DNA of 64,000 nucleotides from Penicillus capitatus (Eukaryota; Plantae; Chlorophyta): positions 1,549,197-1,613,196 of the forward strand of contig OZ287694.1 of assembly GCA_965649825.1 (NCBI GenBank), in the 5' to 3' direction. The notes below the pieces were generated by a model. That model had not been told where the DNA came from and made no database searches. It saw nothing but the letters and a program-made list of their open reading frames with translations. The position numbers were made by a program, and so were the translations under genes. Shown one piece after another: positions 1 through 64,000 of this stretch. Every line of letters starts with the position of its first letter. Within the stretch, counting starts at the first letter, position 1.

Positions 1-166
1 TTGACAGCGCATGCCGTTTCCGGGTCATTTCCATCTAATAGCAATCGACGTCATTTCTGCCGCTCGAATTGGTATTTATATGAGCGCGCGCAGTCGCCAT
101 CTATGTCAGAACTAATCGCTTCACCTTCTCAGTAAAACGCCGTTCGCAGGAAACGGTGCAGCGATC

Positions 167-2733
167 ATGTCCAATCATTACGTCTTTTTCGGTGGCGAAA
201 ACGGAGTCAGGGAATCTGCCGAGTGGTCCAGTAGACGGAGTGCAAACGAAAGAACACTGGAAGAAGAGACGAATAGAGACGCATTAACACAAGGTGCCTC
301 ATAGCTACTGCGAGACACAATTCATGCTCTCTTCCTTCAGGATACGTCAACGGCATCTCCATAGTGACACGCACTGACATCCACGTTCCCTTCTGGACTG
401 ATCAAACAGCGACGGAGTAAGACATGAGCATCTCGGGGAGACGGACCGAGTGCGTGTGTTCGTGCAGGCTGATTGCCGAACACGGCACCAGAGTCATCCA
501 TGCCAGCAACAGCAACGGCGTCCCTCTGATGTGCGACGCCATCGTCCACGAACAGCTGCATAGCGCAAAACTATTGAGGGACTTTGCCAGTGAGCACGAT
601 CTTTTCGTCGACGTCGACCATGGGGGGTGTCCCACTCTGGACTGGGCCATGAGGACAAGATCTGATGACGTGGCCAAGTTTGTCTTGGATTCCCTGGCAG
701 AGAAGCTTCTGTCAGTGGAGGAATCTCGTGCCATCCTGACGAACTACTTGTCCCCGCTGATGGAACAGTTCCCAGAATTGATAGCAGACTATTTGGAGAA
801 CGATAAGTTCTCATTCGAGTACGGTAGATTCAGTGTGCCCTACACGCTGTTCGAGAAGAACGGCAAGTGTCCGATCGCTATGACGACGGACGAGGAATTG
901 GGCGACTGGACGATGCCGGACAGTGCAGCAACGAAAGACTTCTGGATGCGCAACAGCGAAGAGCAGCACACGACAGAGATGGCCAAGACATCAGACGTCC
1001 ACGTCGACGTGATCGCAAAGTTCCTCTGCATCGATCTGAACTGTATCCGATTCAGTTATTGCAGTCTCTGGAAGCCGTGGAAACGGTTTTGTTGTCCGAG
1101 GAATCTGTTGGGACAGCTGGCAGCGTCCAATCTTCCAATCCGTGCTTTCAGATCGGAGTCCTTTCAAACATTTTCCAACTGGGTCTTCTACTCACTCTTC
1201 AGTCGATTCATCTGTCTCCTGATTCTGGACACTCTGGCAGCTGTCCTCTTCTCACACGTCACACTGATCTATGGACTTGGACATGGAGACGACGATGGAT
1301 GGGAGAAATGGCTCTCCTTTTCCTTCATTAGTGCGACTTTCTTGATATCTCTGTTCACACTGTGGCTCGTCCGTTGCTCGGTGATCAAGTGAGTCACTCA
1401 CTCATCAGTAGGGATACGTCAAGGTCTGACGGTCGTGCGATGCAGATTGCTCAACGTATTGGTCACTCTGTTGCTGGTCATTCACGTCTTCCAGTATTCA
1501 GAACAGAGCCAGTATTCTGCCTTCTTAACCTCCATCGAGTGCATTCTCTGCTGGATCCTGGTAACCCATTTCCAATCCCTCGTGCATTGATGACTGATTT
1601 CGCTTTCTGTACGTGCATGTTCATACAGATCGTCGAGGCTCTGCGGCCCTTCGACAGCATTGGACACTTCGTCTCCGTGGTCATCTACTCGTTCAGAGCT
1701 ATCATACCTTTCTGCGTCCTTGGCGCATCTGTCTTGTTTGGTTTCGCTTTCTCCTTCCGAATTCTCTTTAATCTGAAGTTCTATAATGATACCCACAGCG
1801 ACGGCGGAGCACCAGGACCAGACGAGACGCTTACGGCGACTGTCGACGAACTTGATACCAGCAGTGATGGCGGAGCACCAGAACCAGGACCAGACGAGAT
1901 GCTTACGGCGATTGCCAACAACACTGGATGTCCAGTAAACAATGACGACTATGGAGACCTCAGCTCTTTCTTTCATGTCCTGAAGCTCCTCTTTCAGGCA
2001 GCCGCCGGCAACTTCGAAGAGAAGGTGCCATCCCTTGGGCGGTCAGTTTCCGATTCACATTATGGTGTGTATTTAGGCTTTTCGATCAACGCATACATTC
2101 ATTGGCGTGTGGAGATCACTCCTGTTCAACGGTTTCATCTTCGCTGGCGGAATTGTGCTGCTCAGTCTGCTTATCGCCATCTTGAACGACACATACAGCA
2201 GCGTCCGATTCACCCAGAGGGAAGATTTGGTGAAATGTCGGGCAAGGATGGGAGGGGCCACTCTGTGTACCCCCTGGATGCTCATTGCTCTTAAGTGCAT
2301 CACCCGGTGCGTCATAACAGAAAGGAGCTGATAAATCTCTTACTCAACGATCCTGTACAGGACACTCTGTTGTGACAGAAGCAATGAGAATAGGCCAATG
2401 CAGTCGATTAACACAAGCCGCAGTTACTGTCGCCGATTTCGTCTGGATGCTCGTGACCGACAGAAGTTCTTTCACTATTTAGTTCCTGTGAGCCAGACAG
2501 GTGAACAGACACCAGAACGGAAGACCAGAAAGCTGCTTTTATTCGAGAGAATGATTCAGAGAAAGATGCAACAATATACCGAAAGGGTCGATCAACAGTT
2601 CGAGAGGGTCGATCAGCAGTTAGCCAAGTTCGACGAACAGTTTAACTGCATACTGGGCACAATGACAAAGCTCGATGAGCGCTTGCAGCAGATGCAAAAG
2701 ATATTCGGAGCCGAAGGCGCGGAGGAAATCTAA
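167..2733 (+). CDS. TRP-like cation channel (copy A): ankyrin-like N-terminus, 6 TM, pore loop, C-terminal coiled coil; multi-exon
   Basis: Spliced frame from ATG 167 through GT-AG introns (294-339, 417-467 and later ones). Motifs: pore LKLLFQAAAGNFEE, S6 IVLLSLLIAILNDTY, post-S6 FFHYLVP, coiled-coil tail. Pieces correspond to ORFs 424-1392, 1362-2294, 2107-2331 and 2398-2733. Confidence 0.8.
1788..1919 (+). repeat. In-frame tandem duplication (about 66 nt) in the S5-pore turret of copy A
   Basis: DTHSDGGAPGPDETLTATVDEL is followed by DTSSDGGAPEPGPDEMLTAIAN; the DNA units start GATACC at 1788 and 1854. Confidence 0.85.
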
Positions 2734-3872
2734 GAACTGAAGGGACAGTTGACGACTGTGCCGAATAAGACCACTTAACGACAGAATACTTCTATCAAGC
2801 CGTTTGCGGACAATGAAGACTGAATCGCGAATACAATGACCCACTTATTGAATTTCAGCGCACGTCGATCGTATTTGTTTTCCTTGAAGACATGCATGAT
2901 GAGGCGGTGTACTTTTTGGTGCTGAGTTTCCTTACATTCAGCGGCTTGTGATTCTTTTCTATACATTTGCACTCTTTTGACGCTAAAGTACGGACCGTAC
3001 ATCGTCTTTATGCTTCATGATTTTGCACCGACCCTGCCTTCCACTCTTCCCACATCGCAGGGTATCATTTCCCGGCTTATGATATATCATTTTGTCCATT
3101 TTCGCTAATCAACATTCAGCCTTTAGTCGAGACTCCTGTATTCACATATCGAGCCGTTTTTTGAATGAGAGATCATACATGTCGCTGACCAGATCGTTAT
3201 CTTTTATACGACCCCGTAGAAGTACACTCGTATAAACCTCAATCCTACTTAAGAGTCACTATCAAAAGACTGTCTTTCGTGAGGTCTTCTTGTTGGTTTT
3301 ACAGAGTCGACATCGATTGTGTACAGTATTGCCAGACCTATTTGTCTTCTGCCAGAGGCACCTGTTCTTCCTTTTTTGCTCTGCTTCTAAACTCTTGTAC
3401 AAACCTATTCGAAACAACAACTTAGTGGATTTTATGGACGCGGTCGAACGCAAAGAATGGAAGATTCTGGATCATTCTACTGTGAACTGCAGCACTAAAT
3501 ACCTCAGCGAAAGGCTTTAAACATACATTCACACACTGTCAACTGCAGGACAGGAATATTCCTTTTTCGTCAAACCGTAGATGTATAATGTCGTTCACTT
3601 TTTGTGGATACCACTGCTTCTCTCTGTCCGATTGCCTTGTAGAATCTCATTTTTTATATGGGCGATGAGAACAGTGCGCATGTTGAATGACAGTGAACCA
3701 TCCCAGCCACTGCCTTGTCGTCGTCATGGAGTGTTATTACTGGATACCCGATCCATCAACAATGCATTCTTATCCCACATCAATATTTTAAACAATCTGT
3801 TTGAATCATCTACATTTCTGTATTAAAAGGAACTCGTCTGAATGTCCGTCAACCATTCCTTGCTGTTTACAG

Positions 3873-4983
3873 TCAGCCCGATGAACTTCCAAAAGCAACG
3901 TATTGTAGAAGAGTCATAGGTCCCGCTTCTGTAATTTCATCCAATTCCTCTTCGGACTTGACGAACAGTGTCCCCGCAAATGCCAGCGCGCTGCACAGCA
4001 GAAAGCCTCTCAGCAAATCCGCAGTCGGTTGCCGAGCGTTACTTGAGACTGCAGTGTCCGTGCTTCTCGTGACATCTGGGAATCAAGATGAACCAGTCCA
4101 TCGTCCAGATCACATTGTACGAGGCCATCTCCTCTCCGAGCCAAGGACGAGCATCTTGCAGGAGACCCAAATAAGCCTCGTGGATCTCGCTCTCCTGCCA
4201 GTCTCCGCTAAGACGGACACCGAAGGCACGGAAAGGGACTTTCAATGCCGTCACATCACCCTCGGGTAAGCACGCCTTGTAGTATGCATCCAACGGCAGG
4301 GGAGAAGAATCGCACAGCGGCAGCGGCACCACCTACGACCATGCATCGCACACGTGCCCGTCTTCCCGCATCAGACGCGCCTGGATGTGTTTGTGAGGTT
4401 GACTGGCGCCGGACATGGGACCGCAGTTAAAGAATGCGACGCCCCCTTCTGGCATGCACTACACTGAAGACGCTTTCCGGGCCTCTCCGCAAACACTCCC
4501 TCACTTTCAGCGTCTTCCATGTCGCCGAGACATCTGCCAGTGTGAGTGGCCGGTGCTGATGCTCGTAGCTACGCGTCACGACCAGGACGTGGCGATCCAC
4601 GAGATTAAACTTGTTCAGCAGGAGCACGTGCGTCTCGCTGAGATCCATCACCCAGAGATCCGGATCGTATGGCAGGAACGGATTCCCCTTCTTATCTCTC
4701 AAACCATCGCTCTGCACAGCGACATCGCATTGCCGAGGCATCGGTACTTGGTCGTGGCGTTGGATTTGCGTTTGAGGGCCTCGGAGATACGCACGACGAA
4801 GTGCCCTCTGCTGACGGGGTCTTCCAGGAGGTGCACCTTCGTCGGGGTCTTCATCACGGCGCCTCGTTGCTCGGCACGACGATAGCGCTCTTCGATGCCA
4901 TTCCACAGTTCGCGTCCGGCTGAGCACATCGTTCGCGGAGTCGACGTCATCCAGCGGAAGGAAACGCGCGCTGTCAGATGCAT
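3873..4983 (-). CDS. ATP adenylyltransferase / diadenosine tetraphosphate (Ap4A) phosphorylase
   Basis: NPFLPYDPDLWV, HVLLLNKFNLVDRHVLVVT, AFFNCGPMSGASQPHKHIQ|VVPLP (HxHxQ motif), YNVIWTMDWFILIPR, ALAFAGTLFVK. The start could be 4983, 4950 or 4929. Confidence 0.88.
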
Positions 4984-4994
4984 CGAACGGCAGA

Positions 4995-6839
4995 ATGATG
5001 GAAATCGACGATATCGAAGACATTCCGCTGCCGCTGGACGTCACCCTGCGTCCCCGGCAGAGATCCGTGGCGCTCCGTCAACGTCAGCAGGAGCCCGGTC
5101 GAGGACAGGGCGCCGTTCCGGGGACGCATGCCATCTGGGTGCGCACTTTCGGCTGCGCGCACAACCAGAGCGATTCCGAGTACATGCTGGGTCAGCTGCA
5201 GAGCTATGGATACAGGCAAGCAGGAAGTGGATGGCGGAGAGGGGAGATGTGCTGTTTGGTTTCTAGACTGGTGGAAGAGAAGGAGACGGCCGATTTGTGG
5301 ATTGTCAATAGCTGCACGGTGAAGGGTCCCAGTCAGTCTGGTATGACAAACCTGGTCGAGACGGGACGAAGACTGGGGAAGAAGCTGGTCGTGAGTGGCT
5401 GCGTGCCGCAGGGTGATCGACGCAACGCCGCCATCAAAGACCTGAGCGCCATCGGTTCTCCTGTGCCCGCAGAAATGACAGCCGTGATGTGGCGGCGGTC
5501 GTGCCCTTAGGTGTGACGCAGATCGATCGCGTCGTGGAAGTGGTGGAGGAGACGCTGAAAGGGAACGTAATTCGATTGCTGACGAAGAAGGAATTGCCGC
5601 AGTTGGATCTGCCCAAGATTCGCCGAAGTCCGTTCGTCGAGATCCTTCCTCTCTCGACTGGATGCCTCGGTCGCTGTACTTACTGCAAGACCAAACATGC
5701 CAGAGGTCCGTCACATCATCCTTCTTAACCGTCAGCAGCCTCCATCGATGGAACAGGCGAGTTGGGAAGCTACGATCCAGATCTTTTGGTCAAGAGAGTG
5801 AGAAGTGTAACCTCAGATCCGATGGTAATGGAGAGGAATGCTTTTCAAAGATGGCGATGGTTGGGGTGTGTAGGTCAGAGAGATCTGGATGAGCAGTGAA
5901 GATACCGGCGCGTACGGTCGGGATCTGGGAACGGACATTACTGTTCTGCTGAGGCGCGTGGCGTCTGTTCTGCCGTCGGACGGTCGTACCATGCTGCGGA
6001 TCGGCATGACCAATCCTCCCTTCATTCTGGAGCATCTGGATTTTATCGGTCGCTGTCTGAAGCACCCCTTTGTCTACTCCTATCTCCACATCCCAGTGCA
6101 GTGCGGCAGCAACGCCGTTTTGGACAGGATGAAGAGAGAGTACACCGTCGAAGGTTCGGTCACACTTTTCTCTCGCTGATTTCTCACACTTTTCTGTTCT
6201 GCAGAATTCGAGCACGTGTGTGATACGCTGTTGGCTGCCTGTCCGGAACTGGAATTGGCGACGGACATCATCTGCGGTTTCCCGGGCGAGACGGATGAAG
6301 ACTTTGAGGCGACCGTGAGACTCGTGCGCAAGTATCGCTTCCTTCACTGCCACATCAGTCAGTTCTATCCCAGACCCGGCACACCTGCCGCCAGGATGAA
6401 GAAAGTACCGACCAAGACAGTGAAACAGCGCACGAGGGCTCTCACATCTGTGGTCGAGAGTTTCACCGACGGTTACGAGCATCTGATTGGACGCGAGAAA
6501 ACGGTCTGGGTGATGGACACTGCAGCAGATCGGCATCATCTGGTGGGCCACACCAAGAGCTACACCCAAGTGCTCTTGCCTCCCCAAGAGGGTCTGCTGG
6601 GATCCGTCGTCAAAGTCCGAATCACGAGCGCGTCGAGGTGGTCGGTAAAGGGGGAGGTCATCGATTGGATCTTCGATCCCTGTGGCATCTCGCACGTACC
6701 GCCGCCGGCGGCGGACCTCCCGGCGACGCAGGATGTCGTTTCCGAGAGCTACTGGGACGTCTATTCTCCCTGGATCCTATTGACATTATTAATGGTGGTC
6801 TTGAGCATGAGCATCAAGGTGTTGTTAGACAGCCATTAA
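4995..6839 (+). CDS. CDKAL1: tRNA t6A37 methylthiotransferase (radical SAM; UPF0004 + TRAM + C-terminal TM anchor)
   Basis: [39 protein letters not shown] (CxxxCxxC), [42 protein letters not shown] domain and a hydrophobic C-terminal helix typical of eukaryotic CDKAL1. Confidence 0.93.
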
Positions 6840-9800
6840 AATCCGTCTGTCTCCAGGAGGGACATGACGGATGCGATGATCGGATCCTCTCGCGTATCCG
6901 CCTCCGGATTCTGGATTCTGTACGCCAGAATGTTCTCCACCTCTTTTCGCAGCATCTTGATCATGACGCCCACTTTGGGATGCACATGAAACACCGCCTT
7001 CCACGCAGGTAGTGTGAGAATACCATCTCTGTGCTGCAGTCGTAGACTGCCGCCCGAAAACACCAGCATCGCGTAGACAGGCACCATGGAACACTGTCGC
7101 ACGTAGACCTTCTCTGCTCGGGACAGGGACGTGACAGGAGCCGTTGCCAACAGATGCCGTACCCGTCTCGATGATGTCGGTGTAGACGAGCCACTCGCTC
7201 TCGTAGTGGGGCACCTTGAAATTGACAGACGCTGGATGGAGGAAGACACGTCCTTTCTCCCTTTCGTAGAACTTGAGCTGCTTGGAATCGGCATCGACCT
7301 CTTTGGATCCACCCTGCGTCGCCACATATCTGAAACCGCCACACTTGTCTCTTGGCTCATGGCTAGCGCGGCGGCGCACTTCTTAGGAGGGTGTTTCACA
7401 CGGATGAGATTCGGATAGAATCCAGCGCAGAGAGCCGCTCTGACGAATCTCGAGTTTGCGGCGAAGGCATCGAAATGCGGATCGTCTTCCGAAATGCCCC
7501 GAGCGATGCGTTGGGCGTAGGATGGCGAGACGAATCCGACATCCGCCAAGATGCGTGCGATCTCGGCACGGCTATCCAGAACGGCAAAGAGCGCCTCCGG
7601 TGAGAGGAACCTCTCCCGGCAGAATGCCACAGCGCGAGCCGATCCTCCTACACAGCAACAGTGTCACAAAGAACGATCGATCTGCACGGGGGAGATGACT
7701 TCTGAGATTGGACTCCTGAAACATCTGCACGGCAGAGAGGAGAGCCATGTGATCACTCTTTGCGTTCTGATAGGGAGCATAGATCTCGCGCTTGGCCGCA
7801 TTGGCCGCGTCCCTTTTCTCCTGCGGACAGACGAAGAGCGGCCGCTCGTACGTCAGCGCCGCCGCCAACGTCAGCATCGGATTCACACACTTCAGCAGCG
7901 CGCCGTAGATTAGCATCTTGCCTAAAGTACATCAAGCTCACGAACAGAGAGAGGGATGGGGATGGCGCACCGATGTGCACGTCCATCGGCATCTTCATGA
8001 GATGTCTTCCGAGAGGCGTGAGCGTCTGCCGTTCGTCAATGGCACCCACGTCGCGCAACGTTATCACTGCCGCTTCCACCTGGGCGGCGCTGGGACGCGT
8101 CAGGCATTCCTGCAGGTGTTTCTGCAGCGAAGCGGCGTTTCCCATGAGACTCAGGACAGTCAGACACAGAGACTCTAGCGGCGTGCGGGTGATCTCTGGC
8201 GCCGTGAAGTCGGCCAGGCGATCCCAGTGATCCGTCGTGACCGCCCGAAAACAGACGCCGCATTGGACCCTTCCTGCGCGTCCCGCTCTCTGCTTTGCGG
8301 ACGCCTTAGATATCCATTGCACTTTGAGTCGGCTAACGCGCTTCTCGGCATCGTAGCCGACTTCCTTGGCCAGGCATGTGTCGATGACGACTGTCACATC
8401 AGGGATCGTCACACTGGTCTCGGCCACGTTCGTCGAGACAATGATCTTGCGAACGTCAGGGCCGACATCTTGAAAGACGCGTCGCTGCTCGGCGGGAGGG
8501 AGCGACGCGTAGAGCGGCAAAACCTGAACACGCTCGAACGACGGAAGCACCTTGGACGACTGCAGCATCCGCACAAGGGTATGGATCTCTGCCGTTCCCG
8601 GTAGAAAAATAAGAATCGCGCCGTTCTTGCACGGAGGCGGCGGGTGTGCAGAGGATCCCCCTGCCCAATGTCGCGTCAGGAAATCTGGTCCTCGATCGTG
8701 TTCCCCGCGGATGACATAGCTCACTAGCTTCTCCAGAAGGGCATAGTCGATCTGATCCACGACCTTAGTGCGTCACCGTGTAGAGGCAGGAGAGTGACCT
8801 GCATTTCGTCCTTGTTTTTCTTCTTCTTCGATGCGTAATGGTGAGTGAATGCTTCGCCTTCGTCGCTGTCAGCATCGGTCATTTCCCATCCGCTTCGCCG
8901 AGCGCTCTGCCGCGCGGCTTCCAGCGCTTGATGGATCTGTTCCATGAAGAATTCTCGAACGGGGAAGGTGAAGCCAGGGATGTTGAGAATGGGCACTTCT
9001 CCTGCCTGCAACAGCTACGAGCTACGGGAAGGGAGCAGAAGGAGGTGGACCGTTTGGGAGAAGTAGGCTTGGAATTCCTGTGCATTTGCTGTAGCGGACA
9101 TGAGGACGATCTTGGGACAGCGAATCCTAGACGGACGAGAGGCCGACTTCTCCAGGAGTTTCTTGAGCAGGAGCAGCAGGAGATCCATCTCTACTGTTCG
9201 TTCGTGCACTTCGTCCACCAGCACGTGACTCACATCGTCCAGCGTTCCTTCCGACACGAATCTCCTCAGGAGAATGCCTAGTGGAGGATGGGACGGGTCG
9301 CATCACGCGAAAAGACAGCGCGAAACGCACACCTGTCGTGCAGTAGAGCACACGGGTTCTCCTGGACTGCGAGTGCTGGTTCCGGACAGAGAAGCCAATG
9401 ACATCTCCAACAGACTCGGAACGCTCCTCGGCCACACGAGCGGCCAAACTCGTGGCGGAGATGCGTCTCGGCTGGGTGCAGACGATGTTGCAGCCAATAC
9501 CGTTGCCACTGGCAACCGCGTCTTCCAGCAGAAACTGAGGGACCTGTGTGCTCTTCCCGCATCCAGGCATTCCTGTGATGACAACGACGGGGTGATGCTT
9601 GACCACATCGACGACCTGGGTGGACGATAGATCACATCGCTGGTCTCGTTGAGAGTATGGACCTGGGATGAGAACATCGCGGCTGGCAGAGCTCTTCTGG
9701 CCTTGAATGCGTCGGAGGGTGCCTGATTGCCTTCTAGGCATGCCTGACGCCGTTGCAGCTCTGCATTTTCGCGTTGAACCTCCGAAGCGCTCCACTTCTT

Positions 9801-11965
9801 TAATTGCGAGCGAACTAAATTGATGGAACGAATATCTTGCATTGTCGGATGATGTGACAGCACACCTGGCGGCTTCCTTGTTCGAGGAAGGAGTGCGTCT
9901 ACTTTCTCCTCCTGTTTACCGATCTCACTCTCTATGGGCTCATCATCTTCACTGTCCGGCTTGGGCGGATCTTTGGAAGCAGCTGCAAAAGGGAGGACGC
10001 TCGGGAGTCTTTGGCGAAGGGATGAAGACTTGGAAGTTGGAAGTCTGGCTGAGCCGCTTCGTACAGCAGTTCCATCAACGCGTCAATTAGGCTGTGCACC
10101 ATGGCCATCTCCACGAATTCTGCGCTCTTCTCTGCCATCTTCTCTGTCAGGTATCGCACAAACGCATATTTCATCGAAGGGCAGGAGAGGGCCAATAGAG
10201 GCAAAGTCGATGGATAGTCCTGTCCAACCTCGCCCACCACCATACGCAACGATTCCTTCCCATCCTGCACACCACGCACCTCTGCCAATAAACCAGCAGG
10301 GAAGGCACTACTACCGTCAGAGGCCGCTGTTTCCAAACGTGTGCATTCGCAGAGGCAAGGAGCTCTGCAGGGATATCAAGAAGAAGCTCCACAGAATGCG
10401 CGTCCGGTACACAGCAACAGTCGCCGTAAATGGCAACGAGCGCATCGCAGTCTTCCTGCCACGGCGATTCATCATCATCTCCCTCCCGCAGCTCCTCACT
10501 CAAACAAATCCCTGATGCGTTCGGCTAAGACAGTTGCCTGTCGCGTCAGTATCGATCGCACCTGTGAGTTGTGTGTACAGGAGACGATGGGCCAGTAGAG
10601 GGTCTCCATCTGCCATATGCAGCGCCTGGAGGATTTCGGGAAGACGATAGCCGTACTGCACCAAGGTGTCCACGTCGGGATCTTCCGTCTCGCTCCACTC
10701 CATCTCACCGTCCGACGCCTCCTCCTCCGCGGATGCTTTGATAACACCGACCGTGTGCGTCTTGGATCCTGAAAACCGCATCCTGGCATCCAAGAAGCGC
10801 AATGCGTGTGTCGAAGCTTGCGTTTGTTGAAAGACGCTGGGAGCTCAGATTCATCCAAATGAAAACAGAGCCAATCGAGAACAGACTCCGCGAAAGACCC
10901 TGTCGGCTGTTGCGTTGCCTGATGCATGGCCTGATGGATGTCTTCCTTTGAGAAACCGTCTTTCATCAGTCTATGCTCCAACCTCTTCCACTCCTCCCGC
11001 ACGCCTCCTTTACCGTCCACGACCCGGCGCGGATATCGATCCTTCAGCATCTTCTCCACGACCTCTTGCTTGGCGTGACTCATCACAATGGCCTGCGGCT
11101 CGCGTTCGAGCTTCTTTGGAGGCGGAGGCGGCGCGTCTGTCGCTTTCTGTCGCTTCTGTTCATCGTAAATCACTTTGTGGTAATTCCAGACGTCAATATA
11201 CTGTGGAGGCAAGACCCGATGAAACGCGCAGTCACCTTCACCGACACCTCCATCTTCGCGAGGGGCCCTTTCGAGTGCGTAAACGAACCTGCCACGTGAC
11301 AGAGGGCAGCCGCCGCAGCCGATTGCACCATCGCTTCATCGACGGCCTCGCTGACGAGTGGATCGTCCAGGAAGAGAACGATGTCTTTCTTGGCATCCTT
11401 CATGTCCGGCACCACCACCTTCTCACTCCATAAGCACTCCAGGCGCCCACTGTGTGACATCTCACTTTGCAGTAAGGCTTTCTGCCCTCAGATGTGACAG
11501 GTTTGTAGATCGGCTTTCGGCGGTTGTTTCGCTTGCACCACTCAAAGAGCAGCAGCTTTGGTGATTTGTGCGTGTAGTAGCCACTCGCACTCCCGACATC
11601 CTGAACGGAGATGCCTGCCTTCTGATCCACCTTCAGACTGCCTCTTCTTCCAATGTCACACATGACAGCGTGCTCACCTCACTCTTCGCCTCCGGAGGCG
11701 ACTCCTTGGAAACGACAGCGGCATGATGCTTCGAAACGTGTTCCTTCAGTCGACCACTCTGAACACGGCGACACAGTCTCCGCAGCGAGAGGGAATGGCG
11801 TGGCTGACGCCGCACCTGCTTGAAGATGCGGTCGCAGTGAGGGCAAGGGTGTTCGAGGTCGCGTTTGTCTGGCAACGGTGGGCCGCTGTTGCCGCATCCG
11901 GCTGCTCCCGAGGTGAAGATACCCGCCTTTGCGCGTCTGTTGTCTCGGTTCTTGATTTTTCCCAT
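6836..11965 (-). CDS. DHX57: DEAH-box RNA helicase, DHX57/DHX29-like, with N-terminal C2H2 finger, dsRBD-like, UBA-like and RWD-like regions
   Basis: [59 protein letters not shown]2 (LTPLGRHL) and OB-fold (VFLHPASVN). N-terminal [11 protein letters not shown] and [13 protein letters not shown]. The 5' end at MGKIKNRD (11965) is joined through a predicted phase-0 intron. DHX57 versus DHX29 is not resolved. Confidence 0.85.
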
Positions 11966-11973
11966 TTTACACA

Positions 11974-13021
11974 ATGCAGCTGCATGCCGCCGAACTCGAG
12001 CCGTTGGCACTCTACTTCGACGCACGACTTCGTCTGATTCCTCTCAAGAACGTCAACGCGCACGAGAACGACGAAACGCAACGCGTGTCGTCAAAGCAGC
12101 GAAAGGAGGAGCAGAAACGCAGAGAAGCGGCGAAGAGAAGCGCCTACCGAGCGACATTCCGACCCCCGTCTGCACGAACGCACACTTCGGGTCCAGAGTC
12201 GAGCCATGCAGATGCGGAAGGGTGCGACGCGGAGCAGGACGTCGCTATGGATGAGGAAGCGTGCTCTGAGGAAGGGATCGAAGGCGAAGTGACACGGGCA
12301 GTACTCAAAGAGCGATTGGAGGCGAAGATCGCCGCCATCCGACAGCGAACGGGATCGGCCAAGATGAGGAAGAAATCGCAGCAGGAGAAGAAAAACGCGC
12401 AGAGTGCTGTGAAGGCGAAGAAGAAACGCAGAAGGAATGCCCTTCAGAAACGGAGACGTCCGGAGGCCTCTGCGGACGATGGACCGCCGCCGAACAAGAA
12501 GGCGAAGAAAGAGAGCGAAGAAGAGGCAGTGGTGCTCAAGTCTTTGGCCTTTACCGAAGTGAAGGAGATAGAGGGAGAGAGAACGATCGGCAAGACGGGG
12601 AGGAAGCGCCGCATGGCTGAGAAGTTCCGCCGATTGGGGGTCGCTCAGGAACAGAAGGAGACGACCGATCGTTTCACCCAGACGGGCGAAGGCGGAGAGA
12701 AGGTTCGCGGACGATGGGTCGATGCCATGCCCCGACATGCCGCGTTCGTCTGTGCAGGTGATCCAGACGGAGTGGAATCGGGCGCTGCAGCGGGCGAGCG
12801 GAAAGAAGGTGCTGGACGATCCGAAACGGATCCAGAAGTCCATCGACGATGCGTTCCGCCTTAAGGCCAGGAGGGCCAAGAAGTGGCAGAAGAGGTGGTC
12901 GTTGGTGGAAGAGGAGCAGACGGAGAGGCAGGAGAAGAGGAAGAAGAATCTCAAGAGAAGATCGGAGGAGCGAAAGAAGAAGAAGGGGCAGCGCAAGGCA
13001 CAGAAACGCGCAGCCGTCTGA
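11974..13021 (+). CDS. SURF6: Surfeit locus protein 6 / Rrp14 nucleolar ribosome biogenesis factor
   Basis: N-terminal RRP14-like YFDARLRLIPLK, LKERLEAKIAAIRQR, K/R/E-rich middle, C-terminal WNRALQRASGKKVLDDPKRIQKS and AKKWQKRW. One intron near 12710-12765. Confidence 0.85.
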
Positions 13022-13024
13022 ACT

Positions 13025-13915
13025 TCATTTTTGCTCGACACAGGTATACTGTCTGTCCAGTTTCGTGCTGCGACACAGAGGGCACTTCCATTTGAGGTAT
13101 CGCTCTGCGGTCTTGGCATCCAAGTTCACGCACTCTCCACAAAACCATCTCTTGCAGTAGTCACAGTATATCCAGAACGTCCCTTGCCTAAAGACGACGC
13201 ATCTCGCACTTTGTGTTGTGTTGGAGAGATGTGACTTGTAATGCTTATTGCAGAGGGGACAGGGATCGCCGTCGCCATCCTGCCACTCATCTTCTTCTCC
13301 CTGACCTGGTGACGGACTGTCCTGAGATTCTTGCCCTTCGAAAGACGGTTCGCCCAGACGATTGTTAATGTCCTGACTGGAGGTCACTATCTCGAGCAAG
13401 GGTGTCTCCCTGTTCATCATGGTAAAGAGTTGCTCCCTGCATTTGATGTGACGTTTGGCGGAGGGAGCCGAGAGTGACAGACCGTTGCTTATGAGTCAGG
13501 CAGAAGGAGCGGAACAGGGCGACACTTAACAACCAACTCTCCGCATGGACACACACAAACGCCAACCAGGACAGCTTCTGAACAGCTTCCTGCCTTAGCT
13601 CTCTGTTATGCACGACGACGCATCTTACGTCGAGGCTGTCACGCGGACAGTTAATTCCGTTGCACGGCTCGGGGATAACAGGTGGGACTTCATAGGAGGG
13701 TGGACCCACGTGCCAGGTTCCATCTGGATTCCCGAACAGACAGAGTCCTTCTCGATGAGGCGCACAACTGGCAAATAATTCGTCCACTCTACAGAACGCA
13801 CAGTCGTGGCGAGAGGGATGGAATGGAAGGAAGACTCTGTCGTCAGGGCGCGGAGAATGGCGCCGCGTCGAGTGGACCACTCGTCGAAGATGTCGGAGAC
13901 GGAGCGATCCACCAT
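13025..13915 (-). CDS. Alfin-like PHD finger protein (Alfin/DUF3594 domain + PHD)
   Basis: RSVSDIFDEWSTRRGAILRALTT, GLCLFGNPDGTWHVGPPSYEVPPVIPEPCNGINCPRD, WLAFVCVHAESWLLSVA, PHD CPLC...FWIYCDYCKRWFCGEC...WKCPLC. Four short introns. Confidence 0.9.
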
Positions 13916-14520
13916 TTCTCTGTAGAGACGCGAGCTCAGACGAGAGAATGAGCACAAAATCGATCCGTACGCAAAGATGTACGACAAAGAGGAGACGTCA
14001 GCTGCCAGTTTGCAGGTCGGATCTCAAAGTCTGTCAGCGTCGCTGTCAGATAGAATCTCCCGTCGAGGAAGGGACAGACATCTGCGCTAGGTGTGACAAG
14101 GAAGAGTGAGATTGCCCGTCGTGGTGAACAGACGCCGGTCGCTGAGTCCAATCACTACACTTATCGCACAAATCTCCATGCATCTTTTAACCGTACAGTT
14201 CCTTGACCTCGAGCACAGAATCTGGCCGACTGTGTGTTTGAATGAAGAGTCAGCAGGAGATTTGTCAACAGATAAGTGTCCTTTCATAGAAGGACGTCAC
14301 ATTCAATGCAAGCCCGGCAGAAATGCTTCAAAAACCGCAAACTCCTTCACGCGCTCCTGCCAATGCTCGACATCGTTCTCAAGTCAGGATAAGAGTTCAT
14401 TCAATTCCTGGAAGCTCATCGACAACAGACAAAAAAAAGGAAAAATCTGAATCTCCAGCACTTCATCTGACTGCTCTCCGAGAGAACACTTGTTTCTTCA
14501 AAGTGCTGCCGACATCAGTT

Positions 14521-17104
14521 CTACTGAATCTGGGATAAAAGGTCGCCTATCTCTTTCATCTGTTTAAGCAGTTCTTTGATTTTTCCTTCAATGATCGAAG
14601 TCTGATCAAATAGCGACGGCGTCTTTGCCGCTCCTCGCATTGAACCACTTTCTGTCAGTCCTACGGTTGCGCGGATCTCTTGAACTTCTTTCCTAAAACC
14701 CTTAGCCACTTCTTCAATCCTTCCATCCCATACTCTGTTCCTTTTCTTCCGTGTCCCGTCGATTGGAACCAAGTAGTGAAAGTACTTGCACCGATGTCTT
14801 GGCTTCAGGGAGGTCAAACTGTGTATGGAATGACTTGCTTTCTGTACACAATAACGAGGCAAGTTTTTCAGCTTGTTCCAAATCGTCCCTCTGAGACAGA
14901 ACCGTGACAGACAGCAACGAAGTGACAGGCACTTGCCTCGACGATTCCTTTTCGATGATGTCGTGCGCGACTGAGACGAAGGCGGCGCTCACGATCTCCG
15001 CTCGACACATAACCAGCTCTTCCTCCTCCCAATGCTTGATCTTGTCAAAGCTGTCGCTCAGAATGGCGATGAGGAGATTGAGGCAGATGATGGCGCCGAC
15101 AAAGAGGAAGATGGTGAAGAGGACAGAGCGCCAAATACCGATGAAACACGTCTCTTTCATGGAGCGGAATTTCTGCTCTCCGACAACAGACAGGCATTCC
15201 ATCAAGCCATGGAATAAGGCAAACGAGCGGCGCACCTCCTCCTCGAAGTTTCTGACGCTCGCCTGGAAGAGTATCTTCACCGTGTGGGGGAAATCGAGAT
15301 CTGTGTCGTTGTTCTTACACTGATCCTTATGATCATTCAGCATCGAAACGACGGACGAATTCGCGTACGCTGCAGGAGGCGTACCCGATCCAGCTTCGCA
15401 GTCGTTCTTTTGGTTTTCTTTCTGATCGGTGTAGACGAAGATGACCCGGATGGCGAAGGAGAATCCGAACAAAACGGACGCGCCCAGTGCCATGAAAGGT
15501 ACAACAGCTTTGAACGAATCCTTCACCATTGACACAAACGGCCCGGTCCTATCGAAAGGGAGAAGCGCTTCGACGACCTGCGCCACACACAGCAGAGTCA
15601 CGAGATCATCATCTGCAGGATAGACAGACACACCAGAAACCAAACGAAGGCGCACTCGAAGGAGGTGAGGAAGGCGGAGATGTCGTCATGTCTGGGGTGA
15701 CCAAGAACGTGACCATAGCTGTCGTTGTTGTCGTCGTTGTGCAGATTGTATGCACCGAGAACGTGGCAAAGGATAGACACCTTGATCAGGATGCTTATAA
15801 TCCTAGATTCGCCATTCCTGCATCCTTGCTCTCGATGATAGACGGACGCACTTGATGCGCGAGAATCGGATCAGCAAGGAAAACGATGGCACGGCGCAGG
15901 AGGCTATGATGGTGACGATCGAGATCATTTGTCGAGGATCTGCGTGTCTGTAGTGCTTCTTGATATCATTATCCATTCCATAGAACCAAGCGAAGCACGA
16001 AAACAGCGCAGCAGTAAACAAGTCCAAGAAGACGAGCAGGACGAAACGGTTGTACAGAGAGTAGAACATCCAGTTGGCGAGTGTGGTCACTGCCTGAGAC
16101 TTGAAGATGTCGTGAGGAAGATTGGCCGTCCAGATCCGACGAAGCACGTGGTTCCAGGCATAGTACAGTCTCCGTCTACGATGCGTGATGGGGGCTTTGG
16201 AACGACAGATTCTGACAGCGTGCTGATCGATGCAGAAGAACTTGGCCGCCACCTCGACTTGAAAATCGGTTGACGCTTTTAGCTCGTCGGCATGCTCCTT
16301 GCATTCATTTATCCAGAATTCTTTCGCCGTTTCCGAGTCGCTTATTGTAAATTCCTCCAGTTGGTCATCTGTCGTCATGGCGATCGGTCGCCTGCCGTTC
16401 TTGTCGATCAGCGACAGCGGCACCGAGAATCTGGCGTATTCGAAAGCAAAGCTGTCATTCTTGATGTAGTCCTTCATAAGATCGGGAAACTCTTTCATCA
16501 ACGGGAAGAGATAGTTGGTAAGAATGCAGCAGGACTCCTCCACTGGCAACCTCTTCTCCGCCACGCAGTCGAGGATGAACTTCGCGACGAGCTCGGCCCC
16601 GTTGTCCATCGCCCAGTCCAGTGTTCGACAACGACCAGTGCCGATGATGACAAACTTTTTGGCGCTCTGCGCATGCTCAAGCAACAGCAACGCACTCTCA
16701 CGATGTTTCTGGACAATGGCGTCGCAGAGAAGTGGCGTGCCATTCCTAGTCGTCACCATGTCGACAAGCTCCTCTTCGTACTCAATGATGAAACTGCGCG
16801 AACACGTTTGGTCGTTAGCCGAAGCGTTCGTGCGTCTGGACTTACTGATTCGTTATTTCTTCGGTCCAGAAGGGAACGTCGATGTCGATTCGATGCGCGC
16901 CGAAATTGAGGGCATTGTTTTCTTGTCCTGAAAAACAGAAGCGCGTCAGACACCGCGTCCAGAAAGGAACGTGTCCGCCTCGACAAGTCCGTCCATGATC
17001 GATCGCCTACCTGTATGTTCGTTCGGATTTGGTCCAACCGAACGCGCGTGTTGTGAACGTAACGGCGTTGCGAGGCCGTTGGCATCTTCGGAGTACGGAT
17101 GCAT
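14521..17104 (-). CDS. TRP-like cation channel (copy B); multi-exon
   Basis: Exon 1 MHPYSEDANG..., exon 2 IDIDVPFWT (matches copy A), ankyrin-like GTPLLCDAIV / RTLDWAM, pore VKILFQASVRNFEEE, S6 AIICLNLLIAILSDSF, YFHYLVP, coiled coil. Confidence 0.8.
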
Positions 17105-18702
17105 GAACAGGTGGCAGCTCGTCGCTCAGCGAAGTCGCCAGCGAGATTTTGACCACGGTGCTCGATGAGCTTTAGCACGAAGCTGCCTGTATAGCGTTCC
17201 TGACTAATGAGTGCATCAGCGACAGCCGCCATTAATGACAATCGTTACCATCAATCCAGCAACAGATACCCTGCGTCTTGTCAAATCGGTGCGGTACGCT
17301 ATCACAGCTTTCAAACGTGACTGCTCTGAACAGCCAAACGCAGAGAAGCTTACGTCCTGCTTATAATAGAGAAAAGAGAATTCAGAAACAGTTGTCAAAT
17401 GGGAACCTTGCTTCGTAGTGCCTCAAATCTAAAGTATAAAAGGCTCGTTAGTAAATCTGTCATACAGGCGTGAACCTCTAAAGAAGCCGTCGTTGAGGCA
17501 AGCTGCCTGTGAGTGGATGGAATCTCTCTGATAGTGCGTACACGATCATTCGAGGACGTCGACATCTGATGCACAGATACTCAATGCGTGTACTTAAATG
17601 ATCTTACCTTTCTGCGTGTGCCTATTATCGATCAAAGTTCCTCGCGAGTGAAACCAATCGCACTCATAAACGCCGTCGTAGCAAAGGCGAACGCTTTGTC
17701 TGTGACGTCGGTTAACGCGATTGCATTTTGAGTCTTCGTTGCGAACTATCTACTAAAGCAGGTCGCTTCCATCTGTCCCGTCATCGCGTCTGCGCCAGCG
17801 CAAACGATGCGATGCCGAAGTCGATGGTTCTCGCTGCTTTCAGTCGTGACCTCCATCTTCGGGTGACGGATCCCGCAACCGCCGCCTGTTTCTGTCGGTG
17901 AGCCATAACAGCTTCTCGTCCTGTCCATTCTATCCTCGCAGAAACAAGAGTATAACCGCCCACAATGTTGATAGCAGATGTGACGTGTTTCAGTCAGTAC
18001 GCCTGACACGACGTAGAGCTGGAACCAGAAGCCGCCAGACGCAGAATCACGCGACTTCCTTGCGCCCACCAGTCAACATCGCTATCCATACTCACTTAGA
18101 GTCCTCGTTTCTCACAAGTCCGAATCGCTGACGTCGGGTTGACCGACTCGATCTTGACAACAGCAATCCACTGGTTCAGCCGCTTATCGTCGCGTGACGT
18201 GACGTCGTGACCCGTCGACACCACACTCTTCAATCTCTTCTCACCTCCAGCGCCTTCTCAGTTCCGAGTAAAGCGCAGCAACCGACATCCTACATCGGCG
18301 TCGGGTGGACGGGTACAGTCGAGAAAGAGTGATTGAGTGGCAATGAAACAAACAGCACGGCGGACGCAGTCAGTGTATGTAGCATACGTTCGCTGTGACC
18401 CTGTTGTCGAATAAAGAACTCAAACGGGAAAAGAGGAACGACTGCAGCTGTCCTGACGCCTATCGTATGGAGCGAAGCCACAGCAAAAGACTTCAGAAGA
18501 CGGTGAGCCACAGCGACCACTGCGTCGCGCTTCTTTCCGTTTCTGCGTGTATCTTTCGCAAGATAGAGGCGACGGTATTTCGACAGAACAAACGGCAGTC
18601 CTCTTCAAAAAAGTAACAACTTGTCGCGCTGTTGACATTCGTGTAGGTTTTGTAAAGACAGACTGAACAATCTCTGCGCAACGCAGACAACAGCGACAAA
18701 AG

Positions 18703-20157
18703 CTAATCCTCAGGATGAGAAGCATGCAGCTGACGGTATCCTTGACGGTTCTTGCTCCTGCCTTCTTCCAGAAGAGGATCTTTCATGATCATCATGATCA
18801 GAGCCGTGACGAGAAACAATCCTCCGAATACTGAAATAGAAATGCCAGAGCCGAGACTGTCCATAGCTTTGCCAAAAATCATAGGAAACACAATGGCGCC
18901 AATCGTCGTGACGGCGTTGTACATAGAAGCGGCAACGGAATGGATCGATATTTCGCATGAAGACATGACAAGGCCGATGATAAATGGAAAGATAAGATAC
19001 CCAGCCGTCACAGCACTGGTTAACAGTAAGAATCTCAGAATAGCAGATGTGTACTGTGCCCAGATCCAAGAGATCGTCAAGAGTCCGCCGACAGTCGAAA
19101 CGATGGCGGCGACTCGCGTTCGATTGCGTATGACAAAGCGTCGCATCAGTAAGCATAGAATTCCCGAAACGAGAAAAGGGATGGCAGTAAGGAGAATGGC
19201 CATTGCTGCGTTGGCATGCTTGGAACCGCATGTCTTGGAGTCATCGTCATCGTCTTCTCCGTAGACGATGTCTTGAATAATCAGCGTCGCCCAGAACATG
19301 AGGACGCTGTTGACACCGAAGGTAACCAAACCACAGAGCGTAAACATCCGCCAGGATCCATTCGTAACAACGCGCTTCATTTCCTCCCAGAACGGCAGAT
19401 CGCCCTCGCTGTCGTGCTTCCCTCGGTTCACAGCAATCCACTCCTTCTCCTCAGCTTCCAAAAATGAAGCCGTCTCGGGAGTTGCTGGCAAAAATAAGTA
19501 AAGGACGACTGCGTACAGCATGGGCATGATGCCCTCGACGACAAAGAGCAAACGCCATCCCTTAACGTGGACAGAAGGTCCGAGGCTCAGCAGACCTGCA
19601 GAGAGAGGGGACGAAAGGGGAATTGAAAAGGAAACGGCCGAGATGATAACACTGCACGCGTCGGTAACGTGGTCTGGTGGGTAAAACATAGGGATAATGT
19701 ACCAGATCGCTGGAAATGTGCCTCCTTCGGCAAATCCCAAAAGAAAGCGAAGAACGTAGAAATGCGCCCTGTTCTGGATGAACCCAAGGGCTGCAGCGAC
19801 GCAGCCCCACGCAAAAAGGAGAAAAGAAATCCATGACGGCGCACCGAATCGTTTGAGCATGATGTTACCAGCCACTTGCGACAGCAGGTAGCCGACATAG
19901 AATAGACTGACCCCTTTGCCGTAGTCTTCGTGGGTCAGGTTTAGTTCTTGGCAGAGATCGTTGGCGGCGTAGCCGATGTTGCTGCGATCGACAAACGACA
20001 GGAAGGTGACGCCGGCAAGGAGAAGCAGAAAACGGCGGTCCAGTTTCCGAATCGTCGAACGCGCGACGTCCTCTGCGAGAGGAATGTATGCCGCTTGTGA
20101 CCTCGTCGACGACTGCATCGGCGAGAACGTTGATACAAACAAGATGGCAGATCGCAT
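18703..20157 (-). CDS. Major facilitator superfamily transporter, anion:cation symporter (ACS; TNA1/TtuB-like); intronless
   Basis: 484-aa single ORF with about 12 hydrophobic segments. RKLDRRFLLLL, SFVDRSNIGYA, LFYVGYLLSQV, RFLLGFAEGGTFP, GWRLLFVVEG. The start may be 20118. Confidence 0.9.
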   Translation of the reverse strand: MRSAILFVSTFSPMQSSTRSQAAYIPLAEDVARSTIRKLDRRFLLLLAGVTFLSFVDRSNIGYAANDLCQELNLTHEDYGKGVSLFYVGYLLSQVAGNIMLKRFGAPSWISFLLFAWGCVAAALGFIQNRAHFYVLRFLLGFAEGGTFPAIWYIIPMFYPPDHVTDACSVIISAVSFSIPLSSPLSAGLLSLGPSVHVKGWRLLFVVEGIMPMLYAVVLYLFLPATPETASFLEAEEKEWIAVNRGKHDSEGDLPFWEEMKRVVTNGSWRMFTLCGLVTFGVNSVLMFWATLIIQDIVYGEDDDDDSKTCGSKHANAAMAILLTAIPFLVSGILCLLMRRFVIRNRTRVAAIVSTVGGLLTISWIWAQYTSAILRFLLLTSAVTAGYLIFPFIIGLVMSSCEISIHSVAASMYNAVTTIGAIVFPMIFGKAMDSLGSGISISVFGGLFLVTALIMMIMKDPLLEEGRSKNRQGYRQLHASHPED

Positions 20158-20502
20158 TAGAATCTTGACGTGTCGGCGACGTCATCCGTGTTCAGTATCC
20201 GATTCTGTTCGTCTGTGGCTGTCAACGCGGCGTGATCACGTCCCATCCTTCAACGTCTTGTCGATTTCTTCTCTCGTCTTACGCCACGTCACATCCGTCA
20301 CAGGAAAGGACACGTCATTATGTCAGTCGTGTCAGACAGGTTACACAGCGATGTAATAGAAGGTTCACATTGAAGGAAGGTATGTGGGAAGCAGAAGCGA
20401 CAAGGGGGTCTTGCACCAGAAGACATAAATAAATCGATCAGTCGAAGGGGGACAGATATTTCTCGAAGACATGACGTCCAGCAGTGACGGATACGGTTTC
20501 TG

Positions 20503-23500
20503 TCAGCGCTCTTGACTGAACCGTTGGGGCATCTTTTCAAGCGTGTCACGGAGTTTCGCCATCGAGTGGTCGTTCTGATTCGGTTTCTCCTTAAGGACGG
20601 TGATTTCCTTTCGCATTTCTCGAACCTCTGTCTCCATCGCCTGCCATCTGTTCGCCGACTGCTGTTCGTTTTTCCGCAGCTCCGATCGAACCATTCTCAC
20701 CAGTTCGAGGATCTTGCCGTGCCACGTGGCAGTTCTGTCGGCGTCGATGGACTCGGCCGGGACGAGAAAATGAAAGCAACGCTGAAGTGGCTGGACAGTT
20801 ATTCCCGACACGTGGCGCATGCAACCGGGACCGCGAGCAGGAAGATCGGAATCCCTGGCGGCCAGCATCCACCTCATACTTCTCTTTCTGCGACAACAGC
20901 AGGGACTCTTCAGTGTGTGCATATCAATAGGAGTGCTTGCGTCACATGATCTTTCCGGGAATGCCGTTCCATCCGTATCCGATGGCGACAAGCTTGGCTC
21001 GGCACTTGATGAGCTCCGCGTCTTCCGTGAGCTTCACCCTGTCGTACGTGTCGCCCAAGATGGAGATGAGCAGACTCAGCATGACGATATTGGCCACGAC
21101 GAGATAACTGTCAAACAGCAACGATCGACAGACGCCCAGAATGTGGCCCGTCGTCCGGAACGGCTAAACAACGACACGACGTTGGACACCAGAAGCACAC
21201 TTGTTGACTTGCCTCGGAATCGAATTCCCCCAGGGCTGCGTAGAACAACGTTTCGAAGGATCGCAGCGGCGTGCTGAAGTGTCCGTAGTCTTCGACTTCA
21301 AAGACGTCGGCGAACATGATGAGAAACGAGAATCCGAATCCGACGACGACCAGCACATGCAGAATGGCGAACGCCATGATGTCGCGAAAGACATATCGGA
21401 TCATAGAGACCAATGGTCCCGTCGCGCTCAGCGGCTGCAAATAGAACAGGATCTGGAAAACAGCGCCACAGTGACAGAGCAAACAATGGCGGCGAAACTC
21501 ACACAGCTCCAGAAGGACATGCATTCCACGGCCGCGATGACGGCCGACGCCTCGATCCGGGGGTGTTCTCCCGTAAAGATGAGGTATAACAGGATCGCTG
21601 GAACGGTGAACAAGGAGACAATCCTTAGAGCACGCAAGGAGGGATCACTGTGCGAACCATCGACGACAGGGGCACGACCTTATCGGAGGGATGATGCCGA
21701 ACACGGTGAGATAGATGACGAGGAAGACGGCGATGGCGGCGGTCAACCGGATGAACGGACGCTCCTTGACCAAAAAGCAGCCGTCACTGTCGCACGTGCC
21801 CTCGACGACTGTCTTCAAGATCTCCGCGTTGGCGAGACAGACTGAGAACGACACGGCTGCGATGACATGCAGCACGGCGCTGATCAGGAATCCCTTTCTC
21901 AACGAGGTCTGCCAACGCCACTGAACCAACGCTCTTACAAAGGTGGCACTGAAGATGTTGACCGGCACGGTGTCGCGGTTGAGACGCTCGATAAAGTTTC
22001 CGTTCCCCTGGTAGACCATCTCTTCCAGGCACACGAACTTGGAGACGGCCATGGCGTGCACTTCGGATTCCCTCTTCTCTAACTCCTCCTTGAAGGATTT
22101 CTCGTTGTCTGTCCAGAGGGCTCTGGTCTCTTCGCTGTTCGACGCCGTCCAGTTGGACATCGGTGCCGTGACCATAGCCATCGGCCTCTCTTCCCAGTTC
22201 TTCAGAAGACTGAGCGGGACAGGGAACCGGCCGTATTCGAAACATAGCTTGTCATCGACGAGATAGTCGCTAAGGAGCTTCGGAAAGAGTTCCAGCAACC
22301 GGTCCAGGTGAACAGAAAGGATGCTGGCCATCTCGCTCACCGTGGTGCAACGCCTCGCTAGCGTCTCCATCACGAACTCGACGCTCTCCCTCGACTCCTG
22401 GACGATGGCCCATCCCAAGAGGTCGCCGCCATTCCAGCAAAGCGACACCGTCACGTCCACTGCCGATGCAAAATCCAACAGCATTCCTGCACAGTCGTGT
22501 CGCTTCCGCATGACGGTATGGTGCAGAAGCGTCTGCTGTCCTCTCGGCTGCGCGAAGAGAGATCGACCAAACTCAGAGATCAGCCTGCCGAAGCGACCCA
22601 TCTCTCTTATCTGTCGTACTCGTGTCCTCACCTCTTCGTGATTCCTTCGTCGACTTCGGCACCGATGAGATCGAAGAGAGCAGCATCGGGAACCGAAAGC
22701 TGCAGGTTGAGAAGGACGCGCGTCTGGAGTGCGTGCAGATGTCCGTTCTGGGAAACCCTGTTCCAAGGTGGATACGATGGACGACCGTACCTCCACTCGC
22801 CCGGGCCACAAGGCTCTGACGTCACCGCAAAAGTGTGCTTCTCCCGGTGAGGCCTCTCTAAACCACCAAACCGATGTCGCTTAGAACAATCCGCTCAGAC
22901 TCACGAGAGATGTCGTAGATGACGAGATGGTTCAGTCCGGATTCATTCCTGTTCACCATCGCCCTCGTGTTGTCGCGATTCATCCAGATCACCTGTTCGA
23001 AGTTGGACCCCTGAAGGTGGGCGCAGTTGCGCACGTAGTCCGCGATCATATCTTCCCTTGAGCAATTCAACAGAAAGGACACCAGTCTGCTCCTGGAAGA
23101 GTCCCATCCAGCGCTGAGCCTTTTGGCGTCTTCCGAGAGGTGGATGAATGAGGAATCGATAAAGAATCCCACGAAAAAATCGATGCCGCAGGGATAGTGA
23201 AGGCGGCCTCTGTTGACAATCCGAATCCCGTCGTCCAGGCCAAGGACCAGAAACTCCCAGTCTTCAAACAGGGCAAAGGCTTTGGCGGCGTCCTCCGTTG
23301 GCTTCATCCTTCTGAGAGGGGCCGCCGACCTGGACTCGATCCATTGCGTGACCGGCTCTTCTAGACGTGCAAGGCCGACTCTGGTAATACAGACGCTTCT
23401 GTGCTGAGGGACGGCAACGGCGAGCATCTTCCGTTCGCTGTTCGAGTAGAAGACGCCAAAGACTCCGTCTTCGGCAGCGTCCGCCGCCGTCAGATCTGCG

Positions 23501-25490
23501 AGCGGCGCCTGCTTCCACTCGGTGAAGTCGTGAGAGGATGGCTCCCTCGAATCTGCGCTTCTTCGATAGATGCGGATTCTGCAGGGTGCCTCTCGAAGGA
23601 CAACGGCGACGAAGTCTCTCTCCGAGCTGAGGATCACATGCGAGACGTTTGCCGGATCGAGAGAGTTGAGAATGTGCTGGACGCCAGCGAAGACGCCCGT
23701 TTTGACCAGAGACGTCGCGTCTTGTACCAACTGCTGCTTGAGAGCGAAGCCGTCGCGCATTCGTCGTCCGAAGCCGACACGATCATACCGTTCCACGAAT
23801 TGGAGTACCTGCATCGCTGCTTCAACTGTGTTGTTGGGCAGCTGATCATTCTCGCCCGGTGCAGTCGACGGCGATGCGGCAAAGATCTGGATCCTTTTTT
23901 CGATCTCCACCGCGACGACTCGGCCAAGCGGATCGAACTTCACCATGCTGGCGTGGGTAAGGTCGCCGATATCGCCGCGATCCATTTTGCAGAGCTCTTT
24001 TCCGTCGACGAAGGAATAGACCACCCCCTGTCCTTTGTCTACGTCGCAGAGGAACAGCTGCTGCTCGTCTTCAGAGATGTCAAAGTTCCGGCACCACGGA
24101 CCATCGCCTTCTGTCAGCGGAGTCGCTGATCGAAGACACGATGCAGATATATCGATCTGCCATTCGATCTCGTGTCTCTCCAGATCCATGAGAACGATCT
24201 TTGCTCCTCCAGACGATGGCACGTCACAAAACATCGCCAGTCTCGTGCAGGGGAACAGATCTTCTGTGGATAACTGGCTGCTCCCGTACGTCGCTCTCTT
24301 TCCGCGCAGCAGCACGTTGGCGTCGACTACGGTCGCGTCGGCGAGGACATTGACCTCGTCCAAGGATACGTAGAAACAAGGATCTGGCTTCGCGGGAGAG
24401 GCGCTTCGTGATGCGACTGAACGTCGGTCCGAATCCGAGTCCTTTTCGATGTTGTAGACGCAGACGCCTCTGCGTGCCGTCTCCGACTCGACAGATTCTG
24501 GTGCGTCCCACGTGACAGCAGCTGTTCCATCACGCGTCAGCCTGCCGTCATCTCCCTCAAGTGAGACGAATTCCGTCTCGCCGGACGAGATCCCGCAGAA
24601 CAGTGCCATGCAGTTCGCGCTGCCAGACGTTCGTTGCTCTCTGCCAATGACCAGAAGAGCATCGCCGCCACACTGAGCTCGGCGAAAAACGAATTCCGGT
24701 CCGAAGTGTTCGGCGAAGGACAGCATCTTCCACGCCCTCTCCTCTCCTGTCCTGACGGAGAGAACGAGTCCCAGTCCGTTCACCTCGGCACAGCTGACGA
24801 AGATCCGCTGCTTTTCGTCGTCCGAGATGAGACGGATCCTCTCCGCATTCGACAGACTCCAGCCGCCGGGGAGCGGTGGATGCGCCGATCGATCCCATCC
24901 TTGGCGTATGGACCATGCGTTGGAGGTCTGATCATCGTCGATGGAGAAGACAGACTCTGAGAAATCGTCGAAGAACACGATGAACAGCACTGCGCTGCCG
25001 TCGCAGAAGCTGATGGCGATGACTCGCCGATCACTGTGTAAGCGTCGTCGACACAGTTCTGAGAAGTCCTTCGTCTCCCAGACTCTACGACAGATGTGCC
25101 ATTCTGATCATTCCACGAGGCGCCTCACCGAAGGACTCCGTGGTCGTGAGTGAGAAGACGCTCGGCATTGCGAGAGAAGGAGCAGTATGGACGTCCTAAG
25201 TGTTCCAGTGCGTCGTCTGTGGTAGGTTCGATGACAGCAAGGCGTGTTCCACATGCATCTTTTGCATAGGATCGGGTCCGCCGTCCTTTGGCGGAATCTG
25301 TCGTCCATGAGGGAACTGGAGAAAACGTCAGGAGAAAGGGCGGCGCTTCTTTGATGTCGTTACCTTGTGGGTTAGAGTTTGCGAATCCGGAGGTCCTGCC
25401 TGTCTGTCGAGGAGTTGTGGAAGGCACACGGCAGTAGGCGAACGGGTCCGTCTGTCGGCCGCTGTCGGCCAACTGCACTTCCCGTGACAT
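20503..25490 (-). CDS. Large TRP-like channel with an N-terminal beta-propeller (WD40-like) region (copy C)
   Basis: ORFs 25125-25490 and 22858-24990 (beta-rich, e.g. FDISEDEQQLFLCD, KFDPLGRVVAV) splice into QTLLHHTV / DLLGWAI / FEYGRFPVP, pore FSTPLRSFETLFYAALGEFD, S6 IVMLSLLISILGDTY, CFHFLVP and a coiled coil. Confidence 0.75.
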
Positions 25491-25814
25491 AGAATCGACG
25501 GTTCAGAATTAGAAAAAAAGCAAGCGGCGGTTTTCGGCCTGACGCGTCTGAAAGAAAGAAGAAGGCAGCAAGCAGGACAAGCGATTGGTGACGTCGATGA
25601 CGTGACGTCTCCGTTCTAGACGGATGGATCGCGCAACTAGTCTCGAACGATCCGTTACGGTGTGTTCTGCTCATCTTCATCTTTTCAAACCTGCTGTTAC
25701 AGCGACAGTCAAAATGCGAAAGCTTCTGTCAGATGACGAAAACAGCTTTCGCTACATAGACCAGAGTGAAAGAAGCATAAATTCGGCACGTTACACGCCT
25801 CCATCAGACCGTTT

Positions 25815-27300
25815 CGCTTTACAAACGCTACACGCAGAAGCAAAACAGAGACCGTCACCACGACGCGACAGAGGAGCGAGTACAAAGTGAAAAAAAACGC
25901 GTTATTCGATCTCTCTCTATACGCATATCTACTTATGAATGACACATCTGATTACACATAACGGCGACAGATGCCGCGCGACAGTTCGTACGGCGAAACT
26001 GTCTCGTGTTATGCCATCACGGTTCATCGTAGAGTAAAAGACAGGCGCATAACGTGGAACGCACGAAAGGTCGGTCCATCTTCGTATGGTTATCTCGGTT
26101 TGCGTTTACGTCGCAGCGACACTCATCGAAGAGCTATAGTGAAGCGTCATCCGCAGAAAGAGTAGATGCATTCGACCACCTGAGAAACCTGCCGGCGTCA
26201 TGACCGTCGGGAGGAAAACCACGGCAGGCTGTTTCGTTCTCTGTCACGTCGTTGTCTAAGTCAACGGAGTCGGTCCTCTCCGACGATGTCAAACAATTCT
26301 CTAAAGCGTTCAAGTGAACGTTGCATCGTTCTGCATTGTTATCCTCGTCTCGCAGAAAGGAATGGAAGACTCCGCAAATCTGCAACAAAACAATCGTTGT
26401 TCCCCTTCACTCGTTCGACCGTCTCCATGTCGACCGTCGATCGACGCTGCTGTCAATAACAAGCTTTTCAGCTGATCTTTATGTAAACGACTAGCGCACT
26501 AACAAAACATCTCGTGATTGAAAAAGCGTCCGCGAGCTTCGTCGCCTTGATCAAAAGGCAAAGATCACGACAGCGTTAGCGCTCATTTTTTGACCATACC
26601 CAGCACCTCGATGTCCGTCACTGTCACTGCCACATGCCAGGGGACGACAGTAATGGATAGATATTTTGTACAAGACGATCCGTCCGTTGGAGCTGTGATC
26701 CATATGGCTACCACACTGAAGAATCCGAGTCTTTTCGAACAGGTTCTGTTCGTTTGCACCGCGACTTTCTGCAGAATTCTTTTAAAGGATAGCGATGCAG
26801 GATGATAACAGCGACAATGTCGTCGGCGTGAAGGCAGCTAGCTCACTTCGCTTTCGCCTGTCGCAAATCAGAAGGATGTCAAACGACGCCCGCTTGACCT
26901 GTACTGACGCGTCCTTAGCCTCCGCGGAATCGTTGTCGAGACAAAACTCTTTGCTCTAAATCCGCGAACACTGAGATTTAACTCTTGAGTTTACTGCTGA
27001 CACGAGAATCGACGATCGCCTTATAGGAAGACCGTAAGCCAGAAGTGGCCGGTCAGACGACGGCGAAAAGTGTCCATTCTATAGACCAACCTGAGGGTTA
27101 TCTTCGTCAGCGCGCTCTGCAGCTTCATGCAAAAAAGCATTAGGCGACAGCTCAGAATGTTCGTTTACCTACTGACCTCTCTCCGCAATGGAGAGGAACG
27201 ACGAATAAGCACGTCTGTCGAGTGATACGTGCAAGAACAGTTTCGTGAGAAAAGGCAATGGGGAACGCATCCGTCAGTCTACCAACAACCCTTCTTTTAC
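25815..27300 (-). pseudogene. Decayed, possibly WD40-like relic; diverged paralog of 49730-50800
   Basis: Patchy DNA similarity to 49730-50880, many stops and indels, fragment GHFSPSSDRPLLAYG on the minus strand. Confidence 0.35.
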
Positions 27301-27426
27301 AGAGCGTTCTCAATAACGTGCGACACAACGATCATTCGCTAACCAATCTCGCTTATTCAAACGAGTCTAAGAATTTTCAAATGAGAATTTGTACTGGAAA
27401 GATAATCAAATGCTTCTGAAACGACT

Positions 27427-29970
27427 TCATTCGGCAGATGTGTCAGGTGGATCCTGTCTTTGAACTTGGTCGATGGAGGTTTCCAGCTTGCTCATTCTCT
27501 CCTCCATGCTTTTCTTCCAGTCTTCCATTTCGTCCAGTTGACGTGCCATTTTCTCAACCAGGGATGCAGTTGCCAAACACGGGGCCATCAGTTTTTCTAT
27601 CCTCTCAGAGTGAACGCAGAGTTGTTTGCCAATGTTGTCAACAAGACTCTGTTTGGTCTTCAGCGCCTCCTTCTTGACGACTTTCTCGAGTTCCACAAGC
27701 CTGCCTTGCCATTCTTTGTTGGGCGACGCTCCGTCGATGTCGTTTTCCAGTGTCAAATAATGGAAGACTCTTCCAGTCATTGAGTGGGCGAGGAAGTCAG
27801 CAGAGCAGAAGTCTCCATTCCTCCGGATGAGTTTACCGAAGTTGGAAACAAAAATCTCATCCGTCCTTTGAGCCAAACAGATTTCGTGAGCAAATGTTAA
27901 AGCCTGATGATGCACTTACTGGTTTCTGCGTCCAGTAAGGAAAAATCTCAGCGACGTTTGAAAGCCGGAGATAAGCTTCATCTGTCGCTTTTTCAGTTCT
28001 GCTCCCTCCCTCGATCGAACTCTGTCATACGTATCCGTCAACACAGCGACCAGCAGGCTCATGAGTACAATCCCGCTGATATAAATGAAGGAACTGAACA
28101 GCAGTGATCTCCAGACAGAGAGGAAACCACTCGAAGAACGGAGCATCTGTCAGGCAGACACGTCAGTTAGAATGGGAGTCTATAGTAGGGAGGCACTCAA
28201 CCACACCTCTCCTTCAAAGCTCCCGACAGAGGCATGGAAGAGAGTCTCGAGGGCTCGCGGAAGAGAATCAAACAGCTTTTCCTCGTCGTTGACGAATTCT
28301 TCGTCGAAGAGCACCAGGAATGCCGTCGAGTAGCCAAGCATCAGGAACAGTCCAATCAGAAGAAAAGGCAGAGAATCTGATAGAGCATACTGGACCATCG
28401 TCAAGAATGGACCTGTCCTCCTGAACGCCCGGAAAAACCGAAAAATCTGAACATCCCGAACAAGCTGTCAATACTCAGAAGAAATATTCGATGGAGAGTA
28501 CCCGCATCCAATGGAGGATGCATAAAAAGGATGTCTGGAAAGCAGTGGCAGTGTTCTGATGGTCGATGAGACAGATTTGTGGCAAGAGCACAAGTGTGAG
28601 CAGCAAAGTGCCAAACCTAAAGCAATCGACACGTTGCTACTCGATTCACTGGCAGTGTGATCTTCTACCTCAGAACGGATGTCCGATAGTACAGTCCAAT
28701 GGTATGCGACACGAGCGCAATAGACATCAGCACGATTAAAGTCGTATGATTGGACCCGTCTCCGTGTCTAAAAACCAGGGCAAAGCCTGTGAAGGTTGAG
28801 GTGGCCAACATATCGAGAACGAGGACTGTTAGAAACAAAGAAAGATATGTCTGAACCCAGGAGAATGTAAGCACTCTCAGCGTCTCGGACTCGTAAATCT
28901 TGACTGGACTGTTGGAACGAGTGAGGACATTTGCAAGAGTCTCACTATCCCACCTATACACAGAGGAGTAATAACATAAGAGATGATCTTCGAGCTTCTA
29001 CCCTGTTTCTGTTTGGCTTCCGCTGTAGCTAATGCAGAAGAACTTTGCAGCGGCCGCTACTTGTGTGTCCATGGATTGCATACTAGCTACAGTCGTGCTA
29101 CCCGCGAGCATTCCACAGCCTTTCCTTCCTCTCCGATTTTCGAACAAGGGAAACCAAAACATCTTTGCTTCATCGCGGTTCGCAGTGTTCCAATCCTTTA
29201 ATCCGTAATCGGTGAACAATCCAGCCAGGTACCCACTCTTGATACGACACGGAATCTGGGGCACTCGGAATCTGGCGTATTCAAAGGTGAACTTATCCTT
29301 GTGCAAGTAATCCCACATAAGGTCCGGATACATTCGGACGAGCTTGCGGAAATGCAGGTTCAGAAGGTAGCACGTTTCTCTGAGGGAAGTGAATCTCTCC
29401 AGCAATTTGTCCAGAATGAATTTGACATCTTCTACGGAATTCTTCTTCATAGCCCACGATAGAAGATCCTCGTGTCCGCTCCTAAATGTCAACAGAGTTC
29501 CTTTTTCTTTCGCAAACTGGAGAAGCTCCGTCGCGGCATCGTGGTTCTCGGTCTTAATCAAACGCCAAACAAGTGGCTTATTCGTCATGTCGACGGCACT
29601 GAAGATGCGGTCTCCATGCTCAGAAATCGCTCTGTCCAATGAACAAACATAGCATTAGGTTCGTTAAGAAAGCCAAACGCTGTTTACTGTTTCATGTCTT
29701 GAATTGTCCAGCTCCGTACATTCTCAAAAACAAGTTTCGTCATACAGCGGACGGAGTTGTCATGAGGTTCTAGAGGAACAGAGACCGCCCATTCGAACGA
29801 TGACACGTGGAAGAAGAAGCCTAGGTTCCTAACGCGTCACCTCGTGTCGGTTCTCTTGTTGCCAGTTGCGTTATTTCAATACCCTCAGTACTGTCCTCTT
29901 GCTGTGCGTGAACTGGTTGCGTAATGTCTTCGTTGTCTTCGCGAATTTCGTTTCCGACACGTGCAGACAT
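27427..29970 (-). CDS. TRP-like cation channel (copy D); multi-exon, arginine-rich S4
   Basis: MSARVGNEIRED... with the family's phase-1 and phase-2 first introns; KPLVWRLI / DLLSWAM / FEYARFRVP; S4 HWMR|IFRFFRAFRRTG; pore FDSLPRALETLFHASVGSFEGE; S6 IVLMSLLVAVLTDTY; FHYL; coiled coil. Confidence 0.8.
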
Positions 29971-31598
29971 TCTGTTAAACGACATCACCGAGGGAGAAAC
30001 GGTTAAAGCAAGGAAAGGTTGAATACAGCTCGCGTCTCATAGATGGTTCGCGTAAAAATCTGCTATCGGTTTGAGGTCGCAGTTAAGTTGATGTCGGTAG
30101 AAATCGCTCAATGCTCATTGTAATGTCAAGATGAAACCGTGGGAGTCATTTTTCCAAATCCGGTTACAGACTTCAAGCAATTTAAAGTTTATCACTAATT
30201 GACATGACCACCATCTTCTTTAGGGAACAACGCTTTGCACTTGAAAATGCACTGCTAGTTTGTCTTTCTCACATTTCGAATGACATTGTGCTTTCGGTGT
30301 TCTGAGGAAAATGTCACACAAAGGAACTTTGATGGAGGGAAAACTCTGATGGACATGGATGATGCGACGTTCATCTACAGCATTTTACCTTTACAAACTT
30401 ATGCGTCCTCTCATCGGCGCTCCGCCGTCTTGAGCGAGTGCAGAACGCGACGACCAATCCTCGCGGCGAGAAATCCCTCGGTTGGGGCGTGTCATGCAAT
30501 CAAAATAATCGAACTTGTGATATCTACCCGAAGAAGATGAAGCGCTTTGTCGTCCGCTTTGACATCCAACTTGAAGAATGTGCTATCTATCTACTTGCCA
30601 ATACTGCCTGTCTGTAACGCAAACGAGTTCCGGGGAGATTTTTTTGAGTAGAAGGAAAGATACAGAAAACGAAATCGACGCAGAGAGCCAGTATCCCTGA
30701 ACATCAGCCAAAAGATAGGAGAAGGAAAAACAGAAAAACGACCTAAAGAGAAGGAGACCGTAGCAGTGCCTCCAGAACAGATAGGAGCAAATTGAAGCAA
30801 ACAAAACGGCGAAGAATCGGACCAGTGCCGCCGACAAACAACCAGTTATTTCAGCTGCTGACATCACTGCTCGGAGCAAAAGGGAAACAGGATTCAGTCA
30901 GTTCTTTGCAATCAAGTGTGCGACAATGCCTAAGGGGAATACGGTAATGCGTGATGAAGGTGACCAGCCACCAAGAAGCAAAAATGATTGGGTGGACTCT
31001 CCGTCTGTTTGTATGAGTCTTGTTATGGACACGTCGAGATGCATGTGTGATTCTTACTGGCTTTGTAAGGTCAGTGCCGGAATGGACGAGAGTAAGTGTC
31101 GTTTCTCGACGACAGCGAAGTCGTTCAGCGGTCCATTCACTGCTGCAACCTCCAGATCTGCATCCATAGCGATTACTTTCGTGAGCGTTTGCATACACAA
31201 GCATTGTCGATTGCAGTAGACCACTAGAGTCGCATCGTAGCACACAGAGAACATAGCACCACTGTAGGAGCCTTCGAAGGGGAGAAGACAACAAATCGAC
31301 AAGATGGGCGATGAACGAGTATTGAAGTGTCATTGCGCACTCTACGATTTAGATCGCATTTGCACAGCGGCGATTGATAAGCGATTCAGTCGAAGCACGT
31401 ATCGTTCAGCTCAGTCTTTGGACACGGTTTCAGGCTCACCGTAACAGTGTAGTCTGGCAGATAGTTTGGTAGAAACGGACGCGGTTATTGACGTCCTTGA
31501 TGGGACACATTCACGAACCCATTCGTGACAGTTATTATTGAATCAATGTGTTTGGATAAACGAACAACAACAACAGTTTATACTCAGCCTCAGTTAAC

Positions 31599-34066
31599 TC
31601 ACTCCTCATCGAGCAGCGTAATCGGCAGTGCTTTTTCGCGGAGTGGGCTAACATGAGCGTAGGCACTCTCATGGTTTCTATGATCCCTTGGCTCCTCTGG
31701 ATATGCGAGCACATATCCAACGAACTGTGAAACAGCCTCGTCATTGTGCTTGACAACAGAGGCATAAACATCATCTCCAACATACTCCAGCCTCCACACA
31801 CATGCTCTGTCCTTACTGTAAACACAACGCTACCAAATCAGACTGTGACCCGACATTGAAGAGAGGCAACTTTTCTGGTGTTGTGAAGCAGCAGAAATGA
31901 GTCCCTTGATCCACCTCATACGAAGTGGGAGGCAGGACTGTCAAGTAACTGCCTTTTACAGGCCTTCTGAGTCTGGGGTCAGGATCTGTGTGGATCTTGA
32001 CGAAGAACTCATTCGGCCTGTCTGCGGCCTCTAGGCACACTGTGATAGTCCTGTTGGTATCCGAGTGCCAAAAGGCGTAGATGCTCGATGCATCTCTCTC
32101 ATCATGATTCCAATACATACGCGAAGTCATAAACAGATCACCCATCGCGCAGAATCTTTTCAGCCCCGGCTCGATAATACGAACTGTGGTACTGCGATAT
32201 GACAGAAGAGGCGAGAAAATCAGGTGTACCTGGTTCATTGAGCAATCGCAGAGGTCTGATATTCTTCTGAAGTGGAATGGATATTCTCCTCGATGGCGTG
32301 CGAAAGTAATGGTAGTTAAACTTGCCGTAAGAATCTAAGCCCTCGATCAACGTTAGAGACGTTGTGTCTAATGCAGCATCTTTTCCTCGCCCCACTAACC
32401 TCCACGTGCCTTCAGATGCGGTGCCTTGGCGATGACCAGCACTGTCTTCGGCTCTCAAATCTCCATCCAACTTGTACTGTGCCAGGAAGTTAGAAGGAGA
32501 GAATGGGCTGTCGAGGGGTTCATTCTCAGATCTGGGGAAGTACAGAGAGAGGTGCATTGCGCCGTTCATCTTCCAATTACCACTCAGCACGTGTCCCACT
32601 CGAATGCTTTCTGGCGACTCTTCGATCGATAACCAGCCTCGCAGACCAGAGTCTTTCTTCAACGAAAGCAGCATTCTGCTTTGATACTCCTTTCCTTCGG
32701 CACCAGCGACGATCCCTTCCATTTCTAGAAGACCAGGACGAAGCAGGATATGGTACTGCAACGGAGGTGGCGTAAGCAAAGGATACTCGAAACTGTGAGA
32801 AAAAACAGAGCCTGCTGTCGTCTGTCCAACGAATGTAAATGACTTCTGAATGGAAGCAACGGCGATGTGAATGCCTTCATACTTATAGCGCACACCAGTG
32901 AAAAACAGTCTTGGATTGGAGGCTTCCCACTTTCCCCCCAGAATCAAAAATTGCTGCTCATTGTTGCTGTCCTTCGCTTCAGGGATCACACACCCTTGCA
33001 CGTTTTCATCTGGATCAAGACAGATGAGAAGGTAGGCAGATTCCACAGTGCCATCTGCTTGTTTATGTTGACCATATCCTTCGTACAATCCTGGCTCGAG
33101 TAAAGGCTGTTCTTCCTTCTCACTCTGCTCTTCTGCCGTCCCCTCGATCTCATATGCAGAGCACACCATGCTCTTAACCAAGCGGTTCGGAATCAGCTCG
33201 CCGGATCTGATCTCCATCCTGTTTATCGGATCCTTTCTGTGTCCCTTTCCCAACCACTTCACGATGCTATCTCGCTCATACGTCATGCCTGAGTCCCTCA
33301 GCAGGACCGGGTCCTGCATGACTTCCTTGCTAATAGGACAGCGAAGCTGATCGAGAACGGCATCTGACTGATCCGAGGACGGGGCTGCTTCACTCTTCTC
33401 TATAGACTCTGAAATCACATCGATTAACTGTTGCAGCTCGAATTCGTACAGTGCGTCTTTGTCCTTTCTTGCCTGGTGGATGTAGTCCTTCAACACATCC
33501 AAGTCCTGCAGTTTGGCGTCGACGGACATCGAGTGTTCCTTCATCATGTCGACGATGATAGACTTCATCTCCTCTGTCCCTTTCAGGTTCTTGTTGAATG
33601 CCTTCTCCATCTCTTCTTTCAGCATCTGAGTCTGATGCGTTGACGCCGCCGCTCTGTCGAATTTTGCGCGGCGCAGTTCATCCGTGAGCACGTTCACGCA
33701 TTTGTGCATCTCTCCCGTGACTGGAAGACTGGCGAGGGGTACTTGCTGCAGCGCGTGCTCCAGCATCTGAGCCGCCCGCTTAAGCGCTTCGCTATTCCTC
33801 CCGGCACAGAACATCGCGGTGAGATACGTCGGCTTGCAGCACGTCTCTATGACTCTGTCCGCTTCGTCGAGAGCGGCGAACACGAGGTCCATCGCCCTCT
33901 GAAGCGACGGGTCATCAACTGGGTGCTGCTCCAGTGTGTGTAAAAACGGTTTCGTCTGCTGCGCCAACGAGGCGAGCAGACTGCAGTCTTCTGCGTTCGC
34001 CACGGCGCGTTCGGCATGGTCGGCTATGCCTTCGACTACTTTCAAGGCCACGCTCAGAGGATCCAT
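31599..34066 (-). CDS. U-box E3 ligase-like protein with an N-terminal MLKL/MCAfunc-like four-helix bundle and C-terminal beta-rich repeats
   Basis: U-box LRCPISKEVMQDPVLLRDSGMTYERDSIVKWL...DPINR...LIPNRLVK. Helical N-terminus MDPLSVALKVVEGI...LDEADRVIETC. Repeats LLEPGL / LLRPGL / IIEPGL. The unspliced ORF ends at 32138; the extension to 31599 needs two predicted introns. Confidence 0.75.
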
Positions 34067-36341
34067 CACGATGCGGAAATAAAGGAGAATGCAAAACGTT
34101 GGCGATGGCACTGCACTGGATATAGCTTACGATGATAATCTTGTTATCAATGCAAAGAAACTTTAGATTCAGCGTAAACAAAGACGGAAACGCGAAACAC
34201 TTAAGGAACGTGAGATATCTTCACACGAGAAAGGAGTCCTTAAATACCCATGGTGTTCCTAATCTCTAACCTTAGAGATTAACTGTTATGAACTTCTAAT
34301 TATCTTCGATAACCATCTGCCTAATGTTTTCCAGCGGTTAGGTGTTCAGCCGACACACGTCGCGGCTAATGGTCAGAGCGACAGGAAGGTTACGCACTCT
34401 CACCCAACCGCAACTGGTGGTTTCGCCAAGCGGTTTACTTGCTCATTCCCCTACACTTATGATGATCGTCTTTAAGCACGTAAATGGCGCAAAGCTGCAT
34501 TCGGGCAAGATAGCAGTCGTATGGGCTGTTAAGCACTTTTTTCGGTCGGATGTGTTGGTCGTGCGAGTATTGCGAGCGGTATGCTAGCTGACAGCTTGCG
34601 TTGTATGCAGACAGGACGGCAGCGACGACTCATAGGGGCAATGGCTGGCGTAAGTGACCGTCACGTCTGTCACCTCTCTCACCGTGTGGTTTGTCGCCAA
34701 GTCTCCTTAGACGACTGTCCAGCTGTCCCCTGTCACACACACAGTTTGTGTGGATCTGTGTGATGTCGAATGCAGCATTGCGGAAGTCTTCAGCTTCAAG
34801 ACGCAGATGGTATCATACTGTATCATAATTCCATTTCTGGGAGTAGGGAGCCAGACAGTAGCTCGCAGTCATCAATTGGCGGCGGCCTGACGGCTCAATG
34901 AGCTGTTCCGCTTTTCGACAGGCGGCCCGTTTGGTGGATCTTGTGATCATGATCATTGGGTCATCTCTCGTGATTATTCTGTCTGGTGTGCTATTGCTGT
35001 GTATGTAAGGTCAGAGAAGAAGTGAGTGTACAGGAGGCAGTTCGTTCTACGCTTCTTTACTCGTGGAAATCGGCTCGAAACCTCTTCCCTCCATCTCCCT
35101 GTATAGCGAAACAGCGTACGACAACGTCGAATGGATAACGTCTGCGTTGACGGTAGATGACAGCGACAGCTCGAGGAGCAGCATCGCCGTGACTGGTTGA
35201 CTAATCGGACCTCTCGCTCGGACTCCGCAGTCGGTGGAATTCAAGGTCGCATTCTGTGTTTTTGGAATTTGTTGTACACTGTGGTTACCACACTTGCTTT
35301 GTACCTTCTCGGCATTCAGCGAAGCTCGCTTCTTTGCCGCCAACTCAAAGAAAAGCAACGCACTGCGGATTTTGCTTCGAATCTGAAACCCGTCTGCCAG
35401 ACAGACATCGTGATATCCAAGAAACATTGCTAGGCCTGTCTCCAGAAACCCATAGCTCTCCTTTGTTGAAGGAACCGAGTTCCATTTAGTGCGTGTCGAA
35501 GATGAGAAAGCTAGAGAGTTACTGCAGAGGTTCTCCAGAGCACATAAAATCTACAGCAGCGTTAAAGAATTCAATCAAAGACTTTAAATAGATCAGACTG
35601 GAGAGCCGCCGTCAAATGGACGAGCGCCGTCAAGGATCCAAAAGACGGTTACAGATGACCGAGGGTCATCGTCGACCCGGACAAGGAAGTGTAATATCTT
35701 GCCTGTTTGCATCGTACTTCTGTCGAACGTACCAACTCGCGTTCAACCGAAAACGCTCCACCGACAAGAAACCTCGTGTCGTAACTTATCTCGCGGCAAT
35801 ACGCCTTCTTAACGAACTGGATCGTTGCTCTCTTGTTCTTGCGAGACGTTCACTCAGGTGAGGGGTCTCATCACATTTTGACTCGACATGTCATTCGAGG
35901 TCACCACTTGGTCCATACTAAAAAGTGCGTCTCTGTCAACCAGCTTTGTCTCCTTCGGATGTTAAACATACTGAATGACGATTTGTTTTGAGCCAGAATT
36001 GGGAAAGCTTGTTTTCTTTTCTGTGTTCGGCACCCGCAAATCTATCGGTTCCTGCCTTCCTTGTGAGCCGACAGCTACGCGTTTTCAATACCTGTGAGCA
36101 ACGTGTAGAGAAATGTATAGCGGAACGGCAACGCGTGTGCATAGATGGGAAATCATGGCCATCGATTAGCTCTATCTCTTAAAAACAATACCCTTAAGTT
36201 CAAGAGCACGTGGTGGGGGGCAGAAAAAGCTCAAAACGGGGGTATCCAACATGTTCAAAGTGGGTGATAGAGAATCATGAGACCTAACCGCCGGGGCCTG
36301 AGGTTGATCGACCATTTGGTCGATTGGGACCTTTTGTTTCG

Positions 36342-37381
36342 ATGGTGGGCTATGCAGTGAACGACTCTCTACCCTTTGCCATGATGGGCTTGCTGCTGAT
36401 GCTTCGATATTCTACAGCATTCATGGTACTCTTCGACAATGGGTCTGGAGATGACGATCGCAACACCTTCGATACATTTCCGCATGCATTAGAGACGTTG
36501 TTCCACACCAGCCTTGGGAACTTTGAAAATGACGTGAGTTCTGTCAGTCGACACGTTCCTTGGCAGATCTCAGTAACGATTTCTTGGTGCAGATGCTCCG
36601 TCCTTCCAATGACTTTCTCACAGTCTGGAGGGCTTTGCTGTTTAATTCCTTCGTCTATGTTGGGCCGATTGTGCTGATGAGTTTGTTGATTTCTATACTG
36701 ACGGATACCCACGACAGAGTTCGATCAAGAGAGAAGGTAGAACAGGCGATGTACCGACTGCAAGCAACGTACGACTGTGCTATAATTGGCGCATTTGTTC
36801 GGAAGTAAGACAACTCAGATTCGATTAGAATGCTGCACGAGTTTCTTTGGGTTTGTTCTGGCATTCAGGTGTATACTTAGTAAACCCTTCGGCGAAATTT
36901 TCAACGCTTGGATAGTCGAACCATTATCGACGATAATAGATCGCAAGAACAGAGAACTCGGCAAGATCAGAGGCACGTGTTTTCACTTCCTGGTTCCTGA
37001 AGACATTGAAGAAGAATCCTATAACGAAGAGTGGCAAGGCAAATTTGTCACACTTGAAAGAACGATCAAGTCAGAAGCGGGAAAACACAGCACAGCTCTT
37101 GAAGGTCAATCAGTTACCTGATGCTAAAGACTTGGCAATCGATGATGTCTTGTTCAGAGATCCGTAAAAATACGAAGGATGAGTTTGTCGGGGTGATCGA
37201 CAGAATGCGCAAAATGGAAGAGACCGTGGGAGAGCAGATGCGTAAGATGGATGAGACCGTGGGCGAGATGAAACCACTGTCGACGAGAATGCGTAACATG
37301 GAAGAAAGCGTGGGCGAGATAAAAAACGCTGTTGACCAGATCCTTCAGAAACTCTCTAGACTCGAGCCTTCTACGGCGTAA
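36342..37381 (+). CDS. 5'-truncated TRP-like gene (S5-pore-S6-coiled coil only; copy E); possibly a pseudogene
   Basis: Homology starts abruptly at RPFGRLGPFVSM, with an in-frame stop just upstream. Downstream the frame stays open across three GT-AG introns: pore FDTFPHALETLFHTSLGNFEND, S6 IVLMSLLISILTDTH, CFHFLVP. Confidence 0.6.
37205..37321 (+). repeat. Three imperfect 33-nt (11-aa) repeats in the coiled-coil tail of copy E
   Basis: MRKMEETVGEQ, MRKMDETVGEM, then KPLSTR and MRNMEESVGEI. Confidence 0.85.
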
Positions 37382-38181
37382 GTGATTGCGAAGGATACAA
37401 ATCAACCTGCTTTACAACGACATCTCTCAGTTCTCGTTTTGTTTCCCTTTACTAAAAGGCATGTCTAATGGGAAGATACTGTTGAGACACTTTCGATGGC
37501 ATTATGGCATTCCATGCCCTGCCGATGATGGCCGCAGAAGACCTTCCTGGTGGGATTTTCAGCAATCATTCATTTCGTTATTTCCTCAGTTCCTCACTGG
37601 GGCAAGATCTAGCATACAAATCTTTCGCGTCTTTACCTGGACGAGAAACGTATGAACAACATGAAATCTTGATGGTATTGTGAAGGAGTGTTGTCTGTAT
37701 AGTGTATCCACGAGATCTCCTCACCGGAACTCTGTCTAGTGCGTCAAGACTCTGAACGAAGTTGCGCGGTGTCCACAGAAGACCGACCTCGATTTCGAGA
37801 TCGTTGAGATGTGGCACGGAGAGGCGCCGCTGCGCCGTTCATTCTGTGGTCACTGTGTTGTGCATCTCTTACCTCGAAGAGCTGGAAAGAGCAAAGCAGT
37901 GATAAAGGCATGGGGTTGTCAAGATCATAGCAATCTCTGTCGAAGGAAAACACCGTTCCCTCTGAAGCGGCATGCGTCCTGGAGCGAGCGTCGTACTCTA
38001 ATGTGGCTCATGTTTCAGATTAAAGCGTCGAACTGATCGACAACAACTTCTGCCACTGATGGAAGGACTGGTTCATCGTACTTCTGACAAACATTAAAGC
38101 AACATTGCATGCAATCTGAGGATACTGAAAACAGCAACGACTCTCAGCAAGAAATATTTTGACCGATACCCTTCTCCATCT

Positions 38182-39442
38182 TCATTCAATCTTCGTCTGC
38201 GTTCCTTGGAAGAGAATGGTCCCGTCTGATTCGTCCACGATGAAGTACAGAAAAGGACGATCGACGATGATGTTGAACGGGGGAGGAGAAGTGGAATAAG
38301 GAGCACACCCCTCTAATGCGGAGACCGTCTTCGCTGACGCTTCCGTTCCCTACGCGACACTTCAGTCATCGCCGAGGCCGTAAAGAATCTCGACCTCTTC
38401 GTCCACAATGATCTTGGCCTTGTGAATGAATTCGGAGATCTTCACCGGTGCAATACGAGAGATTCCGGAGAAATCCGCCGCAGACGAGAAGGCAGTCGAC
38501 AGGCCGAGCTTGACAAGCATGTCTTTCAGAGGCTCTAGCGTCTGCTCCATTTCCCATTTGGGCATTTTGAGATCGTTGACCTTAAAATCGCGGAACCCAC
38601 CGGCAAACAGTGAGCCGATCTGACTCAAGAGGCCCTCTTCTGCTGTCTTCCATCCGTCGCGCTTCTTCGGCAGCAGGACGTACATCGTGAATTCATCCGT
38701 GAATTCATTCGTAAATTCCTCTCTTTCGTACGGCATGGCAAACAGAAGGGCGTCCAACGCACGTACATCCTTGACGCGGACTTTCAGTTCGCTCAGCCAC
38801 ATGAAAGGCACCCTCTGGTCGCCACCGACTGCGTGGAAGGTTTCGTCTCTTGTCCTGTCTACGGGGAAACTCGTTGTCCAGTTTCCCTTGAAGAAGAAGG
38901 CGCTGGAAACGACGAAGTTCGTGTCGGTCGAGAGGCCTCCGGGTGGAAGGATATCCGGAATCATCCCGGCCGTTCTCTTATTCACCCATGCGTTGATTCG
39001 GACGCGGACGTCTTCGGAGGATCGACGGAAATCCACCGATCTGACGTTGGCCGGCCCGACGTGCTTCACGTACTTTTTCCTGATTTTGACCGACTGCTCG
39101 ACGTAGATGCGGTTCGCCATCTTCGCGACGGAGTCGCCCGAGTACGCTGTCGCCTTGGAGGAAAGGCTGCTTCTGACGCGTTCATCCTAGACACGATTCG
39201 TCAGCCAAATCGCACGTGCGAAGCAGCCAGCACACATCGAATTCGAAGAGATTCTCGAGTTCGGCCTTGGTCTCGCCGCGAGCGCCGTTGTAGATGAGGA
39301 AGAAGCACATGGCTATGGACAGGGGCGAGAAGATGAGATTCTCGTCCACGTGCTGCGGCCTCCATTCGGACAAGATCTGCTGCCCAAAAACGTTCACCGA
39401 TCCCGCCGGCGATAACGGTTCGCCGTCGACGATCGAATGCAT
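38182..39442 (-). CDS. Serpin (serine/cysteine protease inhibitor family)
   Basis: ENLIFSPLSI, GARGETKAEL, ANRIYV, RINAWVNKRTAGMIPDIL, FFKGNW, MPKW, IHKAKIIVDEE|GTEASA, VDRPFLYFI. An N-terminal extension or signal peptide up to about 39950 is possible. Confidence 0.92.
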
Positions 39443-40682
39443 CCTGCACGAGTTCAGAAGAAGCGCCGCCGCAGAAAGGACAACACGAAGAGGGTGCGAG
39501 GACGGATAACAATCGCGACAGCCGGCTTTGTAACCTGCTTCTAACGCGACTTGGAAGCTACTACAGTTCCCCCGCGCGATGTGACTGCGCATCTGCCAGC
39601 TGTCCTTCGTCTGCAGCGACAGGCGCAGACCATAACGACCACTCTTGCCCAAGGTCTCGTCGGTTTGTTGCCTGTCGCATTGCGACTGTAACGCGTCTGC
39701 TGCGCAGTTCGACGGGCGACGGGTCCAGCATTGTTGTGTCACTGCCGAGGAATTGCCGTCGGGGCGAATGGCGGTCTGCCAGTACAGGAACCATCTGCTC
39801 CGTTCGCGCGCGGTGCTAAAGAACCCACAAAGAAGAACACGATCACTTTCTTTGCTGTCCGATCTCTCAGGCCACACTGAATGGAGAAACGTTTAGGGAA
39901 TCTGCATCGCTCCATCCACAGGTTTCGTGGCAGACCTGTCTGTGCGTTGAATACAGCTGATGAATGACCAAGAGGCCGAACGCACCTGCATTGCGAGCGC
40001 CATTCTTCTGCCGCAGTGTTATTCGTTGGGAGCTGCATCCTGCCCTAACTGAAACATCTGATCAGAGGGAAGATCTCTCTGCGCGTCGATTTCTTCTTGG
40101 CAAACACTTTCCGATTCAACTCTGCAGAGCGACAGCGATCGAGCAGGAATCGTCAACGGTGCCATCAGGAAGGAGATCGGGATCCCTGAATCGTGTGCGC
40201 TTTTCGTTCGAGTTGGATACGTGGTTTTAAGACAATCGACACGAACTTAAATACCCTTCTCTCAGAAAGGTGTCCCCGAGACATTGTAATGTTTGCAGGA
40301 AGCTGTGCCGAATGCAACTATCCAAACTGAATTTAGATGAATGTTCTGCAGGTACGACGGACTGCCGTTTCATTAATGCTCTTCCGACGCATTACTGATC
40401 GGCAATAGCGACATGAGATAGAGAGTTTATGCTAACGATAACAATACGGATCCTAATAACTTCGTTCCACATAAACAAAGGGAAAGCCCAGGAGGATTCT
40501 TTACTATACAACTGGTGGAAGTATAAATGATTGTGCAAGACCTTCTTCGCACGGACTCGCCAGAAATTGTTGCTGTCATAGAATCTAACAGCAATCTATA
40601 CAGCACTTGACAATTCCCTTTTAAAAAATCATGACAGACGACGCTGAGCATTGCAAGTGTGGTGCAATGCTGCAGCAAAATT

Positions 40683-43153
40683 TCAATCAGTTGAAGCTGT
40701 TAGTTGATCAAGTTTCTCAAGGACGCGAACCAGATTGGTCTCTATCGTCTTCACGCGTTCGTCCAGTTGATGGATCTGTGTCTGTACGTTTTGAACCGTT
40801 CTCTGAGGCGGCTGAAACGGTTCGTTGCCATCTCCGACTTTGTTCAGCGCGCGATTTCCTTCCCCTTTTGATCTTTCTTCGTCCGTCTTTGCCACGCGCA
40901 CCAGGTAGTGGAAGTATCGTTGACGGTCCAGATCTCTGAGATGAAATCTCCGAAACCAACTCTTCGCTCTCGCTTCTGACTTTCTCACCATTTCTGCACG
41001 TCTGCGATCGATGTCGAGCGTCCTACGGGGGAGGCCTGTGCATCCCAATGACAGCAATGGCTAAGGTGTTACTGAGAATTCTCCTCAGGAGGAACGAAAC
41101 GATGAGCGATGTAGCGTAGAGTGGCGCCAGCCAACTCTGCACGGCATTTCACCAGTTCTTCCTCCTCGGTGGATCGGACGCGGTTGTATGTATCGCCGAG
41201 AATAGCGATCAGCAGACTGAGCAGCACAATTCCGCCGACGAAGATGAAGCCGTTGAAGAGAAGCGATCTCCACACGCCGATGAACGTGTCCGTGGAGCGA
41301 AACACCTGCGAACAAACGCCGTGAGAGGTGTCAAGCATAAGAAGACGCACTTCCTCTTCAAAGTTCCCAACGGCGGCATGGAAAAGGATCTTGAGGACGC
41401 GGAAAAACGAGCTTTCGTCTTCGTGGCTGTCATCGTCTTCGGAGCGAGTGTCATTTCCCACTGTGCCATTTGCGTCTGCGCCGCCGGTCTCGTCGCTGCC
41501 GTCTTCGTCCCGGTAGAACTTTGGATTGAAGAGGACTCGGAAAGCGAAGGAGAATCCCACGAGTACAGAGGCTCCCAGGCCAGAGAACGGAACCACGGCC
41601 TTCATTGAGTACCTGGCCATCGAGACGAAATAGCCGATCTTGTCAAAGGGCACGAGGTCCTCAACCACCTGGATCCACATAGACAGTTGACAGTGATTAG
41701 ACAGATCTGCCGACCGGCAGTCGGAGAAGGGCTCACCAGCATCCAGAAGAGAACGCAGCCGAGGGATGTCAGGAACGCGGAAAACTGGTCCTGATGCTCG
41801 GAGTGGAACGCATGCACTGTCAACAAGAAGCTCACCACGATGTTGAGGATCCTACGTTCCACGCTGCCGTCTGTCCTTGTCTACGGCATTGACGCACTTG
41901 ATCATCGAATCTCTGATCGGCAGCGTCGCCAACGGCAAAGCAAACGACAGCAGGATCGAGAACCGTAGGAGCCGCTCGTCTAGTCCGCTCGGTTCTTCTC
42001 GCCGCAGACCGTAGGAGGCAGCGAAGAATGAGAAGAAGCCAGCGGCGAGCACGTCCACGATCAAGAGGAACAAGAATCGGCCGCAGAGCGAGTAGAACAT
42101 CCAGTTGGTGAATGCCTTCACAGACTCGGAGTTGAACACGTCCAGACGAAGATTGGATGTCGACAGCATCCGCAGGACATGATTCCACCCAAGCGTCGTA
42201 TGGGGCGTTGAACGAATGCCGACAGTATTCGAGCAGGCCTTCTTCCGGACGAAGTGCTGATCGACGCAGAAGAATTTCGCGATCACGTCGACCTGGAAGT
42301 CCGATGTCTTGGCCATCTCTGCGGCGTACTCTTCGCTGTTGCGCATCCAGAAGTCTTTCGTTGCGGCACTGTTCGGCATTGTCCAGTCGTCCAAGGCCTC
42401 GTTCGTCGTCATCGCGATCGGACGTCTGCCATTCTTCTCGAACAGCGTGTAGGGCACACTGAATCTGCCGTACTCGAACGCGAACTTGTCGTTCTCTAGG
42501 TAATCTGCCATGAGATTCGGAAACTTCTTGACCAAAGGGATCAGGTAGTTCGTCAGAATGACGCAGGATTCGTCAACCGACAGGCGCTTCTCTATTAAGT
42601 AGTCCATGACGAACGCCGCCACGTCGACGGAACCCTTCTGTATGGCCCAGTCCAGAGTGGGACAGGAGCCCTTGTTGATCTCGACGAATCTGCTGCGATC
42701 TCTGGCGTAGTCTAGCAGCAGTCTTGCACTGTCCAGCTGTTGCTGAACGATGGCATCGCACAGCAGAGGGACGTCATTGCTGTTGACGGCGGTGATGACG
42801 CTGATGCCGTAATGCGAGATCAGCCTGCACGAACACACCCTGTCTGTCATTTCATTCTGTCAAGGCAGTCATGTCATACGTTGCCGTCGTCTCTGCCATC
42901 CAGAGCGGAACTGAGATGACGGCATCAGTTTCGACGACAGGGCAGCTGCGGACGGTCGGCCCTGCGCAAAAGACTGTAAACAGAACGTCAGAGCCAGCGT
43001 GTATAGAACGCGACTTTTGAAGATGCCAGTCGGCTTCCGGTTCTCTTTGGTGAATGTTTGTGTGTTCGGGACTGGCACCGATGGCTGGCGTCCTAGGTAG
43101 AGGGAGAGCTCCACGTCTTCAGAATGTCCGGAAGAACGGTCGTCCGTGTTCAT
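40683..43153 (-). CDS. TRP-like cation channel (copy F); closest paralog of copy A
   Basis: MNTDDRSS..., exon 2 AVISVPLWM, DVPLLCDAIV / CPTLDWAI / FEYGRFSVPYTLF, pore VLKILFHAAVGNFEEE, S6 IVLLSLLIAILGDTY, YFHYLV. Confidence 0.8.
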
Positions 43154-43779
43154 CGCGCTGTCGAGTGGGTTAACGCACGAGGAATGCGTGTGCGCTGCAA
43201 ACGCTTAGCTTTCGAGATGCGGAAAAGATATAAAGATGAGGTTTGATTCACCGGCTTAGACGGATCTGGCCTTTAATGGTCGAATCGTCTGATCTGGTCA
43301 GTTACCGCATCTCTGCGCATCAGATGGAGCAGAGCTTCTCACCAGCAGCCTACTGACTAGATGAACGGGCCTGTGCCACCGTTGACACCACATAGTGCAG
43401 GAGCAAAACGATGTTTCAAAAGAAAGTGAACAGACAGGCGAAATCGATAGAATTGACGAAGGCGCATATGATACATGATGCGGGATGCTTCTGGTCGGCA
43501 CCCGATAGGAGGTGACGTGGACACAACGTGATGCGACTACGTGGCACGCATCAAAGATCGTCTTGAAATGACGTTGAGCCGTCGAGTTGATGATACTGGA
43601 AGGTAAGATTCCTCTAGTTAGCTTCCTCTTAGACGAAGGATTCATCTGAACGCAATAAACCCGCGTCTTAGAGAATACCCACGACAACTGCATGTTTCAA
43701 TGGGGCGGAGGTTGAGTAGATGTCTACAAGTGAAAGGCGTTTTCGTGCCGTTTGTCTCCCTTTTTCAGAGGTGGATCTT

Positions 43780-44920
43780 CGACGCTCATGATGAGCAGAG
43801 CGCCTAGAATTCCAAATGCCAGTGAATCCGTAAACACATACTGGATCATGGGGACGAACGAGGCAGTTGCATTCAGGGATCTCTGATAGAATAGAATCTG
43901 GAAGACAGCAATGTCACCGACAACGCCAAAGAACGGCATCTTCACTCACAGTCTTGCAGAAAAATGCGCACTCTATTGCAACAACCACGGCGGCGACACG
44001 ATGTGGGGCTCCGAAGGATCGCTGCCTCTTTCCTGCAACCAAGAGGGCGTCGGTCTGGAACTGAACGTGGCTGTATACAAAATTGCCTAAGACACTCGCA
44101 AACAGCAACACTCTTCCACTTCCGTCGCTTTCCTGTTGTCACGGAGAGAACAGCGCCTAGTTCCATCACGTCCGTCTATACACGTAGACCTTCTGAGCTC
44201 CGTCATCCGAAATACACCACGCTGTCACATCATTCGGCGATTTATAGCTATCAGAGAGCCGTGGATAGACAGCGCGATTCCACCCGTGATAAACGACACA
44301 TCGCGTCAACGTCTCGTTTTCGTCCACAACGAAAACAGATTGGAGAGAGCTGCGTAGAGCACAATGAACTGTGATGCATCGTCGTCACAGAATCCAAGAT
44401 CGACGGCTTTTGTTCGTTTCGGATACGCCAACGACAAGGCTCACGAAATCCATCCGTCCCCCAGACCCAATGACATCATGCTGCACGACACCTCAGCGGC
44501 ACACGATTGCGTCTGTTCACGGAAGATCGCCATGGTCATCTGTGATAAGACATGTGGCATCGCTCGAGAGGCAAAAACAGCAATCTTCTCCCAAGACATC
44601 CTCAGCAGTCGGTCCGACAACAGCGAGGTATCGGCTGCCGTTACGCTGCTTACTAAGAGAGTCTGCCGTAACGCGGTGGAAGTGAAGCTGAGAGCAGACG
44701 GCGTGTCTTCGACAGTGATTGTCTTCTCGTGCCGCTCGTGACGTCCAGGGTGATGCTTGATGAAGTGGAGGTCGACGAGTGTGCGGTATGATGTGAGAAT
44801 GGATTCTTCTGGCGGTCGTTTCGCATTGTTGGTACGTTCCACGACATGAAGGCCAGAACGTCGAACACGGGTCTGCGCGTTTTGCCGCTGTCGTACACGA
44901 CATACGTGTTGTCAAATCAG
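43780..44920 (-). pseudogene. Degenerate, internally deleted copy of the propeller-TRP gene (copy C type); no pore region
   Basis: AVFQILFYQRSLNATASFVPMIQYVFTDSLAFGIL matches copy C AVFQILFYLQPLSATGPLVSMIRYVFRDIMAFAIL. HRVAAVVVAIECAFF matches PRIEASAVIAAVECMSF. TALRQTLLVSSVTAAD matches HALQTRVLLNLQLSVPD. Frameshifts and stops lie between these pieces. Confidence 0.7.
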
Positions 44921-45578
44921 TAGCTCGTCAGTCACATCAGAGAAGTGAAGAACATGATGGTTCGGGATCCAGATGATCTGACGTACTCCTCAATCGATTC
45001 ACCTTTTGAGCGAGTCGAGCGATTTTATTGAAGATACGACAGGAATGCCGAAGCGACGGTTGGTGTCGTCTCGTGAAGTATTGACGTGTCGAGGTAACCC
45101 CGATCGATAGCGCGACGGCACGGATGGATCGTCGAAGGGACAGTGCTGTACGTGACGTCAATGTCATCGTTCAAGCCGAATCAGATGCCAACAATGGACG
45201 ACTTTGGCATACGCTTTCTCGCCTCAGTAACGCTACGTTTAGAAATCATGTATTGTTTCGTACAAGACAACTGACAACTGCCGAAACGGCACCCGCCATA
45301 CACTTCTAACAAGATGTACGATATAAGAAAGCTTTTTCGGATGAAACGAGCACAACGCTAAAAGCTGCACTCTGTCACAACTTGAATAAAAACGATACAA
45401 ACCGCTGCCCATTCCTTTCCGTTTATACAAGTCTTGTCGCGGCTTAATAGACGACGACGCGGTGCGTTCAAAGGCGGTAAGAATATGACGATTCGGGTGC
45501 ATTTATTGGCCATGCACGCATTGCAATGTTTCGTGGAGAGGATACTAAAAGAACCTTGAACGTCAATCGCGGGTCGCT

Positions 45579-48088
45579 TTAGGTTGACCCAAGGGACAGT
45601 GGCTGCGGGGGCTTCTGTCCGATAGCTCCTACCAGAAGATCGATAGCCTTCTTCATGTTCTCCAGTTGCCCTTCTATGCTGACCAACCTGTCTGTCAAAT
45701 TCTTCGAATTCTCTTCACACACTGCAGCACATAACGTCGCTGATAACTTGAACTTTCGCTCCCGACACGTAAATGGATCTCACCTTTCAACACTTTTTCG
45801 TTCTTCTGCGCCTCTGCCGTGATGGTCCTCTTCAGCGACATGTGTCTACCCTCCCACTCATCACTGCCAAGTTCACTTTCTTCGTCGCTGGCTGGCACCA
45901 GGAAATGGAAATACACCCCGTCGAGGAATTCCAAGTCTCGACTGCTGGTACGCGATCCCTCGCTGTGTGACGTGTTTTTGAGAATGCCAAAGTCTTTGGC
46001 GTGTTGTGTCCTGCCGTGCAACACAAGCGTCCATCAGCTAACGGTTCCGAGAGTCTGTGGTCTTTATGATAGACGTACACTTGTTGTGCGTTGAGGATCG
46101 AATTGAACTGATGTTGGAATTTGGCCACGATACGCATTCGGAGCTTCGTCAACTCTGCTTTCTCGACCGATCGAACTTTGTCATACGTATCAGTCAAGAT
46201 CGCAACGAGCAAACTGAGAAGCACAACGGGTCCGATAAAGACAAAAGAACCGAACAGAAGGGTAGCCCAGATGACAAGAACGCCACTCGACGGTCGAAAC
46301 ATCTGCACCGACACATCACAGAGATAAGAGCAGATGTATGGCAACGTACATCCACTTCGAAGTTCCCGGTGCCTGCGTAAGTGAGCGTCTCGAAGGCACG
46401 CGTAAGGGTCGTAAAATGCTCTCCTTCTTCGTTGATGAACCTCTCTTTGAAGAGCACGACGAAGGCTGCGGAATAGCCAAAGATGATCAGGACGCCCAAT
46501 ACCAAGAAGCTTATAGAGTCCATCACTGCCGAATTCACCATCGATATGATGTGACCCGTGCGGTTGAAGGACTGAAAGGAGCGAAATACCTACAATACAT
46601 AACAAGGACACACATTATATGCGCGAGATGATGTTCAAGGGTACCAAGATCCATTGGAGAATGCACGTGATCGATGTGGAGAAGGCAGAAAACGCGGTGT
46701 GATGATCCCAGATGCAGGTATGAACGATGAGCACCACTTCAATGAACATAACAACCAACCTGTAAAGGACCACCTCGATCTGGATGCATTCTTCGAAGGA
46801 TGTTGCGATGCTTGCCTCCAATGTGAGTGGTAGCAGATGTTCCCCGCGAGATGTGATACGAATACCATGACCATCAGCCCACCCCAGAACAGACGATCTG
46901 TGACGCCACCGAACACGTCTCTACCATAGAGCCGAGCGAAGCCGGTGAACGCTGCGGTCGATATGCAATCCATCACAATGTTTATCCAATACTTTGTGCG
47001 AAAGAAGCGAAACCACCACTCCGTCATGACCTTCAGCGTCTCAGATTCAAATGCCCACACTGGGAGGTTGTCAATGATGCATTGACAGAGATGCTGCTGC
47101 TTCCTACTGACAAACGAGCTGAGACAGTGAGGCAGGCAGCTAATCATTGGATGGGACCTTGTTTTTCGGCAGTTTGTGTTTTGTCCGATACAGAAGAACT
47201 TGGCAACGGCCGTGACGTGCATGTCAGAGGCGTCACGGAGATTCAAATCTCTCTTGGCGCAGTTCTCGGTCCAGAAACCCTTTGCCTCTTGGCTGCCCAT
47301 CCCCTCCCAGCTATCCAGTTTCTTTCGGACGATCATGGCAACGGGAAGTCCGTCGGTTCTGTTAAACACCGACCGCTGTACTGGGAATCTGGCGTACTCC
47401 ACCGTAAAACGGTCCCGTTTCAGGAAGTCGCCCATCAGCTTCGGGAACTTCTCACTGATGGCCTGCAAGTGGGTCTCTAGTAGAAGGCATGTTTCTTCGA
47501 CAGACGCATATTTCTCCGCCAGTTTTTCGAGAATGAATCGGACTTCCCTGTCCGCATCGTGCTCGATGGCCCATTTCAGCAGATCGCTGTTTCCGTGGCG
47601 GAACTTCACTGGAATGCCTTCCTTCTTTGCTTCATCGACGATTTTGCATGCGCAGTCGAGTTGACGCTTTCTGATGGCATCCCAGAAAAGCAGATCTCCG
47701 TACTCATCGACAACATTCGTCACACGTCCGCCGTACTTCAACATGAATCTGAACAACACAAGACTGTCGCCGACACTGCAGAGTCAGAGGGATGCACACT
47801 GTTGTGTCAGCGCCGGTGTCCATTCCGTCGGACGTTTTTCCTCCGGATTCGCCGGGGAGCCGGTGCGTCTTGCTGCGACACCTGTGGAAAGGAGCCCGAA
47901 TGTCAACGTCGCGTTTTCGAATGCGGAATAGAGAGCAATGAGTGCTGTTCCGTTGTGGACGCACCGCTTGCTGCTGCTGCCGATGATGTTGCCATCCACC
48001 GCGTCATCTCGATGCCTGCCGAATGCTTCTGTCCCCGAAGGAGATGTTCGGACGCTCTCTCACTCTTTTCGCCGTTTGTCGAAGCCAT
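45579..48088 (-). CDS. TRP-like cation channel (copy G); multi-exon
   Basis: MASTNGEK... with the family's phase-1 and phase-2 first introns; DLLFWDAI / DLLKWAI / VEYARFPV; pore FTTLTRAFETLTYAGTGNFEVD; S6 VVLLSLLVAILTDTY; YFHFLVP; coiled coil ending in TAA at 45579. Confidence 0.8.
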
Positions 48089-48491
48089 AATTCCAAAAGA
48101 CGAGGCGCTTGTGCTGGTCTTTAAAAACGAAGTCGCCAAAGACGCAACGTTAGACTGACTGAAAAACAACGAACTCTGATTACACAACGCATTTTATACC
48201 AAGGTTTCGTTCGTTAAATACTGCTACACTACCGGTCGGCTGCCCCATGGGTCCTTCATGACAGCGACGTGTCTTTCGAGATGCATTCCGCATTGCGCAA
48301 TCAAGCGTTGTCAAAGCAGGTTACATGGAAAACGCGTCCCGTTTTGTTCACAAACAAAATCCACACAAAACAGACAGACAATCCTTTCAGTTAATCTCTT
48401 TCACCTTTCAGTCACTGGGCGCCTGCGTCACACTCTCATGCATGCATCCTCACTCTATCTCACACTTTACTTGATGGTAACGGACAGAGTC

Positions 48492-49537
48492 TTACTGTCC
48501 TTTTTTCTTTTTTTCGCGCTTTGGCTTCGGCCGCAGCAATCCCGATGCATTTCCGAGAACTCTTTTCGTCGATTTGCTCTTCTCTAATTTGCTCCTTATC
48601 TGGCCAGGAGTCAATGCTGCGCCCTTGTCGTCTGCAGCTTCCTCGGTCACACTTTCCTCGGTGAGGTTTGTGTGATCATCTCTTCTGTCCCAGCAGTACT
48701 TCCTTTCTCCCGATTCTTCTTTTTTTGTTGCTCGATGGATCTGCATTTTTGGCATTCTCGTTAACGTCGATGCCCAGGCTGGCCAACTGTCCATCGAGAT
48801 CCTCCATCTCCTTCTTCTTCAGCTCCTGCACACCCAACCAACAGAAATCCAGTCTTCGCAGAAGTGTGACCACCCATCCGTCACACCTGTTTCGAGACTT
48901 TGCGTTGCGGCTGGACGTGATACTTTTTTCGATGTTTCTCCAGCAACGCCGACTCCTCTGCCACCGCACGAACAAACATCGCACACTGTACAATGCAATG
49001 CTCCGTCGACGCACCCGCCGACGGTTCTGCGTTGGTTTTTTCTTTCTATCTCTCCTCTTGCTCCTCATGATCGTCCTCCGGACCCAGTTCCACGCCAAAG
49101 TGCGCTTGCAGATCAATCTCCTGCATCGCAGCATCGCCTCATCTGATCGCATCGCCTAACCCCTACCTCTTCACTTTCGCGGAGGTCTGTTTGAAGACTC
49201 TTCCCATTTGACACATCGGCACTCACCTACAGTCACATCGCCGACGGTTCTCGACCCATACATGCCTCTCATCTCTCACGTACACTCCTGGATGTGACCC
49301 CCATTCATCATCATCTGCCCAATCGCTCACATTGGACGGTCTTTGACACAGACTCCATGACAGACATCGCATGGGCGTCTCTCTGCAGGTCAAGTCCAAC
49401 TGGATATCGCCTGTTCGAGGCGCAAGTCTGTTCCGTCTTGGCTGCGCCTTTCTTCTTACTTCTTTCTCTTCTGGTTTCTTCTTTTTAACTGTTCTGGCGC
49501 TGAGGACTTCAAATGCGCTGTTCAAGTTCAACTCCAT
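48492..49537 (-). CDS. Conserved uncharacterised low-complexity K/E-rich protein (resembles a plant family, recalled as At4g32610-like)
   Basis: Motifs NSAFEVLS..KKKK, SDWADDDE, ELKKKEMEDLDGQLASLG and QIRSKLEK occur in the same order as I recall for the plant protein. Several introns; the exact exons are uncertain. Confidence 0.6.
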
Positions 49538-49729
49538 ATCTAAGACGCCAGCGACGGAGTCTCGAAAATCGTGCATAGCGTCGCTGAAGAGACAAAACGA
49601 CAGTGGGAAAACGCGCAAAGCGTGAATCGATGCGGACGGAACGACAGTCGAGTTGGTAAGCAGTGGCCTTTGCTTGATGACATGATGTGACGTTTCTGTT
49701 GTGTTGGCGCGACATAAGGGTATGTATGG

Positions 49730-50800
49730 CCTTTACAACGCACAGCAGCAAAACAGATGCCATTCCCGGGACGCGACAGATGTGGAAGTTTAGAGCAAAA
49801 ACCCTTCATCTTCGAGTCGATACGCATCGACCTATAGTGACTTGTTTGTTTGCAGATAATGGCGACAGATACAGTCCGGCAGTGTCCACCAGAACTGTCT
49901 CGTACTAACAAGGACGGGTCATCGTGGACTGAAAGACTGGTAGGTACATGACGGGACATTTTCGCATTATTGTCTCGGTTTGCGCGCAGGCCACAGCACA
50001 ACGTTCATCGAAGAGCAAAGTGAAGCGACGTTCGCGAAAAGAGTAGATTCGCCGACCATCCGAGAAACCTGCAGTTGCGAGGCCGTCGACCGTAAAGCTG
50101 TGGCAGTCAGTTTCGCTCTCTGCCGTGCCATCGTCTGGGCGAACCGATTTCTTTTCCCGACGATCTCGGCAACTTTCTGGAGCGTTTATCTAAACGTTGA
50201 ATCGTTCCGCATTGTTATCCTAGAAAGCGTTTGTAAGATGACTCTTGTAGATCTCCTTCGGTTAGAAAGTGGTGCATTCGAAAAACACCAGTGGCGATGC
50301 CGTCGATAACGAGTCGCAGCAAAGTCGACTCGGACTGCTCTTCGTGAAGCCGAAAGGTAGAGATCAACTGCCAGTTGACAAGAACCGGTCCTTAATCTTC
50401 GCTTAATCGTTGTCGAACAAAGCTCTTTGCTCCGAAGCCGCAACCACCGAGATTTGACTCCTCAGTGTTTGCTGGCACGAGAATCAACGATCGGCCTCAG
50501 ACGACGACCGTAAGCCAGAAGCGCCTGGTTAGACGAGAGCGAAAACTGTCCATTTATTCTATAGACCAACCTGAGGGTTATTTTCGTCAGCGCGCTCTGC
50601 AGGTTCACGCGAAAAGCATTAGGCGACAGCTCAGAATGTTCGTTTACCCACTGACTGACCTCTCTCCGCAATGGAGAGGAACGACGAATAAGTACGCTGC
50701 GAGTGATACATGCAAGAACAGTTTCGTAAGGGAAAGGCAATAAGGAACGCATCCGTCAGTCTACCAACAAACAAACATTTACAGGACATTCCGAATAGAG
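49730..50800 (-). pseudogene. Decayed, possibly WD40-like relic; diverged paralog of 25815-27300
   Basis: Shared DNA islands with 25815-27398, e.g. AGAGTAGAT...GAGAAACCTGC and CTATAGACCAACCTGAGGGTTA. Minus-strand fragment GQFSLSSNQALLAYG...KELCSTT. Confidence 0.35.
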
Positions 50801-52631
50801 CGTGACACAACTATTATTCGCTAACGAGTCTCGCTTATTCATACGAGTCTAAGAATCTTCGCATAAGAATCTGTGCTGAAAAGATAATCAAATGCTTCTG
50901 AAACGACTTCATTCGGCAGATGTGCCAGGTGGATCCTGTCTTTGAACTTGGTCGATGGAGGTTTCCAGCTTGCTCATTCTCTCCTCCATGCTTTTCTTCC
51001 AGCCTTCTATTTGGTCCAGTTGACGTGCCATTTTCTCAACCAGGGATGCAGTTGCCAAACACGGGGCCATCAGTTTTTCTATCCTCTCAGAGTGAACGCT
51101 GAGTTGTTTGCCAATGTTGTCAACAAGACTCTGTTTGGTCTTCAGCGCCTCCTTCTTGACGACTTTCTCGAGTTCCACAAGCCTGCCTTGCCATTCTTTG
51201 TTGGGCGACGCTCCGTCGATGTCGTTTTCCAGTGTCAAATAATGGAAGACTCTTCCAGTCATTGATTGGGCGAGGAAGTCAGCAGAGCAGAAGTCTCCAT
51301 TCCTCCGGATGCGTTTACCGAAGTTGGAAACAAAAATCTCATCCGTCCTTTGAGCCAAACAGATTTCGTGAGCAAATGTTAAAGCCTGATGATGCACTTA
51401 CTGGTTTCTGCGTCCAGTAAGGAAAAATCTCAGCGAAGTTTGAAAGCCGGAGATAAGCTTCATCTGTCGCTTTTTCAGTTCCGCTCCCTCCCTCGATCGA
51501 ACTCTGTCATACGTATCCGTCAACACAGCGACCAGCAGGCTCATGAGTACAATCCCGCTGATATAAATGAAGGAACTGAACAGCAGTGATCTCCAGACAG
51601 AGAGGAAACCACTCGAAGAACGGAGCATCTGTCAGGCAGACATGTCAGTTAGAATGGGAGTCGATAGTAGGGAGGCACTCAACCACACCTCTCCTTCAAA
51701 GCTCCCGACAGAGGCATGGAAGAGAGTCTCGAGGGCTCGCGGAAGAGAATCGAACAGCTTTTCCTCGTCGTTGACGAATACTTCGTCGAAGAGCACCAGG
51801 AATGCCGTCGAGTAGCCAAGCATCAGGAACAGTCCAATCAGAAGAAAAGGCAGAGAATCTGATAGAGCATACTGGACCATCGTCAAGAATGGACCTGTCC
51901 TCCTGAACGCCCGGAAAAACCGAAAAATCTGAACATCCCGAACAAGCTGTCAATACTCAGAAGAAATATTCGATGGAGAGTACCCGCATCCAATGGAGGA
52001 TGCATAAAAAGGATGTCTGGAAAGCAGTGGCAGTGTTATGATGGTCGATGAGACAGATTTGTGGCAAGAGCACAAGTGTGAGCAGCAAAGTGCCAAACCT
52101 AAAGCAATCGACACGTTGCTACTCGATTCACTGGCAGTGTGATCTTCTACCTCAGAACGGATGTCCGATAGTACAGTCCAATGGTATGCGACACGAGCGC
52201 AATAGACATCAGCACGATTAAAGTCGTATGATTGGACCCGTCTCCGTGTCTAAAAACCAGGGCAAAGCCTGTGAAGGTTGAGGTGGCCAACATATCGAGA
52301 ACGAGGACTGTTAGAAACAAAGAAAGATATGTCTGAACCCAGGAGAATGTAAGCACTCTCAGCGTCTCGGACTCGTAAATCTTGACTGGACTGTTGGAAC
52401 GAGTGAGGACATTTGCAAGAGTCTCACTATCCCACCTATACACAGAGGAGTAATAACATAAGAGATGATCTTCGAGCTTCTACCCTGTTTCTGTTTGGCT
52501 TCCGCTGTAACTAATGCAGAAGAACTTTGCAGCGGCCGCTACTTGTGTGTCCATGGATTGCATACTAGCTACAGTCGTGCTACCCGCGAGCATTCCACAG
52601 CCTTTCTTTCCTCTCCGATTTTCGAACAAGG

Positions 52632-52838
52632 TGACGGGTGCGCGTTAACGGTTGCGGCCCCGCGGACCGGACAGGCTGTCCGCTTCCTGATGGGACGGCA
52701 GTCCGCGGGGACCGAGGGTACTTAAGCTGACGCATCGCCTCACCTGTAGCATTTTGCATTTGCTCAGGCTTGTCTCTTCCGTCCGACGCTGCGCGTTCGC
52801 GCTGACCGCGACGCGCGAGTCGTTGTATTCCCGTTACA
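52632..52838 (+). repeat. 5' LTR of the TRIM
   Basis: TGACGGG...CCCGTTACA; identical by eye to 53398-53604. Confidence 0.95.
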
Positions 52839-52839
52839 G

Positions 52840-52855
52840 TGGTGGACCTCCGGGG
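52840..52855 (+). other. Primer-binding site of the TRIM
   Basis: TGGTGGACCTCCGGGG starts 1 nt after the LTR and is complementary to a tRNA-like 3' end (CCCCGGAGGUCCACCA). The cognate tRNA was not identified. Confidence 0.75.
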
Positions 52856-53387
52856 CAGGTGGCGCCCTCAATGCCACTGTGGAGGAGCGAGGTGCTGCCG
52901 TCAGTGGTAGCCCTGCCGAAGACATTCCGACCCGTCAGCGGCCCAGTGAAGACGCTGCGGCTGCTGCTGCGGAGACGACGATGTCCCGACCCGGCCGAGT
53001 CGATAGACACGCGTGGCGACTGCGCGTACTGTGTCTTCCTCGGTGCGGGCGTGGCCATTTCACCTAGGACCTTTTTGTTTCCCTATCCGTCCGTCCTCCG
53101 TCCTGCGCAGGCAGCTGCGACCAGTTGTCGCGCTGCCACTGCACCAATAACGAAGTGAACTGGGTGCAGCTTTGCGCGGCGGAGCGACGTATTTCATTCA
53201 GAAACGCAAGAAGCGTTTCGACATCCGACTGTTTTCCTGTTGCGCTGGACCGTTTAGGACGGTCAGCGCGTTGTTGCTTTTTTGGTTGTCGTCGTTCTTT
53301 TTCCGGGCGCCGTACTACTGTTCATTGCGTCTTTGGCTGTTCGCTCCCCGTTGGAGCGGTTGGCACGTGGACGTACCGTCAACCGCT

Positions 53388-53394
53388 GGGGGAG
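53388..53394 (+). other. Polypurine tract of the TRIM
   Basis: GGGGGAG, 3 nt before the 3' LTR. Confidence 0.65.
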
Positions 53395-53397
53395 TCC

Positions 53398-53604
53398 TGA
53401 CGGGTGCGCGTTAACGGTTGCGGCCCCGCGGACCGGACAGGCTGTCCGCTTCCTGATGGGACGGCAGTCCGCGGGGACCGAGGGTACTTAAGCTGACGCA
53501 TCGCCTCACCTGTAGCATTTTGCATTTGCTCAGGCTTGTCTCTTCCGTCCGACGCTGCGCGTTCGCGCTGACCGCGACGCGCGAGTCGTTGTATTCCCGT
53601 TACA
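53398..53604 (+). repeat. 3' LTR of the TRIM
   Basis: Direct repeat of 52632-52838, followed by the TSD CAAGG. Confidence 0.95.
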
Positions 53605-56058
53605 CAAGGGAAACCAAAACATCTTTGCTTCATCGCGGTTCGCAGTGTTCCAATCCTTTAATCCGTAATCGGTGAACAATCCAGCCAGGTACCCACTCTT
53701 GATACGACACGGAATCTGGGGTATGTTGAATCTGGCGTATTCAATGGTGAACTTATCCTTGTGCAAGTAATCCCACATAAGGTCCGGATACATTCGGACG
53801 AGCTTGCGGAAATGCAGGTTCAGAAGGTAGCACGTTTCTCTGAGGGAAGTGAATCTCTCCAGCAATTTGTCCAGAATGAATTTGACATCTTCTACGGAAT
53901 TCTTCTTCATAGCCCACGATAGAAGATCCTCGTGTCCGCTCCTAAATGTCAACAGAGTTCCTTTTTCTTTTGCAAACTGGAGCAGCTCCGTCGCGGCATC
54001 GTGGTTCTCGGTCTTAATCAAACGCCAAACAAGTGGCTTATTCGTCATGTCGACGGCACTGAAGATGCGGTCTCCATGCTCGGAAATCGCTCTGTCCAAT
54101 GAACAAACATAGCATTAGGTTCGTTAAGAAAGCCAAACGCTGTTTACTGTTTCATGTCTTGAATTGTCCAGCTCCGTACATTCTCAAAAACAAGTTTCGT
54201 CATACAGCGGACGGAGTTGTCATGAGGTTCTAGAGGAACAGAGACCGCCCATTCGAACGATGACACGTGGAAGAAGAAGCCTAGGTTCCTAACGCGTCAC
54301 CTCGTGTCGGTTCTCTTGTTGCCAGTTGCGTTATTTCAATACCCTCAGTACTGTCCTCTTGCTGTGCGTGAACTGGTTGCGTAATGTCTTCGTTGTCTTC
54401 GCGAATTTCGTTTCCGACACGTGCAGACATTCTGTTAAACGACATCACCGAGGGAGAAACGGTTAAAGCAAGGAAAGGTTGAATACAGCTCGCGTCTCGT
54501 AGATGGTTCGCGTAAAAATCTGCTATCGGTTTGAGGTCGCAGTTAAGTTGATGTCGGTAGAAATCGCTCAATGCTCATTGTAATGTCAAGATGAAACCGT
54601 GGGAGTCATTTTTCCAAATCCGGTTACAGACTTCAAGCAATTTAAAGTTTATCACTAATTGACATGACCACCATCTTCTTTAGGGAACAACGCTTTGCAC
54701 TTGAAAATGCACTGCTAGTTTGTCTTTCTCACATTTCGAATGACATTGTGCTTTCGGTGTTCTGAGGAAAATGTCACACAAAGGAACTTTGATGGAGGGA
54801 AAACTCTGATGGACATGGATGATGCGACGTTCATCTATAGCATTTTACCTTTACAAACTTATGCGTCCTCTCATCGGCGCTCCGCCGTCTTGAGCGAGTG
54901 CAGAACGCGACGACCAATCCTCGCGGCGAGAAATCCCTCGGTTGGGGCGTGTCATGCAATCAAAATAATCGAACTTGTGATATCTACCCGAAGAAGATGA
55001 AGCGCTTTGTCGTCCGCTTTGACATCCAACTTGAAGAATGTGCTATCTATCTACTTGCCAATACTGCCTGTCTGTAACGCAAACGAGTTCCGGGGAGATT
55101 TTTTTGAGTAGAAGGAAAGATACAGAAAACGAAATCGACGCAGAGAGCCAGTATCCCTGAACATCAGCCAAAAGATAGGAGAAGGAAAAACAGAAAAACG
55201 ACCTAAAGAGAAGGAGACCGTAGCAGTGCCTCCAGAACAGATAGGAGCAAATTGAAGCAAACAAAACGGCGAAGAATCGGACCAGTGCCGCCGACAAACA
55301 ACCAGTTATTTCAGCTGCTGACATCACTGCTCGGAGCAAAAGGGAAACAGGATTCAGTCAGTTCTTTGCAATCAAGTGTGCGACAATGCCTAAGGGGAAT
55401 ACGGTAATGCGTGATGAAGGTGACCAGCCACCAAGAAGCAAAAATGATTGGGTGGACTCTCCGTCTGTTTGTATGAGTCTTGTTATGGACACGTCGAGAT
55501 GCATGTGTGATTCTTACTGGCTTTGTAAGGTCAGTGCCGGAATGGACGAGAGTAAGTGTCGTTTCTCGACGACAGCGAAGTCGTTCAGCGGTCCATTCAC
55601 TGCTGCAACCTCCAGATCTGCATCCATAGCGATTACTTTCGTGAGCGTTTGCATACACAAGCATTGTCGATTGCAGTAGACCACTAGAGTCGCATCGTAG
55701 CACACAGAGAACATAGCACCACTGTAGGAGCCTTCGAAGGGGAGAAGACAACAAATCGACAAGATGGGCGATGAACGAGTATTGAAGTGTCATTGCGCAC
55801 TCTACGATTTAGATCGCATTTGCACAGCGGCGATTGATAAGCGATTCAGTCGAAGCACGTATCGTTCAGCTCAGTCTTTGGACACGGTTTCAGGCTCACC
55901 GTAACAGTGTAGTCTGGCAGATAGTTTGGTAGAAACGGACGCGGTTATTGACGTCCTTGATGGGACACATTCACGAACCCATTCGTGACAGTTATTATTG
56001 AATCAATGTGTTTGGATAAACGAACAACAACAACAGTTTATACTCAGCCTCAGTTAAC

Positions 56059-58526
56059 TCACTCCTCATCGAGCAGCGTAATCGGCAGTGCTTTTTCGCG
56101 GAGTGGGCTAACATGAGCGTAGGCACTCTCATGGTTTCTATGATCCCTTGGCTCCTCTGGATATGCGAGCACATATCCAACGAACTGTGAAACAGCCTCG
56201 TCATTGTGCTTGACAACAGAGGCATAAACATCATCTCCAACATACTCCAGCCTCCACACACATGATCTGTCCTTACTGTAAACACAACGCTACCAAATCA
56301 GACTGTGACCCGACATTGAAGAGAGGCAACTTTTCTGGTGTTGTGAAGCAGCAGAAATGAGTCCCTTGATCCACCTCATACGAAGTGGGAGGCAGGACTG
56401 TCAAGTAACTGCCTTTTACAGGCCTTCTGAGTCTGGGGTCAGGATCTGTGTGGATCTTGACGAAGAACTCATTCGGCCTGTCTGCGGCCTCTAGGCACAC
56501 TGTGATAGTCCTGTTGGTATCCGAGTGCCAAAAGGCGTAGATGCTCGATGCATCTCTCTCATCATGATTCCAATACATACGCGAAGTCATAAACAGATCA
56601 CCCATCGCGCAGAATCTTTTCAGCCCCGGCTCGATAATACGAACTGTGGTACTGCGATATGACAGAAGAGGCGAGAAAATCAGGTGTACCTGGTTCATTG
56701 AGCAATCGCAGAGGTCTGATATTCTTCTGAAGTGGAATGGATATTCTCCTCGATGGCGTGCGAAAGTAATGGTAGTTAAACTTGCCGTAAGAATCTAAGC
56801 CCTCGATCAACGTTAGAGACGTTGTGTCTAATGCAGCATCTTTTCCTCGCCCCACTAACCTCCACGTGCCTTCAGATGCGGTGCCTTGGCGATGACCAGC
56901 ACTGTCTTCGGCTCTCAAATCTCCATCCAACTTGTACTGTGCCAGGAAGTTAGAAGGAGAGAATGGGCTGTCGAGGGGTTCATTCTCAGATCTGGGGAAG
57001 TACAGAGAGAGGTGCATTGCGCCGTTCATCTTCCAATTACCACTCAGCACGTGTCCCACTCGAATGCTTTCTGGCGACTCTTCGATCGATAACCAGCCTC
57101 GCAGACCAGAGTCTTTCTTCAACGAAAGCAGCATTCTGCTTTGATACTCCTTTCCTTCGGCACCAGCGACGATCCCTTCCATTTCTAGAAGACCAGGACG
57201 AAGCAGGATATGGTACTGCAACGGAGGTGGCGTAAGCAAAGGATACTCGAAACTGTGAGAAAAAACAGAGCCTGCTGTCGTCTGTCCAACGAATGTAAAT
57301 GACTTCTGAATGGAAGCAACGGCGATGTGAATGCCTTCATACTTATAGCGCACACCAGTGAAAAACAGTCTTGGATTGGAGGCTTCCCACTTTCCCCCCA
57401 GAATCAAAAATTGCTGCTCATTGTTGCTGTCCTTCGCTTCAGGGATCACACACCCTTGCACGTTTTCATCTGGATCAAGACAGATGAGAAGGTAGGCAGA
57501 TTCCACAGTGCCATCTGCTTGTTTATGTTGACCATATCCTTCGTACAATCCTGGCTCGAGTAAAGGCTGTTCTTCCTTCTCACTCTGCTCTTCTGCCGTC
57601 CCCTCGATCTCATATGCAGAGCACACCATGCTCTTAACCAAGCGGTTCGGAATCAGCTCGCCGGATCTGATCTCCATCCTGTTTATCGGATCCTTTCTGT
57701 GTCCCTTTCCCAACCACTTCACGATGCTATCTCGCTCATACGTCATGCCTGAGTCCCTCAGCAGGACCGGGTCCTGCATGACTTCCTTGCTAATAGGACA
57801 GCGAAGCTGATCGAGAACGGCATCTGACTGATCCGAGGACGGGGCTGCTTCACTCTTCTCTATAGACTCTGAAATCACATCGATTAACTGTTGCAGCTCG
57901 AATTCGTACAGTGCGTCTTTGTCCTTTCTTGCCTGGTGGATGTAGTCCTTCAACACATCCAAGTCCTGCAGTTTGGCGTCGACGGACATCGAGTGTTCCT
58001 TCATCATGTCGACGATGATAGACTTCATCTCCTCTGTCCCTTTCAGGTTCTTGTTGAATGCCTTCTCCATCTCTTCTTTCAGCATCCGAGTCTGATGCGT
58101 TGACGCCGCCGCTCTGTCGAATTTTGCGCGGCGCAGTTCATCCGTGAGCACGTTCACGCATTTGTGCATCTCTCCCGTGACTGGAAGACTGGCGAGGGGT
58201 ACTTGCTGCAGCGCGTGCTCCAGCATCTGAGCCGCCCGCTTAAGCGCTTCGCTATTCCTCCCGGCACAGAACATCGCGGTGAGATACGTCGGCTTGCAGC
58301 ACGTCTCTATGACTCTGTCCGCTTCGTCGAGAGCGGCGAACACGAGGTCCATCGCCCTCTGAAGCGACGGGTCATCAACTGGGTGCTGCTCCAGTGTGTG
58401 TAAAAACGGTTTCGTCTGCTGCGCCAACGAGGCGAGCAGACTGCAGTCTTCTGCGTTCGCCACGGCGCGTTCGGCATGGTCGGCTATGCCTTCGACTACT
58501 TTCAAGGCCACGCTCAGAGGATCCAT
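56059..58526 (-). CDS. Four-helix-bundle/U-box/beta-repeat protein, duplicate copy
   Basis: Duplicate of 31599-34066 (offset 24460). One visible amino-acid change in the long ORF (TQML to TRML). Confidence 0.75.
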
Positions 58527-60801
58527 CACGATGCGGAAATAAAGGAGAATGCAAAACGTTGGCGATGGCACTGCACTGGATATAGCTTACGATGATAATC
58601 TTGTTATCAATGCAAAGAAACTTTAGATTCAGCGTAAACAAAGACGGAAACGCGAAACACTTAAGGAACGTGAGATATCTTCACACGAGAAAGGAGTCCT
58701 TAAATACCCATGGTGTTCCTAATCTCTAACCTTAGAGATTAACTGTTATGAACTTCTAATTATCTTCGATAACCATCTGCCTAATGTTTTCCAGCGGTTA
58801 GGTGTTCAGCCGACACACGTCGCGGCTAATGGTCAGAGCGACAGGAAGGTTACGCACTCTCACCCAACCGCAACTGGTGGTTTCGCCAAGCGGTTTACTT
58901 GCTCATTCCCCTACACTTATGATGATCGTCTTTAAGCACGTAAATGGCGCAAAGCTGCATTCGGGCAAGATAGCAGTCGTATGGGCTGTTAAGCACTTTT
59001 TTTGGTCGGATGTGTTGGTCGTGCGAGTATTGCGAGCGGTATGCTAGCTGACAGCTTGCGTTGTATGCAGACAGGACGGCAGCGACGACTCATAGGGGCA
59101 ATGGCTGGCGTAAGTGACCGTCACGTCTGTCACCTCTCTCACCGTGTGGTTTGTCGCCAAGTCTCCTTAGACGACTGTCCAGCTGTCCCCTGTCACACAC
59201 ACAGTTTGTGTGGATCTGTGTGATGTCGAATGCAGCATTGCGGAAGTCTTCAGCTTCAAGACGCAGATGGTATCATACTGTATCATAATTCCATTTCTGG
59301 GAGTAGGGAGCCAGACAGTAGCTCGCAGTCATCAATTGGCGGCGGCCTGACGGCTCAATGAGCTGTTCCGCTTTTCGACAGGCGGCCCGTTTGGTGGATC
59401 TTGTGATCATGATCATTGGGTCATCTCTCGTGATTATTCTGTCTGGTGTGCTATTGCTGTGTATGTAAGGTCAGAGAAGAAGTGAGTGTACAGGAGGCAG
59501 TTCGTTCTACGCTTCTTTACTCGTGGAAATCGGCTCGAAACCTCTTCCCTCCATCTCCCTGTATAGCGAAACAGCGTACGACAACGTCGAATGGATAACG
59601 TCTGCGTTGACGGTAGATGACAGCGACAGCTCGAGGAGCAGCATCGCCGTGACTGGTTGACTAATCGGACCTCTCGCTCGGACTCCGCAGTCGGTGGAAT
59701 TCAAGGTCGCATTCTGTGTTTTTGGAATTTGTTGTACACTGTGGTTACCACACTTGCTTTGTACCTTCTCGGCATTCAGCGAAGCTCGCTTCTTTGCCGC
59801 CAACTCAAAGAAGAGCAACGCACTGCGGATTTTGCTTCGAATCTGAAACCCGTCTGCCAGACAGACATCGTGATATCCAAGAAACATTGCTAGGCCTGTC
59901 TCCAGAAACCCATAGCTCTCCTTTGTTGAAGGAACCGAGTTCCATTTAGTGCGTGTCGAAGATGAGAAAGCTAGAGAGTTACTGCAGAGGTTCTCCAGAG
60001 CACATAAAATCTACAGCAGCGTTAAAGAATTCAATCAAAGACTTTAAATAGATCAGACTGGAGAGCCGCCGTCAAATGGACGAGCGCCGTCAAGGATCCA
60101 AAAGACGGTTACAGATGACCGAGGGTCATCGTCGACCCGGACAAGGAAGTGTAATATCTTGCCTGTTTGCATCGTACTTCTGTCGAACGTACCAACTCGC
60201 GTTCAACCGAAAACGCTCCACCGACAAGAAACCTCGTGTCGTAACTTATCTCGCGGCAATACGCCTTCTTAACGAACTGGATCGTTGCTCTCTTGTTCTT
60301 GCGAGACGTTCACTCAGGTGAGGGGTCTCATCACATTTTGACTCGACATGTCATTCGAGGTCACCACTTGGTCCATACTAAAAAGTGCGTCTCTGTCAAC
60401 CAGCTTTGTCTCCTTCGGATGTTAAACATACTGAATGACGATTTGTTTTGAGCCAGAATTGGGAAAGCTTGTTTTCTTTTCTGTGTTCGGCACCCGCAAA
60501 TCTATCGGTTCCTGCCTTCCTTGTGAGCCGACAGCTACGCGTTTTCAATACCTGTGAGCAACGTGTAGAGAAATGTATAGCGGAACGGCAACGCGTGTGC
60601 ATAGATGGGAAATCATGGCCATCGATTAGCTCTATCTCTTAAAAACAATACCCTTAAGTTCAAGAGCACGTGGTGGGGGGCAGAAAAAGCTCAAAACGGG
60701 GGTATCCAACATGTTCAAAGTGGGTGATAGAGAATCATGAGACCTAACCGCCGGGGCCTGAGGTTGATCGACCATTTGGTCGATTGGGATCTTTTGTTTC
60801 G

Positions 60802-61841
60802 ATGGTGGGCTATGCAGTGAACGACTCTCTACCCTTTGCCATGATGGGCTTGCTGCTGATGCTTCGATATTCTACAGCATTCATGGTACTCTTCGACAAT
60901 GGGTCGGGAGATGACGATCACAACACCTTCGATACATTTCCGCATGCATTAGAGACGTTGTTCCACACCAGCCTTGGGAACTTTGAAAATGACGTGAGTT
61001 CTGTCAGTCGACACGTTTCTTGGCAGATCTCAGTAACGATTTCTTGGTGCAGATGCTCCGTCCTTCCAATGACTTTCTCACAGTCTGGAGGGCTTTGCTG
61101 TTTAATTCCTTCGTCTATGTTGGGCCGATTGTGCTGATGAGTTTGTTGATTTCTATACTGACGGATACCCACGACAGAGTTCGATCAAGAGAGAAGGTAG
61201 AACAGGCGATGTACCGACTGCAAGCAACGTACGACTGTGCTATAATTGGCGCATTTGTTCGGAAGTAAGACAACTCAGATTCGATTAGAATGCTGCACGA
61301 GTTTCTTTGGGTCTGTTCTGGCATTCAGGTGTATACTTAGTAAACCCTTCGGCGAAATTTTCAACGCTTGGATAGTCAAACCATTATCGACGATAATAGA
61401 TCGCAAGAACAGAGAACTCGGCAGGATCAGAGGCACGTGTTTTCACTTCCTGGTTCCTGAAGACATTGAAGAAGAATCCTATAACGAAGAGTGGCAAGGC
61501 AAATTTGTCACACTTGAAAGAACGATCAAGTCAGAAGCGGGAAAACACAGCACAGCTCTTGAAGGTCAATCAGTTACCTGATGCTAAAGATTTGGCAATC
61601 GATGATGTCTTGTTCAGAGATCCGTAAAAATACGAAGGATGAGTTTGTCGGGGTGATCGACAGAATGCGCAAAATGGAAGAGACCGTGGGAGAGCAGATG
61701 CGTAAGATGGATGAGACCGTGGGCGAGATGAAACCACTGTCGACGAGAATGCGTAACATGGAAGAAAGCGTGGGCGAGATAAAAAACGCTGTTGACCAGA
61801 TCCTTCAGAAACTCTCTAGACTCGAGCCTTCCACGGCGTAA
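60802..61841 (+). CDS. 5'-truncated pore-only TRP-like gene, duplicate copy (E')
   Basis: Duplicate of 36342-37381 with the frame and splice sites retained. Confidence 0.6.
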
Positions 61842-62641
61842 GTGATTGCTAAGGATACAAATCAACCTACTTTACAACGACATCTCTCAGTTCTCGTTTT
61901 GTTTCCCTTTACTAAACGGCATGTCTAATGGGAAGATACTGTTGAGACACTTTCGATGGCATTATGGCATTCCATGCCCTGCCGATGATGGCCGCAGAAG
62001 ACCTTCCTGGTGGGATTTTCAGCAATCATTCATTTCGTTATTTCCTCAGTTCCTCATTGGGGCAAGATCTAGCATACAAATCTTTCGCGTCTTTACCTGG
62101 ACGAGAAACGTATGAACAACATGAAATCTTGATGGTATTGTGAAGGAGTGTTGTCTGTACAGTGTATCCACGAGATCTCCTCACCGGAACTCTGTCTAGT
62201 GCGTCAAGACTCTGAACGAAGTTGCGCGGTGTCCACAGAAGACCGACCTCGATTTCGAGATCGTTGAGATGTGGCACGGAGAGGCGCCGCTGCGCCGTTC
62301 ATTCTGTGGTCACTGTGTTGTGCATCTCTTACCTCGAAGAGCTGGAAAGAGCAAAGCAGTGATAAAGGCATGGGGTTGTCAAGATCATAGCAATCTCTGT
62401 CGAAGGAAAACACCGTTCCCTCTGAAGCGGCATGCGTCCTGGAGCGAGCGTCGTACTCTAATGTGGCTCATGTTTCAGATTAAAGCGTCGAACTGATCGA
62501 CAACAACTTCTGCCACTGATGGAAGGACTGGTTCATCGTATTTCTGACAAACATTAAAGCAACATTGCATGCCATCTGAGGATACTGAAGAAAGCAACGA
62601 CTCTCAGCAAGAAATATTTTGACCGATACCCTTCTCCATCT

Positions 62642-63902
62642 TCATTCAATCTTCGTCTGCGTTCCTTGGAAGAGAATGGTCCCGTCTGATTCGTCCACGA
62701 TGAAGTACAGAAAAGGACGATCGACGATGATGTTGAACGGGGGAGGAGAAGTGGAATAAGGAGCACACCCCTCTAATGCGGAGACCGTCTTCGCTGACGC
62801 TTCCGTTCCCTACGCGACACTTCAGTCATCGCCGAGGCCGTAAAGAATCTCGACCTCTTCGTCCACAATGATCTTGGCCTTGTGAATGAATTCGGAGATC
62901 TTCACCGGTGCAATACGAGAGATTCCGGAGAAATCCGCCGCAGACGAGAAGGCAGTCGACAGGCCGAGCTTGACAAGCATGTCTTTCAGAGGCTCTAGCG
63001 TCTGCTCCATTTCCCATTTGGGCATTTTGAGATCGTTGACCTTAAAATCGCGGAACCCACCGGCAAACAGTGAGCCGATCTGACTCAAGAGGCCCTCTTC
63101 TGCTGTCTTCCATCCGTCGCGCTTCTTCGGCAGCAGGACGTACATCGTGAATTCATCCGTGAATTCATTCGTAAATTCCTCTCTTTCGTACGGCATGGCA
63201 AACAGAAGGGCGTCCAACGCACGCACATCCTTGACGCGGACTTTCAGTTCGCTCAGCCACATGAAAGGCACCCTCTGGTCGCCACCGACTGCGTGAAAGG
63301 TTTCGTCTCTTGTCCTGTCTACGGGGAAACTCGTTGTCCAGTTTCCCTTGAAGAAGAAGGCGCTGGAAACGACGAAGTTCGTGTCGGTCGAGAGGCCTCC
63401 GGGTGGAAGGATATCCGGAATCATCCCGGCCGTTCTCTTATTCACCCATGCGTTGATTCGGACGCGGACGTCTTCGGAGGATCGACGGAAATCCACCGAT
63501 CTGACGTTGGCCGGCCCGACGTGCTTCACGTACTTTTTCCTGATTTTGACCGACTGCTCGACGTAGATGCGGTTCGCCATCTTCGCGACGGAGTCGCCCG
63601 AGTACGCTGTCGCCTTGGAGGAAAGGCTGCTTCTGACGCGTTCATCCTAGACACGATTCGTCAGCCAAATCGCACGTGCGAAGCAGCCAGCACACATCGA
63701 ATTCGAAGAGATTCTCGAGTTCGGCCTTGGTCTCGCCGCGAGCGCCGTTGTAGATGAGGAAGAAGCACATGGCTATGGACAGGGGCGAGAAGATGAGATT
63801 CTCGTCCACGTGCTGCGGCCTCCATTCGGACAAGATCTGCTGCCCAAAAACGTTCACCGATCCCGCCGGCGATAACGGTTCGCCGTCGACGATCGAATGC
63901 AT
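62642..63902 (-). CDS. Serpin, duplicate copy
   Basis: Duplicate of 38182-39442 with the same reactive-centre loop. Any further upstream exon lies outside the window. Confidence 0.9.
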
Positions 63903-64000
63903 CCTGCACGAGTTCAGAAGAAGCGCCGCCGCAGAAAGGACAACACGAAGAGGGTGCGAGGACGGATAACAATCGCGACAGCCGGCTTTGTAACCTGCTT

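Follow-up and report, generated by a model that had tools for sequence, protein, structure and literature searches.

A conserved block of five nuclear genes on alternating strands with almost no intergenic DNA in a chlorophyte green alga

The Surfeit locus (SURF1-SURF6), as it is summarised in 10.1101/626713, citing Duhig 1998, consists of unrelated housekeeping genes in alternating orientation with bidirectional promoters and short spacers, and is conserved across species. In the green alga Ostreococcus the mean intergenic length is below 200 bp, genes on opposite strands overlap and ESTs overlap at their 3' ends (PMC2367439); the same paper cites Williams et al. 2005 (PMC1182411) for overlapping transcription in nucleomorphs and microsporidia. 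Head-to-head gene pairs of animals, yeast and plants are divergent, enriched in housekeeping genes and conserved (PMC1487180, PMC3403606).

Analysis of a 64-kb window (the whole stretch of DNA that was analysed) revealed five genes, g1 to g5, at positions 3873-13915 on strands -,+,-,+,-. The window was compared with four further contigs, giving five contigs from three assemblies: the window and L003 (species A), L001 and L086 (species B) and L002 (species C). Final gene models were obtained by dynamic programming anchored by tblastx matches to species C, followed by manual fixes, and were as follows:

3873..4929, minus strand: g1, Ap4A phosphorylase II / ATP adenylyltransferase, 286 aa, 5 exons (3873-3990, 4043-4332, 4381-4458, 4505-4697, 4748-4929; tblastx-anchored to L002); stop TGA 3873-3875, ATG 4929, in-frame alternative ATGs 4950 and 4983
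4995..6839, plus strand: g2, CDKAL1-type threonylcarbamoyladenosine tRNA methylthiotransferase, 528 aa, 6 exons (4995-5215, 5267-5454, 5511-5705, 5757-5824, 5874-6153, 6205-6839); ATG 4995, stop TAA 6837-6839
6836..11965, minus strand: g3, DHX29/DHX57-like DEAH-box RNA helicase, ~1456 aa, ~17 exons (inner exon borders approximate in the N-terminal third); stop TAA 6836-6838, ATG 11965
11974..13021, plus strand: g4, SURF6/Rrp14-family nucleolar protein, 330 aa, 2 exons (11974-12702, 12758-13021); ATG 11974, stop TGA 13019-13021
13025..13915, minus strand: g5, Alfin-like PHD-finger protein, 232 aa, 5 exons (13025-13187, 13236-13436, 13483-13577, 13629-13788, 13836-13915; anchored to L002); stop 13025-13027, ATG 13915

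Minimal-intron and codon-usage-only models were dropped because they gave wrong frames or skipped exons. Such genes call for caution in annotation: prokaryote-style callers broke them into fragments, and introns of 51-57 nt that are stop-free and in frame hide within open reading frames.

The five genes carry five different Pfam architectures and are mutually unrelated. The order -,+,-,+,- given in the initial annotation was borne out by the rebuilt models, and its gap figures (65 or 11 nt, a stop-codon overlap, 8 nt and 3 nt) were reproduced from the coding ends, the CDS-to-CDS gaps in the window being 65, -4, 8 and 3 nt at g1/g2, g2/g3, g3/g4 and g4/g5, respectively. All four junctions join like to like, g1/g2 and g3/g4 head-to-head and g2/g3 and g4/g5 tail-to-tail. 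The block of 10,043 nt is made up of 8511 nt of CDS (84.7%), 1460 nt of intron (14.5%, in 30 introns of 40-57 nt each) and 72 nt of net spacer (0.7%). An operon or polycistronic unit was ruled out, since the strand switches at each junction, and neither Rfam families nor tRNAs were found in the 64-kb window.

In two related species, comparison of the five contigs revealed the five genes in unchanged order, the gaps being 65/-4/8/26 nt in species B and 67/-4/9/11 nt in species C. By contig (window/L003/L001/L086/L002) the junctions measure 65/65/65/65/67 nt at g1/g2, -4 nt in all five at g2/g3, 8/8/8/8/9 nt at g3/g4 and 3/3/26/26/11 nt at g4/g5. DNA identity to species B is 84.6%, while species C aligns in coding patches only, at 65-71% of nucleotides, with tblastx segments 29-90% identical. 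The packing is confirmed as real and as exceeding chance because all four junctions recur in five contigs and three species, against flank spacers of ~0.6-1.1 kb. Retention of the layout in three species indicates that it is functional and not an accident of annotation.

A lineage-wide compaction of the Ostreococcus type, of which the block would be one unremarkable sample, has in our view a minor chance of being the explanation. The tiny size of all 30 introns would agree with it, as would the opposite-strand overlapping genes of Ostreococcus (PMC2367439) and, in species C outside the block, tandem gaps of ~200 nt and an apparent convergent CDS overlap of 29 nt between a bS20-like gene and FtsH. 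Compaction was, however, not general within the 64 kb: the spacers flanking the block are ~0.6-1.1 kb long and poorly conserved, in species B as in the window, the other 50 kb of the window hold ~12 genes at about 4 kb per gene, and the order of the five genes is kept where the flanks differ, those of species C carrying different genes at denser spacing. The two tandem junctions that adjoin the block in species C are ~200 nt or more, as against all three convergent junctions, which are at most 11 nt or overlapping; this fits the view that only like-end junctions can collapse. The description of the packing as extreme for intron-containing nuclear genes needs qualifying in view of the Ostreococcus overlaps, the overlap in species C and a 25-nt convergent gap at a Picochlorum locus. 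A pedinophyte genome preprint checked for similar packing contained nothing relevant.

The cluster could also be kept for a common function, shared promoters and antisense overlap co-regulating translation-related genes. In favour are the functions of three of the five products, which concern RNA, tRNA or the ribosome (tRNA modification, translation helicase, ribosome biogenesis), and the frequent co-expression and conservation of head-to-head pairs (PMC1487180). Neither g1, of nucleotide metabolism, nor g5, a chromatin reader, belongs to this theme. As to synteny, which the initial annotation had proposed to examine, the layout is kept in species B and C; CDKAL1 has other neighbours, and none of the g1-g5 partners beside it, in Bryopsis, Ostreobium, Chloropicon and Picochlorum, the four named green algae that were compared. 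Two more distant helicase loci likewise have different neighbours, and a common function is on this evidence an unlikely reason for the clustering. Metagenome contigs searched with the last g2 exon yielded only distant MiaB-like loci of 27-44% identity, none near the clade; the SURF6 homologue search, limited by the low complexity of the query, found its own clade only.

The following features lie at the junctions and upstream of g5:

4930..4994, no strand assigned: g1-g2 start-codon spacer, 65 nt, holding the g1 in-frame upstream ATGs 4950 and 4983
6836..6839, no strand assigned: TTAA palindrome with both stop codons, a 4-nt CDS overlap (g2 TAA 6837-6839 on the plus strand, g3 TAA 6838-6836 on the minus strand)
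11966..11973, no strand assigned: g3-g4 start-codon spacer, 8 nt, TTTACACA
12050..12055, minus strand: TGACGT box, 90 nt upstream of the g3 ATG, within g4 codons 26-28
13022..13024, no strand assigned: g4-g5 stop-codon spacer, 3 nt
13916..14060, minus strand: conserved g5 upstream region, 145 nt, outside the packed block
13995-14000, minus strand: TGACGT box, -85 from the g5 ATG

The g1/g2 gap is 11 nt only if ATG 4983 is used. The 65-nt gap is favoured because translation from ATG 4929 places Ap4A_phos_N profile position 9 on residue 6, because the sole homologous g1 start in species C lies at the matching place, leaving 67 nt, and because ATG 4950 is lost in L086. Alignment of the spacer between species A and B revealed 57 of 65 positions identical and no indel, as against 0.70-0.74 for the interior parts of introns (binomial p=0.0008-0.006), while the 67-nt spacer of species C is unrelated in sequence. 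The spacer is a candidate for a shared bidirectional promoter with both 5' UTRs, and this constrained 65-nt region would drive both g1 and g2.

At g3/g4 the 8-nt spacer is also found in L003, L001 and L086, with one substitution in species B, while L002 has 9 nt of other sequence. Because the start codons are only 8 nt apart, a leader of g3 or g4 that exceeds 8 nt must begin in the coding exon of the partner, and an acceptor for a 5' UTR intron was not visible at this junction. This junction raises the question of where a core promoter could be placed if start codons lie 8-9 nt apart and no non-coding DNA is left. The TGACGT box before g3 occurs at -90, -90 and -96 in species A, B and C, and the residues encoded there differ (NVN vs KTS); it may be a g3 promoter element embedded in the g4 coding sequence, a weak candidate, as the shared-6-mer test for the box was not significant (p=0.12) and the 6-mers common to species A and C upstream of start codons are mostly due to coding conservation of the partner gene. 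Transcription of g3 and g4 would begin in the first coding exon of the other gene and give overlapping divergent units, the alternative being leaders of at most 8 nt. We advance only tentatively the fuller proposal that g3 and g4 lack any non-coding promoter, with their elements in the first coding exon of the partner, obligately antisense 5' mRNA ends, dual-use sequence kept in three species and coupled expression; near-leaderless nuclear mRNAs would be the alternative.

The convergent junctions are equally tight. The TTAA overlap of g2 and g3 is present in L003, L001, L086 and L002 as well as in the window, and since the coding regions share 4 nt the two mRNAs must overlap; the transcribed regions of this pair thus overlap in all five contigs. 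The g4/g5 gap measures 3 nt in L003, 11 nt in L002 and 26 nt in L001 and L086, where g5 stops 9 codons earlier. With a gap of 3 nt, a g4 3' UTR of more than 3 nt enters the last exon of g5, and likewise that of g5 enters g4. Cleavage and polyadenylation at both junctions would take place within the last exon of the neighbour and produce sense-antisense mRNA pairs overlapping at their 3' ends. The green-algal TGTAA poly(A) motif (34 and 28 copies in the window) was not clustered after stop codons and gave no usable pattern; it lies directly 3' of the stop in g1 only.

Instead of overlapping, the transcription units might merely abut, with leaders of at most 8 nt, very short 3' UTRs and little antisense overlap, if any. 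Some protists and microsporidia are known to have very short leaders, and the TGTAA right after the g1 stop hints at short 3' UTRs; however, the 4-nt coding overlap forces g2 and g3 to overlap, and 3 nt is too small a gap for two 3' UTRs. The region upstream of g5, on the free side of the block, points the same way: its 145 nt are 83% identical between species A and B, compared with 69% further upstream, and species A, B and C have in common TGACGTCTC followed nearby by GTCGTACAT. This region is a putative conventional promoter and 5' UTR, and with its box at -85 it suggests that promoter spacing in this genome is ordinary. We regard abutting units as quite unlikely. The initial inference that control regions lie inside neighbouring genes is sound and in part dictated by the sequence, through the g2/g3 overlap, the limit on g3/g4 leaders and the g4/g5 gap, but synonymous sites up to 50 codons from a junction showed no significant excess of conservation over those of the interior (0.758 vs 0.723, p=0.18), so that there is no positive signal of regulatory elements in coding sequence.

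Could the tight gaps be an artefact of the gene models, the true ends lying hundreds of nucleotides further apart? In favour of this, the models were derived from sequence alone, chance ORFs run long in this GC-rich DNA, and two attempts at naive model building went wrong. The predicted starts and stops of all five models are nevertheless supported by Pfam coordinates, the alignment to the DHX29 C-terminus and the cross-species comparison, and profiles reach to within ~5-15 residues of the g1 and g5 ends and of the g4 C-terminus. In g1, Ap4A_phos_N (6.5e-51) covers residues 6-167 and ATP_transf (1.2e-22) residues 182-281 of 286. The g2 product has a hydrophobic C-terminal tail and is of CDKAL1 type by its UPF0004, Radical_SAM and TRAM scores (73.5, 73.9 and 23.9 bits; cut-offs 27, 29.5 and 21), its best named CDKAL1 matches being those of the green algae Bryopsis (69% identity) and Ostreobium (67%), which bears out the algal origin of the DNA. 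Pfam domains of g3 are an N-terminal C2H2 zinc finger, UBA_DHX29, RWD, DEAD, Helicase_C, HA2 and OB, and its last exon matches residues 1281-1367 of the 1369 of human DHX29, at most 2 residues from the end. In g4, SURF6 (2e-17) aligns profile positions 5-195 of 196 with residues 130-320 of 330; SURF6 had no detectable match among PDB sequences. The g5 protein combines an N-terminal Alfin domain (2.6e-42, 144 bits, profile 1-126 of 127 on residues 5-130 of 232) with a C-terminal PHD finger (25.7 bits, cut-off 24, residues 171-217), in which Cys replaces the canonical His both in the window and in species C.

Terminal peptides kept in species C are the N-termini of g2, g3, g4 and g5, including MGKIKNRD... 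of g3 and the pattern MQ...F.ARL.L of g4, and the C-termini of g2, g3 and g4. The g3 and g4 ATGs are each the first in frame after a stop, with the next M more than 90 codons further, and there is no in-frame ATG upstream of the g3 start. Displacement of the ends by hundreds of nucleotides, which had been named as grounds for rejecting the packing, was thus checked against the Pfam, DHX29 and species C alignments, all of which keep the ends close, and a modelling artefact is very improbable. An assembly chimera or collapsed region is scarcely conceivable: all sources are metagenome assemblies, but the arrangement recurs in five contigs of three assemblies, some of them long-read contigs 1.2-1.8 Mb in length with a coverage of 34-154x.

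The block is therefore best read as a real, conserved and interlocked unit of five unrelated nuclear genes of a chlorophyte green alga, with near-total loss of intergenic DNA and shared or overlapping control regions, a reading that we consider likely. Such a block would be inherited as a unit, any breakpoint between two genes damaging one of them, and we propose that it persists despite differing flanks because of this damage, an argument that covers three species. Strand alternation permits sharing or overlap of like ends, and the interlocking may then freeze synteny.

Among the described systems, g1(-)/g2(+) and g3(-)/g4(+) have the orientation of head-to-head pairs, with start codons 65 and 8 nt apart, distances kept at 65/65/67 and 8/8/9 nt in species A/B/C. 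Such pairs are usually defined, however, by transcription start sites that lie within 1 kb of each other and enclose a non-coding promoter, whereas the g3/g4 start codons are 8-9 nt apart and no such promoter DNA is left; the transcription start sites in the block may even have crossed over. In nucleomorphs and microsporidia, as here, intergenic loss forces transcript starts and ends into neighbouring genes, but those are reduced endosymbiont or parasite genomes, whereas the algal region is ordinary nuclear DNA with gene-family expansions and segmental duplication nearby. Ostreococcus is likewise a green alga with overlapping opposite-strand genes; its compaction, however, is genome-wide, in a picoalga with few introns, whereas the block has 30 introns in 10 kb and lies between kb-scale spacers. 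The block is a clean, conserved example of how much intergenic DNA a eukaryotic nuclear cluster can shed while it retains many introns. As in the Surfeit locus, where the 3' ends of one pair overlap, it has five unrelated genes on alternating strands, here with spacers of at most 65 nt and in three species. Surfeit spacers are 97-374 bp, as against algal CDS gaps of 65, -4, 8 and 3 nt, and while g4 is SURF6, g1, g2, g3 and g5 are not homologues of SURF1-5. The block resembles the Surfeit locus in architecture and not by orthologous synteny, and it is the tighter of the two.

Six-frame inspection and the raw sequence showed that the window, which is eukaryotic nuclear DNA rich in very short spliceosomal introns, holds five genes (g1 to g5) between 3873 and 13915. 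Since wrong-frame ORFs are long in this GC-rich DNA and mislead naive models, the genes were modelled with a splice-aware dynamic programme anchored on tblastx matches to a related species, and three in-frame, stop-free introns were removed from the models by hand.

Genes of the block
g1, minus strand, Ap4A phosphorylase, 286 aa, 5 exons
g2, plus strand, CDKAL1-type tRNA methylthiotransferase, 528 aa, 6 exons
g3, minus strand, DHX29/57-like DEAH helicase with C2H2 finger, UBA and RWD, about 1456 aa, about 17 exons
g4, plus strand, SURF6, 330 aa, 2 exons
g5, minus strand, Alfin-PHD protein, 232 aa, 5 exons

The 10,043 nt of the block comprise 8511 nt of CDS, 1460 nt of intron and 72 nt of net spacer. 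The gaps between coding regions are 65 nt (g1/g2), -4 nt (g2/g3), 8 nt (g3/g4) and 3 nt (g4/g5), the g2/g3 overlap being the palindrome TTAA, which gives TAA on each strand. These values agree with those of the initial annotation, which gave 11 nt for g1/g2, or 65 nt with a g1 start at 4929; the gap falls to 11 nt if g1 starts at ATG 4983.

Four related contigs (L001, L002, L003 and L086) carry a homologous locus, and together with the window they were grouped into three species. The samples behind the contigs are ENA ERZ25074695 and ERZ26696514 and SRA SRR33785046.

Species grouping
Species A, window and L003, 98.4% nucleotide identity
Species B, L001 and L086, 99.1% identical to each other at the locus and 84.6% to the window
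Species C, L002, aligning in coding patches only, tblastx segments 29-90% identical

L001 and L086 are megabase contigs from one sample (ENA ERZ26696514) with coverages of 149x and 154x, and probably represent the two haplotypes carried by a diploid alga; the 1.6% difference between the window and L003 is of the same kind.

Pfam profiles extend to the ends of the models. Position 9 of Ap4A_phos_N corresponds to g1 residue 6 and ATP_transf extends to residue 281 of 286; SURF6 profile positions 5-195 of 196 cover g4 residues 130-320 of 330; Alfin profile positions 1-126 of 127 cover g5 residues 5-130, and the PHD occupies residues 171-217 of 232. The C-terminus of g3 is reached by human DHX29, residues 1281-1367 of 1369 aligning with its last exon. 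Both g3 and g4 start at the first ATG that follows an in-frame stop, the next Met lying more than 90 codons away. Among the in-frame ATG candidates of g1 (4929, 4950 and 4983), sequence comparison favours 4929 because the Pfam register fits, the species C gene begins at the homologous position and ATG 4950 is lost in L086. True starts and stops lying hundreds of nucleotides further apart, the alternative named in the initial annotation, are very unlikely.

The block contains 30 introns of 40-57 nt. Three of these (about 10%) are GC-AG introns, a share far above the eukaryotic norm of about 1%.

GC-AG introns
4333-4380, donor GCGCGT, backed by homologue alignment
5216-5266, donor GCAAGC, backed by homologue alignment
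10769-10821, donor GCAAGC, exact borders less certain

In-frame, stop-free introns read through by ORF scans
5216-5266, 51 nt
11759-11815, 57 nt
13578-13628, 51 nt

Taking out the stop-free introns restores the spacing of the g3 C2H2 finger and the Alfin and CDKAL1 alignments. In the last exon of g5 (13025-13187) the PHD finger carries a Cys at the position of the canonical C4-H-C3 His (…CDYCKRWFCGEC…), and the same substitution occurs in g5 of species C (L002 5872-6003; …CDFCENWYCGRC…).

The order and orientation of g1 to g5 are identical in the window, L003, L001, L086 and L002, with the following gaps.

Gaps between coding regions (nt), in the order window, L003, L001, L086, L002
g1/g2: 65, 65, 65, 65, 67
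g2/g3: -4, -4, -4, -4, -4
g3/g4: 8, 8, 8, 8, 9
g4/g5: 3, 3, 26, 26, 11

The spacers of species C show no sequence relationship to those of A and B, which means that conservation applies to the layout rather than to the spacers themselves. Species C also has different genes around the block, a CPSF73-like gene flanking it at one end and bS20-like and FtsH genes at the opposite end. Searches with a g3 helicase fragment returned near-identical and related proteins from metagenome assemblies only, while the named matches of g2 were all from green algae and land plants (among 120 matches listed), the best of those listed being Bryopsis sp. (69%) and Ostreobium quekettii (67%). These matches place the organism among the chlorophytes, with named, sequenced relatives only at a distance. 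CDKAL1 lies beside other genes in Bryopsis, Ostreobium, Chloropicon and Picochlorum, and the CDS gaps around it range from 25 nt to about 2.6 kb. The block neighbours were also absent from two more distant helicase loci. Judged by gene order, the five-gene synteny is specific to the clade of species A, B and C, since these four algae and the two helicase loci have other neighbours. The synteny that the initial annotation had proposed to check in related algae holds across the three species and does not extend to the four named algae.

Across 3873-14060 the window matches species B at an identity of about 0.85, dropping to 0.6-0.7 immediately outside, and GC content is 0.56-0.58 across 4-14 kb against 0.45-0.51 on both sides. 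The closest channel-gene coding sequence apparently ends some 1.1 kb short of the g1 stop, and the remaining 50 kb of the window hold about twelve genes (ion channels, MFS, U-box, serpins). Channel genes, or fragments of them, with an Ion_trans domain number at least four (1362-2294, 14714-15655, 41069-41680 and 45832-46611) and form a local gene-family expansion that flanks the block on both sides; they are much less conserved than the block between species A and B, and two more regions, 454-1042 and 42253-42838, are 78% identical. A tandem segmental duplication (26911-39540 and 50388-64000, offset about 24.46 kb; 99.66% identity over 10.4 kb and 95.7% over a further 2.2 kb) copies a U-box gene (32138-34111/56598-58571) and a serpin gene (38362-39120/62822-63580); it reaches the window end, and these sizes are those within the window. 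The flanks in species C are denser than those of the window, with tandem junctions of about 200 nt or more. There the convergent ends of the bS20-like (plus strand) and FtsH (minus strand) ORFs seem to share 29 nt in unrefined models (L002 15513-15541), which suggests that convergent genes in this lineage commonly abut or overlap.

The 65-nt g1-g2 spacer shows 88% identity between species A and B with zero indels, against 70-74% in intron interiors (p=0.0008-0.006 for the excess), which is consistent with a compact bidirectional promoter/5' UTR under constraint. The 5' side of g5 is free and has an ordinary conserved upstream region of 145 nt. Two related boxes were found upstream of g5 and g3.

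Upstream boxes
TGACGT at 13995-14000, minus-strand sense, within a TGACGTC box, -85 from the g5 ATG in species A and B and -55 in species C
TGACGT at 12050-12055, minus-strand sense, -90, -90 and -96 from the g3 ATG in species A, B and C

The second lies within the g4 coding sequence, at about codons 26-29, where the encoded residues differ between species; taken alone it is not significant. Synonymous-site conservation within 50 codons of the junctions was not significantly raised (0.758 vs 0.723 elsewhere, p=0.18), and no pattern of poly(A) signals emerged. TGTAA is the poly(A) signal in many green algae. It occurs at 3867-3871 (minus strand), one base past the g1 stop (TGA-C-TGTAA), is not conserved there in species B, and was not found after the other four stops inside their neighbours.

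The initial annotation had proposed that transcription signals lie inside the neighbours' coding exons, with obligate sense-antisense overlap at each junction, or else that the mRNAs have unusually short leaders, and had seen a hint of co-regulation. The structural part of this stands. The coding regions of g2 and g3 overlap, and therefore their mRNAs must overlap; a g3 or g4 leader longer than 8 nt starts inside the partner's coding exon, and a g4 or g5 3' UTR longer than 3 nt runs into the partner's last exon. Transcript overlap of more than 4 nt, the positions of the start sites and possible co-regulation are inferences. A rule is suggested whereby convergent and divergent junctions could collapse while tandem junctions could not, because there a terminator meets a promoter; strict strand alternation would then be the sole gene order letting all junctions collapse.

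In architecture the block most closely resembles the vertebrate Surfeit locus. It is more tightly packed than that locus, and although it happens to contain SURF6, its other genes are not homologues of SURF1-5. In Ostreococcus, genes on opposite strands are reported to overlap, as are ESTs at their 3' ends (PMC2367439); overlapping transcription is also reported in nucleomorphs and microsporidia (Williams et al. 2005, as cited in PMC2367439), and conserved head-to-head pairs are common across eukaryotes (PMC1487180, PMC3403606). The block is thus an extreme case of an already known arrangement, unusual in that it combines sub-10-nt or negative spacers with many introns, adjoining spacers on the kilobase scale and retention over three species.
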